From assembly GCA_027493375.1 (NCBI GenBank), contig JAPVWO010000240.1, forward strand, positions 175 to 64,174: a DNA stretch of 64,000 nt, given 5' to 3'. The position numbers and the translations under genes were made by a program. The DNA comes from Candidatus Multivorans thiocomprendens (GTDB lineage Bacteria > Acidobacteriota > Thermoanaerobaculia > Multivoradales > Multivoraceae). This document shows positions 1 through 64,000 of the stretch, one piece after another. Every line of letters starts with the position of its first letter. The stretch's first letter is position 1. The notes under the pieces are model-generated. The model had not been told where the DNA came from and searched no databases. It worked only from the letters and a program-made list of their open reading frames with translations.

Positions 1-1005
1 GCCGAGACCCGCGTCTTCAGCGACGCCGGCACCTTCTTTGACCTCGTACTTTTTCCCCGGGACGCCTCCGGGATTCGGCGTGGGGGCGTCGGAACCGTTC
101 TCAGTGCCTCGATCACGCTGAACCGGTCCGCCAAGGCGGGCTACTGGATCGCGAAGCAGATCAAGATCGTCGACCCGGCGGAGAACGAGCGGTTCGCCGG
201 TGCCGAGGACTTCGGCTGGAAGCTCTACCTGGAGAACGCGGAGGAGGACTTCGTCGCGCCGAAGTATGTGCCGGGGACCGCTCGGCTGGAGCATGGCCGG
301 GACGTGGTCGAGGGCCGGGCGGTGCAGATGCTCCACGCGAGCTGGGGCGTGAAGGAAGACGGCGGCATGCGCTCCAGACATTCCTGCTGGGCGTTTCTGA
401 ACGACGAGATCGCGACCACCTTTTCTCGTCAAAACACGGGCAGCCACGATGCCGTGACGAATGAGTGCGTGGTGGATTTTCCCATGCCCGAGTACATGCC
501 CTCGTCCAGATACACCCTGAACCGCATCGACATGCAGGACGCCGCCGGGAACCTGGGCAGGGCCGAATTCCAGGAGGGCGGGCCCGGTGAACAGCCCCCG
601 AGTGTCCGGCTTCGCACCAGCGATCCGGACACGGAACCGCCCGAACTCGACCTGAATCGTATCGAGGTCGACGCCAAGCCCACGAACCCGGAGGCCCCGA
701 ACGGCGAGACGATCGTGACGATCAGGTTCCGGGTCAGGGACAACATCTCGGGCTACCAGATCGCGTACCTGAAACTCCGGGACCCGCAGGGGGCGACGCA
801 CTTCGCGTTCCACACTCCCCCGGACTACGGTTCGCTGTTCTCCGCCAGGGACCCGACCCAATGGACGACGCTCGTCCACACCCACATCCTGCCCGCCGGT
901 TCCGCGCCGGGACTCTGGGGGCTCTACGAAATGGACCTCCGCGACAGGGCGAGCAACTTCGTCTCGCACAACTTCACCGAGGTGGTGCGCTTCGAGGTGG
1001 AGTGA
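1..1005 (+). CDS. hypothetical secreted/surface protein, C-terminal part (5' end lies upstream of the window)
   Basis: Frame 1 is open from base 1 (AETRVFSDAGTFFDL...) and continuous with the 268..1005 track ORF. Stop TGA is at 1003-1005. It carries three loosely repeated segments (GYWIAKQIKIVDPAENERF / SRYTLNRIDMQDAAGNLGRAEF / GLWGLYEMDLRDRASNFVSHNF). No family recognised. Confidence 0.6.
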   Translation, partial: AETRVFSDAGTFFDLVLFPRDASGIRRGGVGTVLSASITLNRSAKAGYWIAKQIKIVDPAENERFAGAEDFGWKLYLENAEEDFVAPKYVPGTARLEHGRDVVEGRAVQMLHASWGVKEDGGMRSRHSCWAFLNDEIATTFSRQNTGSHDAVTNECVVDFPMPEYMPSSRYTLNRIDMQDAAGNLGRAEFQEGGPGEQPPSVRLRTSDPDTEPPELDLNRIEVDAKPTNPEAPNGETIVTIRFRVRDNISGYQIAYLKLRDPQGATHFAFHTPPDYGSLFSARDPTQWTTLVHTHILPAGSAPGLWGLYEMDLRDRASNFVSHNFTEVVRFEVE

Positions 1006-1016
1006 CGCTCCGGGCC

Positions 1017-3239
1017 TCAAGGCTCGATCGTCTTCAGGATGAACCGCGCCATCGTCTCGCGCAGGTGCAGCGAGAGGTCGGGGTCGGTCACGCCGTGGCG
1101 TGACTTCGGGTAGAGCATCATCTCGAAGGGCTTGCCGGCCTTCTGTAGCTTCCAGGCCATCTGCAGGGTGTTCTGCATGTGGACGTTGTCGTCCATCGTG
1201 CCGTGGATGATCAGCAGGTCGCCGTGGAGATCTCCGGCCGTCTCGAGCACCGAGGTCCGCTCGTAGCCGTCGGGGTTGTCGTCCGGAGTCGACATGTAGC
1301 GCTCGGTGTAGATCGAGTCGTAGGCGCGCCAGTCGACGACGCTGCCGCCCGCGATGCCGGCGCGGAACCGGTCGGAGCGGGTGAGCGCGAAGAGCGTCAT
1401 GTAGCCGCCGAAGCTCCAGCCGTCGAGGCCGATCCGCTCCGCGTCGACCCAGGGCTTCGCGCCGAGCCAGTCGACGGCTTCGACCAGGTCGATCAGCTCC
1501 TGCTCGCCGAAGTTCCTGTACACCGGCCAGGTCGATTCGACGCCCTTGCCCGAGGCGATCCGGTTGTCGACGACGAGGACGACGATTCCCTGTTGGGCGA
1601 GGTACTGGAACCACATGCCGCGTGAACCCTGCCAGCCGTCGCGGACCTGCTGTGCGTGGGGGCCGCCGTAGACGTGGACCCAGGCGGGATAGACGCGGGC
1701 TGGATCGAAGCCGTGGGGCCGGATCAGCATTGCCGCCAGGTCGACGCCGTCGCTGGTCGTGATCTGCAGGAGTTCCGGCTTCGAGATGTCGAAGGGGTCC
1801 AGGTCGGGCACGTCACCGCCGCCGAGTCCTCGTACCGTGCCGCCGTCGTCGGCGCGCCGAAGCGTCATCGTCGTCGGCGTGTGAAGGTCACTCGAGGTAG
1901 CGATCCAGTTTTCGATCGGTCCGTCCTCCGGGAAGCTCGCTCGGTGGCTGCCGGGTTCTTCGGTGAGCAGGGTCGGGCCCGAGCCGTCGAGAGCGACCCG
2001 CAGGACGTCGGCACCGATTGCCGAGCGGTAGGTACCCGAGACATAGGCGGATCCAGCCTCCTCGTCCACCGCGTTCAGGGAGCGCACTTCCCAGCGTCCT
2101 TCGGTGAGCGGATTGACCAGTTCTCCGTCGTTGTCGTAGCGGTAGACGTGCTGGAAGCCGGTGCGTTCACTGAGCCAGAGAAAGCCGCCATCCTCGAGGA
2201 AACGCGGCGGACCGAGCACGTTGACCCAGGCGTGGGACTCCTCGCGCAGCACGCGCTCCGATTCGCCGGTGTCGGGGTCGGCGCGGTGCAGGTCGAGGAA
2301 GGTCTGCCGTCGATCCTGGACCTGGTACCAGACGTCCCCGTCCGGCGAGAACGTTACGTTGACGATCAGGATCTCCGAGTGTCCGTAGAGGCCCGGGTCG
2401 ATCCAGGTGACGCCCCCGCCGCTGGCCTTCGCGACGCCCAGCCGGACGCGCGGGTTCGGATCGCCGGCCTTCGGGTAGGGGTAGACCTCGAGCGGCGGCC
2501 GGAACGGGATGTGGTCGACTACCGTGAAGCGGGGCACGTCGCGTTCGTCGGTCCGCAGGAAGGCGACGCGGCGGCTGTCGGGGCTCCACCAGTGGGCCTG
2601 GTAGTTGCCGCGGCCGTAGATCTCCTCCTGGTAGACCCAGTCGAGCTTTCCGTTCAGGGTGTTCTCGCCGCCGTCGGTGGTCAGCCGGAGTTCGTTGCCG
2701 GAGACGTCGACGACGTAGAGGTCCGCGTCGCGGACGAAGGCGAGACGGCGGCCGTCCGGCGCGAAGCGGGCGAGTTCCTCGGCTTCCGGACCCCGGGTGA
2801 GCCGGGTCAGCGTTTCGTCGTCGAAACTCCAGGCGAAGAGGTCCGAAACGAGGTCGAGCAACAGGCGGTCCGCGGCCGGCGACAGCCGAAGCGCTCCGGG
2901 CCGCGCCCGTGACGCCGCGTCATCAGTGCTCAGGTCCAGTTGCTCCCGGAGCGCGGTTGCCAGGGGCTCCGGGTCGTAGAACGGGCGGCTTTCGCCCGAC
3001 GCCGCGTCGATGGCCGTCCACGACCAGCCATCCTCGCGATCCTCTCCCGAGAGGTATTCCTCGCCGCCGGGCAGCCAGCGGAGCCGCGGCAGCTCCGGCG
3101 AGAATTCGAGCGCCTCCGGTCCGTAGATGTGGTGGAGCTCCAGCGGCTCTTTCTGCGCTGTTGCCGGCTGGAGTGCGGTAACGGCGAGGAAGAGGGCGAG
3201 AAGACAGGCGAGTGCGAATCGTCGGCTGATCGTCGGCAT
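1017..3239 (-). CDS. dipeptidyl-peptidase IV family serine peptidase (S9B)
   Basis: The C-terminal alpha/beta hydrolase domain has the nucleophile elbow GWSFGGY and later D/H context (IIHGTMDDNVH). The N-terminal part is propeller-like (LDWVYQEEIYG, WWSPDSRRVAF). I chose the second in-frame ATG (aa 38 of the track ORF) because it gives a signal peptide MPTISRRFALACLLALFLAVTALQPATAQ. Confidence 0.9.
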   Translation of the reverse strand: MPTISRRFALACLLALFLAVTALQPATAQKEPLELHHIYGPEALEFSPELPRLRWLPGGEEYLSGEDREDGWSWTAIDAASGESRPFYDPEPLATALREQLDLSTDDAASRARPGALRLSPAADRLLLDLVSDLFAWSFDDETLTRLTRGPEAEELARFAPDGRRLAFVRDADLYVVDVSGNELRLTTDGGENTLNGKLDWVYQEEIYGRGNYQAHWWSPDSRRVAFLRTDERDVPRFTVVDHIPFRPPLEVYPYPKAGDPNPRVRLGVAKASGGGVTWIDPGLYGHSEILIVNVTFSPDGDVWYQVQDRRQTFLDLHRADPDTGESERVLREESHAWVNVLGPPRFLEDGGFLWLSERTGFQHVYRYDNDGELVNPLTEGRWEVRSLNAVDEEAGSAYVSGTYRSAIGADVLRVALDGSGPTLLTEEPGSHRASFPEDGPIENWIATSSDLHTPTTMTLRRADDGGTVRGLGGGDVPDLDPFDISKPELLQITTSDGVDLAAMLIRPHGFDPARVYPAWVHVYGGPHAQQVRDGWQGSRGMWFQYLAQQGIVVLVVDNRIASGKGVESTWPVYRNFGEQELIDLVEAVDWLGAKPWVDAERIGLDGWSFGGYMTLFALTRSDRFRAGIAGGSVVDWRAYDSIYTERYMSTPDDNPDGYERTSVLETAGDLHGDLLIIHGTMDDNVHMQNTLQMAWKLQKAGKPFEMMLYPKSRHGVTDPDLSLHLRETMARFILKTIEP

Positions 3240-3356
3240 GGCGGAACAGTAGCGGAGGATCCGAGCTCCAGACGTCGATTGGCGGCGGAGGGGCCGGCGC
3301 ACCCGGTGGGCATCCGGTTCCTGCGCGCTGGCGCTGCGCCTGTACGGCACCGATCG

Positions 3357-4190
3357 CTAGAACTCGAACTCCAGCAGCACGTCCACGCTCTGGCCTTCCG
3401 CCGTGACGGTGAACCGGTTCATTCCGAGGCGGAAGTGCTCGGCCAGTTCCTGGAAGTCGACCTCGCCCATCCCGTCGACGACGTGGATCTCGATCCGTCG
3501 GATCCTTTGGCCGTTGACCGCGGTGACGTGGACCTCGCCGGGATCCGCGGCCAGGCCCGTGAACTGGAGCGGCAGGCTGGCGAGGCGGACTTCCGGGTCG
3601 ATGCTGTCGTACGGGATGCCGACTTCGAATCCGGGGATGTCGGCGCGGAGAACCGGGAGATCCCGCGCAGCCATGACGTCCACTTCGGCCGGAGCCGCGG
3701 TCTGCGCGTCGAAGATGACGCCGCGGCTCAGGTGCGCCTGCTTGCCCTTGATCAGGATGAAGGGCCAGGCGATGGCCTTGGCCAGGACGGCGGCGGTCAC
3801 GAAGCGGCCCCTGCCGGAGCGGTCGTAGCCGCCCGTGAGTCGGATGGACGTGTCGTCCACCGCGGCGACCGTGTTCGCGTCGACCTCGAGCCTGCCGCGG
3901 ATGCCGGCGATCTTGGCTCGCCGGGCCTTGCTGACCTCGGACCAGACCACTGTGCCCGCTTCGATGACGACGCGGCCGTCGATCACGACATCCTCGGCGA
4001 CCTTGGCGCGGACGCGGTCTCCCGGCCGGACGAAGTTGCTTGATTTCTTCTTGGTCGAGAGGCTCTCGTCGAGGACGCAGTAGACCGTCGTTCCGGCCGG
4101 AATCCGCACGCTTTCGGCGATTCCGGCGGTTGGCAGCGCGGTGAGCAGTACGGCGGCGACCGCCGCCCGGAAGAGACGGGTTTGACGCAC
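3357..4190 (-). CDS. hypothetical secreted protein
   Basis: GTG at 4190 (aa 32 of the track ORF) is preceded by GGAGGT with a 7-nt spacer and gives a signal-like N-terminus VRQTRLFRAAVAAVLLTALPTAGIAES. Composition is coding-like throughout. No family recognised. Confidence 0.6.
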   Translation of the reverse strand: MRQTRLFRAAVAAVLLTALPTAGIAESVRIPAGTTVYCVLDESLSTKKKSSNFVRPGDRVRAKVAEDVVIDGRVVIEAGTVVWSEVSKARRAKIAGIRGRLEVDANTVAAVDDTSIRLTGGYDRSGRGRFVTAAVLAKAIAWPFILIKGKQAHLSRGVIFDAQTAAPAEVDVMAARDLPVLRADIPGFEVGIPYDSIDPEVRLASLPLQFTGLAADPGEVHVTAVNGQRIRRIEIHVVDGMGEVDFQELAEHFRLGMNRFTVTAEGQSVDVLLEFEF

Positions 4191-4344
4191 GGATGAGACC
4201 TCCCGGGTCGTGAGCGTTGGCAGTGGGATGTACGCGGCGGGGCGGCCTGTGGTTTCAGTGCTCGCCGCCGAACCCGGGATCACCTCGGGGACCGCCGGCC
4301 GGCTTGGCCCCGGTCCGCTCCTGCGATACGGTGACCGCTTCCCA

Positions 4345-5916
4345 ATGAGCTTGATCGTCTGGTCCTGGCTGTTCCTCGTCGTCTATCTGGGCGGCATGCT
4401 GGCCTTCGGCGTGATCGGCCGGAACCGGGTCCAGGGGGCGGACGACTTCGCCACGGCTCGGGCCGCCTACGGCCCGTTCTTCCTCGCCCTCGCCTTCGCG
4501 GCAACGACCGCGAGCGGCGCGACGTTCCTGGGGTTCCCGGGCCTCGCCTACGAGCACGGCACGGCGGCGTTGCTGTCGGCGGTCCTCTATCCGGCGGGCG
4601 TGTACCTGGGCGTGCTGATCTGCATGCGGCTGGTGGCGAACGTGGGCGAGCGGTTCGGCTCGCGCTCGATTCCGGAGTTCCTGGGGGACCGGTACCAGTC
4701 GGACGGCATTCGCGTGATCGTCACCGTGGCGTCCCTGCTCCTGTTCTTCTACCTGGCCGGCCAGCTCCTGTCGGGACTGGTCATGTTCGAGACGATGCTC
4801 GGCCTGTCGCCGGCCTGGGCGCTGGGGATCACGGCGGTCGTGCTGATGGTCTACGTGTCGCTGGGCGGCGCCCACGCGGACATCCTCACCGACGGCGTGC
4901 AGGGCTTCCTCATGCTGCTGATCGGCGTGCTGGTGATCCTCCTGTTCCTCTTCGGCGCCGGCCTGGACGGCGGAGTCGGCACGGTCATCTCGAACATTCG
5001 CGGACAGGACCCGAACCAGGTCGGCTGGATCAACCGCTCGACGCCGCTCTACCACTCCTGGTGGTCGCAGTTGGCGGTGCTGCTGGCCCACATTCCGCTC
5101 GGGCTGCTGCCGCACATCGGCAACAAGATCTGGGCGCTCAAGACCGGCAAGTCCCGTTTCACGTTCCTTCGCTTCGCTTCCGTCTTCGGCGTCACACTGG
5201 GCATGCTCGGCCTCGGCGGCGCCCTGGCGCGGGCGGTGCTCGGCGGCCGGCTGTACGAAGAGGGCTCGACCCCGAACGAGGCGCTGCCGGCGCTGTTCAT
5301 CGAGCTCTTCCCGGCTTGGCTGGCCGCGCTCATCGGCGTCGGCATCCTGTCGGCGGTCATGTCGACGGCGGATGGGCTGGTCGTCTCCTCGTCGCAGATC
5401 GTCGCGAACGACCTTTACCGGCGGACGATCGCGCCGCGCTTCCACTCGCACCTCAGCGACGAGCAGCTCGACCGGCGGGTGCTGGTCATCAGCCGCTGGG
5501 CGACCGTCGGGGTCATGGTTGTCTGCGTGGCGATGGCCTGGATGCTGATGGACATGAACATCGCGATCCTGGTCTGGACCGGGAACGGCGGCATGATGGC
5601 TGCCTTCGCGGGGCCGCTGGTGCTCGGCGCGCTGTGGAGCGGCGTGACGCGTACCGGCGCCTACACGGGGTTGATCGTGGGCCTCAGTTCCTTCCTGATC
5701 CTGCACACCGGAATCATCGATCCGGCCTGGTTCGAGGGCAGCTTCCTGCACCCGGTGTTCTCCTGGCTGCACGGCGAGGCGCCGAACCCGACCTCCTGCG
5801 CGGCGCTCGCCGGACTGTTCGCGATGGCTTGCACGGCGGCGGTGTCGCTGGCGACGAAGCCGCTGCCCGCGGCCCATGTGGGGTCGCTGTTCCGGCGCGT
5901 GCCGGCGACCGATTGA
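4345..5916 (+). CDS. sodium:solute symporter (SSS) family transporter
   Basis: It is multi-TM throughout. The typical SSS N-terminus starts at the ATG at 4345 (MSLIVWSWLFLVVYLGGMLAFGVIGRNRVQGADDFATARAAYGPFFLALAFAATTASGATFLGFPG). The upstream 45 codons of the track ORF are not protein-like. Confidence 0.85.
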   Translation: MSLIVWSWLFLVVYLGGMLAFGVIGRNRVQGADDFATARAAYGPFFLALAFAATTASGATFLGFPGLAYEHGTAALLSAVLYPAGVYLGVLICMRLVANVGERFGSRSIPEFLGDRYQSDGIRVIVTVASLLLFFYLAGQLLSGLVMFETMLGLSPAWALGITAVVLMVYVSLGGAHADILTDGVQGFLMLLIGVLVILLFLFGAGLDGGVGTVISNIRGQDPNQVGWINRSTPLYHSWWSQLAVLLAHIPLGLLPHIGNKIWALKTGKSRFTFLRFASVFGVTLGMLGLGGALARAVLGGRLYEEGSTPNEALPALFIELFPAWLAALIGVGILSAVMSTADGLVVSSSQIVANDLYRRTIAPRFHSHLSDEQLDRRVLVISRWATVGVMVVCVAMAWMLMDMNIAILVWTGNGGMMAAFAGPLVLGALWSGVTRTGAYTGLIVGLSSFLILHTGIIDPAWFEGSFLHPVFSWLHGEAPNPTSCAALAGLFAMACTAAVSLATKPLPAAHVGSLFRRVPATD

Positions 5917-6024
5917 GCGGCCCGGGAGCCTGCGCCGCAGGCCCCTGGGCGAGGACGGGATGGGCCGAAACACCGAGGCCGCGAGGGGTTTCGGGGCGGT
6001 AGTATCCGCCGCCGGAGGAACGCC

Positions 6025-6615
6025 ATGCCGAGGATTGCAGAGGAAGCCATGGACGTCCTGTTCCGGGACGCCCGCAGCCAGAACCGGTGGCTGCCGCGTG
6101 AGGTGCCGGGGGAAACCCTGCAGGAACTCCACGACCTGATGAAGTGGGGACCGACGAGCGCGAACTGCTGGCCGCAGCGGGTCGTCTTCACGGTCACCGA
6201 AGAGGCCAAGGAGCGGCTGGCTTCGATCGCCATGCCCGGCAACCAGGACAAGATCCTGCAGGCGCCGGCGACCGCGATCCTGGGCTGCGACCTGGCCTTT
6301 TTCGAGAGGATGGACGTGCTCTTCGCCCACAATCCGGGCATGGCCGAGATGTTCCGGAACGACGCGGAACTCTCCGAAGTCACGGCGTTTCGCAACGCCA
6401 CCCTGCAGGGGGCCTACTTCATGCTGGCGGCGCGATCGCTCGGCCTCGACTGCGGTCCGATGTCGGGGTTCGACAGCGCGAAGTGCGATGAGCTGTTCTT
6501 CCCCGGCACGACGGTGCGCTCGAACTTCCTCTGCTCGATCGGTTACGGCGATCCCGAAGGCCTGTTCGGACGCTTGCCGCGGCCGGAGTTCGAGGACGTG
6601 TGCCGCGTGGAGTAG
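6025..6615 (+). CDS. nitroreductase-family protein (RutE/YdjA-like, putative malonic semialdehyde reductase type)
   Basis: Length of 196 aa and sequence (RSQNRWLPREVPGETLQELHDLMKWGPTSANCWPQRVVF ... LGLDCGPMSGFD) match the small nitroreductase fold. GGAGGA lies 6-7 nt upstream of the ATG. Confidence 0.8.
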   Translation: MPRIAEEAMDVLFRDARSQNRWLPREVPGETLQELHDLMKWGPTSANCWPQRVVFTVTEEAKERLASIAMPGNQDKILQAPATAILGCDLAFFERMDVLFAHNPGMAEMFRNDAELSEVTAFRNATLQGAYFMLAARSLGLDCGPMSGFDSAKCDELFFPGTTVRSNFLCSIGYGDPEGLFGRLPRPEFEDVCRVE

Positions 6616-6619
6616 CTGA

Positions 6620-8062
6620 TCAGCGGCGCCAGAAGGCGGGCAGGAGAAGCGCGGTCACGGCCACGATCTCCAGGCGGCCGAGCCACATCAGGACGATCAG
6701 CAGCAGCTTCTCCCAGCCGGCGAAGAAGGCGTAGTCGAGTGACGGACCGGCGGCGCCCATCGCCGGGCCGACGTTCGACAGGCAGGCGAGGGAAGACGAC
6801 AGCGAGGTCACCATGTCGTTGCCCGCGAGGGCGAGGATGGCGGCGACTCCCAGCCACAGGAAGGCGAAGAGGGTCATGAAGCCGCCCAGGCTGCGCGCCA
6901 CCTGGTCGCTGATCGTCCTTTTGCCGATCCAGAGCGCCAGAACCCGGCGTGGGTTGAACATGAGATGGACCTCGCGCAGCGCCATCTTCAGCGTCATGAC
7001 GAGCCGGCCGACCTTGATGCCTCCCGCGGTCGAACCGGCGCAGCCGCCGACGAACATGGCGAGCAGCAGCAGGGTGCGCGACGTGTCGCTCCAGGAGTCG
7101 TAGTCCCTGGTCGTGTAGCCGGTCGTCGTCATCAGGGACACGGAGTTGAACGCGGCCTCCCGGAGGGCCTCCAGCAGCGGCAGATCCGTGCCGCGCCAAC
7201 GGTCCAGGGTGACCAGCGCCACGAGCACGGCGGCGATCGAGGCGTAGGCGCGAAACTCGACGTCCTTGTAGAGCTGGCTGGGCCGCGATCGGACCGCGAA
7301 GATCAGGGAGAAGTTGATGCCCGCGATCAGCATGAAAACGATGATCGTCCACTCGATCAACGCGGAGTCGAAGGCGGCGACGCTCGCGTTGTAGGGGGCG
7401 AAGCCGCCGATCGACACCGTCGTGAAGGCGTAGCAGAAGGCCTCGTACTGGGTGGCGCCGCCGGCGAGCAGCAGCAGGATGAGGACGATGGTCAGGCCGA
7501 CGTAGATGCGCCACAGCACGGTCGCCGTCTTCTGCACCTGGGGCTGGAACATGTCCTGGGTGGGCCCCGGCACCTCCAGGCGGTAGAGCAGGCGGGCGCC
7601 CGGGCCCAGGCTGGGGAAGAGGGCGACGAACAGGAGCAGGATCCCCATGCCGCCCAGCCACTGCGTGAGGCCGCGCCAGAGCAGGATGCTGGGACTCACC
7701 AGCTCGATGTCGGTCAGGATCGAGGCGCCCGTCGTCGTGAATCCGGAGGCGGACTCGAAGAGGGCGGAGGCCGGATCCGCGATCTCGCCGCTCAGCAGGT
7801 AGGGGAGAGCGCCGAAGAAGGAGGCCAGGATGTAGGCGCCGACCACCACCAGGGTCGCTTCGCGCCGGTAGATCTTCTCGTGCGGCTTGCCCCACCAGTG
7901 GGCGGCCGCACCGGCGAGAGCAGAGACGATCAGCGACCCTCCGAGTGCCGCCGCGGGCCGGTCTTCGCCGTGCCAGATAGCGAACAGGAAGGGGATCAAC
8001 TGCGCCCCGGCCAGCAGCAGGAGGAGCCGCCCGACCAGACCGGAGACGGCGCGCAGGTTCAT
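6620..8062 (-). CDS. trkH: TrkH-family potassium uptake protein
   Basis: 480 aa and polytopic. It has repeated pore-loop signatures SGFTTTGAS, MTTTGYTT and GGCAGSTAGGIKV. Confidence 0.85.
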   Translation of the reverse strand: MNLRAVSGLVGRLLLLLAGAQLIPFLFAIWHGEDRPAAALGGSLIVSALAGAAAHWWGKPHEKIYRREATLVVVGAYILASFFGALPYLLSGEIADPASALFESASGFTTTGASILTDIELVSPSILLWRGLTQWLGGMGILLLFVALFPSLGPGARLLYRLEVPGPTQDMFQPQVQKTATVLWRIYVGLTIVLILLLLAGGATQYEAFCYAFTTVSIGGFAPYNASVAAFDSALIEWTIIVFMLIAGINFSLIFAVRSRPSQLYKDVEFRAYASIAAVLVALVTLDRWRGTDLPLLEALREAAFNSVSLMTTTGYTTRDYDSWSDTSRTLLLLAMFVGGCAGSTAGGIKVGRLVMTLKMALREVHLMFNPRRVLALWIGKRTISDQVARSLGGFMTLFAFLWLGVAAILALAGNDMVTSLSSSLACLSNVGPAMGAAGPSLDYAFFAGWEKLLLIVLMWLGRLEIVAVTALLLPAFWRR

Positions 8063-8090
8063 CCGGTGCTACGGGGCCTGTTGCCGGCGG

Positions 8091-10115
8091 TCAGGGAGCC
8101 GCGGCCACCGCGGCTTCGGGCAGCGCCAGGGCCAGCAGCTCGTTTTCGAAGTCCGTGCCGCTGAGCGCCATCACGATGTACTGGCGCCCTTCGTGGAGGT
8201 AGGTCATCGGCGCGCCGCTGACGCCGGCCGGAAGCTCGGTCTCCCAGACGACGTCGCCGGTCGCCTTGTCGAAGGCCCTGAACTTGCGGCTGCCCGCGCC
8301 CTCGGGCTGGACGACCATGACATCCGAGCCGTCGGCCAGGAACACCAGGGTCTTGGTGACCAGCGCGGAGACCCGACCCTGCTGGCCGAGCGGCGGCAGG
8401 TTCAGGTGGGCGATCGCGGGGTGATCGCGAGGGCCGTCGCCGTTCGGGACCATCCAGAGGTGCTCGCCCGTGTCGAGGTCGATCGCGGTCAGGCGGCCAT
8501 AGGGTGGTTTCGTGATCGGCAGGCCGTTCGGCAGGGTCGCCCATTCGTAACCGTCCGCCTCGCTCAGGTCGACCCGGTAGCGAACGTTGGAGCGCGCGGG
8601 GTCTGGCGGCGGGCGCAGGCCCAGGATGGCCGGCACGGTGACCGACGGCAGATAGAGCACGTTCGTCTCCGGATCGAGCGCGGCGCCGTTCCAGTTCGTA
8701 CCGCCGACCGCCCCGGGAACCTGGATCGTCGGTTTCGTGTCCGGGCCCTCGATCAGTGTCGGCGGCTGGAAGATCGGGCCGATCCGGTACCGCGACACGT
8801 ACTCGAGCGCCATCGCGCGCAGTTCGGGCGTGAAGTCGATCAGGTCGTCGATGGCCAGCCCCTGGAGGTCGTAGGGAAGCGGCCAGGTCGGGTGCGGCTG
8901 GGTCGGCCAGGCCTGCTCGCCGGGAACTTCGGAGGGCGGCACGGGCAGTTCGACGATCGGCCAGACCGGCTCGCCGGTTTCCCGGTCGAACACGTAGAGG
9001 AACGCCTGCTTCGAGGGCTGCGCGAGCGCCTTGATCGGCTTGCCGTCGACGACGATGTCCGCGAGCACGGGCGCGGCGGGGAAGTCGTAGTCCCAGAGAC
9101 CGTGGTGCACCGCCTGAAAGTGCCAGCGCAGCTCGCCGGTTTCCGCGTCGAGAGCGACGATCGACTCGGCGAAGAGGCCCTTTCCCGGGCGGTGGCCGCC
9201 GTACCAGTCGTTGCTCGGGGTGCTGGTTGCCGCGTAGGCGATGCCCAGTTCCTGATCGCAACTGATCCAGGTCCAGACGTTGGCGGCGCCGGCCTCGGCC
9301 GCTTCGGGACTGTCCCAGGTGTCGAATCCGAACTCGCCCGGCTCGGGGATGATGTTGAATCGCCAGCGCAGGGCTCCGGAGCGCGCATCGTAGCCCCGGA
9401 TCATCCCCGGCGGGTTCTTGCGCCGCGACCAGGCGTCGGACGTCGATTCACCGACCACGATCGAGTCGCCGCACACGACGGGCGCCGAGGTCCAGAAGTA
9501 CTGGCGGCGCGTCACTCCGCTGCCGACGTCGAGCATGTCGGCCCGTCCGCCGTCTCCGAAGTCAGGGTCGAGGGCGCCGGTGTCCGCGTCGAGGGCGGTC
9601 AGCCGGCCGTTGCCGGTGAAGAAGAGCCGCCGCGTGTCTCCGTCGTTCCAGGTCACGCCGCCGCGGACGGCGCCGCGGCCCATGTTCCGCGGCTGTTCGT
9701 CCTCGAACGGATCGTAGGTCCAGAGGATCTCGCCGCTCGCCGGATCGAGCGCGGCCGCGGCCAGCCCGGTCGCGACCAGCACCCGCCCGTCGCGCATCAT
9801 CGGCGTGTTCTGGAAGACGAAGGGCGGAGTGACCCCCTCGTGGCGGGCGGCGATCCCGTAGTCGATCGACTTCCAGCGCCAAGCGATCTCGAGCTGGTGC
9901 ACGTTGTCGCGGTCGATCTGGTCGAGAGGCGAGTACTTGCTGCTGTGGCTGTCCGCGGCGTAGTTGTGCCACTCGCCGGCTGGCTGTGTTTCGGTGGCGC
10001 TGGCCGAGGCCGGCCTCAGGTCCGCGTCTGCCTGGCCGTGGGCCGCGGCCGCGGCGCCGGCCGCGCTCAGCGAAACGGCGACTAGGCGCCGTCGGATCTC
10101 GGGGCGCGGGATCAT
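8091..10115 (-). CDS. PQQ-dependent (quinoprotein) dehydrogenase, periplasmic
   Basis: Signal peptide (RRRLVAVSLSAAGAAAAAHGQA). The N-terminal motif is quinoprotein-type (GEWHNYAADSHSSKYSPLDQI...LEIAWRW). W-rich propeller blades run throughout. Confidence 0.8.
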   Translation of the reverse strand: MIPRPEIRRRLVAVSLSAAGAAAAAHGQADADLRPASASATETQPAGEWHNYAADSHSSKYSPLDQIDRDNVHQLEIAWRWKSIDYGIAARHEGVTPPFVFQNTPMMRDGRVLVATGLAAAALDPASGEILWTYDPFEDEQPRNMGRGAVRGGVTWNDGDTRRLFFTGNGRLTALDADTGALDPDFGDGGRADMLDVGSGVTRRQYFWTSAPVVCGDSIVVGESTSDAWSRRKNPPGMIRGYDARSGALRWRFNIIPEPGEFGFDTWDSPEAAEAGAANVWTWISCDQELGIAYAATSTPSNDWYGGHRPGKGLFAESIVALDAETGELRWHFQAVHHGLWDYDFPAAPVLADIVVDGKPIKALAQPSKQAFLYVFDRETGEPVWPIVELPVPPSEVPGEQAWPTQPHPTWPLPYDLQGLAIDDLIDFTPELRAMALEYVSRYRIGPIFQPPTLIEGPDTKPTIQVPGAVGGTNWNGAALDPETNVLYLPSVTVPAILGLRPPPDPARSNVRYRVDLSEADGYEWATLPNGLPITKPPYGRLTAIDLDTGEHLWMVPNGDGPRDHPAIAHLNLPPLGQQGRVSALVTKTLVFLADGSDVMVVQPEGAGSRKFRAFDKATGDVVWETELPAGVSGAPMTYLHEGRQYIVMALSGTDFENELLALALPEAAVAAAP

Positions 10116-11239
10116 TCGTCGGGTGGCGCCGGGTCGTCGTCCTCCTCATCTTCCCGGTTTCCCAGTGTGTTGACGAACTCCCGCAGTTCTTCCTCGGTCC
10201 TCGGCAGTCCCCTGGCGGACGAGCCGAGCGCCTTGCTGAGCGACTCCTGCCAGGTCAGGCGCTCGCCCGGCGTGCCGTCGGGATTCGGCTTCGGATCGAG
10301 CCACTCGAGGGAGTAGAGGAAGCCGTCCATGCGGGAGACCGTGTCGTCGTACCACTTGTTCCGGTTCTCGCCGTCCTCGCCCCGGCCGAAGTTGAAGAAG
10401 CCGTGGCCCTGGTCGTGGTAGCTGACGAAGTCGCATCGGTTCTTGTGGTCCCGCAGGCCCCGGCAGAACCGGTCCGCCGTGCCGTGGGGCACCGTCTGGT
10501 CGGCCTGGCCGTGGAAGAGGATGGTGGGCGGCAGGCCCGTTCTCAGGTGATGGAAGGGGGACATCGACTCCGGCGGCGCCCCGAAGCGCTCTTCGAGCGC
10601 CGCGAAACGCTCAAGCTCCTCCTCCGTCGGCATCGGGTCGCCATCGACGGGAGCGAGGACGGTCGCCGGGTTGAACAGGACCAGCGCGTCGGGCACGGGG
10701 CTCACGCCGTCGGGATCGGGATCGTGGCCCGGCAGCGTCGCGGTGGCGGCCGCCAGGTGACCCCCGGCCGAGCCCCCGCCGGCGGCGATGCGGTTGGGAT
10801 CGACGCCGAGCCGGTCCGCGTTCGCGCGCAGCCAGCGGATCGCGCTCTTGGCGTCCTTGACGCATTCGTCCGCCGTCACACCGTGCCGCGTGGCCACGCG
10901 GTAGTCGGCGACGGCGGCGACCATGCCCCGTTCCGCGAGGTACTGGCACTGCGGCAGGAACTGTAGCGGGGAACCTGAACGCCAACCGCCGCCGAAGAAG
11001 AAGACGATCGCGGGGCGCTGGTCGTCCGCCGTGTGCCCCTCGGGGTTGCAGAAGTACATCTTGAGCTCGACGTCGCCGACGGTGCGGTAGACCTCCGAGG
11101 TCGTTCCCTCCATCTCCGGCGGGTAAGGCCGCTGCGGCTTGAGGGAGTTGGCGCCGAGGGCGAAGAGGACGGTGGCGGCCAGCACGGGCGCGAAGCCGGG
11201 CGGACGTCGGTTGGGTCGTGTGTTGGTCAAACGGGTCAT
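10112..11239 (-). CDS. alpha/beta hydrolase (esterase/lipase, HGGG-type fold-3)
   Basis: Oxyanion block IVFFFGGGWRSG, nucleophile elbow GGGSAGGHLA and a histidine in DQGHGFF. I chose the ATG at 11239 (aa 38) for its signal-like MTRLTNTRPNRRPPGFAPVLAATVLFALGANS and upstream GAGAGG. The stop overlaps the start of the PQQ dehydrogenase by 4 nt. Confidence 0.8.
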   Translation of the reverse strand: MTRLTNTRPNRRPPGFAPVLAATVLFALGANSLKPQRPYPPEMEGTTSEVYRTVGDVELKMYFCNPEGHTADDQRPAIVFFFGGGWRSGSPLQFLPQCQYLAERGMVAAVADYRVATRHGVTADECVKDAKSAIRWLRANADRLGVDPNRIAAGGGSAGGHLAAATATLPGHDPDPDGVSPVPDALVLFNPATVLAPVDGDPMPTEEELERFAALEERFGAPPESMSPFHHLRTGLPPTILFHGQADQTVPHGTADRFCRGLRDHKNRCDFVSYHDQGHGFFNFGRGEDGENRNKWYDDTVSRMDGFLYSLEWLDPKPNPDGTPGERLTWQESLSKALGSSARGLPRTEEELREFVNTLGNREDEEDDDPAPPDE

Positions 11240-11271
11240 CGGCGCCTCTCGGTAGGAACTTGGAACGGAGT

Positions 11272-12654
11272 CTAACGGCGGGCCGTTTCGCGGCTGCCTT
11301 CCTCGGCGTCCCCGTCGTCGATGCTCTCGTCCGTGCCGCCGCGGATCCACGTCAGGCGGTACAGGTCGTGCGGTTGCAGTTCGGTCTCCAGGGCACGCCG
11401 GATCACCATCGAAGAGCCTGGACGGGCGTCGAAGGCGCCGCGCTCGAGGAAGGCGAAGACGCGCTCGCGGTCCTTGCAGGCGTCGTCCTGTTCGTCGCAG
11501 CCGAAGTCGTTGCCGTCCGTGTCGAGCAGGAAGAGGAGCGGGTCGGGCGACACGAACCTGCCCTCCAGGCTGCGGAACGCTCGCCAGAGATCGAGGGAGG
11601 GAATCGTCCAGCCGTCTCCCGATTCGGCGAATCCGACCGCCTCGGTGACCGGACCGTCCGGCAGCACGGTGATGACGGCCGGGAACGGATCGAAGACCCG
11701 GCGCGAAAGCTCCCGCAGGGTGAAGGCGTCGTCATCCGGAACCTCGAAGATCTCCAGCAGCGGCTCGCCGGCCTCCAGGAGCCGCTCGACCAGCTCGAGT
11801 TCGAGATCGCGCAGCACGGGCCGGTCCCGCGGCCGCTCGGGGGCCGCGGGCGGAGCGGTGTTCGGCGCGAGCTCCCGCGGCGGCGCGACGAGCGTCGATT
11901 CGGGCAGTTCCTCGCCCCGGGCGGCCGCGAACAGGGCGCGCAGGCATTCGAAGCGGCGGCCCGGGTTCTCGTCCATGTAGCGCCACAACGCCGCGACGCG
12001 CCGGTGGTAGCGGGCGGCGTCGACGGCGAAGCCGCGCAGACCGCGCTCGACCGTGTGGGACTCGCCGGCCGTGGCCTGCGTTCCGCCGTCGAACACGAAC
12101 TCCAGCGAGACAGTCCGAGGCGGCGGCCGCCGGTCGTCCGGCTCCCGCCGTTCGTTGTCCCAGACGGCGAGCGACGGACGGATCGCGGTGTTGGCGAAGA
12201 ACTCCCGCAGTTCGGCATCCGGGTTCCCGACCAGCGCCCAACGCCGGTAGCTGGTCAGCTCCCTGCCTGCCCGCTCCCACTCGGCGCCGTCGGCGAGCGC
12301 CTCGTACAGCCGGTCGAAGCGCAGATGCCAGACGTCGTAGCCGTTCATCAACGCCTCGGTTCGGTCGTTCAACCGCCGCTCGATCGGTGCGTTGCCTTCG
12401 GGAACCGTGTGGCGGTGGATCGAGACCTTGGCCTCGAGCCTCACGTAGCCGGTCGTCTCGGGGGGCGGGACACTCTCGTCCTCGGCCGGTTGAGTGTCCT
12501 CCGCCGACGGCGGGTAGAACTCGAGGTGCAGGCTCTCGGCCACCGGGTCGTCGGTGCAGCCGGCAAGGGCCATGGCGAGCACCGCCGCGGTCGCTCCGGG
12601 GAGCGTGCGACGGATCGCGGCTCCAGGCGCGCGGGACGGGCGGCTGGCGACCAT
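11272..12654 (-). CDS. hypothetical lipoprotein
   Basis: The ATG at 12654 gives MVASRPSRAPGAAIRRTLPGATAAVLAMALAGC with a lipobox (LAGC). The remainder is protein-like (…MNGYDVWHLRFDRLYEALADGAEWERAG…). The overlapping plus-strand ORF 11218..12678 is R/G-rich shadow. Confidence 0.6.
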   Translation of the reverse strand: MVASRPSRAPGAAIRRTLPGATAAVLAMALAGCTDDPVAESLHLEFYPPSAEDTQPAEDESVPPPETTGYVRLEAKVSIHRHTVPEGNAPIERRLNDRTEALMNGYDVWHLRFDRLYEALADGAEWERAGRELTSYRRWALVGNPDAELREFFANTAIRPSLAVWDNERREPDDRRPPPRTVSLEFVFDGGTQATAGESHTVERGLRGFAVDAARYHRRVAALWRYMDENPGRRFECLRALFAAARGEELPESTLVAPPRELAPNTAPPAAPERPRDRPVLRDLELELVERLLEAGEPLLEIFEVPDDDAFTLRELSRRVFDPFPAVITVLPDGPVTEAVGFAESGDGWTIPSLDLWRAFRSLEGRFVSPDPLLFLLDTDGNDFGCDEQDDACKDRERVFAFLERGAFDARPGSSMVIRRALETELQPHDLYRLTWIRGGTDESIDDGDAEEGSRETARR

Positions 12655-12714
12655 GGTCCTAGTTTGCAACACGCGTAGGATCGACCGTCTTCCCCGCGGA
12701 CTCGCGTCGAACCG

Positions 12715-13995
12715 ATGAACCTCTTTACCCTGCTCTCGAAGCGTTTCGAGACGGCCCTCGATCATCCCGGCCTGGTGCCAGTTGGCGTTACCGAAGGCGC
12801 GAGCGGGCCGGCGTGGACGTACCGCGACCTGGACGAGGCTTCGGCCCGATGCTCGGCTGCGCTGCGCGAGCGCGGCGTCGAGCCCGGGGATCGGGTACTG
12901 GTTCAGATCCCGAAGTCGGTCGAGGCTGTCGCGCTGTACCTTGGGGTTCTACGCCGTGGCGCGGTCTACGTGCCATTGAATACGGCCTACACCGAGAGGG
13001 AGGTCGCGTTCTTCGTCGACGACGCGTCGCCGCGCGTCGTCGTCGGGGCCGAGGCCGCCGGACGGCAAGCGGTGGGTATCGACGCGCTGTGGGAGGAGGC
13101 GCGGTCGGTCGATCCCGATCCGGCGGTCGAACCCCGCGACGACGAGGACCTGGCCGCCATCTGCTACACGTCGGGCACCACCGGGCGCTCCAAGGGAGCG
13201 ATGATCACCCACGCGACGGTGCTGATGGGTGTGCCCACGTTCTATTCGCGATTGCTCGCCGAGCCGGGTTTCGGCAGTGCCGACTGCGAGAGCATCCGGC
13301 TGTTCGTTTCCGGGTCGGCGCCCCTGACGGAAGCCGTCTTCGGTGACTTCGAGGCCCGCACCGGTCACCGGATCCTGGAACGCTACGGCATGACGGAGGC
13401 GGGGATGATCACCTCGAACCCGCTCTCCGGGGAGCGGTTGGCCGGCACGGTCGGCTTTCCGCTTCCGGATGTCGAAGTGCGGGCCGTGGGTGAGGACGGC
13501 AGCGAAGTGGCAGCCGGTGAAGTCGGCACGCTGGAGACTCGCGGCCCAAATCTGTTCCCGGGCTACTGGGGCCTGCCGGAGAAGACGGCCGAGGAGATGC
13601 GCGACGACGGCTTCTTCGTCACCGGCGACCTCGCGAGCGTCGACGGCGAGGGCCGGGTGACCCTGGTCGGCCGAGGCAAGGACCTGATCATCGCCGGCGG
13701 CTTCAACGTCTACCCGAAGGAAGTCGAGGACCGGCTCGATGAGGTAGCGGGAGTAGCGGAATCGGCGGTGATCGGCGCGCCGCACACCGACCTGGGCGAG
13801 GGCGTGGTCGCCGTGCTGGTCGCCGAAGCCGAGCCCGTGGAAGACGATACGCTCCGCTCCGCGCTCGATGCGGGGCTCGCGCGCTACAAGCACCCGCGCC
13901 GCTTCTGCTGGGTCGACGAACTGCCGCGCAACGCGATGGGGAAGGTACGGAAAAACGTGCTGCGCGAGCGGTACCGCGACGCGTACAACCGATGA
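12715..13995 (+). CDS. MatB-like malonyl-CoA/acyl-CoA synthetase (ANL superfamily) with an apparent in-frame internal deletion
   Basis: ANL core motifs are present: YTSGTTGRSKG, YGMTE, GDL, GRGKDLIIAGGFNVYPKEVE, PRNAMGKVRKNVLRE. It is only 426 aa, and AMITH is followed directly by ATVLMGVPTFY (junction 13212/13213). Confidence 0.75.
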   Translation: MNLFTLLSKRFETALDHPGLVPVGVTEGASGPAWTYRDLDEASARCSAALRERGVEPGDRVLVQIPKSVEAVALYLGVLRRGAVYVPLNTAYTEREVAFFVDDASPRVVVGAEAAGRQAVGIDALWEEARSVDPDPAVEPRDDEDLAAICYTSGTTGRSKGAMITHATVLMGVPTFYSRLLAEPGFGSADCESIRLFVSGSAPLTEAVFGDFEARTGHRILERYGMTEAGMITSNPLSGERLAGTVGFPLPDVEVRAVGEDGSEVAAGEVGTLETRGPNLFPGYWGLPEKTAEEMRDDGFFVTGDLASVDGEGRVTLVGRGKDLIIAGGFNVYPKEVEDRLDEVAGVAESAVIGAPHTDLGEGVVAVLVAEAEPVEDDTLRSALDAGLARYKHPRRFCWVDELPRNAMGKVRKNVLRERYRDAYNR

Positions 13996-14008
13996 AGGAG
14001 AAAGCTCA

Positions 14009-14866
14009 ATGGCGCAGACGGAAAAGAAGCTCGACGGCAAGGTCGCCCTGGTCACCGGAGCGAGCCGCGGCATCGGCAAGGCGATCGCCGAGCTGTTCGC
14101 CGAGCACGGCGCTCGGGTCGCCTGCACGGCACGCACCCTCTCCGAGGGCGGCCACTACCTGGGCGGGTCGCTGGAGGAGACGATCGAGGAGATCCGGGCG
14201 GCGGGCGGCGACGCGACCGCCTTCGCCTGCGACGTCTCCGAGTACCCCAACTGCGAGCGCCTGGTGAACAAGGTACGCGATGCGCTCGGGCCGGTCGAGG
14301 TGCTGATCAACAACGCTGCCCTGACCTACTTCATCCCGGTCGTGGATTTCCCGATCAACAAGTGGCATCGCTCGACCGCGGTCAACTTCCACGCCCCCTT
14401 CTACCTGTCCAAGCTGGTGCTGCCCGAGATGATCGAACGTGGCGCGGGGAGCATCGTCAACGTCTCCTCGGGCGCGGCGATCGGCCCCGGCCGCGGCCCT
14501 TACAAGGGTCCGCAGTTCGCGGGCGGCTCGCTGTACGGCGCCGAGAAGGCGGCCCTGGAGCGCTTCACCCAGGGCCTCGCCTCCGAGGTGTACGAGCACG
14601 GTGTCTCGGTGACCTGCTACAGCCCGTCCCAGATCGTCCCCACGCCGGGCGTCGTCCACCACCGGCTGATGGAGGGACGCGACCCGAACGAGGCGGAAAC
14701 CGTCGAGATCATGGCCCAGGCGGCCCTGCTGCTCGCCACCGAGCCGCTCGACCGGGTCACCGGCCGGGTCACCTACAGCCAGGCGATCCTGGAGGAGTTC
14801 GGCTGGATCGAGAAGGGGCGGGGACTCGGCACGGAGCGACAGGGCTCCGGCTACAGCATGATCTGA
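14009..14866 (+). CDS. SDR-family oxidoreductase
   Basis: AAGGAG (13995-14000) lies 8 nt upstream of the ATG at 14009. It has TGASRGIG (TGxxxGxG), NNAA, and the catalytic S...YGAEK (YxxxK). Confidence 0.85.
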   Translation: MAQTEKKLDGKVALVTGASRGIGKAIAELFAEHGARVACTARTLSEGGHYLGGSLEETIEEIRAAGGDATAFACDVSEYPNCERLVNKVRDALGPVEVLINNAALTYFIPVVDFPINKWHRSTAVNFHAPFYLSKLVLPEMIERGAGSIVNVSSGAAIGPGRGPYKGPQFAGGSLYGAEKAALERFTQGLASEVYEHGVSVTCYSPSQIVPTPGVVHHRLMEGRDPNEAETVEIMAQAALLLATEPLDRVTGRVTYSQAILEEFGWIEKGRGLGTERQGSGYSMI

Positions 14867-14867
14867 C

Positions 14868-15830
14868 CTACTCCCCGCCCTTCACCGGCCTGCCGGCAGC
14901 GATCCACTCCTTCTCGAGCTGGCGCGCTCCCCTGAGCTGGCCCAGCATCGAATAGTTGCCCTCGTGGCAGGCGTACTCGTAGTTGTACTGGTCGGTCCTT
15001 GGCCACGGCATCTCGCCGCCGTAGGAGGCTGTGTACTCCTCGTCCTCGACCTCGAACTGGTAGAGCAGCGACTTGCCGTCGACCGGGCTGAAGCGCTCCG
15101 TGACCTTCATCGCGCCGCGCGGCACGCCGGCCGACTCTCTGCCGTGCAGCATCTGGGGCGCCGCTTCGCGACGGAAGTTCGTCGTCTCGACGACCAGGGT
15201 GTCGCCCTCCCAGCGGCCGATCGAGTCGCCGGAGTAGGACTGGTACGGCGCCGGCGAATGCTCCGCGTCGATTCGCACGACCCGCGTCCAGTGCATCCAC
15301 TCGATGTGGATCATCAGGTAGTCGTCCGTCTGCACCAGGGTCTTCAGGTTGTTGTAGGAGATCGTGCGGATCGGGATCGAAGCGCCGGGCTGGTAGATGC
15401 AGCGCACGCCGAGAACCATCGTCTCCGGGCTGTCGAAGGGCGTGTCGCCCGACTCCAGCCACCAGGCCGTGCCGTCGTCGTTCATCCAGATGAACCGCGG
15501 CAGGGCCCCACGGTTCTCTTGGGCCTCTTCCGTCAACGGCGGCATCCGGCCGTTCGGCGGGTTCGTCAGGATCGACGTGCGGTACTTGCCGTCGATCATG
15601 AACATCGTGTGGCCCGGATCGAACCAGGCGTAGTTGTAGCTCTGCCGGTCGATGAAGGCGCCCTTCTCCGGCGGCGGCCGATCCGGCGCACTGGCGGCGT
15701 CGCCGTCCAGGACGCGCTGACGCTGGTTCGCTTCGACCTCGGCCGCCTCCTCCGGACTGAGGACGAGTTCCTCGCCGCGCTCGGGCCGGCGCTCGAAGGG
15801 AGTCAGCGAGCGGATGTCGTAGCGGCCTGC
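14868..15830 (-). CDS. conserved hypothetical periplasmic protein, 5' end missing or unresolved
   Basis: The frame of track ORF 14868..15605 stays protein-like upstream of its first ATG (AGRYDIRSLTPFERRPERGEELVLSPEEAAEVEANQRQ…FIDRQSYNYAWFDPGHTMFMIDGKYRTS…GDSIGRWEGDTLVVETTNF…YEYACHEGNY). No ATG/GTG/TTG start and no signal peptide is available in that frame upstream of 15605. An in-frame TGA lies just upstream of 15830. Confidence 0.6.
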   Translation of the reverse strand, partial: AGRYDIRSLTPFERRPERGEELVLSPEEAAEVEANQRQRVLDGDAASAPDRPPPEKGAFIDRQSYNYAWFDPGHTMFMIDGKYRTSILTNPPNGRMPPLTEEAQENRGALPRFIWMNDDGTAWWLESGDTPFDSPETMVLGVRCIYQPGASIPIRTISYNNLKTLVQTDDYLMIHIEWMHWTRVVRIDAEHSPAPYQSYSGDSIGRWEGDTLVVETTNFRREAAPQMLHGRESAGVPRGAMKVTERFSPVDGKSLLYQFEVEDEEYTASYGGEMPWPRTDQYNYEYACHEGNYSMLGQLRGARQLEKEWIAAGRPVKGGE

Positions 15831-18396
15831 TGCCGTCGATCTGGCGCACGCGGACGTAGTAGTAGTCGCCGGGCCGGACTTCGCCCTGGTCGGTGAAGCT
15901 GAACTCCTGGTCGAGGGCCCGCCCCTCGGTCACGATCTGAGCCGAGAGTGCGTCCGTGTGCTCGAGCACCTGGTACTCGCGGCGATCGACCTGGCCTTTC
16001 AGGTCGCCGAGCCGGAACCGCGCGGTGTTCGCCGGCAGTTCCTGGGGGATGCGAACGTAGCCGCCCGAGCCGCGGGACTCGGTCGTCGTTTCCATCTCGA
16101 CGGTGATGACCGTGTCGGCGCTTGCGCCGCGCAACTCGAGAACGAGTGACTTCGGACGCCCACGGGTCGGGAAGTCGAAGTCGATCCGGTTGGGGTCTTC
16201 CGCGTTGCGGGCGGTTCGCCAGGTCGCGGGCTGCGTGAACCAGGGATCGTCGTAGTCGACCAGCTCGGCTCCGGCGACCTGGATCGCTCCCCTCCACGGT
16301 CGGCCGCCGCGCGGGGGCGTGCGCTCGCCGTGGATCTCGGTCGACGACTCGAAGGTGATCTGCACCCGCGATTCCTCGGACAGAGCGCTCTCCAGGTATC
16401 TCCTGGTGTAGACGATCGCTCCGTTCTTGATCACGTCGATCGCGTCGATCGGGGCCGTGCCGCTGACCCGGCAGTCGATCCGGCGCACGGCGGCGTCCTC
16501 CTGGCGCGTACCCATGCGGGTGCCGTTGAGACTTGCCTCGAGGAGGATCCGCTCGCCGGTTGTCGCATAGGCGGCCCGGTCGCGGAGCGCGCCGAAGATG
16601 GCGTCAGCGTTGTTCTCGGGCGCGTAGACGGCGGCCAGACCGCCCAGTTGACGGTTGCCGGCCCCGGTGTAGCCGGGGTGGCCGTTGTGAGTGTCGGATG
16701 CGCCGATGAAGCCGACCTCGAAGCCGTTCCGCAGGTACTTGTTGCCGAACCAGTCGAAGGTGCCGTGGCCGGACTGGATCTCGACCAGTCGCCCCAGGTC
16801 GGGGTCGCTGTTCGTCCAGTCGGCGGGCTGGTGGGCGTGGGGGATGACCAGCACGTCGTTGTTGCTGTTCTGAGCGCGCAGCCCCGCGTACAGCTCGTCG
16901 AGGAGGGGCGCCTCCTGGTTCGGCACGCGGCTACGGCCGGGCGTGTCGCGGAAGAACACGTTGTGGTGGCCGCCGAGCGGCGAGCGCGAGGTCCATTCGA
17001 AGCCGAGGATCGTTGTGAACTCGCCTTCGATCCAGTACTCCTCGACCAGTTCCCGCAGCTTCCGCCACTCGCTGTCGTCCATCCAGATGTCGTGCTCGGA
17101 GAGGCTCAGGAAGTCGAGCCGGGCGACGTCGCGGCCGAAGCGGTAGTAGCCGTCCGGCGAGCCCTGGCCCTCGGCGAAAGCGGTGTGGCCGTGAGTTTCG
17201 CCCCAGTAGACACGGTGAGCGGGGTCCTCTTCGACGCGGACGGGATTGCTCGTCGCCCGGATCGATCCGTCCTCGTTCCGGACGAAGAAGCGGTAGACGC
17301 CGGGTGCGGCGAGATTCACGTTCTTGAGCAGCGAGATGGCCGGACTGCCGGCCTCGATCGTCCGGAACGGCTCGCCGTCCAGCAGCACCTCGAGTGCGGG
17401 CATGACGCCGGACGACAGGTTCTTCAACCGGTCCTCGGCGCGGACGGCGAGGGTGAAGGGTTCGCCGGGCGCAACGATCGACGGGGCGACGGCGTTGACG
17501 GAGCGAACCTCGTCCCGGCCCAGCACCTCGAAGGAGGGCCATGCGGGTCGCAGCAGATCGCCCGTGCCCTCGATGTCGGCGTAGACGTGCAGGATCACCT
17601 GGTCGTTGGAGGTCTCCTGCAGTGCGAATCCTGACCCGCCGCCGGACGTGTCGCCGTAGGTGATGGTGACCGTGTCGCCTTCATCGAGCGACGCACCGCT
17701 CAGACGGAACTGCAGCACGGACCGCGGCACGCCGGGGCGAACCCGGCCGCTTCGGTTGCGGAAGTGCATCCCCAGCCAGTCGCCCCACGGCTCGCTGGAG
17801 GTCAGCGTCGCGGCCGGTTTCGACGTTTCGACCGTGACGTAGTTCGGGCCGGCCGGGTCCTCGGCCTGGATGCCCGTCCGTGATCCACGCACCAGGAGAC
17901 CGCCGCCCTCCGCCATGCCGAGCGTGCCCACGGTGTAGGTCAACCGGACCGTCACCCGGTCGCCGGCGCGGAAGGGACCGGGCGGGTCGAGCGTCAGCGT
18001 GCCGACCGCCCCCGGGTACTCGTCCTTGATCTGGAACTCCCGGGTGTAGAGGCGGATGAACTCCGGGATCCGCGGCACCGGAATCGTCGCTCCGCCTCCG
18101 AGCCCCCGGAGTGAGCGGTTCGCGTTCGCGAGGAGCTGCGGGAAGACGTCGGGGACCGGTCCGCCGGTGAGTGAGTAGGCGTTCGACCACCGCCACAGCG
18201 TGTCGAGCCGATCGCTTAGAACGGCGACGTCTTCGGTGCTCTCAGGCGCCTCCAGCTTCAGCGCCTCGACGCGTTGCCGCAGCTCGGGTGTCAGGTAGTC
18301 GCCGGAGTCCTGGGTGGTGCAGCCCTGGGCGACCAGCGCCAGGGCGAGCGGAGCGAGGAGCACGGGGTGGGTTGCGAAGCGGCGTCGATTCAACAT
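15829..18396 (-). CDS. DUF3604-family metal-dependent hydrolase-like lipoprotein, 3' end undefined
   Basis: Lipoprotein signal MLNRRRFATHPVLLAPLALALVAQGC. His-rich PHP-like blocks are present (YWGETHGHTAFAEGQG, LSEHD, IPHAHQ, GASDTHNGHPG). The protein-like sequence ends at ...GDYYYVRVRQIDGS, about 15829. The rest of the 1181-aa track ORF is R/G/P-rich nonsense read in the wrong frame of the next gene. Confidence 0.75.
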
Positions 18397-18485
18397 GGCG
18401 AACCCTCGCGGTTTGGCTGCCGGTCTCTCGGATTGGCGGGACTCTCCCCAGTACCATAGCGGGCCGAGATTCCTGGGAGGTCCGC

Positions 18486-19274
18486 ATGACGAAACTCGCT
18501 TCAGTGTTCGCGACCGTTGTCGTCCTCGCGACCGTGTTCGCTATCCCGGCCGCGGGGCAGTCTGATGCCCCTTCCTACGATCCGCCGCTCGACATCGGCG
18601 TCGTCCTGTACGACGGCGCCGAGCCGCTCGATGTCTTCGGACCGGTCGAGATGTGGCTCAACGCCGGGCCGGGCCTGATCCGTGTCCACCTGATCGCCGA
18701 CTCCGCGCGTCCAATCGCCCTGACCACGACGACGTATCCGGCCGAGATGGCTCCGAAGGTGGAGGCTCAGTACGGCTACGAAGACGCTCCGCCGCTCGAC
18801 GTGATCATGGTGCCGGGCGGTATCGGCACACTCCGGGAAGTCGAGAACCGGCAACTGCTGGACTTCGTCGCTGAGCGCGCCGCCGAGGTCCAGCTCACCA
18901 CCTCCGTCTGCACCGGCTCCGCCATCCTCGCCAAGGCCGGCGTCCTAGACGGCCTGCCGGCGACGGGGAACAAGGCGTTCTTCAGCTACATCGCCGGCTT
19001 CGGCCCGGAGACCGAGTGGGTGGAGGAAGCCCGCTGGGTCGATGCCGGCCACGTGATGACCTCCTCCGGCGTCTCCGCCGGCATCGACATGAGTCTGGCG
19101 GTCGTCGCCCGCTTCTTCGGTCAGGACGCCGCGCGGATGCTGGCGCAGGCCACCGAGTACGAGTGGAACGAGGACGCGGACCGGGATCCGTTCGTCGGGA
19201 ACCTGGACTCGGCCATGCCGTATCTGGAAGGTCTGGAGGCGGCGGTCGAGGAATCGTCCGGTTCGGGATTCTGA
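18486..19274 (+). CDS. DJ-1/PfpI family protein (class I glutamine amidotransferase-like), secreted
   Basis: GGGAGG lies upstream of the ATG at 18486. Signal peptide MTKLASVFATVVVLATVFAIPAAGQ. Nucleophile elbow TSVCTGSAILAKAG. Confidence 0.85.
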   Translation: MTKLASVFATVVVLATVFAIPAAGQSDAPSYDPPLDIGVVLYDGAEPLDVFGPVEMWLNAGPGLIRVHLIADSARPIALTTTTYPAEMAPKVEAQYGYEDAPPLDVIMVPGGIGTLREVENRQLLDFVAERAAEVQLTTSVCTGSAILAKAGVLDGLPATGNKAFFSYIAGFGPETEWVEEARWVDAGHVMTSSGVSAGIDMSLAVVARFFGQDAARMLAQATEYEWNEDADRDPFVGNLDSAMPYLEGLEAAVEESSGSGF

Positions 19275-19315
19275 GCCCGGCCCCTGGCCCCCGGAACGGA
19301 TAGAAGGCGCGGGCG

Positions 19316-19936
19316 CTAGGGGTAGGGTGTGATCACGCCGCAGGCCGCTCGGGAACCGCCTGCGCAGCCGGCCGCCTCGCCTTCGGGGCAATAGGTGTCG
19401 GGGTTCGTGTGGATGATGAAGGCGCTGCCGTCTTCGTCAAACACGGAGAGCGGCCCGTCGGAGAGCGTCACCCGCGTTGTCGTCACCATGTGGTAGCCGC
19501 GGCCCTGGCGGTCCAGGGTCATGTTCGTCAGGTCACCGGCGTGGAACGGGTGGTTGCCGTCCGGGCTGGTGTTCGAGTTGGGGCCGGGGTCGAAGTGCCC
19601 GCCCGCGGTGCCACATGGATTGCACGACGCGGTTTCATGGATATGGACCGCGTGCTTGCCTAGCGTGATGCCGGTGTTGGCGTACAGGCGGAGATAGATG
19701 TCGACCGCCTTGACGCCTTCGTCCGAAGGCCGTTCCTGTAGATAGCCGAAGCCGACACGGTTCGTCGGAATGTCGCAACTGTAGAGGACGGCCCGTCCGG
19801 CCGCCGCCGCACCTGCCGTGGCGGCGGCGAAGTCCTCTTCGAGGTTCTGGGCGGACACGCCGGCGGCTCCGCCGAGCGAGAGCAGGGAGAAGGCGGTGAG
19901 CGGAAGGATCGTCGTCTTGCGGCAGTTCGTGCGCAT
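19316..19936 (-). CDS. sodC: periplasmic Cu/Zn superoxide dismutase
   Basis: GGAGGAG lies 8 nt upstream of the ATG at 19936. It has a signal peptide and metal-ligand blocks HAVHIHE, GGHFDPG and HAGDL. Cysteines are placed as in SodC. Confidence 0.85.
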   Translation of the reverse strand: MRTNCRKTTILPLTAFSLLSLGGAAGVSAQNLEEDFAAATAGAAAAGRAVLYSCDIPTNRVGFGYLQERPSDEGVKAVDIYLRLYANTGITLGKHAVHIHETASCNPCGTAGGHFDPGPNSNTSPDGNHPFHAGDLTNMTLDRQGRGYHMVTTTRVTLSDGPLSVFDEDGSAFIIHTNPDTYCPEGEAAGCAGGSRAACGVITPYP

Positions 19937-21253
19937 GTGTTTGGGGCTCCTCCAGTAGACATCAAGGCGATGAGTAGAGGTCAAGATGATCCGGGCAGGA
20001 TTCCCAGTATAGGGCAACGGCGGTTGCTCGGCTCCGTCGGCCGGTTCGTCGCCGTCGCCGCGAGTCATCGTGTCGACCGTGGTCGCGGCGCCCATGTGGC
20101 AGACGACGTTCGCTGCGGAGCGGAAGACGTCGGGCACGCGGTCGATCCCCAGGAGGATGGCGAGTCCCGCCAGCGGCACACCCACCACGTCCAGAGCCGG
20201 AGCAAGCGACACGATGCTGGCGCTGGGCACCGGAGCGACCGTCATCGCGGCGAGGAAGATCGCCAGCACCGCCGCGGCGATCATCCCCGCGTCGAGCGGC
20301 ACCCCGTACATGGCGGCCAGGAAGACGAGCGACGCGCTCTGGAACAGCGCGCTGCCGGGACGGTTGATCGACGCCGCCAGCGGCAGGATCAGAGTGTACT
20401 TGCGCTCGGAGAGGCCGAGCTTCTTCGCCTCCTGCAGCATCATCGGCAGCGTCCCCACGGACGTTGTCGTGGTGAAGCCCACGGTGTACGTGCCGACGGT
20501 TGCCGGAATGAAGCGCCAGGGCGGTACGCCGCCCAGAAACCAGACCAGGGGCAGGAGAACGAGGCCCTTCAGGAGGAAGAGGCCCACCACGACGGCGACG
20601 ATGAAGACGGCGAGGTTCTGCAGCATCGCCGTCCCGGTCTTCGCGATGACCGGCGCCGCGAGGCCGAAGACGCCCACCGGCGCGGTCCACAGGATCCAGC
20701 TCATCAGCTTCGTCAAAGCGTCGCCGAGGGCCTCCGCGAAAGACGTCAGCGTCCGCTGTTTCTCGCTTGGCAGGGCAGTCGTCGCCGCCGCCAGGAGGAC
20801 GATGAAGATGAGCAGGGAGAGCAGGGCGCCGTCCGCGGCGACCTGGACCGGATTCCGGGGAACCAGGTTGACCAGAAAGTCAACGATGCCAACACCCGCG
20901 GCCTCCAGGTTCTCTACGGGCGTAGGCGGCGCCACGGGCGCCGCGAACGTCAGGGCGAAGCCCATGACCCCCATCCCGATCAGGATCGCCGGCAGCGTCG
21001 TCGCCCAGAAGAAGCCTACGGCCAGTCCCCCCAGCCGTCCGAGCTTCCGCAGGTCGCCGATCCGTCCCACGCCGACGAAGACGACCGCCGCCACGAGTGG
21101 GATGACGACCATCTGAATGGCGCGGAGAAAGATCTGCCCGAGCGGCTCGACCGCGTCGGCGGTCCGCAGCAGTGCCGGCGAACCCGTCGCGGAGGCGGCG
21201 ATTCCGAGCCCCAGGCCGAGCGCCAGCCCGATGAGAATGGCGCGTGTGTTCAC
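19937..21253 (-). CDS. dicarboxylate/amino acid:cation symporter (DAACS) family transporter, no in-frame stop before sodC
   Basis: GTG start at 21253. It is polytopic with DAACS signatures (TTTSVGTLPMM, PLAASINRPGSALFQ). Transporter-like sequence ends around ...TVDTMTRGDGDEPADGAEQP, but the frame stays open through the AT-richer spacer into sodC (one 645-aa track ORF). Confidence 0.8.
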
Positions 21254-21305
21254 TCAATCAGCCCATTCGTAGGGCGGCAGGTCGAACCTCCGAGCAGTGG
21301 CAGCT

Positions 21306-21494
21306 TCAGAGGTGCAGCCGGATGACCCTGGGAGCGTCCTCCCCGTCGAAGTGGCAGAGCACGGCGTCCCGGACCATCTCCTTCAGGTCCTCCCAGTCGT
21401 CGCCTTGCGTGAAGATGCTGTAGCCGAGCGCCTTGGCGTCGTAGCCACCATCAACCGCCTCGGTTACTTCAAAGATGATCTCGGTTGGCCTCAT
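21306..21494 (-). CDS. HicB-like (UPF0150-fold) small antitoxin-type protein
   Basis: 62 aa: IIFEVTEAVDGGYDAKALGYSIFTQGDDWEDLKEMVRDAVLCHFDGEDAPRVIRLHL matches the small HicB-like family often found next to a HicA toxin. GGAGA lies 9 nt upstream of the ATG. Confidence 0.6.
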   Translation of the reverse strand: MRPTEIIFEVTEAVDGGYDAKALGYSIFTQGDDWEDLKEMVRDAVLCHFDGEDAPRVIRLHL

Positions 21495-21571
21495 TAGGTT
21501 GTTCTCCGGCAGGCATGGAGGCTAGCAGCACGTGGCGAAGGCAGTCGATGGCGTTGGTTCAAGTGTGGAGG

Positions 21572-21703
21572 TCAGCGGTCGCCGCGGCCCCAGTCCAACA
21601 GCGCCATGACTTCCTCGTGCGGCAATCGTTGCTCCCGCGGCCTAAGTGGGAGCGCTGCGGCTACCGGCTGACCGGGCCGTGGACTCGGGAGCGACCAGCT
21701 CCC
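21572..21703 (-). pseudogene. C-terminal remnant of a Phd-type antitoxin (paralogue of 34337..34633)
   Basis: Reading directly after the hsdR TAA gives ...SPRPGQPVAAALPLRPREQRLPHEEVMALLDWGRGDR*. This parallels the C-terminus of the intact Phd at 34337..34633 (...KRPNSAAVYTRPPKEERWPDDEVMALLDAVRGER*). There is no N-terminal half and no start codon. Confidence 0.5.
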
Positions 21704-24700
21704 TTACGGCGCCTCAGCCTGATCGTACGCGCGCCTGAACACGGCCTCGGACATCCACCGCTTGAAGCCGTCGTCGTCCATGAACTGCTTGAACAGTTCG
21801 GTGTCGTCCTTCATCACGTTCTGCATCACGCGGAGCAGCGCTCTGTCGTGCTCGATGCGGGTGTTCTCGCGATCGGAGTTCCGGCGCGCGTTCCGGAAGG
21901 CCGTGTCCGAGGCGACCCTGGCTGGGATGTCGAACGCGATCATCCGCTGCACGCGGTCTTCGTCCGCCCATTCGACGCCGCCGAAGTGATCGTTGAATGC
22001 CTTGATGATGTTCGAGAGGTGGTCCAGGTCGGATTCCGGCCGGTAGCCTCCGCCGGCGGGGGGCGTCGGATCGACCTCGGCGTCCTCGTCGGGCAGGAGG
22101 ATCTTCCGGATCGCCTGCTTCTCGGCCCGGTAGCTGTCCATGTCGACCGCGTCGAGGATGCCCCGCGCCAAGTCCTCCTCCCTCGGCGCCGGGAGCTTCG
22201 GGATCAGGAAGTTCAGGAAGATCGACCGCTTCTCCCAGCCGGCGTTCGAGAACGGGAGGATGGAGGAGAGGAAGCCGTAGGCGCGCACGAACGCCTTCGC
22301 CTTGCCTTTGAAGTCGACCTGTCCGTCCTCGTCGAGTTCGCTCAGGTAGACCGCGACGCACTGGTCGAGGATCGGGTCGAGGCGGTCGCGCTCGGCGCCG
22401 TCCAGATAGCGCTCGACGAACAGGTCGATCCGCTCCGCCGAACAGACCTGCGCCGCGTCGAGGTCGGCCTGCAGGTCGTGCAGCCGGTCGGGGTCCGTCT
22501 CGTCCGCCAGGATCGTGCCGCGGTAGTAGTTCGCGAACGAGTCGCGGACGATCTCCGTGTCATTCAGGAAGTCGAGCACGAAGACGTCGTGCTTGCCGGG
22601 ATGCGCGCGGTTGAGCCGGGACAGGGTCTGCACCGCCTTGATGCCGGCGAGCGTCTTGTCGACGTACATCGTGTGCAGCAGCGGTTCGTCGTAGCCGGTC
22701 TGAAACTTGTCCGCGCAGACCAGGAGCCTGTAGGGATGTTCCTGGATCTTCGTCGCGATCTGCCTGGACGGGAAGCCGTTGAGCGAGGCTTCCGTGACCT
22801 TCGCGCCGCCGTACTCATGTTCGCCCGAGAAGGCGACGATGGCCCGGTACGGGCTCTTCCTCGCCTCCAGGCAGTCGCGCATGGAGTGGAAGTACTGGAT
22901 CGCGCGCTGGACGCCGTTCGTGACCACCATGGCCCGCGCCTCGCCGCCGATCCTCCGCGGCGCGGCGACCTGGTCGTGAAAGTGGTCGACCATGATCTCG
23001 GCCTTGAGCCGGATGGCGTGGTCGTGCCCTTCGACGAAGCGCCGCAGTTTCCGCTGCGCTTTCTTGACGTCGAACTCCGGGTCGTCCTCGACGCTCTTCG
23101 CCAGCCGGTAGTAGCTCCTGACCGGCGTGTAGTGCTTCAGCACGTCGAGAATGAAGCCCTCCTCGATCGCCTGCTTCATCGAATAGGTGTGGAAGGCGCG
23201 ACGCTTGACGGCGCCGTCGGGTTGCCGTTCGGGAACGCCGAAGAGCTCCAGCGTCTTGTTCTTGGGGGTGGCGGTGAAGGCGAAGTAGCTGGCGTTCGGC
23301 AGGAGCTTGCGCGACTCCATCAGGCGGTTGATCCGGTCCTCGTAGGTTTCCTCCTCGGCGCGGGCGCCGGCTTCGGAGAGGGCGCCCGAGACCGCGGCGC
23401 TCGTCCGGCCGCCTTGGCTGGAGTGGGCCTCGTCGATGACGATCGCGAACCGGCGTCCGCGCTGGTCGTCGCCGATGGCGTCCAGGACGTGGGGGAACTT
23501 CTGGATCGTCGTGATGACGATCTTCTTGCCGCCCTCGAGGAACTGGCGGAGGTCCGCCGAGCTGTCGGCGTGGCCGACGGTTGCCGCGACTTGGGCGTAC
23601 TGCTTGATCGTGTCCCTGATCTGGCGGTCGAGGATGACACGGTCGGTGACGACGACGATGGAGTCGAAGACCGTGCCGCCGCCGCTCCGGCTCTGCACGG
23701 CCGGGCTGCCGCCGCGCCTCTTCAGCCCGATCAGCCGGTGCGCCAGCCAGGCGATCGAGTAGCTCTTGCCGCTGCCGGCCGAGTGCTGAGTCAGGTAGCG
23801 CCTGCCGGCGCCGTACTCGGCCGCGTCGGCCAGGAGCCGGCGGACGACGTCGAGTTGGTGGTACCGCGGCCAGATCTGGGTCTTCTTCGTCCGGCCCGTC
23901 TTATCGTCCTTCGATTCGATGATCTGGGCGTAGTTTTCGATGATCTCCGTCAGGCTCTCGCGAGTCAGAATCTCGCGCCACAGGTAGTCCGCGGCCAGAC
24001 CGTCCGGGTTGGGCGGGTTGCCGGCGCCGTCGTTCCATCCTCGGTTGAACGGCAGGAACCAGGACGCCTTGCCCCGCAGATGCGTGCAGAAGCGCACCTC
24101 CCGCTCGTCCGCCGCGAAGTGGACGATGCAGCGGCCGAACTCGAACAGCTTCTCCCGCGGATTGCGGTCCTTCCGGTACTGCTCGATGGCGTCGCTGACC
24201 GTCTGCTTCGTCAGGCTGTTCTTCAACTCGAACGTGATGACCGGCAGGCCGTTGATGAACAGCGCCAGGTCGAGCGCCAGTTGGGCCCGGTCTCCGCTGT
24301 AGCGGAGCTGCCGTGTGACCGTGAAGCGGTTCAGGCCGAAGCGTTGTTGCGCCACCTCGTTGCCCTCCGACGGCGTGCCGTAGAACAGCTCCAGCTCGTG
24401 CGCGCCGTGCCCGAGGCCCTTCCGCAGCACGTCGACGGTGCCGCGCTTCGCGATCTCGCCTTGCAGCCGCGCGAGGAACTTCCGCCGCGCCGGCCCGTCC
24501 TCGTCCAGGGCCAGACCGTCCGCCGCGTCGGGCTGGGTGGCGCGGAGGAAGGCCGAGAGCTGGGCGAGGTCTACGCAGTGGTTCCGGTCGTAGTCGCGGG
24601 GGTCGCCGGCGGTCCAGCCGACAGAGGCGGGACTCGGCTCGGTCGGGTGAGGGACTTCGCCGGGCTTCGCCGGATCGCAGGGGTGCCCGGTGAGGGCCGT

Positions 24701-24745
24701 GCAGATGAGGCGCTCGAGGCCGCGTTCGGTCGTGTCGGTGGTCAC
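21704..24745 (-). CDS. hsdR: type I restriction endonuclease subunit R
   Basis: 1013 aa. Helicase motifs are present: HSAGSGKSYSIAW (Walker A), VIDEAHSSQ (DEAH-type), FAFTATP, QTGYDEP, QTLSRLNR. The N-terminal nuclease region has ...ALDLALFINGLPVITFELK. Confidence 0.95.
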   Translation of the reverse strand: MTTDTTERGLERLICTALTGHPCDPAKPGEVPHPTEPSPASVGWTAGDPRDYDRNHCVDLAQLSAFLRATQPDAADGLALDEDGPARRKFLARLQGEIAKRGTVDVLRKGLGHGAHELELFYGTPSEGNEVAQQRFGLNRFTVTRQLRYSGDRAQLALDLALFINGLPVITFELKNSLTKQTVSDAIEQYRKDRNPREKLFEFGRCIVHFAADEREVRFCTHLRGKASWFLPFNRGWNDGAGNPPNPDGLAADYLWREILTRESLTEIIENYAQIIESKDDKTGRTKKTQIWPRYHQLDVVRRLLADAAEYGAGRRYLTQHSAGSGKSYSIAWLAHRLIGLKRRGGSPAVQSRSGGGTVFDSIVVVTDRVILDRQIRDTIKQYAQVAATVGHADSSADLRQFLEGGKKIVITTIQKFPHVLDAIGDDQRGRRFAIVIDEAHSSQGGRTSAAVSGALSEAGARAEEETYEDRINRLMESRKLLPNASYFAFTATPKNKTLELFGVPERQPDGAVKRRAFHTYSMKQAIEEGFILDVLKHYTPVRSYYRLAKSVEDDPEFDVKKAQRKLRRFVEGHDHAIRLKAEIMVDHFHDQVAAPRRIGGEARAMVVTNGVQRAIQYFHSMRDCLEARKSPYRAIVAFSGEHEYGGAKVTEASLNGFPSRQIATKIQEHPYRLLVCADKFQTGYDEPLLHTMYVDKTLAGIKAVQTLSRLNRAHPGKHDVFVLDFLNDTEIVRDSFANYYRGTILADETDPDRLHDLQADLDAAQVCSAERIDLFVERYLDGAERDRLDPILDQCVAVYLSELDEDGQVDFKGKAKAFVRAYGFLSSILPFSNAGWEKRSIFLNFLIPKLPAPREEDLARGILDAVDMDSYRAEKQAIRKILLPDEDAEVDPTPPAGGGYRPESDLDHLSNIIKAFNDHFGGVEWADEDRVQRMIAFDIPARVASDTAFRNARRNSDRENTRIEHDRALLRVMQNVMKDDTELFKQFMDDDGFKRWMSEAVFRRAYDQAEAP

Positions 24746-24987
24746 GTCTCGCCCGAGGGCTCGGCGGGCGGCGGGCCTTCCTTCTCCGCGGCCGCCTTGG
24801 CTTCGGCTCGGGCCCGGTCGCGGTCGTAGAGGGCTTCCCGCGGGAGACGGTCGGAGGCGCTGAAGCCCGGGCTGGTCCTGCGGATGTCCTCGATCACTTC
24901 GCGGAGCTTGCGTGCACGCCGTTCCCGCTCCGTTTCGGTCGACGAATCGCCAGAGGACCGGTCGGTCCGTGCTCGCTCAGCCGCCAC
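24742..24987 (-). CDS. small ORF resembling only the C-terminal tail of the HicB-like antitoxin at 26617..27147
   Basis: The GTG at 24987 is in frame and overlaps the upstream stop by 11 nt. The product ends ...ETERERRARKLREVIEDIRRTSPGFSASDRLPREALYDRDRARAEAKAAAEKEG.... This parallels ...ETPLERRRRLLHKVTRDFKRRGIGLDMAENLPRSELYDRDRARAEAAG of the other protein. Its stop overlaps the hsdR ATG (ATGA). The start is uncertain. Confidence 0.35.
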   Translation of the reverse strand: MAAERARTDRSSGDSSTETERERRARKLREVIEDIRRTSPGFSASDRLPREALYDRDRARAEAKAAAEKEGPPPAEPSGET

Positions 24988-26113
24988 GCCCTGCCGCCTC
25001 GCGGCGCTTCCCCAGCATGTTCTGGTACACGCTGTCAGAAGTCGCCTTGACGTCCTCGGTGATGTCCAGCAGCGACTCGTCCTGGCCGTCGTAGGCCCGG
25101 AGAGAACCTGCTGCGTCGCGGATGGCGCTGCGCGCTTGCAGAAGGGACACAAGGAAGCGCCGGTCCATTGGTTCGGTGGCCGCGTGCGCTTGACGCAGGG
25201 CGTATCCCGCTGCCAGCAGTTCCCGTGCTTCGGCGTGCGGAAGGACTTCTCCGAGCTGCTTGATGTCGGGATTCACCGTGCGGACCGCAGGCGGTACGTT
25301 GCCTTCCGTCGAGCCGTAGATCCAGAGGAGCACGTCTCGAAGGCAGTCCAGCTTCTCGGCGGGGACGGGGTCGGGTCGCGGTTCGTCCGGCGGCCAGGGT
25401 TGCGCCAGCCCGAGGTGCTCCAGGTACTGCGAATGCGAAAGGGCGACGTACAGATGGGCGAAGCTGAACTTCGGCGTGTAGCGGTCCTCGATGTCGAACA
25501 GGTCCTCCCTGACTGCCTGCTCCAGCACGTAGACCGCAGACACCATCCGCTTGATCGTGCCGTGGCCGTCGCCGAGCGCGCTGGCGATCCGGTCGATGCC
25601 GACTTCCCCTTCCCGGTACCAGTCCGCCGCGAACCGTGCCTTGGCGTAGGCGCTCCACTTGGCGGCGCCGTTGATGTGCTTGAAGCCGATGAAGGGCCGT
25701 GTCCCCTCGCGGCTTGCTACCTGGTAGACCGTCACGTGTTCGAACGTCGGGCGGACGGCGTCCGTGAACTCAGGAATCGTGATCGTGATCTGCTTCAAGG
25801 AAGCGATCCTGCGCACCAAGTCCGGCTCGCGCAGAAGGCGAAGCGTTGCGAGGCGTCGGTTCCCTTCGAGGACGACCAGGGCGTCGCCTTCTGGCGCCGC
25901 CACCGCGACAAGCGGCTCGATGTCTAGGTAGCCGTTGGTCGAGATCGAGTGCAGGAGCTCGCCGAGTTGCGCCGAGCTGTGCAGCTGCGCGATGATCGCC
26001 TCTTCGGTGGCACCCGTGGTTGAGTCGACAAGCCGTGGGTTGTGGCGGTCGAGGCGGAGTTGCTCGACGGGCACCTTTCGGGTCGTCCCGACTTCTGACT
26101 GCACGTCGTCCAT
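24977..26113 (-). CDS. ParB/Srx N-terminal-domain protein with an uncharacterised C-terminal region
   Basis: 378 aa. The N-terminus VPVEQLRLDRHNPRL...LGELLHSISTNGYLDIEPLVAV...ALVVLEGNRRLATLRLL has the ParB/sulfiredoxin-fold layout, with (E/G)xRR-type box EGNRR. I recognise nothing in the remaining ~270 aa. Confidence 0.7.
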   Translation of the reverse strand: MDDVQSEVGTTRKVPVEQLRLDRHNPRLVDSTTGATEEAIIAQLHSSAQLGELLHSISTNGYLDIEPLVAVAAPEGDALVVLEGNRRLATLRLLREPDLVRRIASLKQITITIPEFTDAVRPTFEHVTVYQVASREGTRPFIGFKHINGAAKWSAYAKARFAADWYREGEVGIDRIASALGDGHGTIKRMVSAVYVLEQAVREDLFDIEDRYTPKFSFAHLYVALSHSQYLEHLGLAQPWPPDEPRPDPVPAEKLDCLRDVLLWIYGSTEGNVPPAVRTVNPDIKQLGEVLPHAEARELLAAGYALRQAHAATEPMDRRFLVSLLQARSAIRDAAGSLRAYDGQDESLLDITEDVKATSDSVYQNMLGKRREAAGRGG

Positions 26114-26188
26114 GACGGGGGCTATCTTAGACGGAGGGCAGCTACACTCGGTTGCTGGCTCACGCAGAGTCGCCGTGCCGGCCCGCCG

Positions 26189-26617
26189 TCACGACGAAGG
26201 CGGCTCGGCGAACGGATTGACCACCCGCACGCCGTCGTAGTCTTGGTGGTGGCTCAGATCTTCAGAGTAGACCTCCGGGCAGTTGCAGGCGCGTGCTGCG
26301 GCGAGGATCGCGCCACCCCAGTACGCGACGCCATAGCGACGACTGAGTCTCACAGCGTCCCGGAAGATGCCGACGGTCATCGGTTGCACGCGAAACTCCA
26401 GGATCGGTTCGAGAAACGCCAGGGCCTCCGTAGGAGACAGGCGCGACTTGCGGGTTGGTCGCGTGGCTTGATGGTAGAACTCCTGCAGGACCTGGACGGA
26501 CACGACGAGACCGCTCTCGGTCAGAGTGCGGATCGCCGCGTCACGCTTCCTTGCCTCCGCGGGACTGCTGGCGGCAGCGTAAAGGAGGATGTTCGTGTCG
26601 ACGAAGCGGTCCGGCAT
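26189..26617 (-). CDS. PIN-domain toxin (VapC-like ribonuclease)
   Basis: 142 aa. It has the PIN acidic quartet context (RFVDTNILLYAA ... VQVLQEF ... YWGGAILAAA ... VYSEDL). The ATG overlaps the upstream stop (TGATG). Confidence 0.85.
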   Translation of the reverse strand: MPDRFVDTNILLYAAASSPAEARKRDAAIRTLTESGLVVSVQVLQEFYHQATRPTRKSRLSPTEALAFLEPILEFRVQPMTVGIFRDAVRLSRRYGVAYWGGAILAAARACNCPEVYSEDLSHHQDYDGVRVVNPFAEPPSS

Positions 26618-27147
26618 CAGGCGGACGTGGCGCCTTCGTTGGGACTGTCGGTCCCGGCGGCTTCGGCTCGTGCCCGGTCGCGGTCGTACAACTCCGAGCG
26701 CGGAAGGTTCTCGGCCATATCGAGTCCGATCCCCCGTCGTTTGAAGTCCCTTGTCACCTTATGCAGAAGCCGCCGCCGCCGCTCGAGCGGCGTCTCACCG
26801 GAGTGGCTGCCCGGGGACTTCGCGGCCGGTGTTCCGAGGCGGTTCCTCACCGGCACCCTCTCCCATCCGGAACTGTCGAGCGTTGACGCCGAGTCCGCTC
26901 TGTCCGCCGACGTGACGGGGAATGCGCTGATCACGCCGTTCTTCCTGACAACGTCGTCGAGAGAGCCGGTCTCGGCGCAGCGCTTGAAGAAGCCAGCGAG
27001 CGCCTTCCAGAGCATCGCTCGCGCCTCGGTCTCCGTAACGCCGGACCCTTCAACCTCCAATCCTGGACATTCGGCGAGCCAGGAGTTTCCTTCCCGGTGT
27101 ACTTCCGTCCGGACCGTCACGACCCCCTCAAAGCCGGCGGGAATCAT
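26617..27147 (-). CDS. antitoxin-like protein: HicB-fold N-terminus plus a basic tail ending in the ELYDRDRARAEA motif
   Basis: I chose the ATG at 27147 because it forms an ATGA overlap with the stop of the upstream 566-aa gene. The N-terminus VVTVRTEVHREGNSWLAECPGLEVEGSGVTETEARAMLWKALAGFF is HicB/UPF0150-like. It lies directly upstream of the PIN gene. Confidence 0.6.
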   Translation of the reverse strand: MIPAGFEGVVTVRTEVHREGNSWLAECPGLEVEGSGVTETEARAMLWKALAGFFKRCAETGSLDDVVRKNGVISAFPVTSADRADSASTLDSSGWERVPVRNRLGTPAAKSPGSHSGETPLERRRRLLHKVTRDFKRRGIGLDMAENLPRSELYDRDRARAEAAGTDSPNEGATSA

Positions 27148-28844
27148 CGCGTCTCTCCAGACAGCAGACGCCATCGGACCCCTCCGGTGGCCTGGACTCT
27201 CTCGACGGGGCCGCCTTCACGCATGTGCTTTGTCAGTTGGTGGGACACGACGCGCGCGGGGTTCTTCGAGTTCGTCCTCCACCCGCCGCCGACGATGGCG
27301 TCGGTGATCTCCTTCAAAGTTCTGGCGCCCTCCGCGCGGCGCAGGTACCTCAATGACGCCTCAAGCGGCGACAGCTCGGCATAGATCGGATACGGCAACG
27401 CGTGCCAACGTTGCTCCGCCTCGTCGAGTTCCCATTGAATCGTTCTGTTGTACTTGGCAACCGATCTCCAGTCGACACCCAGGTAGTCAAGCACTCTCAG
27501 CGTGAGAATGGCCTTGGCCTTTCTCAGCACTTTCGACAAGGAGAGGATGTCGTCGTCCAACGCGACGCCACCGTGGCTCCAGGGATGACGTACGCCAAGC
27601 AGCTTCGTGGAGACTTGGCACTTCCCGTTCGAGGACGGCGTCGAGACCTCTCGCTCAATCGGGTCGAACATGCGCCGGACCCTCTCACCCGTGGATCGTC
27701 CGTTCAGTATGGCTCTGATGGTTCCCGAGTAGACGCTGCCCCAGCCATGCTCCTCGAGAACTTGGTGGATCGTCTCCTGTGCCGTTGTCGGGAGCGGCTC
27801 GTAGGGGTTGTCGGCTTCTTCCAGAATCTGGCTGTACCACAGTTCTCCGGCGCCGCAGGCGGACACGATCCGGGTGTCGAGAAACGTGCTGGTGTCCATC
27901 AAGCTGTCCAGACGAAGGAGAGTGCCTTGCGCGGCGCGGGGAATCTCCAACCACCTGCGCAGCACCGCGGCGGGGTCGCCGACGACGCCCGCCTCCTTCG
28001 GGTCCGCCGTGAATAGCGCGTCGTACTGGACTTGGCTGGGGCGGTACGGTCGTTCGCTGCCTCGTCGCATTCCCTGCGTCACGACCTCGACGCTCTGGCC
28101 GTTCACCTCGACCATGAGTTGCCGGATCGCGCACGAGCGATCGAGGGAGAACCGAAGGAACAGATGAGCGTGGTGAACACCGTACCTTGCCTGGTCCCAC
28201 GGGGCTTCTCGATCCAGGTGCAACACCGCGTAGCCGGACTCCGCGACTTCATAGGCGTTGCCCTTCTCCGTGCTGAACCCCGCCAGAAGGCCCATCGTCA
28301 TTTGCGCGCTTCCCAATCCGTCGAGATCGGCCGCGGTGGTCACCGAGACCGAGGGTGGACGGAAGCTCTCGTAGCTGGAAGGGCCGGGGCCACCGGGATT
28401 CAGCCAGCCTTCGATGCCTTCGGCAACCCAACTGATCCGGCTGCACAGGAGTTCCTGGTCCGGTGCCAGGGCCACTCCTATGTAGGCGCTGTTGACGGTA
28501 AACACGACTTGTCGTGGCTGCTGCAGCACGCCGACCGTCAGGAGGTGGCAGTCGTCGAGTGTGACCTCGGCGTCCGTGACAGTTCGGCCGGAGACGGTCT
28601 TGCCGGAGACAACGCCGCTCAGGCGGCCGTGAGCCCCGTTGAGGTACCACGGGAGCGGCACGCTTGGAAGTGGCATGTCCAGGGCTTCGCCAGGGGAGCG
28701 GTAGTTCTGGTCCTGATTGATGACCTCAAGCTGCATTTCGCCGCTGGGTTCCATCGTCAGTCTGCCGGGGAGTTTCTCCGTGTCCTCGCCGGGGGGCCAG
28801 AACCAGCCGAGGAGTTCTTGAGACTTGGTGCCGGTGCGTGACAT
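27144..28844 (-). CDS. ApeA-like HEPN-domain protein with a C-terminal winged-helix (HARE-HTH-like) extension
   Basis: 566 aa. The N-terminus ELLGWFWPPGEDTEKLPGRLTMEPSGEMQLEV resembles the ApeA N-terminal domain pattern (G.FWLP....(G)xL....G...L). There are Rx4H candidates VRHPWSHGG (C-terminal half) and ARYGVHH. The tail RAEGARTLKEITDAIVGGGWRTNSKNPARVVSHQLTKHMREGGPVERV...VRWRL looks like a HARE-HTH. Codon usage is visibly AT-richer than the surrounding window. Confidence 0.55.
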   Translation of the reverse strand: MSRTGTKSQELLGWFWPPGEDTEKLPGRLTMEPSGEMQLEVINQDQNYRSPGEALDMPLPSVPLPWYLNGAHGRLSGVVSGKTVSGRTVTDAEVTLDDCHLLTVGVLQQPRQVVFTVNSAYIGVALAPDQELLCSRISWVAEGIEGWLNPGGPGPSSYESFRPPSVSVTTAADLDGLGSAQMTMGLLAGFSTEKGNAYEVAESGYAVLHLDREAPWDQARYGVHHAHLFLRFSLDRSCAIRQLMVEVNGQSVEVVTQGMRRGSERPYRPSQVQYDALFTADPKEAGVVGDPAAVLRRWLEIPRAAQGTLLRLDSLMDTSTFLDTRIVSACGAGELWYSQILEEADNPYEPLPTTAQETIHQVLEEHGWGSVYSGTIRAILNGRSTGERVRRMFDPIEREVSTPSSNGKCQVSTKLLGVRHPWSHGGVALDDDILSLSKVLRKAKAILTLRVLDYLGVDWRSVAKYNRTIQWELDEAEQRWHALPYPIYAELSPLEASLRYLRRAEGARTLKEITDAIVGGGWRTNSKNPARVVSHQLTKHMREGGPVERVQATGGVRWRLLSGETR

Positions 28845-29142
28845 GGGCGGGTAGAAGCAGAAGTGAGTGCTCGTGCTTGGAGGAGTGCTTGTGCCTGCCG
28901 ACTCAACCGCGATGCGCGCTGAAGGCGTCTGGCGGGACCTGCCGAAACGAGTAAAGGGACGCTCGCTGCAACCGCCCGGAGAGGCAAAGGAGAACCTCTG
29001 CCGGCTGGAGCGCGCTTCGGGGACGCGACCGCCGTTGCTTGTGCGCCGGTGGGTCTGGGTGCCGAGGCATCATCTGGTCGGCCATCGCGGCTCTGATTCT
29101 GCTTCTATGGGGTGAGGCTGTGCTCAAGCTGAAGCGGGCCTG

Positions 29143-30552
29143 TCACCGCTCCGGCAGCGTCGTCGTCGCTTCGCGCACGTCGAGCTTTCCGGTAACCACA
29201 TCGGCAATCAGGCGTTCGCGCCACTCCCGAAGAACGGCGGCCTGTCGGCGGGCACGGGCGGTGGCTGCGGTCGTCGTGGTCGTGACGTGGTGAACGAAAC
29301 GTGAGATGGCGGTCTGCTCGGCCTCGGGAGGGATGGCTATCGGTAGATCTCGCCAGCGCTCGGTTGGAAGCCTGCGAGTCCCGTGCCCTGCTTCGTCGAT
29401 CAGGGGAAAGAGGCCGTCATGAGCGCAATCGAGCAACGACGCCATGTAGGTTGCGTTGAGCGCCGCGCGGGGTCGCAGGGCCTTCATGTCCTGGTTGATC
29501 GTCACCGGTGCCGTCGTCCTGGCGATGGGCACTCTGCGGGCGAGGATCATCCCGCGGACCACCATGAGCACGGCGGGAGGTTGTATCAACCGAAGTGGGG
29601 TTTCGGCGAGCGCGGCCTCCGTGACCCGCAGGCGCGAATCGTGGATCACCATCGTCTTCATGTCCTTCGGAGTGACCCATGGAACATCGCCGTTCCAGAA
29701 GCGACGGTCTTCCATTCTGGGCGTCATTCCTCCCGAGATGGAGGCGCATTGCCGGATCTTCCTCACCTTCCAATGGGCCGGCTTGTGGCCCAACCACTCC
29801 GCGCCGGAGTCCTTGTAGGCCGGATAGGGCCGGCCGGTGCGCACATCGATCCGGCCGGTTACGGCCTGATCAATGACGGCCTGCTTCTGCTCCTCCAGCG
29901 TCGCGATCAGCTTCTCCTTGGCTCGGATGTACCGCCGGATGCGCCGGTCGAGGTAGTCGAGGAACCGAACGATTGCAGTCTGTTCTTCCGGCGGGGGAAT
30001 CGCGACAGGTACTGCCGACAACCTCGTTTCGGCGATTGCCGGGTATGCGACGCCCACCGACTGGGCCATGACACAGTCGGTGAAGGGCTGGCTGCGGCAC
30101 AGATGGCCGACGAAGGCGGGCTCGGTTTGCGCTCGGGGGGTAAGGACTGCAAAACCGGTTGAGGCGACAAGGTCGGTTCCTCTCGCCGCCACGTGCCAGA
30201 CTGCCTTCAGGTACGTTCTCACGGTGGAGACGATGGTGTCTCCGTTACGAAGGACACGCCTCGCTCTCGACGGAGAAGCGCCGAACCTCATGCGTACCGG
30301 TTCGCGAACCAGGACTCCTGTCTGGACTGCGCCAATGTCGATGTAGTGGAACTCGTAGTCGGGGTCGGTGTCCTCCGGGAGAACGGTCTGGTTCACCCGG
30401 AGCCAGTCCTTGATGCGCCGCACCTCCCAGTGCGCAGGCACATCCCCGAGCCACTCCACGCCGGAGGCCCTGGTCTCCACGTATGCGGGCAGATTTGGGA
30501 CGTTTGGGACCGTCGCCGCGTCGCCTTCAAGAAGCGGACCCGGTTGCATCAC
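29143..30552 (-). CDS. hsdS: type I restriction-modification specificity subunit S
   Basis: 469 aa. It has two target-recognition halves, each introduced by (G)xEWLG(D/H)(V/K)PAHW(E/K)VR(R/K)I. They are separated and terminated by the conserved helices IPPPEEQTAIVRFLDYLDRRIRRYI and IPPEAEQTAISRFV. Confidence 0.9.
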   Translation of the reverse strand: MMQPGPLLEGDAATVPNVPNLPAYVETRASGVEWLGDVPAHWEVRRIKDWLRVNQTVLPEDTDPDYEFHYIDIGAVQTGVLVREPVRMRFGASPSRARRVLRNGDTIVSTVRTYLKAVWHVAARGTDLVASTGFAVLTPRAQTEPAFVGHLCRSQPFTDCVMAQSVGVAYPAIAETRLSAVPVAIPPPEEQTAIVRFLDYLDRRIRRYIRAKEKLIATLEEQKQAVIDQAVTGRIDVRTGRPYPAYKDSGAEWLGHKPAHWKVRKIRQCASISGGMTPRMEDRRFWNGDVPWVTPKDMKTMVIHDSRLRVTEAALAETPLRLIQPPAVLMVVRGMILARRVPIARTTAPVTINQDMKALRPRAALNATYMASLLDCAHDGLFPLIDEAGHGTRRLPTERWRDLPIAIPPEAEQTAISRFVHHVTTTTTAATARARRQAAVLREWRERLIADVVTGKLDVREATTTLPER

Positions 30553-30798
30553 TACGCCGTCGCCGAGAGTCCGGGCGGTTGAAGTGGCGCGGTGTGGCGG
30601 GCTGCCACTCGCGACCGGCTCACGAGATCGCCCCCTTTCGTCGCGCCGGCTGGCCCAGCATCGCTACCCCTCCTGCGGCGCGTTACCCGAACGCGGGCCG
30701 CGAGTCCCGTTCCGCGTAGGGAGGGCGGGTCGACTTGCAACCGCGCACTTCCGCCGTGAGTCTCCCGCTGCAGCAGCCACGCTTGGCCGTTCAAGTTC

Positions 30799-31503
30799 CT
30801 ACGTTCCGGGGTCCGGAGGCGAGACGCCGAACTCGCTCGGCTTGACCTTGCGCGAACGCTCCCACACACGGCGGAGGATGGGGTCCGTGATCTCCAGGTT
30901 GTTCAGCCAGTCCACCCGCTCCTCGGGAGTCATGGCGTTCAGTTTCCGACTGATCCGGTCCCTCTGCTCGCGCTGGAAGGCGACGCAGTCGAAGCTCTTG
31001 TCGTTCGGGTCGCGAAAGTTCTCGCCCAGGATGGCCGGGGGCACGTACATCTCGACCCGGGGATGACCGAGTTCCCGGTTGACGGCGTTGAACCTGGGCC
31101 TGCGGTAGAAGTTCAGTAGGTGCTTGTGGTTCCAGTTCGCAAGCGTGTCGACGTTTGCGAGCGTGGCGAAGGCGACGTGCAGGCCGACGGAGCGCACGGC
31201 CGCGTCCACCGTGCCCGCCTCGACGTAACGGTCGGCGAGTTCCTCGGCTGCTGCCGACGGTTCCAGGAACTCCGAGTGCTCTTGCGGCACCGTGCCCGGC
31301 AGGCCTCTCGCGGCCTCGGTCGCCGCGTCCAACTCGCCCGCGACCGCACCCGACAGGACGAGGGTCATGTCGCCGGCACGGAACCGTTCGAGCAGCTCCC
31401 GGGACGACTCCCTGATCCAGTACCTCGCGTCCTCGCAGGCGGAGAACACGGAGGTGTCCACGTACACGCGGTACGGCCGTCGCTCGGACGAAGCGGAGGA
31501 CAT
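30799..31503 (-). CDS. PIN-like domain fused to a small helical antitoxin-like C-terminal domain
   Basis: 234 aa. The PIN-like part reads RVYVDTSVFSACED...GLHVAFATLANVDTLANWNHKHLLNFYRRPRFNAVNRELGHPRVEMYVPP. It runs without a stop into KSFDCVAFQREQRDRISRKLNAMTPEERVDWLN, a module that elsewhere occurs as a separate small protein (recalled from memory, not searched). Confidence 0.7.
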   Translation of the reverse strand: MSSASSERRPYRVYVDTSVFSACEDARYWIRESSRELLERFRAGDMTLVLSGAVAGELDAATEAARGLPGTVPQEHSEFLEPSAAAEELADRYVEAGTVDAAVRSVGLHVAFATLANVDTLANWNHKHLLNFYRRPRFNAVNRELGHPRVEMYVPPAILGENFRDPNDKSFDCVAFQREQRDRISRKLNAMTPEERVDWLNNLEITDPILRRVWERSRKVKPSEFGVSPPDPGT

Positions 31504-31589
31504 GGGTGTGGCGACTCTCAGCGCCTACAGGTTGTCGCTTCGCGCTGAGGCGCCCTCCGGCTCGGCCGGAGCGACGTGAGTGCCGTCGG

Positions 31590-32014
31590 TCATGCCGAGT
31601 GGCGGCGACCCTGGGAGAGTTGGTCCCGTGCGCTGGCATCGCGAGCCCGCAGGCGCTCGACCAAACGCCGTAGCTTCGGGTCTGTCGGCAGGTAGCTGCG
31701 CATCCAGGCGCCGATTTCCTCGCCGGACATGTTCTCGAACTTCTTCCCGAGCTTCTTCCGTTGGGCGCGCTGAAAGGCGACGCAGTCGAAGCTCTTTCCT
31801 CGGGCACGGTGTCGAGCACTTCCCTGACCCGCTTCGGGGCGTCGTTCAGTTCGTCTATCGTGAAGGGCGAGATCACGAGGCTCAATTCGCCTCGCCGGAA
31901 GCGCTCGAAGAGTCGCCGAGACGGCTCCCGAAACTCGTCCTCCTCGCAGCCGCCGAAGACGGAGGTGTCGACGTACACGCGGCGTGTCCTAGCCTCGGGC
32001 CGACCGGGCGCCAT
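31590..32014 (-). pseudogene. disrupted paralogue of the 30799..31503 PIN-plus-small-domain gene
   Basis: The ATG at 32014 gives MAPGRPEARTRRVYVDTSVFGGCEEDEFREPSRRLFERFRRGELSLVISPFTIDELNDAPKRVREVLDTVPEE. At about 31796-31798 homology jumps to another frame: KSFDCVAFQRAQRKKLGKKFENMSGEEIGAWMRSYLPTDPKLRRLVERL...*, with stop at 31590-31592. The second half of the PIN domain is absent. The block cgctg(a/g)aaggcgacgcagtcgaagctctt is shared with the intact copy. Confidence 0.55.
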
Positions 32015-33901
32015 GCCGCCCATGATCTCGGCCAGCAGGCCCTCGGTCTGCGTCTCCAGCGCCAGGATGTCGGCCTGGATCTCCGCCAGGGGCCGCATCG
32101 GTTCGGGCTTGTAGAAGTAGCGGTTGAAGCTGATCTCGTAGCCGGTCTTCACGGTCTCGGGGTTGTACCACGCGTCGGGTGCCCAGGGCAGGACCTCGCG
32201 CCGCAGGAAGGCCTCGATGCCGCCGTCCTCCTGGAGCGGGATCTGCTCGGTATCCCGCAGACTCGTGTCCGGCTCGTACTCGACGACGGCCGTCCGGCCG
32301 TCGACCTTCGCCTCGAACAGGCCGCGCAGCGGGTCGGCGGCGACTCCCCGCTGGTGGACCTTCCGGATCACCGGCGGCGCCTCGTCGGCGCGGACGCCGG
32401 AGGCCTTGAGTTCGCGGATCTCGGCAGCCTTGTAAGCGCGGCCTCCGTCGATTCCCTCGATGCGTAGCGGCCGCTCGACGGTGACCTTCCAGTAGCCGAA
32501 GGCTTCGTTGTCGAAGACCTTGCTCTCTTCGGTCTCCTCGAAGGCGAGGAAGACGTCGCAGATGCGGCCGATGTCCTCCGCGCCGAGTTCGCAGTTCTTC
32601 TTGCCGAGGTTCTTGCGGAGCGGCTGGAACCGCTTCGTGGCGTCGATGAGCTGCACCCTGCCCTGGCGATGCTCCGGCTTCCGGTTCGTCAGCACCCAGA
32701 CGTAGGTGGCGATGCCGGTGTTGTAGAACATGTTGAGCGGCAGAGCGACGACGGCCTCCAGCCAGTCGTTCTCGATGATCCAGCGGCGGATGTTGCTCTC
32801 GCCCTGGCCCGCGTCGCCGGTGAACAGGGAACTGCCGTTGTGGACCTCGGCGACCCGGCTGCCGAGCGGCGTGCTCCGCTTCATCTTGGCGAGCTTGTTG
32901 GCCAGGAACAGCATCTGGCCGTCGCTGCTGCGGGTGACGAGGGAGTACTCCGGGTCGCCGCCGTGCTCGATCAGGAAGCGCGGGTCGCGCATGTCCTTCT
33001 TGCCGCCCATGCGGGCGAGATCCGTCTTCCAGCTCTTGCCGTAGGGCGGGTTGGAGAGCATGAAGTCGAACTCGCGGGCCGGGAAGGCGTCGTTCGAGAG
33101 CGTGGAGTGCTCCGGTCCGCCGACGATGTTGTCGGCCGCTTGGCCCTCGCCCTTGAGCAACAGGTCGGCCTTGCAGATGGCGTAGGTCTCGGCGTTGATC
33201 TCCTGGCCGAAGAGGTGCGTGGAGACCTCCTTGCCGCGCTCGGCGGCGAGTCCCTGGAGCACGTCTTCGGCCACCGTGAGGATGCCGCCGGTGCCGCAGG
33301 CGCCGTCGTAGAGGGTGTAGGTGGCGGACCGGAGCCGGTCGGCCACGGGCAGGAAGACGAGGTTCGCCATCAGCTTGACCGCGTCGCGCGGAGTGAAGTG
33401 TTCGCCGGCCTCCTCGTTGTTCTCCTCGTTGAAGCGGCGGATCAGCTCCTCGAAGATCGAGCCCATGCCGTGGTTGTCGAGGCCTGGGTGCTTCACGGCG
33501 CCGTCGCCGTTCATCATCGGTTTGGGCCCCAGGTTGATGTCGGGCGAGGTGAGCTTCTCGATCAGCGTGCCGAGTGCGTCGGCCCTTGAGAGCCGCGGGA
33601 TCTGATTGCGGAACTCGAAGTTGTCGAGGATGTCCTGGACGTTCGGAGAGAAGCCGTCGAGCCAGGCCTCGAAGTCGGCCCGGAGCCGCTGCCGGCCGGC
33701 GCGGGCGCGCAGGTCGCGCAAGGTGTAGTTCACCTGCATGACGTGCTGCTTGCGCGGTTCCAGTACCGCGTCGAGCCGTCGCAGCAGGGTCATCGGCAGG
33801 ATGACGTCGCGGTACTTCCCGCGGACGTAGAGGTCGCGGAGCACGTCGTCGGCGATGCCCCAGATGTAGCCCGCGACCCAGTTCAGGGAGGCATTGTCCA
33901 C
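32015..33901 (-). CDS. hsdM: type I restriction-modification methyltransferase subunit M (no stop codon of its own)
   Basis: GTG at 33901 lies 1 nt after the vapC stop. The HsdM N-domain reads NWVAGYIWGIADDVLRDLYVRGKYRDVILPMTLLRRLDAVLEP. It has EHFTPRD, motif I YDGACGTGG and motif IV FMLSNPPYG. The C-terminus is ...ADILALETQTEGLLAEIMGG, after which the frame continues straight into the ATG of the PIN remnant. Confidence 0.9.
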
Positions 33902-33902
33902 C

Positions 33903-34340
33903 TCAGGTTTCCCACTCGGCCGGCGCCGCCTCAAGCCCGAGGGCGGCGGCGTTCGAGCGAATGCGACGGTCGAAGGTGAGGACCCGCAACTCCGTCCGGA
34001 ACTCGCGGACCCGGAGCGCGGTGGCCAGATGCAGTGCATCCAGGGTGCGGAGCGGTTCCCTTGGGAAGGGTTGTCGCGCGCGGTCCACGATGACGGCGCT
34101 GATCCGGAACACGCTCCACGAAGCCGTCGCTGCTTCGAGACGCGCGCGCGCCGCTTCAGAGCGCCGGGCGTTCAGGCGGCCGGCCGCTTTCGCTTGGTGG
34201 ATGCCGCGTTCGCACTCGAGGATCGTCAACTCCGAGGCGAAGATTGCAGTCGCGGAGTCAAGGAGACGGAGCGCTTCCTCCCCGGACGGTTCTCCAAACA
34301 ACCAGGAAAGGACCGCGCTGGTCTCGGCGTAGAGCGTCAC
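33903..34340 (-). CDS. vapC: PIN-domain toxin VapC
   Basis: 145 aa. It has a PIN layout (TLYAETSAVLSWL ... ASELTILE ... TLDALHLATAL ... VLTFDRR). The GTG start overlaps the Phd stop (GTGA). Confidence 0.85.
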   Translation of the reverse strand: MTLYAETSAVLSWLFGEPSGEEALRLLDSATAIFASELTILECERGIHQAKAAGRLNARRSEAARARLEAATASWSVFRISAVIVDRARQPFPREPLRTLDALHLATALRVREFRTELRVLTFDRRIRSNAAALGLEAAPAEWET

Positions 34341-34633
34341 CTCTCGCCGCGAACCGCGTCCAGGAGCGCCATCACTTCATCGTCCGGCCACCTCTCCTCC
34401 TTGGGCGGGCGCGTGTAGACCGCCGCCGAGTTCGGTCGCTTGGCTAGACGGACTTCCCCCGCCCGCGCCAGACGCAACAGTGCGTCGTCCGGGTCCAGGC
34501 CGTGCGGCGCGTGAGGCACCAGGTCGGCGACCGGTGCGCCGCGGCTGGTGACGGTGACCCGCTCGCCGGACTGGGCCATGCGCACGTATTCGCTGAGGCG
34601 GTTCTTCAATACGCGGATGCCGACGGTCGTCAT
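34337..34633 (-). CDS. Phd/YefM-type antitoxin
   Basis: 98 aa. MTTVGIRVLKNRLSEYVRMAQSGERVTVTSRGAPVADLVP is a canonical Phd/YefM N-terminus. It is the first gene of the minus-strand string leading into hsdM. Confidence 0.85.
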   Translation of the reverse strand: MTTVGIRVLKNRLSEYVRMAQSGERVTVTSRGAPVADLVPHAPHGLDPDDALLRLARAGEVRLAKRPNSAAVYTRPPKEERWPDDEVMALLDAVRGER

Positions 34634-34764
34634 GGGATCAATGTAGCTTCAACGGGGCCACACTGCAAGCGGGCCGACGATCTCCGGTCTCGCGGAGTCG
34701 CTGTCGGAGGGTTCGATGAGGCTATCGCCGGCTGCCGCGGAAGGCGCCGTCGGGGTTCCCGGGC

Positions 34765-36219
34765 TTACGCCCACAAACCTCGAATGACCTCGCCCTTCAC
34801 GAGTTCCCTCGGCTGGTCCAGGTGATTCAGAATCTCCATCGCGGGATCGATCCCCAGCGTGTGGTACACGGTCGCCAGCAGGTCGTTCGGGTGGACGGGC
34901 TTCTCGCGGGGGGCGGAGCCGGTCTCGTCGGACTCGCCGTAGAGCTGGCCGCGGGAGACGCCGGCGCCGGCGACCAGGGCGGTGTAGCAGTAGGGCCAGT
35001 GGTCGCGGCCGTCCGGGGAGTTGCTGTTGCCGGAGGTGCTGACGCCGAGGCGCGGTGAGCGGCCGAACTCGCCGACGGCGACGACGAGCGTCTCGTCGAG
35101 CAGGCCGCGGTCGTCCATGTCGGAGAGCAGCGCCGAGAGCGCGCGGTCGAGGACGGGGCAGTGCAGGTTCTTGAGCGGGGCGAAGTTGGCGGCGTGGGTG
35201 TCCCAGGAGTCGACTTCGGGGTTGCCGTTGGCGACCGCGGGCCAGTTGAGCTGAACGAAGCGGGTGCCGGCTTCGATCAGCCGCCGCGCCATCAGGGCGC
35301 CCTGGCCGAAGGTGTTCTTGCCGTAGCGCTCCCGCGTCTCGTCGCTCTCGTTCGAGAGGTCGAACGCCTGGCGCGCCTTGCCGGAGAGGACCAGGTCGTA
35401 GGCCTTCTCGTAGTACTCGTCGAGGGCGGAGTCGGCGACCGCCTTCTCGAGTTCGGGCAGCGAGGCGTTCAGGCCCTTGCGAAGCTCGAAGCGGCCGGCG
35501 AGGCGTTCGGGCGAGGTCTCCTCGCGCAGTTCCAGGTCGCTGAGTTCGATCGGCTGGTTCGGGTCCTGATAGAGACGGTACGGGTCGTAGGCCTTGCCGA
35601 GGAAGCCGGCGGCGCCGCCCTTGCCGATCACGTTCGATTCCTGGAGCGGCCGCGGCATCTCGACGAAGGGGAGCATCGCGTCGTCGAGCGGTCTGAGCCT
35701 GGAGACGTGGGAGCCGGCGGTCGGAAAATCGGCCGGGGTCGGCGGCTCGAGCTGGCCGGAGGGCGAGACGCGGTCGGGCGGGTAGCCGGTCAGCATCTGG
35801 TAGATCGCCGCGGTGTGGTTGAAGAGCCCCTTCGGGGTGTAGCTCATCGAGCGGATCAGGGTGCACTTGTCGACCTGCTCGGCGAGCATCGGCATCGTTT
35901 CGGAGAGCCGGATGCCGTCGACCTTCGTGTCGATGGCGCCGAACTCGCCGCGGATGTTGGACGGCGCGTCCGGTTTCGGATCCCAGATGTCGATGTGGCT
36001 GGGGCCGCCCTGCAGGAAGAGCAGGATGACGGACTTCGCGCTGCCGAAGCCCTTGCCGCCGGCGAAGGTGTCCACCGCCGCGGTCGCGGCGTGGGCGTCA
36101 CGGAGCGCCAGGGTCTGGCTGAGGGAGATGCCGAAGATGCCGAGCGAGCCGACGCGGAGGAACTCCCGCCGGGTCGGGCCGTCGCAGGTGTGGCCGGACT
36201 GTCCTGGGATGACGAGCAT
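34765..36219 (-). CDS. DUF1501 domain protein (sulfatase-like, Tat-exported)
   Basis: AAGGAG lies 8 nt upstream of the ATG. It has a twin-arginine signal TRREFLRVGSLGIFG and LFLQGGPSHIDIWDPKPDAP. The layout throughout is typical of DUF1501. Confidence 0.9.
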   Translation of the reverse strand: MLVIPGQSGHTCDGPTRREFLRVGSLGIFGISLSQTLALRDAHAATAAVDTFAGGKGFGSAKSVILLFLQGGPSHIDIWDPKPDAPSNIRGEFGAIDTKVDGIRLSETMPMLAEQVDKCTLIRSMSYTPKGLFNHTAAIYQMLTGYPPDRVSPSGQLEPPTPADFPTAGSHVSRLRPLDDAMLPFVEMPRPLQESNVIGKGGAAGFLGKAYDPYRLYQDPNQPIELSDLELREETSPERLAGRFELRKGLNASLPELEKAVADSALDEYYEKAYDLVLSGKARQAFDLSNESDETRERYGKNTFGQGALMARRLIEAGTRFVQLNWPAVANGNPEVDSWDTHAANFAPLKNLHCPVLDRALSALLSDMDDRGLLDETLVVAVGEFGRSPRLGVSTSGNSNSPDGRDHWPYCYTALVAGAGVSRGQLYGESDETGSAPREKPVHPNDLLATVYHTLGIDPAMEILNHLDQPRELVKGEVIRGLWA

Positions 36220-36329
36220 GATTCAGCTCCTTTGGCTGGGTGACTGGCTCGCCGCTTCGCGGCGTCGCGCTTGGTGCCGGCCAGATGGCCGGCGCACCGA
36301 CAGTCGGGTGGCTCTCCGGTTGGAGTCTC

Positions 36330-38534
36330 CTACGAGTTGAAGAGAAAGGCGTTCGAGTTGAGAAGCGCCCACATGAGATCCTGGGCGGCGGCGGTGCGGC
36401 TGCCGGCGGCCTTGAAGTGACCCTCGGCGAGCACGGATTCATCGTCGGTGGGGTAGCGGCCGAGGGTGGCGAGGTAGAGCTCGGCGATCAGCTCCTCGTT
36501 GTCCAGCCCTCCGAGGACGAGGTTCGCCACGCGGCCCTCGGGGTCGGCGATCGCGTCGGCGATGACGGAGCCGTTCAGCAGGCTCAGCGCCTGCGGCAGG
36601 CTCATCTCCGTCTTCCGCTCGCACTCGCAGGCGGTCTCGCGGTCCGGCTTGCCGAACAGGTCGAGGAAGCCCTCGATGCCCATGCTCGCCGTCATCACGT
36701 GCGGATCCGGGAGCGCCGTGGCGTCGAAATCCTCGGGCAGGGTGTCGATCTCGAAGCGGGAACCGGTGGCGCGGGCGACGGCGTCGGCCAGTTGCTCGGC
36801 GCTGAGCCGCCGCGGTTCGTGGCGAGAGAAGTTGATCCGGTCGTCCTGGTTCCACTCGTTCGTCCGGAAGGACGACTGGTAGGTCCGCGAGGTGGCGATC
36901 GTCCGCATCAGGTGGCGGAGGTCGAAGTCGTTCTCGATCAGGTCCGCCGTCAACGCGTTGAGAAGATCCGCGTTCACCGGCTGGTTCGACGCGCGGATGT
37001 CGTCGACCGGGTCGATGATGCCGCGGCCCATGAAGTAGCTCCAGACGCGGTTCGCGATCGCGGGGGCGAACCAGGGGTTGTTCGGCGACGTCAGCCAGTC
37101 GGCCAGCGCGGCCCGGCGTCCGGCGCCGTTGCCCGGTTCCGGCGCGCCCTCGACCGGCACCAGGTACCTGGGCGGCACGACCGCGTTCGTCTTCGGGTGC
37201 AACTGCTCGTTGTCCCGGCGCTTGTCGAAGACGATCTCCTCGCCGGTGCGGAAGCCCGGGCGGACGCCGAGGCCGGCGAAGAACGCGGTCATCTCGTAGT
37301 ACTGGTTCTGGGTCCAGCGCTCGAAGGGGTGGTCGTGGCACTGGGCGCAGACCATCCGCACGCCCATGAAGAGCTGGGTCGTGGTCTCCATCGCTTCCTT
37401 CGGATCGCGGGCGGCGCGGTAGTAGCTGGCGGCCGGTTGATCGAGGGTGCTGCCGGAAGCGGTGACCAGTTCGCGGACGAGCCGGTCGTAGGGCCGGTTC
37501 TCCTCGATCGCTTCGCGCAGCCAGCCGCGGAAGGTGAGCATGCCCTTGTAGCTCATGAACTTCCGGTTGCTGCGCAGAAGATCGCCCCACTTGAGGGTCC
37601 AGTGGTCGACGTAGGCGTCGCTCGCGATCAGCTCGTCGACGAGGCGGCTCCGCTTCTCCTGGGTCGGCGCGTCGTTCTCGAGGAAGGCGCGCACCGCCTC
37701 CGGACTCGGGATCCGGCCGGTGAGGTCCAGCGAGGCCCGCCGCAGGAACGCGGCGTCGTCGATGGGGGCCGAGGGCTGGACCTCGATCCGCTGCAGCTTC
37801 TCGTCGATCAGCTCGTCGATGTAGTTGGCCTGGGGCAGGGCGGTCCACTCGAAGCCCTCGCGGCCGCTGAGCACGGTGACCGGCGCGGTCGTGAACTGCC
37901 CTTCGTAGCGCACGAGGAGCGTGCTCTCTCCGCGGCGGAGACCCGTGGCGACCGGGCCGGACGGCGTCTCCTCGATCGCCATCGTTTCCGTGTTGCTGCT
38001 GGTGACGTGGGCCTCGCGCGTCACGTCGCGGCTCTTGCCGTCGTCGTAGTGCGCGATGACGGTCGTCTGCTGCCGCATCCCCGGCCGGTTCATGAAGACC
38101 TCGGCCGGGTGGAACTCAAGGCGTTCGACCCGGTCGCGCGCGGGATCCCCGTAGGGCACGCCCGCCCTGATCCAGTCGAGGATGAGGTTGTAGTAGCGGC
38201 CGCCGAGATCGAGGCGCAGGCCGCCTTCGTGGGGGACCTGCATCGTCGGCTTGGCGAGCATCAGGGAGCGCTCCGGGTCGGCGCGGTTGAACCGCCGGCC
38301 GGACATGTCGTAGAGCAGCGACTGGTAGTCGAACTCGGGGTCGTAGCCGCGCAGCGACAGCTTGAAACCGTTCTTGCCCTTGGCTGCGCCGTGGCAGGTG
38401 CCGTTGGAGCAGCCGACCTTGTTCATGGCGGGCAGGACGTCGCGGATGAAGGTGACGGGTTCGGCGGCGTCGGTCGCGGCGCCGGGAATCATGGCGGCGA
38501 TCGTGAGGGCGAGGGCGATGCAGGGACTCTTCAT
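36330..38534 (-). CDS. PSCyt3/DUF1549/DUF1553 domain protein
   Basis: GGAGGTGA lies upstream of the ATG, which forms an ATGA overlap with the upstream gene. It has a signal peptide, CSNGTCHG, the DUF1549 block FLRRASLDLTGRIPSPE and the DUF1553 block VCAQCHDHPFERW. Confidence 0.9.
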   Translation of the reverse strand: MKSPCIALALTIAAMIPGAATDAAEPVTFIRDVLPAMNKVGCSNGTCHGAAKGKNGFKLSLRGYDPEFDYQSLLYDMSGRRFNRADPERSLMLAKPTMQVPHEGGLRLDLGGRYYNLILDWIRAGVPYGDPARDRVERLEFHPAEVFMNRPGMRQQTTVIAHYDDGKSRDVTREAHVTSSNTETMAIEETPSGPVATGLRRGESTLLVRYEGQFTTAPVTVLSGREGFEWTALPQANYIDELIDEKLQRIEVQPSAPIDDAAFLRRASLDLTGRIPSPEAVRAFLENDAPTQEKRSRLVDELIASDAYVDHWTLKWGDLLRSNRKFMSYKGMLTFRGWLREAIEENRPYDRLVRELVTASGSTLDQPAASYYRAARDPKEAMETTTQLFMGVRMVCAQCHDHPFERWTQNQYYEMTAFFAGLGVRPGFRTGEEIVFDKRRDNEQLHPKTNAVVPPRYLVPVEGAPEPGNGAGRRAALADWLTSPNNPWFAPAIANRVWSYFMGRGIIDPVDDIRASNQPVNADLLNALTADLIENDFDLRHLMRTIATSRTYQSSFRTNEWNQDDRINFSRHEPRRLSAEQLADAVARATGSRFEIDTLPEDFDATALPDPHVMTASMGIEGFLDLFGKPDRETACECERKTEMSLPQALSLLNGSVIADAIADPEGRVANLVLGGLDNEELIAELYLATLGRYPTDDESVLAEGHFKAAGSRTAAAQDLMWALLNSNAFLFNS

Positions 38535-41017
38535 TTGGCCTTCACCTCCATTCGCGCGGTCACGGGGACCGTAGTGTAGGCGGAGCGGACTTCCCGCTCG
38601 CCGGCCAGCCAGGACGACGAGGCGATCAGGAAGTCGTAGTCGCCTGCTTCGACCGCGTCCGACGCCTCGCAGTCCAGCCGGAATCTGCCGTCGTCACCGG
38701 GCTTGATGTCGGCGCTGTCGCAGACGACGCCGGTGGGCAGCGCGTCGGCGCGGAGTTCGACCGGTTGCCGGAAGCTCTCCTCGCGATGGAGGACGCCCTC
38801 GACCGAGCCCTTCCTGCCGGATCGGACGCTCGCCCTGTCGACCTCGATCCGGTAGCCGGGGACGATTTCCAGCGTCACGCCGGGTGTGTAGAGCCGCTCG
38901 GGACGGCCGTCCACGGTGATTTCGCCGGTGAGGGTCACGGTGTAGCGGTCGTGCTGGGTGCCGTCGCTGCTTCGGATCAGCTTGCTGCCCTCGGACTTGT
39001 TGTAGTCGGCCTTCTCGGTCGTCTCGACCCGGAACTCGCCCACGCCCACGCCGATCAGGGCACTGACGACCATGGGTGGTTTGGTCGCGGTCTCTTCGCC
39101 CGGCGGGGGTTCGAACTTCCACCCGAAGTCGAATGGCATGCCCTTGACCAGCCTGACCGTCTCGGGCGCCAGACCGACGAGCCGCGGCCCGGTTCGGCCG
39201 GTGAGGAGGACAGGCAGGCGCGTCTCCAGCCACGGAGCGCTGAACGACCGCTCGGCCTCTGTCGTGTAGCTGCGGCCGTCGCCGGCGCGCACGCTGGTCA
39301 CGCTTCCCGGCACGGTCGCGCGCCGGCGGATGACGGTGCCGTCCTCGAGCACGGCTTCGCCCCAGATCTCCAGGTCGAAGCGCCGGCGCGGAGCGTCGAG
39401 ATCGGCGGTGACCAGGATCCGGCCGGAGCGCGCCAGAGTGCGTGTGTCGAGGTCGCGCACCTCCCTGGTGATCCATCCGTCCCGGGCCTCGATGCCGGCG
39501 GGCGGTTCCTCGACGTAGAGGCGGATCGGACCCAGATAGCCGCGGCGCACCGCGCCGACCTCGATCGGCTTCGAAGCGCCGTTGTTGAGCGTCAACTGGG
39601 CGGTGCCGAGGCGGAGCTCGAAGTCCGGGCCGTTCGCGGTCGCCGTCAACCGGTAGCCGAAGCGCGGACCGCCTCGTCCGACCAGGTCCTCGACCGCGAC
39701 GTGCAGCTCGTCCACTCCTGCCGGCGCCTCGACCACCACCCAGGGGTCGAAGGAGGTGGCGGTCGGCGACAGGAGTCGGAAGGTGTCGGGGTCGGGGATG
39801 TCGTCGCCGGAGGAGGCCAGGTACTCGCCGTCCGGCGTGGCGACGGTCAGCACGCCGAACAGGTCGGAGGAGCCGAGCGCGGTTCCCTCGACCTCGATGA
39901 GGAGCCTCTGGCCCGGCTCGGCGGCGATCCGGTAGCGGTCCACCTCGCCGGCGTCGTCGATCCGGCCGTTGACCACCACGGGCGTGCCGAGAGTCTCGTC
40001 GACGGCGGTCTCGCTTTCGAGCACTTCGGGATGGTTGCCGACGATCACCCGGAACGGCAGGGCCGCGCTTGCCTTTGTGGCGACGGGCGGGCCGACGCTG
40101 TCGAAGGCGTTGTCCGTGTCGGCGGCGCGGGTGACTTCCCTTGTGGTTGCCGCGCTGCCGCCGGTGAACCCGAATCGCGTCTCCTCGCCGCGGCGCGCTC
40201 CCAGCGGGAAGACGGCGTCGGCGTACTCGTAGTCCGACGCGGCGATCAGCTTCAGACGGTAGAAGTTCCGCCGCTGGTCGCTGTAGCGGGCATCGTGGAC
40301 TTCGACGACGTACTCCCCGGCCTCGGGCGGCTGCCAGTCGAGGCGGGCATCGACATCGATGCCGGGTCCCTCCTGGTTGGAGGCGATCTCGCTGCCTTCG
40401 CTGTCGAGCAGCCGGAGCACCGGATCGATTGCCGAGCCGACGCGCCGTGCTTCGACCTCCAGGACGACTCGCTCGCCAGCTTCTGCGCGGAAGCGATAGC
40501 GGTCCCGCTCCGCTCCATCGAGCGTGCCGTTGACGACGACCGGCAGTGCATCGATCCGTGGCGCTTCGGTGGCGGCGCTGCTGTCGCGGATGCCGTCCCG
40601 CAGGCTCCGCTCGGACACTTCGGACACGGTGTCCACCCGAAACAGCAGCGCGTTCGACAGCCCGTCGTCGCTGATGGCGCGCAGCGGGTAGAGCCCCGGC
40701 GCGGCGTCGGCGTCGATCTCGACCAGAAAGACGGCGGCCTGGAGGTTGCGGTCGTTCGGCCGCCGCTGTTTCTGCAGCCGGTCCTCGTCGGCGGCCTCGC
40801 CCAGGCGGGCGAACGAACCGGACAGCGTGCTCTCGATCTCCATCTCGCTTGCTATGCCGTAACCCTCGATGACCAGCCTCAGGGCCCGCCCCTGCTGGCC
40901 GCCGTGCGGATGCATGTCGACGAGATTCGGCGGCGGCCCCGCGGCGGCGGCGGCCGTGGCGAGGCCGATGCCGGCGAGCGCCTGACAGGTGCTTCGCAGC
41001 AGCTGGCGGCCGTTCAC
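38531..41017 (-). CDS. secreted multi-domain protein with repeated PPC (pre-peptidase C-terminal)-like modules
   Basis: The GTG at 41017 overlaps the WD40 stop (GTGA) and gives VNGRQLLRSTCQALAGIGLATAAAAAGP. It has repeated modules of the type VVNGTLDGAERDRYRFRAEAGERVVLEVEARRVGSAIDPVLRLLDSEGSEIA and VVNGRIDDAGEVDRYRIAAEPGQRLLIEVEG. The upstream 352 codons of the track ORF are wrong-frame read-through. Confidence 0.7.
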   Translation of the reverse strand: MNGRQLLRSTCQALAGIGLATAAAAAGPPPNLVDMHPHGGQQGRALRLVIEGYGIASEMEIESTLSGSFARLGEAADEDRLQKQRRPNDRNLQAAVFLVEIDADAAPGLYPLRAISDDGLSNALLFRVDTVSEVSERSLRDGIRDSSAATEAPRIDALPVVVNGTLDGAERDRYRFRAEAGERVVLEVEARRVGSAIDPVLRLLDSEGSEIASNQEGPGIDVDARLDWQPPEAGEYVVEVHDARYSDQRRNFYRLKLIAASDYEYADAVFPLGARRGEETRFGFTGGSAATTREVTRAADTDNAFDSVGPPVATKASAALPFRVIVGNHPEVLESETAVDETLGTPVVVNGRIDDAGEVDRYRIAAEPGQRLLIEVEGTALGSSDLFGVLTVATPDGEYLASSGDDIPDPDTFRLLSPTATSFDPWVVVEAPAGVDELHVAVEDLVGRGGPRFGYRLTATANGPDFELRLGTAQLTLNNGASKPIEVGAVRRGYLGPIRLYVEEPPAGIEARDGWITREVRDLDTRTLARSGRILVTADLDAPRRRFDLEIWGEAVLEDGTVIRRRATVPGSVTSVRAGDGRSYTTEAERSFSAPWLETRLPVLLTGRTGPRLVGLAPETVRLVKGMPFDFGWKFEPPPGEETATKPPMVVSALIGVGVGEFRVETTEKADYNKSEGSKLIRSSDGTQHDRYTVTLTGEITVDGRPERLYTPGVTLEIVPGYRIEVDRASVRSGRKGSVEGVLHREESFRQPVELRADALPTGVVCDSADIKPGDDGRFRLDCEASDAVEAGDYDFLIASSSWLAGEREVRSAYTTVPVTARMEVKAK

Positions 41018-42216
41018 GGCGCGCCTCCGGCGGTCGTCACTCCCTGGGGATTGCCTTCGAGCGGCACCGGCACGAACTCGTGCAGCAGTTCGCCGTCGCC
41101 GGCGCGGTAGAGCCTCAAGCGACCGTCGAAGCCCGCCGTCGCCAGCTCGGCGCCGGTCGGGTCGAACGCCATGGTGTAGATACCGGCGCTGTGGCCCGAG
41201 GCGGTCGCGGTCCGTTCGCCGGTCTCCAGGTCGTAGATCGGCACCGTCGCCGCGGCGCCTCCGACGGCGAGACGCTCGCCGCGCGGGTCCACCGCGAGCG
41301 CGAAGATCTCCCCGTCCTGGCGCTCGAACTCCCGGACCAGGGTCGAGTCGTCGGCGATCAGCATTTTCCGGGCGCGGTCCATCCGGTAGTAGTAGGGCAC
41401 ACGGTCCTCGCCGCCGATCACGACCGCCTCGATTCGCGGGTTCCGGACGACGGCCGACAACTCGCCGCGCAGCAGGTTGATGTTCTCGACGAAGGCGCCG
41501 CTCGAGGCGTCGATCAGCTTCGCGGCCCGGTCGCGGCCGACGGAGACGATGCGCCGTCCGTCGCCGCCGAAGACGACCCCGAGCACCCAGTTCTCGTGGT
41601 GGTTCATCCTCAGCAGCTCGCGGCCGCTGGTCGCCTGGTGGATGCGCACCGTGTGATCGGCGCAGCCGATCGCGAGCCGGCGTTCGTCCGGCGACACGGC
41701 GAGGCCGAACAGGGTGTCGTGGCAGAGCATGTTCGACACGCGGAGCTCCCCGTTCTCGACGTCCCAGATCTGGATCTCGCCGAAGCGCGCCGGCGTCCCG
41801 CCGGTGGCGATCAGCCGACCGTTCCTGAGAAACGCGAGTCCCTGGATGCGCTCCGAGACGCTGCTGAAGCGAGCCTCCAGGCTGTCGCCGCCACCGATCT
41901 TCGAGCGCCGGTGGAGCAGCACCTCCCGGTTCCCCGACACGGCCAGCCACTCCCCGTCGGCGGAGTAGGCGACTGCCGTGATCACCGGCGGCTGGCGGTA
42001 GACGATAGGCCCCGTCGCCGCGCCGAGCCGCATCTCCTCCGGCGTGTCGTCCGCGGCCCCGGCCGCGATCCACTCGCTGATCGCCGCGATCTCCGCCTCC
42101 GCCAGCGGTTCCGCCCGCATCGGCATCGCCGGCTCGATCTCCCCCCGGAGCATCCGGAGCATCCGGCTCTCATCCGGCTTGCCGTCCGGCGGATGCGGAC
42201 CAGAAGGTCCGCGCAC
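41014..42216 (-). CDS. WD40/beta-propeller repeat protein carrying only the distal half of a PSCyt1 cytochrome-like domain (5'-truncated)
   Basis: The sequence GPSGPHPPDGKPDESRMLRMLRGEIEPAMPMRAEPLAEAEIAAISEWIAAGA corresponds to the second half of PSCyt1 (compare the intact copy at 44006..47929). No CxxCH and no signal peptide are present, and an in-frame TAG lies 10 codons upstream of the GTG at 42216. WD40-like repeats follow. Confidence 0.75.
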   Translation of the reverse strand: MRGPSGPHPPDGKPDESRMLRMLRGEIEPAMPMRAEPLAEAEIAAISEWIAAGAADDTPEEMRLGAATGPIVYRQPPVITAVAYSADGEWLAVSGNREVLLHRRSKIGGGDSLEARFSSVSERIQGLAFLRNGRLIATGGTPARFGEIQIWDVENGELRVSNMLCHDTLFGLAVSPDERRLAIGCADHTVRIHQATSGRELLRMNHHENWVLGVVFGGDGRRIVSVGRDRAAKLIDASSGAFVENINLLRGELSAVVRNPRIEAVVIGGEDRVPYYYRMDRARKMLIADDSTLVREFERQDGEIFALAVDPRGERLAVGGAAATVPIYDLETGERTATASGHSAGIYTMAFDPTGAELATAGFDGRLRLYRAGDGELLHEFVPVPLEGNPQGVTTAGGAP

Positions 42217-42343
42217 CCAGAGATCGGGCGTTGCCCTTGATGGACTTCTCTACTGGCGCCGTCGAGCCACTGCTACCTCTGGATCCCAGGAACGAACCGA
42301 CGAACACCACGGAACCGAGAGCCCGTAGCACGACGACCTCCAG

Positions 42344-42518
42344 CCTGAGTCGGGTCCGGAGGGGGCGGACTCCAGCGGCCTTGGAGCGAGCGACTCCCAA
42401 CGACCCTGCGCAAGGCAACGACCAACCGAAGCGAGCGGAACGGAGTGAGCGCCATCCCCCCAATCTCCCCTGAGCGCGAACGTCCGATGGAGACCGCCCC
42501 CTCCGGGTCCGACTCAGG
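42344..42518. repeat. 175-bp element bounded by 25-nt imperfect inverted repeats (MITE-like or structured RNA)
   Basis: cctgagtcgggtccggagggggcgg (42344-42368) pairs with ccgccccctccgggtccgactcagg (42494-42518) at 23 of 25 positions. The 125-nt interior contains further short hairpins (ctccagcggccttggag, ggagcgagcgactcc). It lies in the 317-bp gap between DUF1501 and the truncated WD40 gene. Confidence 0.5.
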
Positions 42519-42533
42519 CGGGTGTTCACCAAG

Positions 42534-43928
42534 CTACGCCAGGATCGAGGTGACCACATTGCCGTGGACGTCGGTGAGGCGGAAGTCGCGGCCGCCGTAG
42601 CGGTAGGTGAGGTTGGTGTGGTCGATGCCGAGGAGGTGGAGGACGGTGGCCCAGAGGTCGTAGATCGTGACCGCGTCGTCCGTGACGTGGTAGCCGAAGT
42701 CGTCCGTCGCGCCGTGGATCGTGCCGCCCTTGATCCCGCCGCCGGCGAGCCAGATCGAGAAGCCGAACGGGTTGTGATCGCGGCCGTCGGCGCCCTGCTG
42801 GAACGGCGTGCGGCCGAACTCGCCCGCCCAGATGACGAGCGTCTCGTCGAGCAGGCCGCGGGCCTTCAGGTCCTTCAGGAGCCCGGCGATCGGCTGATCG
42901 ACCTGGAGCGCCATGTTCCGGTGGCCGACCTCGAGGCCGGTGTGCTGGTCCCACGGGTTCGCCGCCTGGCCCGCGTCGGTCGGTTCCGGCAGACAGCTCA
43001 GCTCGACGAAGCGGACGCCGCGTTCGACCAGCCGCCGGGCCAGCAGGCACTGGCGGCCGTAGTCCGCCGTCGTCCGGTTCGCGTGATCCAGCGCGTAGAG
43101 CTCACGCGTCGCCCTGGTCTCGCCGCCGATGTCGCAGAGTTCGGGCACCTCGGCCTGCATCCGGAACGCGGTCTCGTAGTTGCGCACCGCCGCCTCGACG
43201 TCGGCGTGGCCGCCGAGCCGCTCGATGAAGGCCCGGTCCATCGCCTGCACGAAGTCGAGCCGCTCGCGCTGCGCCGACGGCGCCTCCAGCGCCTGGATGT
43301 TCTGGACCGCGTCGTCGGCGTCGCCGCGCAGAATGGAGCCCTGAAACTCGGCCGGCAGGTAGCCGTTGCCGTAGATGCCGACGCCGCCGTGCGGGATGCC
43401 GGCCTGGCCGCTCTGCAGGACGACGAAGCCGGGCAGGTTCTCGTTCTCGGTGCCCAGCCCGTAGTTCACCCAGGCGCCGGCGGAAGGGTGACCGACGAGC
43501 GGGAAGCCCGTGTGGAAGAAGTAGTTGCCCTGGGCGTGCTCGTTCACCGTGCTGGTCATCGAGCGGATGACCGCCAGGTCGTCGACGCACTCGCCGACGT
43601 GGGGGAACATGCTGCTGACCGGGATGCCGCTCTCGCCGTACTGCCGGAAGGGAAAGGGCGAGGCGAAGATGTTGCCGTTCTCGTTGAACTGGGTGCGCTC
43701 GATCTTCGTCGGCATCGGCTTGCCGTGATCGCGGTCGAGCCGCGGCTTCGGGTCGAACGAGTCGACCTGGGAGACGCCGCCCGACATGTAGAGGAAGATG
43801 ACGTGTTTGGCCCGGGCTCGCGGAGCGCCGCGGGCGGCCCCGGGCAGGAGCGCCGAGCCGAGCATGCCGTTCAGCGCGATGGCGCCGAACCCGGTGGAAA
43901 CCTGTGCCAGCATCCGCCGGCGGCTCAT
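42534..43928 (-). CDS. DUF1501 domain protein (sulfatase-like, Tat-exported)
   Basis: The ATG at 43928 (aa 69 of the track ORF) gives [23 protein letters not shown]. It has [18 protein letters not shown]. It is a paralogue of 34765..36219. Confidence 0.9.
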
Positions 43929-44005
43929 CAGGGAACATGGGCTCGGGCATTGTCCGTCCCGAGGTAGCTCTTCTCCCCGAGCGCGGTGGAGACGTACGTG
44001 ATCGC

Positions 44006-47000
44006 TCATCGGAGGTACATGAACTCCTTCAGGTTGAACATGGCGTGGGCCAGTCGGCGCCACGCGTCGCCGCCGCCGGCGCTCTGTTCGAGCTGGTCGG
44101 CCTCCGCTTCGAGGCGAGCGATGCGGGACCAACTGCCGCGGTAGATCCGCGCCTGTTCCGCTTCCGACGGCGCTTCGATGTTGCCGAGCGCCGAGGCCGC
44201 GATGTCGGCAGGGGCCAGGACGCGGTCGTAGAGGCGGGCCTGGAGCAGCCCCAGAGGCGCGTCGCCGGCGCCCGCGAACCGGATGCGACCCTTCTCCATG
44301 CTCATCGGAAGTTCCTGGCGGACGCTTTCCGGGCCGGCCTCAACTCCGTTCCGGTACGCGGTCCAGGCGCCCTTGCGGTCCCGTGCCAGGACCAGGTGGA
44401 CCGGTGCGTCGCCCGCGTCCGCTTCGCCCGGGAGGCCGGCTACCCAGGCCTCGAGCGTGTACTCGTCGAACGTCCGCCGGATCGGCTTCGACGTCACGAC
44501 ATCCGACATCTCCAGCCACAGTGCGCCGTCGTCCACGCGGACGTGGCGGCCGAGCTTGAGCGGGAAAGCGCCGATGGAATCGTAGGCGCGACCGTTCTTG
44601 GGCCGGTCGTCGAACTCCCATGCGGCGACCGCCCTGGGCGCCGACGCGCGATGGTAGAAGCGCAGCACGCCGCGGGTCTTGTCCGCGGTGAAGTCGCGGA
44701 TTCCGGCGCTCTCTTTGCGACGTTCCATGGCCGCCGCGCTCCACGCTTCCACGTCTTCCCGCGCGGGCTTCCGGTCGACGGCCTGCTCCAGAAACTGCTC
44801 GGCGGCGCCGAGTTCCGGTTCGGTCGGGGGCCGGCCGAGGGCGAGCCGGAACAACGCGGCGATGCGTTCCCGGTCGCTGTGCAGACCGGGGTCCCGGGCG
44901 ATCCGCTCGGCGAAGCGAGTGGCCAGGTGCATGACCTGGGTGTTGTTCATCATGAGCAGAGACTGCGCGGGCACGTTGGTCTGGTCGCGCTGGCCCTTGG
45001 TCGTCACCGGGGTGGGCAGGTCGAGCGTGTGGAGCAGGGGATCCGGCTGGTTCCGAATGACCTGAACGTAGATGCTCCGCCGGTTCGACCAGCCGGGCTC
45101 CGGTGGGGTCTCGCTGGCTGCCACCGGTTCGAGTTGACCGGCGGCGATCAGCATCGAGTCGCGCACCGCTTCGGCCTCCAGGCGGCGCAGATGGGCATGG
45201 GAGAGGAGGTCGTTTCGGGGATCCCGTTCCCGGGCGGCTTCCGACGGCGTCGACTCGAGCTGGAAGGCCCGGGTCGAGGCGAGCCGCCGCACGAACGTCT
45301 TCAGGGACCAGTTGTCGTCCTGAAGCGTCGTCGCCAGGTGGTCGAGGAGGGCGGCGTTCGACGGCGGCTCGCCCATTTGCCCGAAGTTGTCCGGCGTGGC
45401 GACGATGCCGCGGCCGAAGGTGTGGGCCCAGAGGCGGTTCGCGATGACGCGGGCGGTGAGCGGGTTGCCGGGGTCGAGGACGCTGTCGGCCAGGGCCAGC
45501 CGCGGGTGGACCGAGTCCGCGTAGGGCTCGGGGTCGATCGCCTCGAGGAAGCGCTGCGGCACCGGTTCGCCGAGCCGCCGGTGGTTGCCCCGCTCCATCA
45601 GCGGCTGATCGAAGCGCGGGCCGGCGAGCACCGCGGGAGAGCGGGTCGGCACGGGGATCGCCTCCTCGAGCTGCCTGATCCTGTCGACGATCGCACGCGC
45701 TTCCGGTACGTCGCCGAGTTCGTTCGGCAGCAGGCCGCGGCGCACGAAGCTCGCCAGGAAGCGGGCCTGGGCGTCGGTCATCGAACCGTCGCGCCAGGCC
45801 TCGGCGGCTCCGCGAAGCGCTTCGCCGTAACGGGCCGCCAGCTCGCCGCGGTCGCCGGGCGCTCCCTCGATCTCGAACAGGGGCGCCGTGAACTCGGCCG
45901 GCTCGTCGCGGGGAAACTCGCCGTCTTCGTCGAGCACGACCGCCTCCGTGATCCCGAACCAGGAGCGGTCCGAGCGTCCGCCGGAGCTCTCCCCCGTCAT
46001 CGGGTGATCGGCGGCCGTCACCAGCTCGATGTAGGCGTGGTCGCCGTCCCAGTAGGCGAGGTCCCAGTGTTGCCATCGCCACTCGCCGTCCGAGAGGGTT
46101 TCGATCGGATGGACCTCGCCTCGTTGGGGGTAGTTCTGGACCGCGTAGCGCGCGACCGCCCCGCCGCGGCCGGCGATCCGCACCGCAAGCTTCTGATTGG
46201 CCTCGATGAGAAACCGCGGTGACGAGAAGGTGCCGTTGTGGCGGTTGGTGAGCGAGTGCGTGTAGACGCCGCCGGGCAGGATGTCGGCGACGATCGTCCC
46301 GCCGCCCTGGGTGACCTCGTAGCTCCCGGATGCCTGCGGCTTCGCGTCGGGAAGGCCGTTGCCGTGCCGGTACCACTGCTCGACGTCCCCGGTTCGGCTC
46401 AGGTCCCAACGCCGGACGGCGGGCGCCTGTCGCCTTGCCTCGAGTTGCTGCCCGCTCCGTTCGTAGGCGGCGGCCAGCTCCCGCCACTGCTTCGCGAAGG
46501 CCCCGCGGCCACGGATTCGACCGGCTCGAACCCAGGCATAGAGCGGGTCGTAGGGAGACTGGCCGCCCGTGAGTGCCGCGGCCCACGGGCCGTCCGGCTG
46601 CCGCAGCCGGGCCGGCACCTCGGCCGCGGCCTCGATCCATGCGTCGGCCAGCACCTGCCTCAGCTCGCCCTTGAGCCGGACCAGGTCGTCCCGGTGGGCG
46701 TTCCGGCGCGCCTCATCGTCTATCGTCTGGACGCCCGGGCGGCCGTTGACCATCGTGCCGTAGAGGGCGTAGAAGTCGGTCTGGCTGATCGCGTCGAACT
46801 TGTGGTCGTGGCAGCGCGCGCAGGCGACGGTCATTCCCAGGAACGCCTTGGAGACGACGTCGATCTGGTTCTCGGTGAAGCGGACCTGCTCGTCGAGGGC
46901 GTCGGTGGGGCCGAAGCCGTGCAGGACGAAGCGGTACTGGGCGATGCCGATCGCCGATTCGTTGATGCCGAGTTCGGCGTTCATCCGCGGCTCGTCGAGC

Positions 47001-47929
47001 AGGTCGCCGGCCAGGTGCTCGCGGATCAACCGGTCGACGGGCACGTCGGCGTTCAGCGCCCGGATCAGGTAGTCGCGGTAGCGCCAGGCGTAGGGCACCG
47101 GTGGGTCGCCTTCGCTGCCGTGCGTCTCGGCGTAGCGGATCCAGTCCATCCAGTGCCGGGCCCAGCGTTCGCCGAAGGCCGGATCGGCGAGCAGCCGGTC
47201 GATCTCGTCCGCGACCGCGGCGTCCCGGTCGATCGCGGCGCGGCGCTCGAAGTCGTCCACCTGGGCGGGCGTCGGCGGCAGGCCGGTCAGCACGTAGGAC
47301 AGGCGGCGCATCAGGACGCGCGGCTCGGCGAGCGGCGCGGGCTCGAGCCCGGCGTCCGCGATGCCGCGGGCCAGGAACCGGTCGATTCCGTTGCGCGACC
47401 AGTCCGCGGCGGCGACCTCGGGGGGTTCCGGGTCGTCGATCGGTTGCAGGCTCCACCAGCTCTTCCGCTGTTCGAGGATCGTCTGCCACGCGGTCGCTTC
47501 CCTGAGCGCATCGGCGGAGGGCGGTTCGTCCCGCGGGTCGGGTGCTCCGATCTCGATCCAGCGCTCGAAGTCGGCGATCACCTCGTCGGGCAGTTTCGCG
47601 CCGCCCAGGGGCATGCGGAAGTCGAGGCTGGGGTGGCGCATCGCCCGAAGAAGAAGACTGCCGCGGGGCTTGCCGGGCTCGATCGCCGGGCCCCGCATGC
47701 CGCCCTCGAGCATGCCGCCGCGGTAGTCCAGGCGAAGTCCGCTCTCCGCGATCTCCGTGCTGTTGTGGCACGTGTAGCAGTGCTCGACCAGAACCGGGCG
47801 GATCTTCTGTTCGAAGAACTCGAGATCCTCCGGGGCGAACTCCGACGCGGCAGCCGGTCCCGCGCCGAGTAACAGTGCGGCCAGGATCGCGGTGCCCGTG
47901 CGAGGCGGAATCCTCCGTTTCGCGTGCAT
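44006..47929 (-). CDS. PSCyt1/DUF1549/DUF1553 (PSD1-type) large exported protein
   Basis: The ATG at 47929 (aa 106) gives a signal peptide [29 protein letters not shown]. It has the haem-binding-type CYTCH followed by ...[18 protein letters not shown]...WIEIGAP. The DUF1549 block is [19 protein letters not shown] and the DUF1553 block is [10 protein letters not shown]. Confidence 0.9.
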
Positions 47930-47940
47930 TGGAACGCCGT

Positions 47941-50013
47941 TCAGTTTACAACGTGGGTCGACCTGTCGTAGCGGTCGATCACGCTTCCCGTCACGCCCTC
48001 GCGGATGGTCCCGAACAGCTCGCCGCGCCAGCCGCGTCCCTTCGACACCTCGGTCGAGATGACGACGACGACCATGTCCTCGGCCGGGGAGACGTAGATG
48101 TACTGGCCGCCGTAGCCGCTGGCGATGTACGCGCCGCGTTCGCGCGGCCCCCTGAGCCACCACAGGTAGCCGTAGCCGCCGTAGATCCGGCCGCGCCCCC
48201 GGGGGGCGGCGAGTCCGGCGGGTCGGGTCGACCGGTCCACCCACTGCCAGGGCAGCAGTTGCTCACCGCCCCAGCGGCCGCGGTTCAGGTAGAGCTGACC
48301 GAACTTCAGCATGTCGCGCGGTCGCAGGGAGAGGTTGTTGCCGCCTGCATGGATGCCCTGCCGGTCGCGGGCCCAGGCCGCAGGGCCGATTCCCAGCGGG
48401 TCGAAGAGGTGGCTGCGAGCGAAGTCGTGCGTGCTCCGGCCGGCGGCGCGGGAGAGGGTCGCCGAGAGCAGATGCGTGCCGCCCGTGCTGTAGGAAAAGC
48501 GGGTGCCCGGCTCCGCCTGCAGCGGGCGGCCGAGCGCGGCGCGGACCCAGTTGCGCGACGCCACCCAGGAGCCGTAGTTGCCGAAGCTGGTCGACTCGAG
48601 GCCGGAGGTCATCGTCAGAAGGTGGCGCACCGTGATCGCCCGCTTGTCCGGGTCGTCGAGTTCGCGGCCTTCCGGCAGCACGCCGGCGATTTCCTGGTCG
48701 AGGTCCAGCAGTCCCCGTTCGATCGCCAGACCGGCCAGGGCCGAGAGGACGCTCTTGGAGGCTGACTTCAGGTTGTGCGGCCGGTGGCCGGCGGAGCCGC
48801 GGAAGTGCCGCTCCGCAACGAGCCTGCCGTGGCGAGCGACGAGGATGCCCTGGAGCCCGTCGAGTTCGCCGATCCGCTCGAGGGCCTTCTCCAGCCGTTC
48901 GGAGTCGAGGCCGACCTCCGTGGGAGTCGCGGCCCGCCAGTCGCCGGACCAGTCGTCGTCGCCGGGAGGAACCGGTAGCTGAAGCTCGACGAGGATGCCC
49001 GGGTGATCCGAGATCGCATCGGCCTCCGCCCACTCCGTCCAGAGCGGCCACCAGTCGGAGTTGCGGGCGTCAAGCAGGACGTGGTCGATGCCTCCCTCCA
49101 GGAGGTCGCGGTAGCCGGCTTCCCGGAAACGGGCCAGCGCCGGATGGTCGTCCGACAGGTTCAGGTCGCCGGCGATCAGGACGGGACGCCCCGGCCGGGC
49201 GACGATGCGCTCCAGGAGACCTTCGGCCTGGGCGCCGGCGAGGTCGGCGTCGCCGTTGGCGAGGTGGACACCGACGAGGTCGAAGGTCAACCCGGGGTGG
49301 TCGATGCGCGCGGTCAGCGCGATGCGGCGCTCGAAGGCGTCGCGGTCGGGGCCAAGCGGCCACACCTCGGGGTCGACAATGGGGAAGCGGCTGAGGATCG
49401 CCGAACCCTCCTCGAAGCCCAGCCATTTGATCGAGCCGTTGGCGCGGGCGTAGACGGCGTGGAAGCCGAGTTCCCGAGCCAGGCGGTCGGCGAGACAGCC
49501 TTCGCCGAGCGCGCACCAGGCCTCCTGCAGCACGACGATGTCGGGTTGCAGCCGTGAGACCTCCGCCGCGAGGCGGCCGGCCCGGACCAACCGATCGGAG
49601 GAACTCTCCTTGACGACCAGGCGGCCGCCGGGGTCCGGGTAGCCGTGCCAGGCGTTCAGTTGGAGGATGCGAAGCCGGTCCGCTGGCGGTGCGGCCGTGG
49701 TCGGTTCGACACCCCCGGCGGCGCGCGGCTCGGCCGGCGCCTGGTCGGCCAGGATCCTCGTGAAGGCGGGGCTCGAGGCCACCGCCAGCAGGCCGAGGAC
49801 TCCCGCCGCAACGCGGACCGCCGGATGACCCTGGCGGAGAACGACTGCCGCCAGAACGGCTGCCGCTCCGCCGGCCGGCGCGGCGATCAACAGCAGCCGC
49901 GCCAGGTCGGGTTGGACAACGGTGAACGATCCGGCGAGCCAGGGCAACGAACCCAGCGCGCCGGCGATCAGGCCGGCTGCCAAGGCCAGAAAGGAGGAGA
50001 GGTTGCGCGTCAA
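47941..50013 (-). CDS. membrane-anchored endonuclease/exonuclease/phosphatase (EEP) domain fused to a beta-lactamase-like serine hydrolase domain
   Basis: TTG start as in the track, so the start is uncertain. It has three N-terminal TM segments. EEP blocks are LRILQLNAWHG, IVVLQEA, IAGDLNL and ISDHPGILVEL. These are followed by VARHGRLVAERHF...LKSASKS (SxxK)...YSTGG... Confidence 0.75.
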   Translation of the reverse strand: MTRNLSSFLALAAGLIAGALGSLPWLAGSFTVVQPDLARLLLIAAPAGGAAAVLAAVVLRQGHPAVRVAAGVLGLLAVASSPAFTRILADQAPAEPRAAGGVEPTTAAPPADRLRILQLNAWHGYPDPGGRLVVKESSSDRLVRAGRLAAEVSRLQPDIVVLQEAWCALGEGCLADRLARELGFHAVYARANGSIKWLGFEEGSAILSRFPIVDPEVWPLGPDRDAFERRIALTARIDHPGLTFDLVGVHLANGDADLAGAQAEGLLERIVARPGRPVLIAGDLNLSDDHPALARFREAGYRDLLEGGIDHVLLDARNSDWWPLWTEWAEADAISDHPGILVELQLPVPPGDDDWSGDWRAATPTEVGLDSERLEKALERIGELDGLQGILVARHGRLVAERHFRGSAGHRPHNLKSASKSVLSALAGLAIERGLLDLDQEIAGVLPEGRELDDPDKRAITVRHLLTMTSGLESTSFGNYGSWVASRNWVRAALGRPLQAEPGTRFSYSTGGTHLLSATLSRAAGRSTHDFARSHLFDPLGIGPAAWARDRQGIHAGGNNLSLRPRDMLKFGQLYLNRGRWGGEQLLPWQWVDRSTRPAGLAAPRGRGRIYGGYGYLWWLRGPRERGAYIASGYGGQYIYVSPAEDMVVVVISTEVSKGRGWRGELFGTIREGVTGSVIDRYDRSTHVVN

Positions 50014-50164
50014 GACGAACTCCGGAAGCCCGGAAGCCTAGTCCGCCCGCTCCGAACACCGGGCGAATGACGGCCGCGTGAGACGGAATCCAGGTGCTAG
50101 CCTAGGAGTTACACGGGACAAGCGACATGGAGACAGCGGCTCCGCCGCGGAAAGGAGGTCCGGA

Positions 50165-50719
50165 ATGGGCAATCGAGGTAACCCCCGGAGGATCTCTGCG
50201 ACACTTGTGTTCTGCTCGGTGCTGGTCCTCGTCGCGGGCTGCGCCGCGCCTCCGGAAGAGCCGCCCGCCCCCGAGGTGGACCCGAGGGCCGAGGCCGAGG
50301 CCGCGTTGGGCGAGTTGGCGGCCAAGTACCTTCAGGCCGTCAACCGGGGCGACGCGGATGGACTGGCGGTGCTCTACACCGAGGACGCGATTCGGCTTCC
50401 TTCGGACGGCCGGCGCATCGAGGGCAGGGACGCCATCCGGCTGTTCGCCGCGGCGGACTACGCCGACACCGACTGGGACATGCAGCTTCATGTCGACGAC
50501 AGCGACTACAGCGGCGATCTGGCCTTCGTGCGGGGCACGTACGCCCTCACCCTCACCTCGAAGGAGGATTCGTCCGTCGTCTACCAGGAAGTGGGCAAGT
50601 GGATGGATCTGATGCGCCGCGGGGAAGACGGCTCGTGGTTGATCGCGCGGGAGATCTCGAATCGGGATCATCCAGCGGGCCAGATGCCGGCGGATGCAAT
50701 ACCCCAGGAGGAGGGCTGA
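50165..50719 (+). CDS. DUF4440/SnoaL-like (NTF2-fold) lipoprotein
   Basis: AGGAGG lies 7 nt upstream of the ATG at 50165. The lipobox is VLVLVAGC. The NTF2-like core reads AAKYLQAVNRGDADGLAVLYTEDAIRLPSDG...WLIAREISN. Confidence 0.75.
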   Translation: MGNRGNPRRISATLVFCSVLVLVAGCAAPPEEPPAPEVDPRAEAEAALGELAAKYLQAVNRGDADGLAVLYTEDAIRLPSDGRRIEGRDAIRLFAAADYADTDWDMQLHVDDSDYSGDLAFVRGTYALTLTSKEDSSVVYQEVGKWMDLMRRGEDGSWLIAREISNRDHPAGQMPADAIPQEEG

Positions 50720-50721
50720 TC

Positions 50722-51240
50722 ATGAAGAGCACGACCCGCTGGCATGAGCGTCCCGGGGTCAGCTTCCTGGCTGTCCTGCTGGTCGGTTTCGTCGTCGTTG
50801 CCTGCCCTCCGGTCGAGGAGGAGGTGGCCGAGGATCCGAACGCGGTCGAACCCAGCCGCGGCGACGAGGACGCCCTCAACGCCCTGGTAGCCGACTTCAT
50901 GGTTGCGCTCAATACGGGCGACGCGGACGCGATGGCGGCGCTCTATGCCGCGGACGCGGTCCGCATGCAGCCGGAAGGTCCCCCGATCGGCGGCCGGGAG
51001 ACGATCCGGCAGAACATCTCGCAGTTCTTCGAGACCGGCAGCCTGGACGTGCAGCTCCAGGTCGAGGAGACGGAGTTCAGCGGCGAGCTGGCCTACGTCA
51101 TGGGCACGTTCGCTCTCGGAGTGATCCCGAACGACGGTTCGCCCAGAACGGACTCGCTCGGCCACTGGATGCGGTTGATGCGGCGCGAGCCGGACGGCAG
51201 TTGGCTCATAGCGTACGAACTCTGGAACATCCAGGCGTAG
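50722..51240 (+). CDS. DUF4440/SnoaL-like (NTF2-fold) exported protein, tandem paralogue
   Basis: The ATG at 50722 lies 2 nt after the previous stop, with GGAGGAGGG upstream. It has the same architecture (VADFMVALNTGDADAMAALYAADAVRMQPEG...WLIAYELWN). Confidence 0.75.
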   Translation: MKSTTRWHERPGVSFLAVLLVGFVVVACPPVEEEVAEDPNAVEPSRGDEDALNALVADFMVALNTGDADAMAALYAADAVRMQPEGPPIGGRETIRQNISQFFETGSLDVQLQVEETEFSGELAYVMGTFALGVIPNDGSPRTDSLGHWMRLMRREPDGSWLIAYELWNIQA

Positions 51241-51318
51241 CGCCAGGTCCGGAGCGGGTCGCCCGGAGGTCGGCGGGCTCGGGACGGCGAAGACCGCTAT
51301 GATGCGTCGCCGTTCCTG

Positions 51319-52368
51319 ATGTCTGAACCGTCGCCGCAGCCCCTCACCTTCATGGGCGCCCCCGGGTCGCCCTACACGCGAAAGATGCGGGCGGTGCTGC
51401 GCTACCGGCGCATCCCGTACCGCTTCCTGATCTCCGGCGCCGACGGCCGTGAGGACCTGCCGGCCGCCAAGGTCCGGCTGCTTCCCACGTTCTACCTGCC
51501 GAACGCCGAGGGCGAGGTCGAGGCGGTCGTCGATTCGACGCCGCTGATCCGGCGCTTCGAGCGGGAGTTTGAGGGGCGCGCCGTGATTCCAGCGGACCCG
51601 GTGACCGCATTCATCGACTACCTGCTCGAGGACTTCGGCGACGAGTGGTTGACCAAGGCCATGTTCCACTATCGCTGGGCGTACGAAGCGGATATCGAGA
51701 AGGCTGGCCAGATCCTGCCGCGTTGGCGGCAGGTCGAAGGTCCCGAGGAGCACTTCCGGCAGGCGGCGAAGACGGTCTCCGAGCGACAGATCTCCAGGCT
51801 CTGGGTCGTGGGCTCGAACGAGACGACGGGCCCCGTGATCGAGGCCAGCTATCGGCGCATCCTGGAACTGTTCCGGGACCACCTGACGGAGCGCCAGTTC
51901 CTGATGGGCAGCCGTCCGGGCGCTTCCGACTTCGCGTTCTTCGGCCAGTTGACTCAGCTCGCGGCCTTCGATCCGACGCCGATGGCGGTGACCCTGGAAG
52001 TGGCGCCGCGCGTCTATGCGTGGGTCGATCGGGTCGAGGACCTGTCCGGCCTTGAACCGGACGACGACGACTGGATCGGTCGTGAGCTGTCCGCGACGCT
52101 CCGAGCGCTCCTCGGCGAAGTCGGCCGCGTCTACGCTCCCTTCCTGATCGCCAACGCGAGAGCGCTGGCGTCGGGCGCCGACCGCGTCGAGTGCGAGATC
52201 GACGGCCGTCCCTGGGTGCAGAAGCCGTTTCCATACCAGGGCAAATGCCTGATGTGGCTGCGGGAGCGGTACGGGGCGTTGTCGGCTGAAGACCGGTCGG
52301 CCCTCGACGGATTGCTCGACGGCACCGGTTGTGAAGCGCTGGTGGCCGGCGGAGCCTCGGGGCCCTAG
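51319..52368 (+). CDS. glutathione S-transferase-family protein (long form)
   Basis: 349 aa. It has a thioredoxin-like N-terminus (LTFMGAPGSPYTRKMRAVLRYRRIPYRFL ... DSTPLIRRFE) and a helical C-terminal domain. The antisense track ORFs here are shadows. Confidence 0.75.
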   Translation: MSEPSPQPLTFMGAPGSPYTRKMRAVLRYRRIPYRFLISGADGREDLPAAKVRLLPTFYLPNAEGEVEAVVDSTPLIRRFEREFEGRAVIPADPVTAFIDYLLEDFGDEWLTKAMFHYRWAYEADIEKAGQILPRWRQVEGPEEHFRQAAKTVSERQISRLWVVGSNETTGPVIEASYRRILELFRDHLTERQFLMGSRPGASDFAFFGQLTQLAAFDPTPMAVTLEVAPRVYAWVDRVEDLSGLEPDDDDWIGRELSATLRALLGEVGRVYAPFLIANARALASGADRVECEIDGRPWVQKPFPYQGKCLMWLRERYGALSAEDRSALDGLLDGTGCEALVAGGASGP

Positions 52369-52390
52369 GCCAGCGGCAGGACTGAGCGCT

Positions 52391-53710
52391 GTGAAGGCCG
52401 GGACCGGGGACACGGGAGACGGATCCGGCACCGGCGGCGGGCGGTTCTCGCGGATCAACTGGGGCTTCTACGGCTGGCGGATGATGCCGTTCGCCTGGCT
52501 GATCTACGGCTTGGGCGCCGCGCCCTTCTACAGTTGGGGCTACTTCGCCGCTGGCATGAACGCCGAGCTGGGGTTGACCCGCGCCGACAGCGGTCTCGCG
52601 TTCGGGATCTGGACGTTCTTCGGCGGCGCCGTCGCGCCTCTCATTGGCGTCTGCCTGACCCGGTTCGGGCTGCGGCCCGTGTTTACGCTCGGCTTCTTCG
52701 TGGTGGCCGGCGCCTACTACCTGACGAGCCGGGCGCAGGATCGGTGGGATGTCCTGCTGTACTTCGGTCTGTTCGCCGGCTTGACCCACACGTTCACCAC
52801 GGTGCTGCCGACGCAGACTCTGGCGACCAACTGGTTCCTGCGCTGGCGAGCCAGCGCGCTGGCTTTCCTGCTGACCGCCGCTGGTCTGATGGGCCCGCTG
52901 ATTCTCCGATTCGACGCGGTTCTTCTGGGCAGGGGCGGGACCTGGCGTGAAGGCTGGGGGCTCATCTCCCTGCTTTGCTGCGTTCTCGGCGCACTTTCCT
53001 TCCTGGCCATTCGCAACCGGCCGGAGTCGGTTGGCCAGCTCCGCGACGGGGCCCGTACGCTGGCTGAACTGGAGGCGACAGCCCCTCGGTCCGAGCCTGC
53101 CGGCGGCGACCACTGGACTGCGGTCGAGGCGCTCCGGACGCCGCAGTTCGCGCTGATGGTGGTCTGCGGCCTTGGCTATGCCGTGCCGTGGGGCGTCGTG
53201 AACGCCCATGGCGGGCTTCATCTGCGCGATCTCGGATTCGGCGATGCGCCGGTGGCTGCTCTGCTGGGCCTCATGATCCTCTGCAGCACGGGTGGCCGCA
53301 TTGCGGGCGCTCTGGGCGATCTCGTTCGGCCTCCGCGTCTCCTCGGGTTCGCTCTCGCCATGGAAGGCGCCGGAATGGCTCTCTTCCTCCTTGCCGGCTC
53401 GGCCTGGACCGCCCGCGTCGCACTCGTCCTGCTCGGCCTCGGGTTCGGTATGGCCTACATCAGCCAGGCCGCGACCTTCGCCAGCTTCTTCGGCCGTCGC
53501 GCCTTCGCCACGACGACGGGCACACGGTTCGCGATCGGCGCACCATTCGGGGCGCTCGTTCCCTTCCTCGCAGGCCTGGCGTTCGACACGTGGGGCAGCT
53601 ACGCCGTTCCGTTTCTGGCGATTGCCACGGTGACCCTGACCGGGTCGGTCGTTGCGTTCTTCTTGCAGCCGCCGCGGAAGAAACAGGACGCGGTGGGTCA
53701 GAACCGCTAG
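52391..53710 (+). CDS. MFS transporter
   Basis: About 12 TM segments with MFS-like loops. The start is uncertain: GTG 52391 is listed, and GTG 52331 or ATG about 52482 are also possible. Confidence 0.75.
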   Translation: MKAGTGDTGDGSGTGGGRFSRINWGFYGWRMMPFAWLIYGLGAAPFYSWGYFAAGMNAELGLTRADSGLAFGIWTFFGGAVAPLIGVCLTRFGLRPVFTLGFFVVAGAYYLTSRAQDRWDVLLYFGLFAGLTHTFTTVLPTQTLATNWFLRWRASALAFLLTAAGLMGPLILRFDAVLLGRGGTWREGWGLISLLCCVLGALSFLAIRNRPESVGQLRDGARTLAELEATAPRSEPAGGDHWTAVEALRTPQFALMVVCGLGYAVPWGVVNAHGGLHLRDLGFGDAPVAALLGLMILCSTGGRIAGALGDLVRPPRLLGFALAMEGAGMALFLLAGSAWTARVALVLLGLGFGMAYISQAATFASFFGRRAFATTTGTRFAIGAPFGALVPFLAGLAFDTWGSYAVPFLAIATVTLTGSVVAFFLQPPRKKQDAVGQNR

Positions 53711-55167
53711 GCCGGTCGCGCTCCGGAGGCTGCGGATCGGCCCCGGACATGCGTGCGCCAGGCGTCGAGCGCCCGCTCGCGTGCCACGTCGTGGTCGACC
53801 AAGGGCAGCGGATACGTCTCGCCCAGCCGAACCCCTGAGCCGTCGAGCACAGCCTCCGGCGCAAGCCAGGGTGCGTGGATCGCGCGGTCGGGCAGCCGGC
53901 GCAGCTCCGGCAGCCACTTCCGGAGGTATGCACCGGCCTCGTCGTGGCGCCGCGACTGGGCGACCGGATTGAAGACCCGGAAGTAGGGCGCCGCGTCGGC
54001 GCCGCTTCCCGCGGTCCACTGCCAGCCGCAACTGTTGTTGGCCCAGTCCGCGTCGACGAGGGTGTCCCAGAACCAGTCCGCGCCGCGCCGCCAGTCGATC
54101 AGCAGGTGCTTCGTCAGGAAGGAGGCCACGAGCATCCTCACCCGGTTGTGCATCCAGCCGGTGATCCAGAGCTCGCGCATTCCGGCGTCGACGATCGGAT
54201 AGCCGGTTCCGCCCCGCTGCCAGCGGCGGAGATCGTTCGGAGCGTCACGCCAGGGCATGCGGTCGAATTCCGGCCTGAGGTTCCGGATCCCCATCTCCGG
54301 GTTGTGGAACAGGAGTTGATGGCTGAACTCGCGCCACCCGAGCTCGCGCAGGAAGGCCTCACGTGGTCTGCGAGGCAAGGCGGCGGCCGCCGCCGCGGCC
54401 TGGCGCGGACCGATTTCGCCGAAGTGGAGGTGGGGCGACAAACGGCTGGTCGCTTCGATCCCCGGCCGGTCGCGGTCCTGGTCGTACTGCTCCGCCGCGC
54501 TGGCCAGGAAGGCGCGGAGACGCTTCCGTGCGCCCTCCTCGCCAGGCTGCCAGACTTCGCGGAAGCCGGCCGCCCAATCGGGCTCGTAGCAGCGGAGTTC
54601 CCAGCTCTCTAGGTCGTCGCTGCGAGGCCACGCGGCCGGCGCCGCGGGCCGCGGTGGCATCGCAACCGGGCGCGTGAAGCCGTGCGCCACGCATTTCCGC
54701 CAGAACGGCGTGAACACCCGGTACGGCTGGCCGGTACCGCTTCGGATTTCCTCCGGCTCGAACAGGAGACTCGCCGGGAAGGTCCGCGTCTCGGGACCGG
54801 CTTCGGCGCAGCGTTCCTCGATCTCCGCGTCGCGTTGCGTGATCGCCGGTTCGTACAGCCGGTTCCAGACCACTCTCGAGGCACCGACTTCATGAACCAG
54901 GTCCGTGATGGCTCGACCGGCGGCTCCGCGGCGAAGAATGAGCCGACTCCCCTGTCCGCGTAACGCCCGGTCGAGCGCCTGAAGACTGCCGTGCAGCCAC
55001 CACCGCGATGCGCCGCCGATCGGTTGCTCGCCCTCCTCCTCATCGAGCACGAAGACCGGAACGACGGGACGTCCGGTCCCGACGGCCCACGACCACGCGG
55101 GGTTATCGGTCAGCCGCAGGTCCCGCCGGAACCAGGCGAGAATCGGTCGCTGCGCGGTTGGAGGCAT
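53707..55167 (-). CDS. phrB: deoxyribodipyrimidine photolyase (cryptochrome/photolyase family)
   Basis: The N-terminus is ILAWFRRDLRLTDNPAW. It has YRVFTPFW and the FAD-binding block TGYPIVDAGMRELWITGWMHNRVRMLVASFL...W..W. 486 aa. Confidence 0.9.
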   Translation of the reverse strand: MPPTAQRPILAWFRRDLRLTDNPAWSWAVGTGRPVVPVFVLDEEEGEQPIGGASRWWLHGSLQALDRALRGQGSRLILRRGAAGRAITDLVHEVGASRVVWNRLYEPAITQRDAEIEERCAEAGPETRTFPASLLFEPEEIRSGTGQPYRVFTPFWRKCVAHGFTRPVAMPPRPAAPAAWPRSDDLESWELRCYEPDWAAGFREVWQPGEEGARKRLRAFLASAAEQYDQDRDRPGIEATSRLSPHLHFGEIGPRQAAAAAAALPRRPREAFLRELGWREFSHQLLFHNPEMGIRNLRPEFDRMPWRDAPNDLRRWQRGGTGYPIVDAGMRELWITGWMHNRVRMLVASFLTKHLLIDWRRGADWFWDTLVDADWANNSCGWQWTAGSGADAAPYFRVFNPVAQSRRHDEAGAYLRKWLPELRRLPDRAIHAPWLAPEAVLDGSGVRLGETYPLPLVDHDVARERALDAWRTHVRGRSAASGARPA

Positions 55168-55225
55168 GCAGGCGGAGCGTACGACGGTTGACGACGATGG
55201 CTCGACAAAGCAGAGTGTCCGAGCG

Positions 55226-56506
55226 ATGAGGCGACAGAGAAACGGACCGATTCGCCTTCGAGCCGCCGTTCCGGCCGCCGCTGGCCTCTTGCTCCTCGCG
55301 CTTTCCGTACCGCCTCCCCCGGCTACCGCAGACGACTGGCCGCAGTGGCGCGGTCCGGGGCGGGACGGCGTCTCGACCGAAACCGGGCTCGCCGACCGCT
55401 GGCCCGCGGGGGGACCGCCGCTGCTGTGGCGCGTCGACGACTTGGGCGAAGGCTACGGCACGGTCGCGGCGGTCGACGGCTCGCTCTACGTCCAGGGAAC
55501 CCGCGGCGGTCGAAGCTTCGTGTTCGCCCTCGATGCGTCGGACGGCAGCGTCCGCTGGGAACGCGAACTCGGTTCGCGGTTGCGGGACGGCCGGGGCAAC
55601 GGCCCCCGCGGTACGCCGACCGTGGCCGGCGATTCGCTCTATGCGCTGACCGGCGTCGGCGACCTGGCGCGCATCCGCCTCTCGGACGGGAACGTGGCGT
55701 GGCAGCGGAACATCCTCCGTGACTTCGGCCAGCGGAACATCAGTTGGGGCATCAGCGAGTCGCCCCTGATCGAGGGCGAATGGGTGATCGTGATGCCGGG
55801 CGGGGACGATGGCGCCATCGCGGCCCTCGACCGGGAGACGGGCGCCACGGTGTGGACCAGCACCGGCTTGACCGACCGGGCTGGCTACTCCTCCCTGATC
55901 GCCGTCGACCTGGAGGGCGGCGGCGAGCCGTTGCGGGCGATCGTCGGCTTCACGGCGCGGGCCGGCGTCGGCGTGCGGGCCTCGGACGGCGAACTGCTCT
56001 GGCACTACCGGGAGCCGGCCAACCGCACGGCGAACGCGGCGACACCGATCTACTCGGACGGCCTCGTCTTCTACACCTCGGACTACGGCACCGGCGGCGG
56101 CGCGCTCCGCGTGCGGGTCGCCGGCGACAACGTGAGCACGGGACAGGCGTGGTTCGAGTCGCGCCTCCGGAACCACCACGGCGGCGTCGTGCTCTACGAA
56201 GGACATCTCTACGGGTTCTTCGGCAGCGCGCTTGCCTGCGTGGACTTCGAAACCGGTGAAACCGTCTGGCGGGACCGGAGCGTCGGCAAGGGCTCGCTCA
56301 CTCTCGCCGACGGCAAGCTGTTCCTGCTCGGCGAGAGGCACCTCGCCGGTCTGGCGGAAGCGACTCCCGACGGCTACGTCGAACGGGGCCGCTTCAATCT
56401 GGACAACCGCGGCCGTCCGAGCTGGGCCCATCCCGTGGTCAGCAACGGCGTCCTCTACATCCGCAACTGGGACGAACTGCTGGCCTACGACGCTTCGTCG
56501 CCCTAG
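55226..56506 (+). CDS. PQQ-like beta-propeller repeat protein (BamB-like), exported
   Basis: The ATG at 55226 gives a signal peptide, followed by the hallmark DDWPQWRGPGRDGVS. Repeated propeller blades follow. The antisense ORF 55103..56431 is shadow. Confidence 0.8.
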   Translation: MRRQRNGPIRLRAAVPAAAGLLLLALSVPPPPATADDWPQWRGPGRDGVSTETGLADRWPAGGPPLLWRVDDLGEGYGTVAAVDGSLYVQGTRGGRSFVFALDASDGSVRWERELGSRLRDGRGNGPRGTPTVAGDSLYALTGVGDLARIRLSDGNVAWQRNILRDFGQRNISWGISESPLIEGEWVIVMPGGDDGAIAALDRETGATVWTSTGLTDRAGYSSLIAVDLEGGGEPLRAIVGFTARAGVGVRASDGELLWHYREPANRTANAATPIYSDGLVFYTSDYGTGGGALRVRVAGDNVSTGQAWFESRLRNHHGGVVLYEGHLYGFFGSALACVDFETGETVWRDRSVGKGSLTLADGKLFLLGERHLAGLAEATPDGYVERGRFNLDNRGRPSWAHPVVSNGVLYIRNWDELLAYDASSP

Positions 56507-56534
56507 GAGCTCACGCCGCTAGTTCCGCTCCGTC

Positions 56535-57396
56535 GTGCCCATCAAGTACCTCGGTTCCAAGCGGCAGTTCGTGCCGCTGATCGACGAGTTCAACCGGCTG
56601 CCGCCGGCGGCCGGCTACTTCACGGAGGTCTTCTGTGAGAAGAGCCGCTACCTGCAGCCGAAGAACGGCGCCCGGGTCGACGCCATCCGCGAGGAGATCG
56701 AGCGGAAGGACCTCGACCCGGAACTCCGGGCGATCGTGCTCGTCTCCCTGATGGAGGCTGCCGACCGGGTCGACAGCACGACCGGCGTGCAGATGGCCTT
56801 TCTGAAGCAGTGGGCCCCGCGAGCGGCCAACGACCTGGAGCTGCGGCTGCCGGAGATCGCTCCGCGCGCCGAGGCAGGGAAGGGAAGAGCCCACCGGATG
56901 GACGCCGCCGAGGCCGTGGAGGTGCTCGAAAGCGGACATCGCGTACCTCGATCCGCCCTACAACCAGCACAGCTACCTGGGCAACTACCACGTCTGGGAG
57001 AGCCTCGTGCTTTGGGACAAGCCCGAGCACTACGGCGTCGCCTGCAAGCGGGTCGCCTGCAAGCAGCGCAAGAGCGACTTCAACAGCAAGAGGATGTTCC
57101 GCGCCGCGTGGGAACGGATCGTGGACCGGATTCGGGCGCGGCACCTGATCGTTTCCTTCAGCGACGAGGGCTTCCTGGGCCGCGAGGAGATGGAAGCGGT
57201 GCTGGCTCGTCGCGGCGAGGTCCAGGTGATCGAGAACGTCTACCGGTGCTACGTCGGCGCCCGGATCGGCGTGTTCAACCCGAGCGGCGAGCGAGTCGGT
57301 CGGGTAAGCCACCTCCGGAACAAGGAGTATCTGTACGTCGTCTCGCCGGAGAAGCTGCGGGAGGCCGCGGTGCGAGCGGTCGCGAAAGCAGGTTGA
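56535..57396 (+). pseudogene. D12-class (Dam-like) N6-adenine DNA methyltransferase, disrupted
   Basis: The N-terminus MPIKYLGSKRQFVPLIDEF jumps straight to NRLPPAAGYFTEVFCEKSRYLQPKNGARVDAIR, so the FxGxG SAM-binding block is missing. At about 56925-56934 the reading frame changes. The catalytic part ADIAYLDPPYNQHSYLGNYHVWESL...HLRNKEYLYVV lies in the frame of track ORF 57007..57396. Confidence 0.75.
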
Positions 57397-57429
57397 CATA
57401 CCGACATACGTGGCTGTAGCGTCACCTGC

Positions 57430-57696
57430 ATGCGCACCACGGTACGGCTCGACGACGAACTTCTGGCGGAAGCGAAGCGGCACGCGGCGCGTACTGGGCG
57501 GACGCTTACGTCACTGATCGACGAGGGACTCCGAGAGGTGCTCGCGCGAGGTGAGCGGCGGGCGCCGGCGAAGCGTGTCGAGCTGCTGACCGGCGGAAGA
57601 GGCGGCCTGCAACCCGGAGTGAGGAGCGATCGGCTGACGGACCAGCTCGACCTGATGGACAGCGAGCGCTTCCTGGATCTGGTTGATCGTTCCTGA
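57430..57696 (+). CDS. vapB: VapB-type antitoxin
   Basis: 88 aa. MRTTVRLDDELLAEAKRHAARTGRTLTSLIDEGLREVL is the classic VapB antitoxin N-terminus. It overlaps the downstream PIN gene. Confidence 0.8.
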   Translation: MRTTVRLDDELLAEAKRHAARTGRTLTSLIDEGLREVLARGERRAPAKRVELLTGGRGGLQPGVRSDRLTDQLDLMDSERFLDLVDRS

Positions 57697-58177
57697 CGTC
57701 AACGTTCTCGTCTACGCGCACCGCGAGGACATGGACGAGCATGGACCTTACCGAGAGTGGCTCGATTGGTTGGTGAACGCGGGCCCGGCCTACGGCATGT
57801 CGGAGATGGTGCTGAGTTCCTTCGTGCGGATCGTGACCAACCGTCGGACCTTCCGGGAACCCAGCGAAACACGGCAAGCGCTCGCCAGCGCTGCCAAGCT
57901 GCTGGAGCCGCCTCAGTGTGTTCCGGTACGGCCCGGTCCGAGACACTGGGAGATCTTCGACGGTCTTTGCAGGCGGCATGCAGTCGCCTCCAAGCTCGTC
58001 GCCGACGCTTACCTCGCGGCGATCGTCATGGAGGCGGGGTGCGACCTGGCCACGGCTGACAGGGACTTCGCACGCTTCGAGGGTCTTCGCTGGCAGCATC
58101 CGCTGGCCGGGAAACCGGGCGGAGAGGGCGGCGTCGTGATGGAACCCAGGCGTCGCCCCTGGCTCACGTCAGACTGA
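57683..58177 (+). CDS. vapC: PIN-domain toxin VapC
   Basis: The TTG start overlaps the end of vapB. PIN blocks are IVPDVNVLVYAH, SEMVLSSFVRIVTN, ADAYLAAIVMEAGCDLATADRDF. Confidence 0.85.
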   Translation: MIVPDVNVLVYAHREDMDEHGPYREWLDWLVNAGPAYGMSEMVLSSFVRIVTNRRTFREPSETRQALASAAKLLEPPQCVPVRPGPRHWEIFDGLCRRHAVASKLVADAYLAAIVMEAGCDLATADRDFARFEGLRWQHPLAGKPGGEGGVVMEPRRRPWLTSD

Positions 58178-58206
58178 CACCTTCCAGCGTTGCTCGCCTT
58201 GGGTGC

Positions 58207-58224
58207 GCCGGCGTCTTCGCCGGC
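58207..58224. terminator. GC-rich hairpin between convergent genes (possible bidirectional terminator)
   Basis: gccggcg-tctt-cgccggc forms a 7-bp perfect stem with a 4-nt loop. It lies between the vapC stop (58177) and the GST stop (58256). There is no U-tract, so the call is weak. Confidence 0.25.
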
Positions 58225-58255
58225 ATCCGGCGTCGAGGGCCGGCTCGGGATCACA

Positions 58256-58909
58256 TCAGTCGCGTAAGGGACCTGATCGCTCGGCGTCGGCGAACGCGAT
58301 CCGGAACCCCGGCCGGGCTTCGAGCCGGCTCATGTATGCGAGGAGCTTCGGATAGCGGTCGTCAAGCACATCCAGTCTCTGCGCCAGGGCCAGTGAGTAG
58401 CCCATCATGATGTCGGCGGCGGTCAACTCGCTTCCCATCAGGTAGTCGCGGCCCTCGAGCGCAGCCTCGATGGCGTCGAGGCAGATCTCAGCCCGCTCCC
58501 GGCCGTCCTCGACGACGGCGGGGATGCGCTCCGGCTCCGGCTTGAGGATACGGTGGTGGACCATGTCTCCGAGCGGCCGGGCCAGGCTGGCCTCGGCGAA
58601 CCAGGACCATTGCAGGAACAGCGCGCTCTCAGGGCTGCCCACAGGCGGCTGCAGGCGGCCCTCACCGTACCGCTCCAGGATGTAGTGGACCATTGCGCCG
58701 GACTCGATCATCGTGAAGGGGTTGCCCTCCGCGTCGAGGTCCGTCAACGCTGGCACCTTGCCGATCGGGTTGAGCCGCCGCCACTCGGCCGACTTCCGGT
58801 ACTCCGGGCTGAAGTCGACCGCGACGACTTCGTAGGGCAGGTCGAGTTCCTCGCAGAGCCAGATGATTCTGGCCGAGCGGGTGCGCGGCACGTGGTAGAT
58901 CGTGATCAC
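58256..58909 (-). CDS. glutathione S-transferase
   Basis: 217 aa. It has a GST N-domain (MITIYHVPRTRSARIIWLCEELDLPYEVV...GKVPAL...ESGAMVHYI) and a helical C-domain. Confidence 0.85.
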   Translation of the reverse strand: MITIYHVPRTRSARIIWLCEELDLPYEVVAVDFSPEYRKSAEWRRLNPIGKVPALTDLDAEGNPFTMIESGAMVHYILERYGEGRLQPPVGSPESALFLQWSWFAEASLARPLGDMVHHRILKPEPERIPAVVEDGRERAEICLDAIEAALEGRDYLMGSELTAADIMMGYSLALAQRLDVLDDRYPKLLAYMSRLEARPGFRIAFADAERSGPLRD

Positions 58910-58942
58910 GTGCGGAGTGGAACCATCGGTGGCCTGGTCGTT

Positions 58943-59663
58943 CTACGCCAGGGCGCGCTCGAACAGCGCGAGGAGGCGGCTCCAGGCCCGTTCCGCCTGG
59001 GCCTCGTGGTAGACCGGCGTGTCCGGCGGGCACCAGCCGTGCATCGCGTCCTCGTAGACCTCGATCTCGGCCGGCAGGCCGGCGGCTTCGAAGGTTTCGC
59101 GCAGCACGTCCTTGGCCTCGGGCTGGCGCTGGTCGTCGTTTTCCGCGATGGCGAACAGGTAGTGCGCCGTCATGTCCTTCACGAGCAGGTGCGGGCTGTT
59201 CGGCTGGTCCGTGACGAGTCCGCCGCCGTGGAAGGAGGCGCCGGCTCTCCGGGCTGAGCGACCGCATCAGGGGCATCAGCGTCTCGCGCAGCGCGCCGAA
59301 GTCGGTCCCTTCGGCGATCGGCGCCTTCTTCGTCCGGTAGTACTGGTTGACGGCGAGCACCGAGTAGCCCGATTCCGCGAGGCGCGTCGCCATCTGCCGC
59401 ATCGCCGGCCGCAGGCCGAACGCGTCCGGCCAGATGAGGACGCCCGGGTGGGCGCCGCTCGCCGGATGGACGAAGTAGCTGTCGCAGACGCCGTCCGGGG
59501 TCGTGATCTCGATCTCGGATTCGGTCACGCTCTGGGCGTTCGCCGCCCGCGGCAGCAGGATCGTCAGGCCGGCGCCCGCCGAGACGGCGCCGAACTCGCG
59601 GCGGGTCAGCCGCTTCCCGCGCAGGTACGTGGTGTTCTCGGCATCGGTTCTGTCGTCACACAT
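58943..59663 (-). pseudogene. dienelactone hydrolase-family protein (Tat-exported), disrupted
   Basis: The N part runs from the ATG at 59663, with Tat signal LTRREFGAVSAGAG. It reads ...GVLIWPDAFGLRPAMRQMATRLAESGYSVLAVNQYY...LMRSLSPE and ends at about 59247. The C part, in another frame from about 59245, reads (R)AGASFHGGGLVTDQPNSPHLLVKDMTAHYLFAIAENDD...AMHGW.... The nucleophile-elbow segment between them is absent. Confidence 0.75.
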
Positions 59664-59685
59664 TCTTGGGTCTCCTTCGTCGAAG

Positions 59686-60078
59686 TTACAGGCGTTCCTT
59701 CACCCATCGCATCACGCCCTCCGCGAGTTGGAGGGCTTCCGCGTGATCCTCTTCTGTCACACGTTCCGCCATGCCGGGGTAGCGCATGACTGCAGCATAG
59801 GGTGTCAACTGGCTGGACAACTCCACCGACTCCGGAACACTCTCTCCGGCTTCCGCAAGCAGTGACAGGAGGACGCTCAGGTCGTGGACGTACGGGAACT
59901 GGATGCCGTGGTGGATCAGCAGGGCCTTGATCGCCTTCTCGGCTGCCTGCTGGGCGTGAAAGCACAGGTGTTCAAAGCGGAGGTCTGGGAGGCGGTTCTG
60001 TGCCAGCCGGAGATCGCTCCGGGCGTGGTCCATCCACTCCTCCGGATCGTCCTGGGGCGGGGTGTCAGGCTGCTTCAT
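59686..60078 (-). CDS. HEPN-domain protein (toxin partner of the MNT nucleotidyltransferase)
   Basis: 130 aa. It has the classical HEPN layout (WMDHARSDLRLAQ...FHAQQAAEKAIKALL...AAVMRYPG). It overlaps the upstream MNT gene by 14 nt. Confidence 0.8.
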   Translation of the reverse strand: MKQPDTPPQDDPEEWMDHARSDLRLAQNRLPDLRFEHLCFHAQQAAEKAIKALLIHHGIQFPYVHDLSVLLSLLAEAGESVPESVELSSQLTPYAAVMRYPGMAERVTEEDHAEALQLAEGVMRWVKERL

Positions 60079-60409
60079 AGATGATCCGTCCCTCGCTCAG
60101 GGCCGGCTTGAAGACGAGGGCATGGCTGTCGCGGTAGCGCTCGACATGCTCCGAGGTAGCGACCAGGGCATCGACGGCGACTCCCACGCCGATGAGGTTC
60201 CTGTAGATCGCCTTCATGACGTCGAGGGATCGTGCGCCATCCTTCACGATCAGCAGATCCACGTCGCTGTGTGGCCCCATCTCGCCTCGCGCCGCCGAGC
60301 CGAAGAGGATGATCCTTTCCGGCTGCGCGACGTCCACGATGCGCCGGACGATCTCGTCCAGGACGTCGGCGTCGAGAGCGTGCAGGCGTTTTGACGGAGA
60401 GGCGGACAC
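60065..60409 (-). CDS. MNT-type nucleotidyltransferase (antitoxin partner of HEPN)
   Basis: 114 aa. The Pol-beta-type NTase signature is ILFGSAARGEMGPHSDVDLLIV (GSx..G...DxD). Confidence 0.85.
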   Translation of the reverse strand: MSASPSKRLHALDADVLDEIVRRIVDVAQPERIILFGSAARGEMGPHSDVDLLIVKDGARSLDVMKAIYRNLIGVGVAVDALVATSEHVERYRDSHALVFKPALSEGRIIYEAA

Positions 60410-60532
60410 GGTCCGAGTCTACTTTCTACAGGCTGCGCACCGCTTCGGGCCACGCGACAAAGGCCTCTGCTGCAACGGACCACGTAGGGGTCCAGAAGGG
60501 CGGACTGAACCGGATAGCCTCAGCTAGTTCCA

Positions 60533-60790
60533 ATGAGAGTCTCCATATCCGAGGCCAAGGGCAAGCTGAGCGAACTTGTCCGCCGCGCCGAAGCCGGCCA
60601 CGACGTTGTGCTCACGCGGCATGGCAGGCCCACGGTCGCTCTGATTCCCGTCCGGCCGCGGCGGGACCCCGAGGCGCGGCGGGCCGTGATCGCCTCGGTG
60701 CGCAGAGCAGCCGCAGGTAAGGGGGCGGCCGGTGCCAGCGCGGCCCGGAGCCAGGACTTTCTCTACGGCGATAGCGGTCTGCCCGAGTGA
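60533..60790 (+). CDS. Phd/YefM-type antitoxin, orphan
   Basis: 85 aa. The N-terminus is MRVSISEAKGKLSELVRRAEAGHDVVLTRHGRPTVALIPV and the C-terminus is ...DFLYGDSGLPE, typical of VapC-binding tails. Confidence 0.8.
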   Translation: MRVSISEAKGKLSELVRRAEAGHDVVLTRHGRPTVALIPVRPRRDPEARRAVIASVRRAAAGKGAAGASAARSQDFLYGDSGLPE

Positions 60791-60852
60791 CTGCCTCGGC
60801 GGCCGCTTCACGCCTGCTCGCCCCTCTCGTGACCATAGGGGTCCTCGGGTGA
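60787..60852 (+). pseudogene. possible stump of the cognate PIN toxin (21 codons)
   Basis: The GTG overlaps the Phd stop (GTGA), the usual phd-vapC junction. The ORF reads VTASAAASRLLAPLVTIGVLG* and then stops. The resemblance to a PIN N-terminus (V.(D)ASA...L) is weak. Confidence 0.3.
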
Positions 60853-60913
60853 GCGCTTCCCCCGTGGTCGAGTTCTCAGCGGGACGTACGGCCAGCGGAA
60901 CGGTCTGGTCGAC

Positions 60914-61552
60914 TTACTTCGACCAGACCGCCCAGCCCTTCCCCTGAAGCCATCGAGCCAAGAGAGCCTCTAGTCTGTGAGCACAGGTCTGGTTCGGCGC
61001 CGATCTGGTGGGCAGCGGGTAGGCAGGTATCGGGTTTCGCGGAAACTCATCTTTCAGGTCGTACTCACTCTCCGGCAGCAGGCGTTTGCCGTAGTCCGTA
61101 ACGAAGCCTCTTCCAGCGTTGTGTCCGGCCAAGTGTTGCTGGAAGCGACAGGAGGGCTCATGGGCGGTCGTCCCCACATAGACGCACGGGAGTCTGCTGG
61201 ACGGTTTGTAGTGTGGGTTTTCTCTTTTGAACCTCGGCTTTTCCCGCCATACTCTCTGATCGAGACGGACGACGTACAAGTTGTTCCAACTCTTCGATTT
61301 GAACATCATGCACTGCTCGCGGGGACAGAGCTTGGTAGGAGCGTCGTTGTCGGCGAGGTTCTGACCCTTCACAAGCCGCCATGCCTTGCTTAGGATGACC
61401 GCTTGCGCACGGTGCTCGACCGGCTCGCCTCGTTCAGGCGGTTGCTCGGGATCGCTTCTTCGCCTTCGCGTTCGCCTTCGGAAAAGTAGTGCGATCCCCG
61501 CGGCGGCGGCGGCGCCAGCGCCAATGGTGATTGGAATCAGGGGCGCCGCCAT
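60914..61552 (-). CDS. GIY-YIG/URI-like domain protein with an N-terminal hydrophobic segment
   Basis: The core is NLYVVRLDQRVWREKPRFKRENPHYKPSSRLPCVYVGTTAHEPSCRFQQHLAGHNAGRGFVTDYGKRLLPE...RLEALLARWLQGKGWAV. This matches a small conserved family I recall with a Y(V/I)..L ... YVG.T ... RF.QH..G layout. The body of the gene is distinctly AT-richer than its surroundings. The start is uncertain (an internal ATG-ATG at MMFKSK is possible). Confidence 0.5.
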   Translation of the reverse strand: MAAPLIPITIGAGAAAAAGIALLFRRRTRRRRSDPEQPPERGEPVEHRAQAVILSKAWRLVKGQNLADNDAPTKLCPREQCMMFKSKSWNNLYVVRLDQRVWREKPRFKRENPHYKPSSRLPCVYVGTTAHEPSCRFQQHLAGHNAGRGFVTDYGKRLLPESEYDLKDEFPRNPIPAYPLPTRSAPNQTCAHRLEALLARWLQGKGWAVWSK

Positions 61553-61600
61553 GTCCGTCTCAAGGGCGTCAGTTGGGGCCCGGGCAACCGGCCATGCTCG

Positions 61601-62188
61601 CTACCCATGCCCTTCGCCGGGCTCGTGTTGGCAGCCGCGGAAGCGCTCCACGCGCACCCGGTCCGGCAGCCCGAGGGCTTCGGTCCGGCCCACCTTCGAG
61701 GTGTAGAACGCGAACAGCGTACGCCGCTTGAGGTCGCTGAAGAAGGCGGCGCCGGCGAGGAGTTCCGGTGCGTGTTCCTCGTGCTCGTCGCTGATCTCAC
61801 GCAACACGTCGAGTTGCTGGTCGCCGCTGAGCGCCAGGAAGGAAGAGCCGTGCAGCTCCGCTGCGCGGCGGTCGATCCAGTCCAGGCCGCCGGTCGCCTG
61901 GAGCTGCTCGTCGCCGTCGGCGAGCGAGAGCTCGAGGTCGATGAACTCGTGGACGCCGGCGTCGCGGGCGCCGGGCGTGTCCGTGCGCGGCAGGATGTGC
62001 TCGCAGAGTGTGGCCAGCAGCTCTCCCTGGGCGGGCGTCAGCAGCCGGGGGGTCCAGCCGGAGCCCTCGGCCTGGTAGGCGGCCACCGCCGGGATCGCGG
62101 CGCGAATCGGCTCGGCCTGCAGCGTGGCGTAGCCGAAGGCGCCGGCGCCGGCGGCCAGGACCTTGCGCCTCGTCGTCCGCTTGCTCAT
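61601..62188 (-). CDS. gluconate 2-dehydrogenase subunit 3-family protein (Tat-exported small subunit)
   Basis: The ATG at 62188 forms an ATGA overlap with the GMC gene stop. It has a Tat signal MSKRTTRRKVLAAGAGAFGYA and is 195 aa. The rest of the 637-aa track ORF is wrong-frame read-through. Confidence 0.8.
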   Translation of the reverse strand: MSKRTTRRKVLAAGAGAFGYATLQAEPIRAAIPAVAAYQAEGSGWTPRLLTPAQGELLATLCEHILPRTDTPGARDAGVHEFIDLELSLADGDEQLQATGGLDWIDRRAAELHGSSFLALSGDQQLDVLREISDEHEEHAPELLAGAAFFSDLKRRTLFAFYTSKVGRTEALGLPDRVRVERFRGCQHEPGEGHG

Positions 62189-63879
62189 GCGAGTTCTCCC
62201 CGCTTGTGCTGGTCGATCAGGTACTCGGTGGAGCGCAGCGCCAGCGACATCATCGTCAGCGTCGGGTTGACGCAGCCGATGCTCACGTAGCAGGAGCCGT
62301 CCATCACGAACAGGTTCTTCACCGTGTGGGACTGCTGGTACTGGTTCAGGTAGGAGGTTCCCGGATCGTCGCCCATGCGCGCCGTGCCGACCTCGTGGAT
62401 GCCCGAGCCGAGCGGTGCCGGCTCCGTGTTCTGGGTGATGTTCGTGCAGCCGAGCGCCTCCAGCATGGCCCGGCCTTCCGCGATGATGTCCTGCACCATC
62501 GCGTACTCGTTGCTGCCGAGCGTGCAGTTCATCTGCAGCACGGGCACGCCCCACCTGTCGGTCACGTCCGGATCGAGGGTGACGCGGTTCTCCGGCCGCG
62601 GCAGGATCTCGCCGAAGCCGCCGAGACCGATCGTCGAGACGGTGCTCGATTCGACCATCCGCTTGAAGTCGGCGCCGAAGCCTGGCAGGGAGCTGCCGTG
62701 TTGCCAGGTCGTGATGTTCTCGCCGCCCTGGTAGCCGTAGCCCCGGATGAAGCTCGGGTTTCTCGTCGCCGGGTCCTTCAGGTTCTGGAAACGGGGTATG
62801 TAGATCCCGTTCGGGCGGTTGGCACGCTCGGGTTGAGCGCCGGCCCTCGCTTCCAGGACGCCGCGCACCCCGGTCGCGTAGATGTGGTCCATCACGTAGC
62901 GGCCCAGGCAGTCGCTCTCGTTGGCGAGGCCGCCTTCCGCCGAGTTGAGCAGGATGCGGGTCGAAGCGAGGGTCGAGGCGCAGAGCACGACGATGTCGGC
63001 TTTCGCTTCCCGGGTCAGGTCCGACTTCTTGTCGACGTAGGTGACGCCCGAGGCGAGATCGCCTGCCTTCATGTCGACCTTGATGACCGCGGCATCCGGG
63101 ACCAGGGTGAACCGGCCGGTCGCTTCGCAGTCGACGAGGGTCGTCTGCGGCGAGTTGAAGTAGGAGTTCGTCCGGCAACCGTAGTGACAGGGGCCGCAGT
63201 AGTGGCACATGTCGCGGCCGTTGTGGCGGCGCGTGAGGACCGCGTTGCGGCCGATCGTCATCGGCCGGTTGAACTTCTCGGCCAGGGTCTCCTTCAGCAT
63301 CGCCTCGCCGCAGGTGAAGGCCATCGGCGGCAGGAACTCGCCGTCCGGCAGGATCTCCAGATCCTCCTTGCGGCCGTTGACGCCGATGTAGCGCTCCACC
63401 CGGTCGTAGTACGGGGCCAGGTCGGCGTAGCTGATCGGCCAGTCCATGCCGTAACCGTCGAGGCTGGCCGCCTTGAAGTCGTAGTCGCTCATCCGGTACG
63501 ACTGGCGCGCCCACATGATCGAGCGGCCGCCGACGACGTTGCCCTGGATCCAGTTGAAGTGGGTGCCGGGGGCCTCGGTGTAGGGGTTGTCGACGTCGTC
63601 GATGAAGAAGTCCGCGTTGACCTCGGTGCAGGCGTAGCAGTAGGACTGGCGGTGCCGGCGCTGGAGCAGTTCGTTGCGCGGGTCCGGGCGGCCTCGCAGT
63701 TCCATGTCGTGCGGCAGGGTGTGCTCGCGGAAGTCGGTGGCCGGGTCGAAGGCGCGGCCCGCCTCCAGCATCAGCACGTCCATGCCCGCTTCGGCCATCA
63801 CCTTGGCGGTCCAGCCGCCGGTGGCGCCGGAGCCGACGACGATCGCGTCGTAGGTCTTCGTGTCGGAGGTCTGCTTCAT
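62185..63879 (-). CDS. GMC-family FAD-dependent oxidoreductase (large subunit)
   Basis: The ATG at 63879 (aa 37) gives MKQTSDTKTYDAIVVGSGATGGWTAKVMAEAGMDVLMLEAG (GxGxxG Rossmann). The C-terminal region is GMC-type with ...GSGIHEVGTARMG.... Confidence 0.9.
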   Translation of the reverse strand: MKQTSDTKTYDAIVVGSGATGGWTAKVMAEAGMDVLMLEAGRAFDPATDFREHTLPHDMELRGRPDPRNELLQRRHRQSYCYACTEVNADFFIDDVDNPYTEAPGTHFNWIQGNVVGGRSIMWARQSYRMSDYDFKAASLDGYGMDWPISYADLAPYYDRVERYIGVNGRKEDLEILPDGEFLPPMAFTCGEAMLKETLAEKFNRPMTIGRNAVLTRRHNGRDMCHYCGPCHYGCRTNSYFNSPQTTLVDCEATGRFTLVPDAAVIKVDMKAGDLASGVTYVDKKSDLTREAKADIVVLCASTLASTRILLNSAEGGLANESDCLGRYVMDHIYATGVRGVLEARAGAQPERANRPNGIYIPRFQNLKDPATRNPSFIRGYGYQGGENITTWQHGSSLPGFGADFKRMVESSTVSTIGLGGFGEILPRPENRVTLDPDVTDRWGVPVLQMNCTLGSNEYAMVQDIIAEGRAMLEALGCTNITQNTEPAPLGSGIHEVGTARMGDDPGTSYLNQYQQSHTVKNLFVMDGSCYVSIGCVNPTLTMMSLALRSTEYLIDQHKRGELA

Positions 63880-63901
63880 GCGGGAGGGTCCTCGGCAGGA
63901 T

Positions 63902-64000
63902 CTAGCGGACGATCCGCTGTGTCGACGCCTCGACGTTGTACGGCAGAGCGTCGTCGCCCTCGAGCCCCAACCGCTCGTTGATCGCAAGCAGGTGGTGATC
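63902..64000 (-). CDS. 3' end of an unidentified gene (continues beyond the window)
   Basis: The minus-strand frame reads ...LLAINERLGLEGDDALPYNVEASTQRIVR* with TAG at 63902-63904. It is too short to assign. Confidence 0.3.
   Translation of the reverse strand, partial: DHHLLAINERLGLEGDDALPYNVEASTQRIVR

What the first reader, a model, noticed from the sequence alone, without database searches (positions are those of the whole stretch)
21306..34633. One type I R-M system stretched over 13 kb by nested defence and TA cargo, all on one strand and largely translationally coupled
Gene order on the minus strand is:
1. Phd
2. VapC
3. hsdM
4. disrupted PIN unit
5. PIN-plus-small-domain unit
6. hsdS
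7. ApeA-like HEPN
8. HicB-like antitoxin
9. PIN
10. ParB/Srx protein
11. 81-aa ORF
12. hsdR
13. TA debris
14. HicB-like

The junctions are tight:
- Phd/VapC overlap as GTGA.
- The VapC stop is 1 nt before the hsdM GTG.
- The HEPN protein and its antitoxin overlap as ATGA.
- The antitoxin and PIN overlap as TGATG.
- The ParB protein and the small ORF overlap by 11 nt.
- The small ORF and hsdR overlap as ATGA.

Parts of the island are visibly less GC-rich than the flanks, especially 27.2-28.9 kb. Type I loci are known hot spots for embedded defence genes. Here the density is unusual, as is the fact that hsdM is translationally chained to a TA pair and hsdR to unknown genes. No integrase or transposase is present to explain mobility.
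Basis: partly seen in the sequence, partly recalled or inferred. Interest (0 to 1): 0.7.

Follow-up and report, generated by a model that had tools for sequence, protein, structure and literature searches.

The report
Type I restriction operon carrying nested cargo
This is a chromosomal type I restriction-modification operon whose gene junctions hold toxin-antitoxin and abortive-infection genes; that layout is already documented and is normal for this enzyme family, and the methylase gene in this copy looks damaged.

Summary
All 14 listed elements lie on the minus strand at the stated coordinates. The tight junctions are real, with one slip: the 81-aa ORF and hsdR overlap as GTGA, not ATGA.

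- Among 68 complete loci of the same hsdM-hsdS-hsdR family, 59 carry more than 500 bp of cargo at a junction. The median is 2.7 kb, the maximum 9.2 kb, and this window has about 5.8 kb.
- Same-strand embedding in type I systems is published: Payne 2024, RptR/DarTG2, TgvAB and PrrC.
- Relatives at the same chromosomal site keep hsdM and hsdR but swap cargo.

- The "disrupted PIN unit" is the C-terminal PIN domain of a conserved HsdM-PIN fusion, cut here by a window-specific 284-nt deletion. hsdM also lacks 84 nt, so R-M activity is doubtful.
- The 81-aa ORF is a decayed VapB antitoxin.
- The 176-aa protein is the antitoxin of the downstream PIN. It has a HicB-like N-domain that recurrently follows ApeA homologues.

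No cargo maps to a complete named system.

Verdict: new member of a known kind, moderate-low interest.

The parts
34337..34633 (-). Phd/YefM-type antitoxin (98 aa), first gene of the chain
   Evidence: PF02604 5e-8 and TIGR01552 3e-10. GTGA overlap with the next gene. The same Phd-VapC-hsdM order occurs in L007 and L167.
33903..34340 (-). VapC PIN toxin (145 aa)
   Evidence: PF01850 9e-15. Its stop lies 1 nt before the hsdM GTG.
31976..33901 (-). hsdM core (type I methyltransferase subunit). It carries a window-specific in-frame 84-nt deletion at 33728/33729 and has no stop codon of its own.
   Evidence: HsdM_N plus N6_Mtase; PADLOC MTase_I 7e-218. NPPYG motif seen in the translation. Deletion found by comparison with L001-L005.
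31797..31975 (-). First 60 codons of the PIN domain fused in frame to HsdM. The rest was removed by a 284-nt deletion at 31796.
   Evidence: 100% identical to residues 1-60 of the 147-aa PIN domain of the 817-aa HsdM-PIN protein of L001. The fusion is conserved in L007, L008, L015, L022 and L028.
31590..31796 (-). Remnant of the small partner ORF (77 aa in L001). Here it has lost its start and lies out of frame with hsdM.
   Evidence: tblastn gives 100% to residues 10-77 of the L001 77-aa ORF. Frame translations.
30799..31503 (-). Single-chain PIN plus small-domain protein (234 aa). Its PIN domain lacks one catalytic Asp.
   Evidence: No Pfam hit. AF2 pLDDT 79.9, and the top Foldseek hits are M. 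tuberculosis VapC toxins. The 'DALH' Asp is replaced throughout this clade.
29143..30552 (-). hsdS specificity subunit (469 aa, two target-recognition domains)
   Evidence: PF01420 with two stretches; PADLOC Specificity_I 4e-80. The second TRD is shared with L007 at 84% nt identity; the first is not.
27144..28844 (-). ApeA-family HEPN protein (566 aa) with a C-terminal winged-helix-like extension
   Evidence: ApeA_NTD1 2e-10. Homologues carry PF18739 HEPN_Apea. R419 and H424 (RHPWSH) are invariant in 31 sequences.
26617..27147 (-). Chimeric antitoxin (176 aa): a HicB-like N-domain plus a VapB-type C-terminal tail
   Evidence: The N-terminal 115 aa are 39-50% identical to the ORFs that follow ApeA and precede HicA in other genomes. 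The tail is homologous to VapB antitoxins of PIN142-type toxins. ATGA and TGATG overlaps.
26189..26617 (-). VapC-type PIN toxin (142 aa)
   Evidence: PF01850 3e-11. Homologues are paired with RHH VapB directly 5' of hsdR in L010 and L022.
24977..26113 (-). ParB/Srx-like N-domain protein (378 aa) of a widespread stand-alone family
   Evidence: PADLOC PD-Lambda-5_A models match residues 10-165 only, 2e-21; PDC-M38A 8e-15. 2348 representative relatives, typically 360-400 aa and matching full length.
24742..24987 (-). 81-aa ORF: a decayed VapB antitoxin (RHH domain lost, tail kept). It overlaps the hsdR start.
   Evidence: Tail is 52% identical to the 176-aa protein, with a 30-nt DNA repeat at 97%. 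Full-length RHH forms occur in relatives. GTGA overlap with hsdR.
21704..24745 (-). hsdR restriction subunit (1013 aa), apparently intact
   Evidence: HSDR_N, SWI2_SNF2, ResIII and T1R_D3-like; TIGR00348 3e-55. Full-length match to relatives.
21572..21670 (-). Phd C-terminal fragment (TA debris)
   Evidence: tblastn 55% over 33 aa, E 7e-5. 88% nt identity to the phd 3' ends of L007 and L087. In L087 an intact Phd-VapC pair sits here.
21306..21494 (-). Orphan HicB-type antitoxin (62 aa); its hicA partner is missing
   Evidence: Homologues in L009, L010, L041 and L061 are followed by an overlapping classic HicA ORF. No significant Pfam hit.

Best explanation
This is a chromosomal type I R-M operon in the order hsdM-hsdS-hsdR. 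It belongs to a widely transferred family with a roughly 660-aa HsdM and a roughly 1013-aa HsdR. The operon acts as a scaffold for embedded cargo.

**How the cargo arrives (inferred).** hsdM and hsdR are strongly conserved, so they can anchor homologous recombination with incoming hsd loci. The segment between them, hsdS plus whatever sits at the M-S and S-R junctions, is then replaced or extended without any integrase.

**What the cargo is.**
- Ribonuclease-type abortive-infection or addiction modules: an HsdM-fused PIN domain with a small partner; a catalytically degenerate single-chain PIN unit; an ApeA-family HEPN protein coupled to a HicB-like/VapB-tail antitoxin and its PIN toxin; and Phd-VapC at the head of the operon.
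- One ParB-like protein of unknown role.
- Decay products: the 81-aa VapB remnant, a Phd fragment and an orphan HicB.

**Why the junctions are tight.** They reflect cassette-wise insertion of already compact TA-type modules into an operon.

**State of this copy.** hsdM carries two private deletions, so methylation and restriction are probably impaired here. Sibling strains keep the intact version.

**Shown:** gene content, junctions, cargo variability in relatives and the deletions.
**Inferred:** the recombination mechanism, the defence roles of the cargo and the loss of function.
For: - Gene identities.
- Family-wide cargo: 59 of 68 loci carry more than 500 bp at a junction, and 38 of 68 at both.
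- Cargo in relatives is dominated by defence families: GmrSD, Schlafen/AlbA_2, AAA_21, AriA-like, DarT/Macro, SIR2/HerA, ThsB-TIR and PIN.
- The same chromosomal site (DUF1501 ... SDF) holds the same hsd backbone with different cargo:
  - L007 has DarT plus a truncated DarG.
  - L008 and L087 have no S-R cargo.
  - L088 has ParB plus other genes.
  - L167 has the same order as the window.
- Composition: hsdM and hsdR have GC3 0.93-0.94, while the central block has 0.77-0.82.
- Recombination signal: L003 differs from the window by 50 mismatches in 1.9 kb of hsdM but by only 9 in the other 11.4 kb. TRD1 but not TRD2 of hsdS differs from L007.
- No tRNA, repeat or integrase boundaries.
- Literature: embedded genes in type I R-M with 96.7% co-orientation; DarTG2 between hsdS and hsdR, proposed as a recombination hot spot; TgvAB; PIN toxins coupled to type I subunits; ApeA embedded in R-M operons.
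Against: - No recombination event was observed directly. Flank-anchored exchange is inferred from patterns.
- L167 keeps the same cargo order at 83% ApeA identity, so the arrangement can be stable and vertically inherited rather than in rapid flux.
- No cargo gene has a tested function, and PADLOC names none of them as a complete system.
- The two deletions lack microhomology and occur only in the window. An artefact of the source assembly cannot be fully excluded.
Confidence: 0.72

Rival explanations
1. The locus is an integrated, co-regulated two-layer immune operon. The R-M complex is the first line of defence. The RNases (the HsdM-tethered PIN, and ApeA with its TA pair) are held latent and fire when a phage disables the R-M complex, as PrrC does with EcoprrI. 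The Phd and VapB-type antitoxins at the heads of hsdM and hsdR act as transcriptional controllers.
For: - The HsdM-PIN fusion, with catalytic residues kept and a small partner ORF always following, is conserved in five or more lineages across phyla and in about 35 database proteins.
- An orphan but intact RHH antitoxin directly 5' of hsdR is retained in L088.
- Phd-VapC-hsdM coupling is conserved in L007 and L167.
- Precedents exist in PrrC/EcoprrI and in RptR as a small regulator heading a type I-DarTG island.
Against: - In this window the fused PIN is truncated, the 81-aa ORF has lost its DNA-binding domain, and hsdM is damaged. The proposed circuitry cannot be operating here.
- The fused PIN has been lost repeatedly: L005 has a stop codon, L167 has no PIN, and the window has a deletion.
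- Most family members have unrelated cargo.
- There is no experimental link.
Confidence: 0.18
2. The two hsdM deletions are assembly or consensus artefacts of the record the window comes from. The real locus would then equal L001: an intact 817-aa HsdM-PIN plus a 77-aa ORF, and a functional R-M system.
For: Five independent contigs from other samples and MAGs are otherwise 99.98-100% identical and lack both deletions.
Against: - The deletions are blunt, with 0-1 nt of microhomology, which graph-based misassembly does not usually produce.
- One deletion is exactly in frame at 84 nt.
- Both fall in the same gene.
- Other structural variants of this same segment exist in the population, in L005 and L167.
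Confidence: 0.15
3. The 13-kb region is a classical mobile genomic island that inserted as one unit by site-specific recombination.
For: GC is lower than in the flanks. Phd sequences occur at both ends, with an intact gene at 34.6 kb and a fragment at 21.6 kb.
Against: - There is no integrase or transposase, no flanking tRNA, and no long direct repeats at the borders. The only ARAGORN call lies inside coding sequence.
- hsdM and hsdR have host-like GC3.
- Related species carry the backbone at the same site with different interiors.
- No clean empty site was found.
Confidence: 0.05

Closest known systems
Defence genes embedded in type I R-M operons ('guilt by embedding', Payne et al. 2024 bioRxiv 10.1101/2024.01.29.577857; the Makarova 2011 defence islands)
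   Same: [quoted passage not shown] It has a mixed known and unknown defence-like content and no mobility genes.
   Different: The particular cargo set here is not among named systems. PADLOC gives only partial or weak hits: PD-Lambda-5_A N-domain, PDC-M38A and PDC-S58. TA modules also sit 5' of hsdM and hsdR, not only between subunits.
RRDM island of EPEC (RptR-hsdM-hsdS-DarTG2-hsdR; PMC12255303)
   Same: A small DNA-binding-type gene heads the operon and a TA system lies between hsdS and hsdR. The closest relative, L007, even carries DarT at that position.
   Different: The head genes here are a Phd-VapC pair, not RptR. The S-R cargo is ApeA, a TA pair and ParB rather than DarTG. Regulation is untested.
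PrrC/EcoprrI (an anticodon nuclease encoded inside a type Ic hsd operon and masked by the R-M complex)
   Same: A latent RNase is genetically, and in the HsdM-PIN fusion physically, attached to a type I R-M enzyme.
   Different: PrrC is an ABC-ATPase-HEPN protein and a separate polypeptide. Here the domain is a VapC-type PIN fused to HsdM with a small partner ORF. No activation mechanism is known, and the window copy is truncated.
ApeA (single-gene HEPN abortive-infection system; the ApeA/BMEI1217 family of Anantharaman 2013)
   Same: The ApeA_NTD1 domain is present with an invariant Rx4H HEPN motif. ApeA is already noted as embedded in R-M operons.
   Different: - No PADLOC ApeA model matches.
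- It has an extra C-terminal winged-helix-like 70 aa.
- It is followed, overlapping, by a HicB-like antitoxin and a toxin. This three-gene cassette also occurs in Hma systems and elsewhere.
PD-Lambda-5 (two-gene system, Vassallo 2022)
   Same: The N-terminal ParB-like region of the 378-aa protein matches PD-Lambda-5_A models.
   Different: - Only residues 10-165 match profiles of 430-530 positions.
- No B-component hit occurs in any neighbour.
- The protein belongs to its own stand-alone family of about 375 aa.
VapBC and HicAB type II toxin-antitoxin modules
   Same: The antitoxin comes first with overlapping stop and start codons. PIN toxins are present, along with an RHH or Phd antitoxin or a remnant of one.
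   Different: - One antitoxin is a chimera of a HicB-like N-domain and a VapB tail.
- One VapB and one HicB are orphans.
- One PIN is fused to HsdM.
- One PIN is fused to its putative partner domain and lacks a catalytic Asp.

Membership tests
Type I restriction-modification system | HsdM with an N-terminal HsdM_N domain and an N6-adenine methylase domain carrying the NPPY motif | tested here: met
   PF12161 4e-12 and PF02384 7e-49; PADLOC MTase_I 7e-218. 'SNPPYGKSW' is visible in the translation.
Type I restriction-modification system | HsdS with two target-recognition domains | tested here: met
   PF01420 with two stretches; full-length PADLOC Specificity_I 4e-80.
Type I restriction-modification system | HsdR with a PD-(D/E)xK nuclease N-domain and an SF2 helicase motor | tested here: met
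   HSDR_N 3e-18, SWI2_SNF2 3e-25 and ResIII; TIGR00348 3e-55. The 'FELK' and 'DEAH' motifs appear in the translation.
Type I restriction-modification system | All three subunit genes intact | tested here: not met
   hsdM lacks 28 codons of its N-domain that are present in every relative. Its reading frame runs through a truncated PIN domain into about 330 out-of-frame codons. hsdS and hsdR are full length.
Type I restriction-modification system | Sequence-specific methylation and ATP-dependent restriction | not testable with these tools
   This needs methylome data or expression assays.
Embedded defence cargo (Payne 2024 definition) | Genes located between the genes of a multi-gene defence system, on the same strand, and not mobilome genes | tested here: met
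   Seven intact cargo ORFs lie between hsdM and hsdR, all on the minus strand, with no transposase or integrase domains. The criterion and the 96.7% co-orientation figure come.
ApeA (HEPN abortive infection) | ApeA N-terminal domain 1 | tested here: met
   PF18862 1.9e-10, residues 10-254. All 40 database homologues but one carry it.
ApeA (HEPN abortive infection) | C-terminal HEPN domain with a conserved Rx4-6H motif | tested here: met
   R419 and H424 are invariant in 31 homologues. About ten homologues have PF18739 HEPN_Apea hits. The window protein itself gave no PF18739 hit at E<=0.01.
ApeA (HEPN abortive infection) | Single-gene anti-phage activity | not testable with these tools
   In 5 of 8 other genomic contexts the gene is coupled to a HicB-like ORF plus a toxin.
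VapBC toxin-antitoxin (176-aa protein plus 142-aa PIN) | A PIN-domain toxin preceded by an overlapping antitoxin whose C-terminal tail is of VapB type | tested here: met
   PIN 3e-11. TGATG overlap. The tail is homologous to RHH-VapB proteins paired with PIN142-type toxins in L010, L015 and L022.
HicAB toxin-antitoxin | A HicA toxin gene adjacent to the HicB antitoxin | tested here: not met
   tblastn finds no HicA in the window. Homologues of both the 62-aa ORF and the 176-aa N-domain do have HicA next to them elsewhere.
HicAB toxin-antitoxin | HicB/UPF0150 fold of the antitoxin N-domain | tested here: inconclusive
   - Only sub-threshold hints: PF21748 at E 0.17, and PDB 2yzt at E about 0.9 for both profiles.
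- hhalign probability is 2%.
- Single-sequence AF2 gives pLDDT 45.
PD-Lambda-5 | Full-length A component | tested here: not met
   Only residues 10-165 of 378 match profiles of 430-530 positions. The protein's own family is about 375 aa long.
PD-Lambda-5 | B component encoded next to A | tested here: not met
   No PD-Lambda-5_B hit for the 81-aa ORF, PIN142, hsdR or the L015 neighbours.
PrrC-type R-M-masked RNase | RNase associated with the type I R-M enzyme | tested here: inconclusive
   Covalent HsdM-PIN fusion occurs in sibling contigs and five other lineages. In the window the PIN domain is truncated after 60 residues.
PrrC-type R-M-masked RNase | ABC-ATPase plus HEPN architecture, activated by anti-restriction peptides | tested here: not met
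   The domain is a VapC-type PIN. Activation is not testable here.

The most novel reading that the evidence does not exclude
Two recurrent cargo architectures seen through this locus may be undescribed functional units.

1. **HsdM-PIN with a small partner.** A type I methyltransferase subunit is covalently fused to a catalytically competent VapC-type PIN domain and is always followed by a 65-77-aa partner ORF. This could be a PrrC-like 'guard' in which the RNase is tethered to the R-M complex and released when a phage inhibits it.

2. **ApeA, HicB-like antitoxin, toxin.** This three-gene cassette has HicA or PIN as its toxin and hops between type I R-M, Hma and type III-like loci. In it the HicB-like protein might control ApeA as well as its own toxin.
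Probability: 0.2. Interest if true: 0.6.

Novelty: new member of a known kind. Interest (0 to 1): 0.33.

Why it matters
As an island it adds little. Type I operons as scaffolds for co-oriented defence and TA cargo are already described, and in this hsd family they are the rule.

Its value is as a well-resolved natural series: the same chromosomal site and the same backbone, with cargo that differs between strains and species. That series shows:
- cargo turnover without mobility genes;
- TA modules decaying into orphan antitoxin stubs that stay coupled to hsd genes;
- repeated loss of a PIN domain fused to HsdM.

The HsdM-PIN fusion and the ApeA-HicB-like-toxin cassette are concrete, testable candidates for how R-M and abortive-infection layers are wired together.

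Tried and rejected
- **PD-Lambda-5 membership for the ParB-like protein.** Rejected: only the N-domain matches and there is no B component.
- **The 81-aa ORF as a novel hsdR-coupled gene or a ParB partner.** Rejected: it is a VapB remnant found 5' of hsdR without ParB in L007, and ParB occurs without it in L015.
- **Site-specific island.** No integrase was found and no border repeats beyond chance-level short matches. The ARAGORN tRNA-Thr at 26590-26687 lies inside coding sequence and is judged a false positive. Rfam gave nothing.
- **Promoter and terminator scan.** It found 0 promoters and no minus-strand terminators, which is uninformative for this high-GC organism.
- **PDB sequence searches** for ParB378, ApeA, the 234-aa and the 176-aa proteins gave nothing significant.
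- **HicB fold of the 176-aa protein.** hhalign against the HicB-type 62-aa family gave 2% probability. Single-sequence AF2 gave pLDDT 45, so no fold search was run. This remains inconclusive.
- **Empty-site search anchored on the SDF gene** in metagenomes. It found variants of the island but no clean empty site. L089 lacks hsd genes, but DUF1501 gave no hit there either.
- **Microhomology at the two deletions.** None was found.
- **Habitat of the source organism.** A sponge symbiont is suspected from the MAG names of relatives, but this could not be established.

Full report
**1. The observation**

The window is about 68% GC, so raw ORF lists are noisy. A frame-specific GC3 plot picks out a single run of minus-strand genes from 34633 to 21306.
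- Phd/YefM antitoxin
- VapC PIN toxin
- HsdM (HsdM_N plus N6_Mtase; PADLOC MTase_I 7e-218)
- HsdS with two TRDs
- a 566-aa protein with ApeA_NTD1
- a 142-aa PIN
- a 378-aa protein whose first 165 residues match PADLOC PD-Lambda-5_A models
- HsdR (HSDR_N plus SF2 motor)

The junctions read from the sequence are as stated, with one exception: the 81-aa ORF and hsdR overlap as GTGA, not ATGA. Seven of the eleven junctions are overlaps or a 1-nt spacer. The hsdM-PIN junction has no stop codon at all. Four gaps of 75-298 nt remain.

GC dips to 0.63-0.64 at 27-29 kb, against 0.68-0.70 in the flanks. By GC3, hsdM and hsdR (0.93-0.94) look like host genes (mean 0.87). hsdS, ApeA, the 176-aa gene and PIN142 sit at 0.77-0.78.

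**2. What the unlabelled pieces are**

*The 234-aa protein.* It has no Pfam hit. An AlphaFold model built from 34 homologues (pLDDT 79.9) matches M. tuberculosis VapC toxins in the PDB (5x3t_B, E 2e-5, target TM 0.69), followed by three low-confidence helices. In this single-chain clade the third catalytic Asp ('DALH') is replaced, so the PIN domain is probably inactive.

*The 'disrupted PIN unit'.* It is not an independent gene.
- Five near-identical contigs from other samples (L001-L004, L006) have an 817-aa HsdM with a complete 147-aa PIN domain fused in frame, followed by an overlapping 77-aa ORF.
- The same stop-less fusion plus small ORF occurs in L007 and L008 (Thermoanaerobaculia), L015 (Latescibacterota), L022 (Pseudohongiella) and L028 (Acidobacteria).
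- About 35 database proteins span the junction, two of them with precomputed N6_Mtase plus PIN domains.
- The window differs from L001 by only two mismatches and two deletions. One is 84 nt, in frame, inside the HsdM N-domain. The other is 284 nt inside the fused PIN domain; it shifts the frame and lets the hsdM frame run stop-free to 30791.
- Other variants exist. L005 has a 670-aa HsdM with its own stop and a single 239-aa unit. L167 has a 662-aa HsdM followed directly by the small ORF.

*The 81-aa ORF.* It shares its C-terminal tail (…LYDRDRARAEA) with the 176-aa protein, including a 30-nt stretch at 97% identity.
- Relatives show the full-length form: an RHH VapB antitoxin plus a PIN142-type VapC immediately 5' of hsdR (L010, L022).
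- Decayed or orphan forms occur in L088, L016, L011, L007 and the window.

*The 176-aa protein.*
- Its tail marks it as the antitoxin of the downstream PIN142.
- Its N-terminal 115 residues are 39-50% identical to the 111-118-aa ORFs that overlap the stop of ApeA homologues in four other genomic contexts. Those ORFs are followed there by HicA (PF07927, 7e-17).
- The HicB fold itself is not demonstrated. Profile hints are sub-threshold, hhalign gives 2%, and the single-sequence model has pLDDT 45.

*The 62-aa ORF.* It is HicB-type by context: homologues are followed by a classic HicA. In the window it is an orphan.

*The stretch between hsdR and the 62-aa ORF.* It holds a Phd C-terminal fragment. 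In L087 an intact Phd-VapC pair occupies that position.

*ApeA.* Membership is supported by NTD1, by HEPN_Apea hits in homologues, and by an invariant R-x4-H motif.

*The ParB-like protein.* It belongs to a large stand-alone family of about 375 aa, with 2348 representatives. It is not PD-Lambda-5.

**3. Comparison with relatives**

A scan of one genome per species with HsdM returned 598 or more relatives, and 80 loci were examined.
- Gene order M-S-R is constant.
- Of 68 complete loci, 59 have more than 500 bp at the M-S or S-R junction, and 38 have it at both.
- Median total cargo is 2.7 kb and the maximum is 9.2 kb. The window's roughly 5.8 kb is matched or exceeded by 7 of the 68.
- 143 plus-strand cargo ORFs from these loci hit mainly defence families: GmrSD, Schlafen/AlbA_2 with HATPase_c_4, AAA_21, AAA_15/AriA, M78, Macro/DarT, DUF1016, HerA/SIR2, ThsB-TIR and PIN.

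At the same chromosomal site, between the DUF1501 gene and the SDF transporter gene, the backbone is kept but the interior differs:
- L167 has the same order as the window (ApeA 83% identical).
- L007 has DarT, a truncated DarG and the VapB stub.
- L008 and L087 have hsdS next to hsdR.
- L088 has other genes plus ParB and an intact orphan VapB.

Within the population, L003 shows a divergent tract confined to hsdM. hsdS shares one TRD but not the other with L007. No integrase, border repeats, genuine tRNA or Rfam element marks the ends.

**4. Mechanism**

The best-supported reading is a scaffold model. The conserved hsdM and hsdR genes provide homology for recombination with incoming hsd loci. 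The segment between them, hsdS with its neighbours, is exchanged or extended. Compact TA-type cassettes keep their tight junctions when they land.

The cargo is mostly RNase-based (PIN, HEPN) abortive-infection or addiction modules and their decay products.

The gene content, the variability and the deletions are shown. The recombination route, the defence roles and the functional loss of hsdM are inferred.

**5. Relation to what is known**

- Embedding of co-oriented genes in type I R-M, BREX, DISARM and Hma systems is described, with 96.7% co-orientation.
- DarTG2 between hsdS and hsdR, headed by a small repressor, is characterised, and the site was proposed as a recombination hot spot.
- TgvAB is another embedded pair.
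- PIN toxins coupled to type I subunits and ApeA in R-M operons were noted in 2017 and 2013.
- PrrC is the classic R-M-masked RNase.

The island is therefore a new member of a known kind.

Two sub-features were not found in the literature searched: the conserved HsdM-PIN fusion with its small partner, and the ApeA-HicB-like-toxin cassette. That cassette also sits inside Hma systems.

**6. Verdict**

- Novelty is low for the island and moderate for the two cargo architectures.
- Interest is 0.33.

Noticed in passing
window 31797-33901; L001:1845-4298; L007:9968-12457; L008, L015, L022, L028 at about 10001-12450: HsdM is fused in frame to a VapC-type PIN domain, giving proteins of 812-829 aa. 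Catalytic residues are kept, and an overlapping 65-77-aa ORF ('KKFDCVxFxRExRxR...') always follows. The fusion is conserved across several phyla and has been lost or truncated repeatedly.
   Followed up: partly
window 33728/33729 and 31796: Two deletions (84 nt in frame, 284 nt frameshifting) are the only indels against otherwise 99.98-100% identical contigs. Both fall in hsdM-PIN, and they have 0-1 nt of microhomology.
   Followed up: partly
L168:9001-11300, L170/L171:9001-11080, L173:8001-10110, L175:8001-10080: ApeA homologues are followed, with a 1-4-nt overlap, by a HicB-like ORF of 111-118 aa and then by HicA. In L170, L171 and L175 this cassette is embedded in an Hma system, between the DUF1156 methylase and the DUF499 ATPase.
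   Followed up: partly
window 30799-31503 and homologues P0002-P0059: In the single-chain PIN plus small-domain clade, the 'DALH' catalytic Asp is replaced by V, A or G. The clade is probably a pseudo-nuclease.
   Followed up: partly
L003:2102-4034 versus window 33728-31796: There are 50 mismatches in 1.9 kb of hsdM but only 9 in the remaining 11.4 kb. This looks like a recombination tract confined to hsdM.
   Followed up: no
L007:700-5660 and L007:14714-15903: The closest other species has a second, fragmentary hsdM-PIN with several small-ORF copies upstream of the intact operon. Between hsdS and hsdR it has DarT with a truncated macro-domain (DarG) ORF.
   Followed up: partly
window 29150-29985 versus L007:13782-14617: hsdS shares its second target-recognition domain with L007 (84% nt identity) but not its first. 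This is consistent with TRD swapping.
   Followed up: no
window 19316-21253 (-): One 645-aa ORF combines a sodium:dicarboxylate symporter domain with a Cu/Zn superoxide dismutase domain. Relatives match only residues 1-410, so the fusion, or a read-through, seems specific to this lineage.
   Followed up: no
window 26590-26687 (+): ARAGORN calls a 98-nt tRNA-Thr (CGT) on the opposite strand, inside the coding sequence of the 176-aa and PIN142 genes. It is almost certainly a false positive.
   Followed up: no
window 60539-60658 (+): A second Phd-like N-terminal segment (42% identity over 40 aa) lies elsewhere in the window.
   Followed up: no
L088:661-5214 (-): A 1517-aa ORF with an AAA ATPase domain lies on the opposite strand between hsdS and the ParB gene in a sibling strain. 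It would be a rare counter-oriented embedded gene, if it is real.
   Followed up: no

Follow-up and report, generated by a model that had tools for sequence, protein, structure and literature searches.

The 378-aa ParB-like gene upstream of hsdR in the 64,000-nucleotide stretch of DNA analysed here ('the window') is the first gene of a ParB-like / B / methyltransferase cassette, present as a 'solo' copy, and the 81-aa ORF between it and hsdR is, judging by its similarities, a tail-only derivative of a VapB-type antitoxin that is linked to hsdR and is not a partner of the ParB-like gene. We think it fairly likely that this part of the window represents an orphan cassette gene in a type I cargo slot, encoding a non-lethal, NTP-gated DNA binder, next to an hsdR-linked antitoxin tail.

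Architecture of the ParB-like protein

Both ORFs described in the initial annotation of this DNA, of 378 and 81 aa, are present (Table 1), and the longer one carries VPVEQLRLDRHNPRL and ALVVLEGNRRLATLRLL. Its assignment to the ParB/sulfiredoxin (Srx) type by its N-terminal domain has held up. In a Foldseek search with an AlphaFold2 model of the protein (pLDDT 86.9, pTM 0.74), 14 PDB chains matched at E ≤ 1e-3, all of them ParB, Noc or pNOB8-ParB (E 1.3e-5 to 9e-4, probabilities 0.99–1.0); the top match was 7ol9_B (E 1.3e-5), sulfiredoxin appeared lower in the list, and matches among viral structures included ParB, GmrSD_N and DndB-like proteins. PADLOC PD-Lambda-5_A profiles align to residues 10–165 (E 2e-21). 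A first AlphaFold2 run, with 16 close homologues, had given an N-domain pLDDT below 50 and non-significant Foldseek matches to ParB; the N-domain was well modelled because divergent fragments were added to the AlphaFold2 input.

Table 1 Features of the ParB-like gene, the small ORF and their surroundings in the window
Feature	Position	Strand	Basis or remark
hsdR, type I restriction subunit, 1013 aa	21704..24745	-	TIGR00348 E 3e-55; PADLOC REase_I
GTGA overlap, small-ORF stop / hsdR GTG start	24742..24745	-	sequence
Small ORF, 81 aa, GTG start	24742..24987	-	frame and tail similarity
30-nt direct repeat	24799..24828	-	second copy at 26659-26688 in antitoxin
ParB-like gene, 378 aa	24977..26113	-	ATG-start ORF
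Family-specific all-helical C-terminal domain, ~residues 216-378	24980..25468	-	model; two long helices at end
Central HTH, ParB-type DNA-binding domain, ~residues 155-215	25469..25651	-	model helices, Foldseek span, weak TIGR00180
N-terminal ParB/Srx NTP-binding domain, ~residues 10-150	25664..26086	-	Foldseek ParB/Noc/Srx and PADLOC PD-Lambda-5_A
Box II-like VLEGNRRLA	residues 81-89 (25847-25873)	-	within N-domain
Box I-like LDRHNPRL	residues 21-28	-	within N-domain
AT-rich motif GTCTAAGATAGCC	26120..26132	-	6 nt upstream of ParB ATG
VapC-type PIN toxin	26189-26617	-	Pfam PIN E 2.8e-11
185-aa antitoxin with shared tail motif	26617-27174	-	tail similarity to small ORF
566-aa protein, ApeA N-terminal domain	27144-28844	-	Pfam ApeA_NTD1 E 1.9e-10
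hsdS, upstream slot boundary	29143-30552	-	homologues in related loci

The region of ~270 aa after the N-domain, which the initial annotation could not place, now divides into two parts. Residues ~155–215 form a ParB-type HTH, which the Foldseek alignments cover along with the N-domain; the model has helices at residues 155–168, 173–179 and 186–202, and TIGR00180 aligns to residues 152–212 with 20.7 bits against a cut-off of 58.45. Residues ~216–378 still have neither a structural nor a sequence match in Foldseek and PDB-sequence searches; this C-domain, modelled with pLDDT ≥ 90 over residues 220–310, may serve in dimerisation or partner binding. Profile libraries were nearly silent on the protein, with no Pfam match at E ≤ 0.1 for the window copy, weak, below-threshold Pfam ParB_N matches in 20 of 53 family members and HTH_38 matches in 8 of the 53; Pfam, NCBIfam and PDB-sequence searches with the ParB-like protein and with B (below) returned nothing usable.

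The register of the Box I and Box II motifs was set against what we take to be the Spo0J sequence. Over 53 sequences, residues D22, R27, E83, G84, N85, R86 and R87 show no variation. Box II reads EGNRRLA here, so that the arginines are kept and the Glu of canonical GERR is replaced by Asn; NTP hydrolysis may therefore differ from that of ParB. Canonical ParB, Noc and KorB CTP-dependent clamps are the best structural matches over N-domain and HTH, the window protein shares their fold and has counterparts of Box I (NPR) and Box II (GxRRxxA), and the helical C-terminal region could dimerise. By contrast, the family motif FIGFKHINGxxKW stands in place of Box III, the C-domain bears no relation to theirs and Pfam and TIGRFAM scores are below threshold. 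On its modelled structure, the 378-aa protein is a ParB-type protein, probably a DNA-binding switch, with an N-domain, an HTH and a helical C-domain.

Upstream of the gene, GTCTAAGATAGCC occurs only once within the window and recurs, exact and with the same spacing, in 11 related loci that include solos and full cassettes, despite differing upstream genes. Such conservation suggests that it may be the -10 element of a near-leaderless transcript, or an operator. A promoter and terminator scan found nothing, a result of little weight for a high-GC, non-E. coli organism.

A family with its own three-gene cassette

The window protein has the motifs LDxxNPRL, NGYLDIEPL, VLEGNRRLA and FIGFKHINGxxKW, together with the full-length similarity, of a family that comprises 2348 clusters at 50% identity from many phyla, with members of ~375 aa. 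It has at least 1719 homologues of about that length; the top 120 listed, its own protein cluster aside, are 57–85% identical to it, nearly all at 90–100% query coverage. Relatives above 50% identity come from many phyla and from only 492 stretches when 185,579 species genomes were scanned, a distribution typical of a mobile gene.

In 69 of 80 family loci (86%), the ParB-like gene is directly followed by a conserved gene of ~330 aa, which we call B, and in at least 58 of the 80 a DNA methyltransferase of the N4/N6 or Dam type comes next. An N6_N4 methyltransferase is found in 51 loci, with overlapping stops and starts; elsewhere a Dam-type enzyme or a complete PD-Lambda-5 A+B pair fills its place, the complete pair being present in three loci (L057, L063 and L073; E 1e-164 and 4e-117). 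Because sequence-profile searches detect no nuclease or other domain in B, the term 'restriction-modification (R-M)-like' rests on the gene order and the obligatory methyltransferase. We propose from these arrangements that the cassette is a widespread, mobile R-M-like module of three genes in which the type of methyltransferase is interchangeable, with B possibly as its effector. An assignment of B as PD-(D/E)xK/Mrr-like, from a DDQxDVFA...Q motif, was a mere impression backed by no tool and was dropped. The defence-type context that the initial annotation suspected is thus borne out at the level of the family, through its R-M-like cassettes, and not through hsdR.

At the P2 prophage defence hotspot lies a remote homologue whose gene order matches that of the family: ParB-like gene, gene for a 330-aa protein, C5 methyltransferase. 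Among phages, vB_EcoM-12474III has a full cassette in gp04-06. The ParB-like protein of the P2-like phage aligns with the family in hhalign with a probability of 99.8% (E 3e-28); the alignment of B with the phage 330-aa protein (probability 41%, E 2.8e-4) is suggestive only. We found no account of the cassette in a literature search of incomplete coverage, and an earlier description is possible.

PD-lambda-5, which its authors read as a compact R-M and abortive-infection system (Vassallo et al. 2022, PMC9519451), resembles the family in several respects. Its N-terminal ParB/Srx domain is homologous to that of the window protein, both systems combine a ParB-fold protein with a DNA methyltransferase, and both occur in prophage or defence hotspots. 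The ParB-like family differs in its HTH, its C-domain and its extra partner, B. Moreover, PD-Lambda-5_A profiles have 450–500 positions, of which the window protein covers ~4–160 (to ~215 in two profiles), or about the first third, whereas a true PD-Lambda-5_A (467 aa) is a separate gene that adjoins family members in L057, L063 and L073 and in the first of these covers profile positions 1–461 (E 1e-164). The two are paralogous families; we rejected membership of PD-Lambda-5_A given the partial match and the true A and B genes beside family members. As to PD-Lambda-5_B, no methyltransferase adjoins the ParB-like gene of the window in its hsdS–hsdR cargo slot.

The initial annotation did not recognise the pairing as a described system, but insertion of a ParB/Srx-fold NTPase gene, co-oriented with its neighbours, between hsdS and hsdR has been described: RloF in Campylobacter jejuni and TgvAB in Vibrio cholerae (PMC4619093, PMC11411939), which are of a different ParB/Srx family, DUF262. 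As in the window, an independent restriction function has used a type I operon as its landing pad. As DUF262/GmrSD proteins, however, they have a DGQQR motif and a DUF1524 His-Me nuclease as partner or fusion, and they restrict modified DNA (type IV), whereas the window protein has an EGNRR motif, no Pfam GmrSD_N match and no HNH partner, and Pfam and PADLOC find no DUF1524 His-Me nuclease in it or its neighbours. Membership of the GmrSD/DUF262 group (RloF, TgvAB, BrxU, SspE) was rejected on the motif and the context. The ancestral module had its own methyltransferase and would therefore have been R-M-like, not modification-dependent. DndB, a regulator, and DpdB, an ATP-dependent helper of a modifying enzyme, are NTP-binding proteins of the ParB superfamily in the service of DNA modification or restriction (Dnd and Dpd; PMC12839542, PMC12704722); in fold and context alone, they offer a plausible functional analogy for a ParB-like protein beside a methyltransferase. 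The DndB motif is DGQHR, the window protein is not a member at the sequence level and no dnd or dpd genes lie nearby; motif and context rule out identity with DndB.

Solo genes and antitoxin tails in the hsdS–hsdR slot

On the minus strand, the window reads hsdS, cargo, ParB-like gene, small ORF, hsdR, an arrangement that belongs to the positional class of type I-embedded cargo or R-linked ORFs. Across syntenic loci the cargo is VapBC, an ApeA-like gene, Qat-like genes, DarTG or the ParB cassette. The window locus itself shows decay, with an hsdM that lacks its stop and reads into a degenerate PIN-like copy.

The ParB-like gene had been thought to be chained to the R subunit. That link fails across the family, in which only ~10 of the 80 loci are near hsdR, all from one clade; of 76 genes that lie past the cassette position, 4 carry HSDR_N, and the constant partners are B and the methyltransferase. 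So few loci near hsdR mean that the pairing is positional and not a dedicated system, and a dedicated ParB–HsdR pairing is ruled out by the family distribution.

The window copy has neither B nor methyltransferase; after its stop come the small ORF and hsdR, in that order. In our tree it forms one clade with five other solos (L001, L002, L011, L081 and L083), sister to type I-embedded full cassettes; solos L089–L092 were found later and are outside the tree. All ten solos occupy the hsdS–hsdR slot, directly upstream of hsdR, in syntenic type I loci of Acidobacteriota, and full cassettes occupy the same position in L003, L004, L013, L087 and L088. Eight of the ten are intact and two are disrupted, by a frameshift in L091 (5x assembly) and by W264stop in L092 (16x assembly). 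Both are low-coverage long-read assemblies, in which such lesions could be errors. Values of dN/dS are 0.25–0.34 within the solos vs 0.12–0.22 for cassette-linked copies, and the intact solos span dS 0.3–0.76. Across all solos (six checked), 93 of 116 family-conserved columns are unchanged and GNRR is kept; N25 of the NPR motif is substituted in four of six, and solos share substitutions at the otherwise invariant C-domain positions T223 and Q280 (6/6) and E357 (5/6). The two disrupted solos, the ~2-fold higher dN/dS and the replacement of N25 thus indicate weakened constraint, which fits a slowly decaying remnant.

The small ORF has no ATG in its frame; the maximal ORF, of 136 aa, begins at a TTG inside the ParB gene, and the upstream frame is an alternative frame of that gene. 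From its GTG start, which has no clear Shine-Dalgarno sequence, it shares 11 nt with the end of the ParB gene, stop included, and would encode a basic helix, LPREALYDRDRARAEA and AKAAAEKEGPPPAEPSGET. Its stop does overlap the hsdR start, as first noted, through GTGA and a GTG start rather than ATGA; overlaps of the same type in L003, L004 and L087–L090 suggest translational coupling of the small ORF and hsdR. All 7 loci compared have an intact frame whose TGA overlaps the hsdR GTG; dN/dS is 0.32–0.75, a sign of only weak purifying selection.

The tail that the small ORF was said to have in common with the antitoxin of the neighbouring PIN gene is confirmed (52% identity over 54 aa of the antitoxin C-terminus, E 3e-14). 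This tail, a basic helix plus LPRxxLYDRDRARAE, is also homologous to that of ribbon-helix-helix antitoxins preceding PIN in L011, L051, L081 and L083. Unlike these VapB antitoxins, the small ORF lacks a DNA-binding domain (no ribbon-helix-helix, AbrB or HicB-like domain is found), carries a conserved extra C-terminal extension, AKAAAEKEGxxPAExxG, and is followed by hsdR instead of a PIN gene, the sole close PIN gene in the window being the one in Table 1. The copies of the 30-nt direct repeat are identical at 29 of 30 positions, with none expected by chance, and the pair flanks the PIN and ParB genes. Homologues of the small ORF have 55–117 aa, and the tail precedes hsdR in ribbon-helix-helix-fused, macro domain-fused, tandem two-tail and tail-only variants, with full cassettes and with solo ParB behind varied cargo such as DarT–DarG. 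It stays with hsdR across cargo types, is missing at the solo locus L001 and gives way to a full ribbon-helix-helix antitoxin at L002. The earlier association of the small ORF with the ParB-like gene was abandoned on these grounds in favour of one with hsdR.

Origin of the orphan gene and competing readings

In the sequence of events that we favour, a ParB-like / B / methyltransferase module would have entered the hsdS–hsdR cargo slot in an Acidobacteriota lineage, and a single later deletion would have removed B and the methyltransferase to leave the solo gene. The solo protein would most likely still be an NTP-gated, HTH-mediated DNA binder that can no longer restrict DNA alone; it would not be a subunit of the type I enzyme and, transcribed with hsdR, would probably persist as a DNA-binding or regulatory protein that does no harm or is of slight use. 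The small ORF would be a VapB toxin-binding tail without DNA-binding domain or PIN partner, which this locus family would keep directly before hsdR, translationally coupled, whatever the cargo. NTP gating and DNA binding by the solo, like an effector role for B, are properties that we infer.

A different fate for the solo gene would be co-option as a type I accessory that senses the DNA or NTP state and regulates or assists HsdR via read-through or contact. All ten solos are co-oriented with hsdR and immediately upstream of it, separated from it by no more than a small TA or tail ORF; the three ORFs of the window overlap (ParB/small ORF by 11 nt, small ORF/hsdR by 4 nt); purifying selection has outlasted the loss of the partners; and the solo substitutions at T223, Q280 and E357 (5/6) could mark a new interaction surface. 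The position was, however, inherited from full cassettes that occupy the same slot, the family as a whole has no link to hsdR, both disrupted solos stand beside an intact hsdR, and L001 has a plain 40-nt spacer to hsdR and no coupling, which together leave co-option unlikely. We are similarly doubtful that the gene is a non-functional leftover of a degraded cassette whose lesions have yet to accumulate in this genome. Loss of B and the methyltransferase, raised dN/dS and long branches, replacement of N25, the L091 and L092 lesions and the decay of hsdM at the same locus all agree with such a remnant, but eight solos have remained intact over a considerable range of dS at dN/dS still of 0.25–0.34, GNRR and most family-conserved columns are kept, the upstream motif GTCTAAGATAGCC is conserved and the two lesions are possibly assembly errors.

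A self-sufficient defence gene, whose ParB/Srx domain nicks DNA and restricts invaders alone, would accord with the nuclease or NTPase activities reported for members of the ParB/Srx superfamily (PMC12839542, PMC4619093) and with the surrounding defence cargo of ApeA-like protein, VapBC and type I R-M genes. We judge it very improbable: retention of B directly downstream in 86% of the family, and mostly of a methyltransferase as well, indicates that the ParB-like protein alone is not the effector, no nuclease domain is found besides the ParB fold, and cutting of unmodified DNA without a methyltransferase would be self-toxic. As for a housekeeping ParB/Noc-type partition or nucleoid protein, ParB and Noc are the best structural matches, HTH included, but neither the window nor the related loci examined have a ParA-like ORF beside the gene, Pfam ParB_N and TIGR00180 remain below threshold, the distribution is that of a mobile gene across phyla and the constant neighbours are B and a methyltransferase. 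Context effectively refutes this reading, as the initial annotation had leaned to expect.

More speculatively, the cassette might be a new type of R-M system in which a ParB clamp gated by NTP, possibly CTP, replaces a helicase/translocase as the subunit for DNA sensing and communication. The clamp would then have outlived its effector to be re-used beside a type I enzyme, and, through co-translation of the antitoxin tail with hsdR, control of the PIN toxin would depend on how the restriction subunit is expressed, as a PrrC-like back-up. We give this extended scenario little credence.

With the orphan-gene account, the window itself has a modest message, that of an orphan gene and an antitoxin fragment and not of a new ParB–HsdR system. 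It illustrates that a type I R-M operon is a recombination-driven cargo slot, the components of which can be stripped to orphans. More broadly, the ParB-like family is large, highly conserved and unannotated, and extends to P2-like coliphages. Should the cassette prove to act in defence, R-M-like immunity would gain a ParB-type nucleotide switch among its mechanisms, and the ParB-CTPase field a case outside segregation that is tractable because a version exists in an E. coli phage.

The ParB-like/B/methyltransferase cassette

The 378-aa protein encoded beside hsdR belongs to a large family of ParB-like proteins, mainly 360–400 aa long, comprising 2348 clusters at 50% identity (E <= 1e-3) and at least 1719 clusters at 90% identity. 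Scanning one genome per species (185,579 species) identified 492 stretches that encode a relative, and we compared the best 80 of these 492, each encoding a protein 51–85% identical to that of the window. These loci come from Acidobacteriota, Latescibacterota, Proteobacteria, Nitrospirales, Cyanobacteria, Gemmatimonadota and others, a spread over phyla that, taken with this level of identity, argues that the gene is mobile and strongly constrained. Directly 3' of the ParB-like gene, with overlapping stop and start codons, 69 of the 80 loci encode a conserved protein of ~330 aa, here called B, which has no match in Pfam, PADLOC or the PDB. An N6_N4 DNA methyltransferase (362–376 aa) follows B in 51/80 loci; elsewhere the third position is filled by a Dam-type methyltransferase or a complete PD-Lambda-5 pair (A, E 1e-164; B, E 4e-117). 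A version of the same set occupies the P2 defence hotspot of the P2-like coliphage vB_EcoM-12474III (locus L085), in which a full-length remote ParB-like homologue (hhalign 99.8%, E 3e-28, 325 columns) is followed by a 330-aa protein colinear with B (hhalign probability 41%, E 2.8e-4) and a C5 methyltransferase. Gene order in the 80 loci and in this phage thus defines the family unit as a ParB-like gene, B and an interchangeable methyltransferase. This architecture is restriction-modification-like. According to its published description, the related PD-lambda-5 combines R-M and abortive infection in one compact system (PMC9519451); we found no description of the ParB-like/B/methyltransferase cassette in the literature searched.

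Several arrangements enlarge this picture. In loci L057, L063 and L073, the ParB-like gene and B precede a complete PD-Lambda-5_A (467 aa) and the Dam-type methyltransferase PD-Lambda-5_B, one methyltransferase being common to two paralogous ParB-fold proteins. Yersinia phages HQ103 and L-413C, Wphi and a record with the name Peduovirus P2 likewise encode related ParB-like proteins. What flanks the cassette varies widely and includes other methyltransferases, UvrD-type helicases, transposases, ArdA, SIR2 and housekeeping genes as well. A ~950-aa protein with an N6_N4-type methyltransferase domain, ending in GDEVMKVFRV, is encoded near the ParB-like gene in 27/80 loci (L012, L020, L028, L035, L064 and L074 among them) and immediately 5' of it in ~9; there, the cassette may belong to a more extensive R-M-like island.

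Predicted fold of the ParB-like protein

Structure prediction settled the question of fold, sequence libraries being nearly silent. For the window protein, a Pfam search gave no match, the TIGR00180 score fell well under cut-off and a profile search against PDB sequences returned nothing; PADLOC PD-Lambda-5_A profiles cover residues 10–165 (E 2e-21). From 16 close homologues, AlphaFold2 initially modelled the N-domain poorly. With a 53-sequence alignment, the model reached a pLDDT of 86.9 and a pTM of 0.74, and Foldseek matched it to 14 PDB entries at E <= 1e-3, all 14 of them ParB, Noc or pNOB8 ParB, over the N-domain and helix-turn-helix (HTH); lower in the list, sulfiredoxin and SerK matched the N-domain alone. 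Matches in a viral structure library were to ParB/Spo0J, GmrSD-N and DndB-like proteins. The ParB/Srx-type N-domain proposed in the initial annotation is therefore confirmed in the model and widened by the HTH. Of the C-terminal region that the annotation could not place, the part beyond the HTH (residues 216–378) is confidently modelled as a helical domain and still matches nothing.

Residues invariant in the 53-sequence alignment include D22 and R27 (LDxxNPRL) and E83-G84-N85-R86-R87. An hhalign run places these motifs opposite Box I and Box II (GERRxRA) in Spo0J, which we take as a tentative lead. Throughout the fold, mutation of the Box II arginines abolishes NTP binding (PMC12704722).

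Cargo exchange between hsdS and hsdR

Type I locus of the window (first nine rows in gene order on the minus strand), other window features, and sites in compared loci
Feature	Position	Strand	Remarks
hsdM	30791-34039	minus	ORF
PIN-like protein	30799-31503	minus	234 aa; between hsdM and hsdS
hsdS	29143-30552	minus	
ApeA-domain protein	27144-28844	minus	566 aa; ApeA N-terminal domain, E 1.9e-10
Antitoxin	26617-27174	minus	185 aa
VapC-type PIN toxin	26189-26617	minus	142 aa
ParB-like ORF	24977-26113	minus	378 aa
Small ORF	24742-24987	minus	81 aa
hsdR	21704-24745	minus	
62-aa ORF	21306-21494	minus	just 3' of hsdR
Direct repeat	24799-24828; 26659-26688		30 nt, 29/30
GTCTAAGATAGCC	26120-26132	minus	13 nt, AT-rich; 6 nt 5' of ParB ATG
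tRNA-Thr(CGT) call	26590-26687	plus	98 nt; ARAGORN
Degenerate PIN-like copy	~31500-31990	minus	
Lost hsdM stop	31900-32020	minus	
Toxin-antitoxin-like pair	33903-34633	minus	145-aa PIN/VapC-like, 98-aa Phd/YefM-like
L085, phage NC_049457.1	5009-8045		ParB-like (372 aa), 330-aa hypothetical, C5 methyltransferase; adjoining portal gene
L003	13230-13899		macro domain fused to antitoxin tail
L012	11549-14019		HEC-01 A/B pair
L057	2088-6642		ParB-like, B, PD-Lambda-5 pair
L089	1203-5975		Qat-like genes
L091	4811-6536		DarT-DarG pair

Both the ParB-like ORF and the small ORF of the initial annotation are real, and its peptide motifs are found in the sequence. Its suggestion that a ParB-fold gene chained to hsdR could be an accessory or effector of restriction finds no support as a dedicated ParB–HsdR system: this hsdR lies near only ~10 of the 80 family loci, all close relatives. 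These loci are syntenic with the window, and the genes after hsdR are the same (SDF transporter; DJ-1/PfpI or Sod_Cu; DUF3604). What varies is the content of the hsdS–hsdR slot, where VapBC pairs, an ApeA-like gene, a Qat-like set (KAP NTPase, QueC, TatD), DarT–DarG and a macro-domain protein are found. ParB-like genes occupy this slot as a full cassette or as a solo, a copy that, like that of the window, is without B and methyltransferase. Between the window and the related locus L087, hsdR is 95% identical over the first 300 codons and the ParB proteins are ~68% identical. Judged from these sequence comparisons, the cargo of the slot is swapped by recombination. A direct repeat lies within both antitoxin-tail coding regions, its copies flanking the PIN and ParB genes on either side, and such repeated tail sequences may be recombination hooks for cargo exchange. 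RloF and TgvAB are precedents for a ParB/Srx-fold gene in an hsdS–hsdR slot (PMC4619093, PMC11411939); these DUF262/GmrSD type IV enzymes belong to a different family.

In a neighbour-joining tree, the solos included in it (window, L011, L001, L081, L083, L002) form one clade, whose sister group is made up of type I-embedded full cassettes (L003, L004, L013, L051), which argues that B and the methyltransferase were lost once within the slot. They are also missing outside the type I clade, and solo states arose more than once; there the ParB-like gene is followed by a HEC-01 A/B pair (AAA_21 plus DUF4276) in L012, similarly in L015, by a transposase in L025 and by a UvrD/GajB-like helicase in L038 and L060. 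Within the slot, L089 carries a KAP NTPase, a 274-aa protein, a QueC-like protein and a TatD DNase 5' of a solo, and L091 a DarT–DarG pair.

The start codon of the small ORF is GTG, and the ORF shares its first 11 nt with the end of the ParB gene. As first annotated, the stop of the small ORF overlaps the hsdR start, through GTGA (TGA over a GTG start) and not ATGA. The antitoxin tail ascribed to it is also borne out, the last ~55 residues being 52% identical to the C-terminus of the 185-aa antitoxin. Homologues are 55–117 aa long, several with two tandem tail modules, and in every case the TGA that closes the last module (…EVIEDIRRTSPGFSASDRLPREALYDRDRARAEAKAAAEKEG..PAE…) overlaps the GTG of hsdR. 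Full cassettes (L087, L088) and solos behind varied other cargo (L089, L090; DarTG in L091) show this overlap alike. At the same position, L002 encodes a complete ribbon-helix-helix antitoxin, and L003 a macro domain fused to the same tail, directly 5' of hsdR; in L011, L051, L081 and L083, a full ribbon-helix-helix antitoxin gene and then PIN precede hsdR. The tail module thus seems to have been shuffled among antitoxin-type N-domains. In the window the small ORF is a chimera, its first ~20 codons deriving from the ParB junction. Retention of the TGA/GTG overlap whatever the cargo shows the small ORF to be a tail-only derivative of VapB linked to hsdR and no partner of ParB; solo locus L001 has no small ORF at all. 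In 7/7 loci compared the frame is intact, with dN/dS of 0.32–0.75 versus 0.14–0.43 for hsdR, a weak but consistent protein-level constraint. This VapB derivative could be a translational-coupling leader for hsdR or a PIN-neutralising peptide; the toxin type closest to it is missing from the window, where the only related PIN has its own antitoxin.

The window hsdM has lost its stop codon, relatives terminating in ...EIMGGMAPGPSKEVDDDR: a ~40-nt deletion joins it in frame to a degenerate, internally deleted, frameshifted PIN-like copy, extending the ORF ~400 codons further, and the type I methylase is possibly altered or in decay. The neighbouring 234-aa PIN-like protein (N-terminus RVYVDTSVF...) has no match in Pfam, NCBIfam or PADLOC, and most related type I loci (L001–L004, L006, L011, L013, L051, L055, L090, L091) carry this gene, often as tandem copies or fragments. 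The 566-aa ApeA-domain protein, another defence-type cargo gene of the slot, has a weak HARE-HTH match at its C-terminus; among the loci examined, it is full-length only in L011, with a short fragment in L090. The 62-aa ORF gave no significant family match; tblastn found homologous stretches (48–80% identity) in L003, L006, L029 and L051, and L087 has a 62-aa gene called at the same place. By eye, a second toxin–antitoxin-like pair lies 5' of hsdM. Its length and its location within coding sequence make the tRNA-Thr(CGT) call, antisense to the antitoxin/PIN overlap, a probable false positive.

Function and dispensability of the solo gene

Eight solos are intact, and pairwise dN/dS in the solo clade is 0.25–0.34 (dS 0.3–0.76), with 0.12–0.22 for cassette-linked pairs. 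Of 116 columns at least 95% conserved in cassette-linked proteins, 93 (GNRR among them) are unaltered in 6/6 solos checked. Moreover, GTCTAAGATAGCC occurs exactly, at the same distance from the ParB start, in 11 loci of the solo/type I clade with differing upstream genes, and is lacking in the family's other clades; possible roles are a −10 element of a near-leaderless mRNA or an operator. Decay is suggested by other observations. Constraint is roughly two-fold looser than in cassette-linked pairs; N25 is substituted in four solos, and L173, T223, Q280 and E357 are changed throughout the clade. Two further solos are broken, by a frameshift in L091 (5x assembly) and by W264stop in L092 (16x assembly). 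On balance, the solo gene is probably functional in most genomes, yet dispensable.

The ParB-like gene of the window is an orphan of a widespread, uncharacterised ParB-like/B/methyltransferase module related to PD-lambda-5, and it sits in a cargo slot of an already known type. The object of interest is the intact cassette, which is present elsewhere and not in the window.
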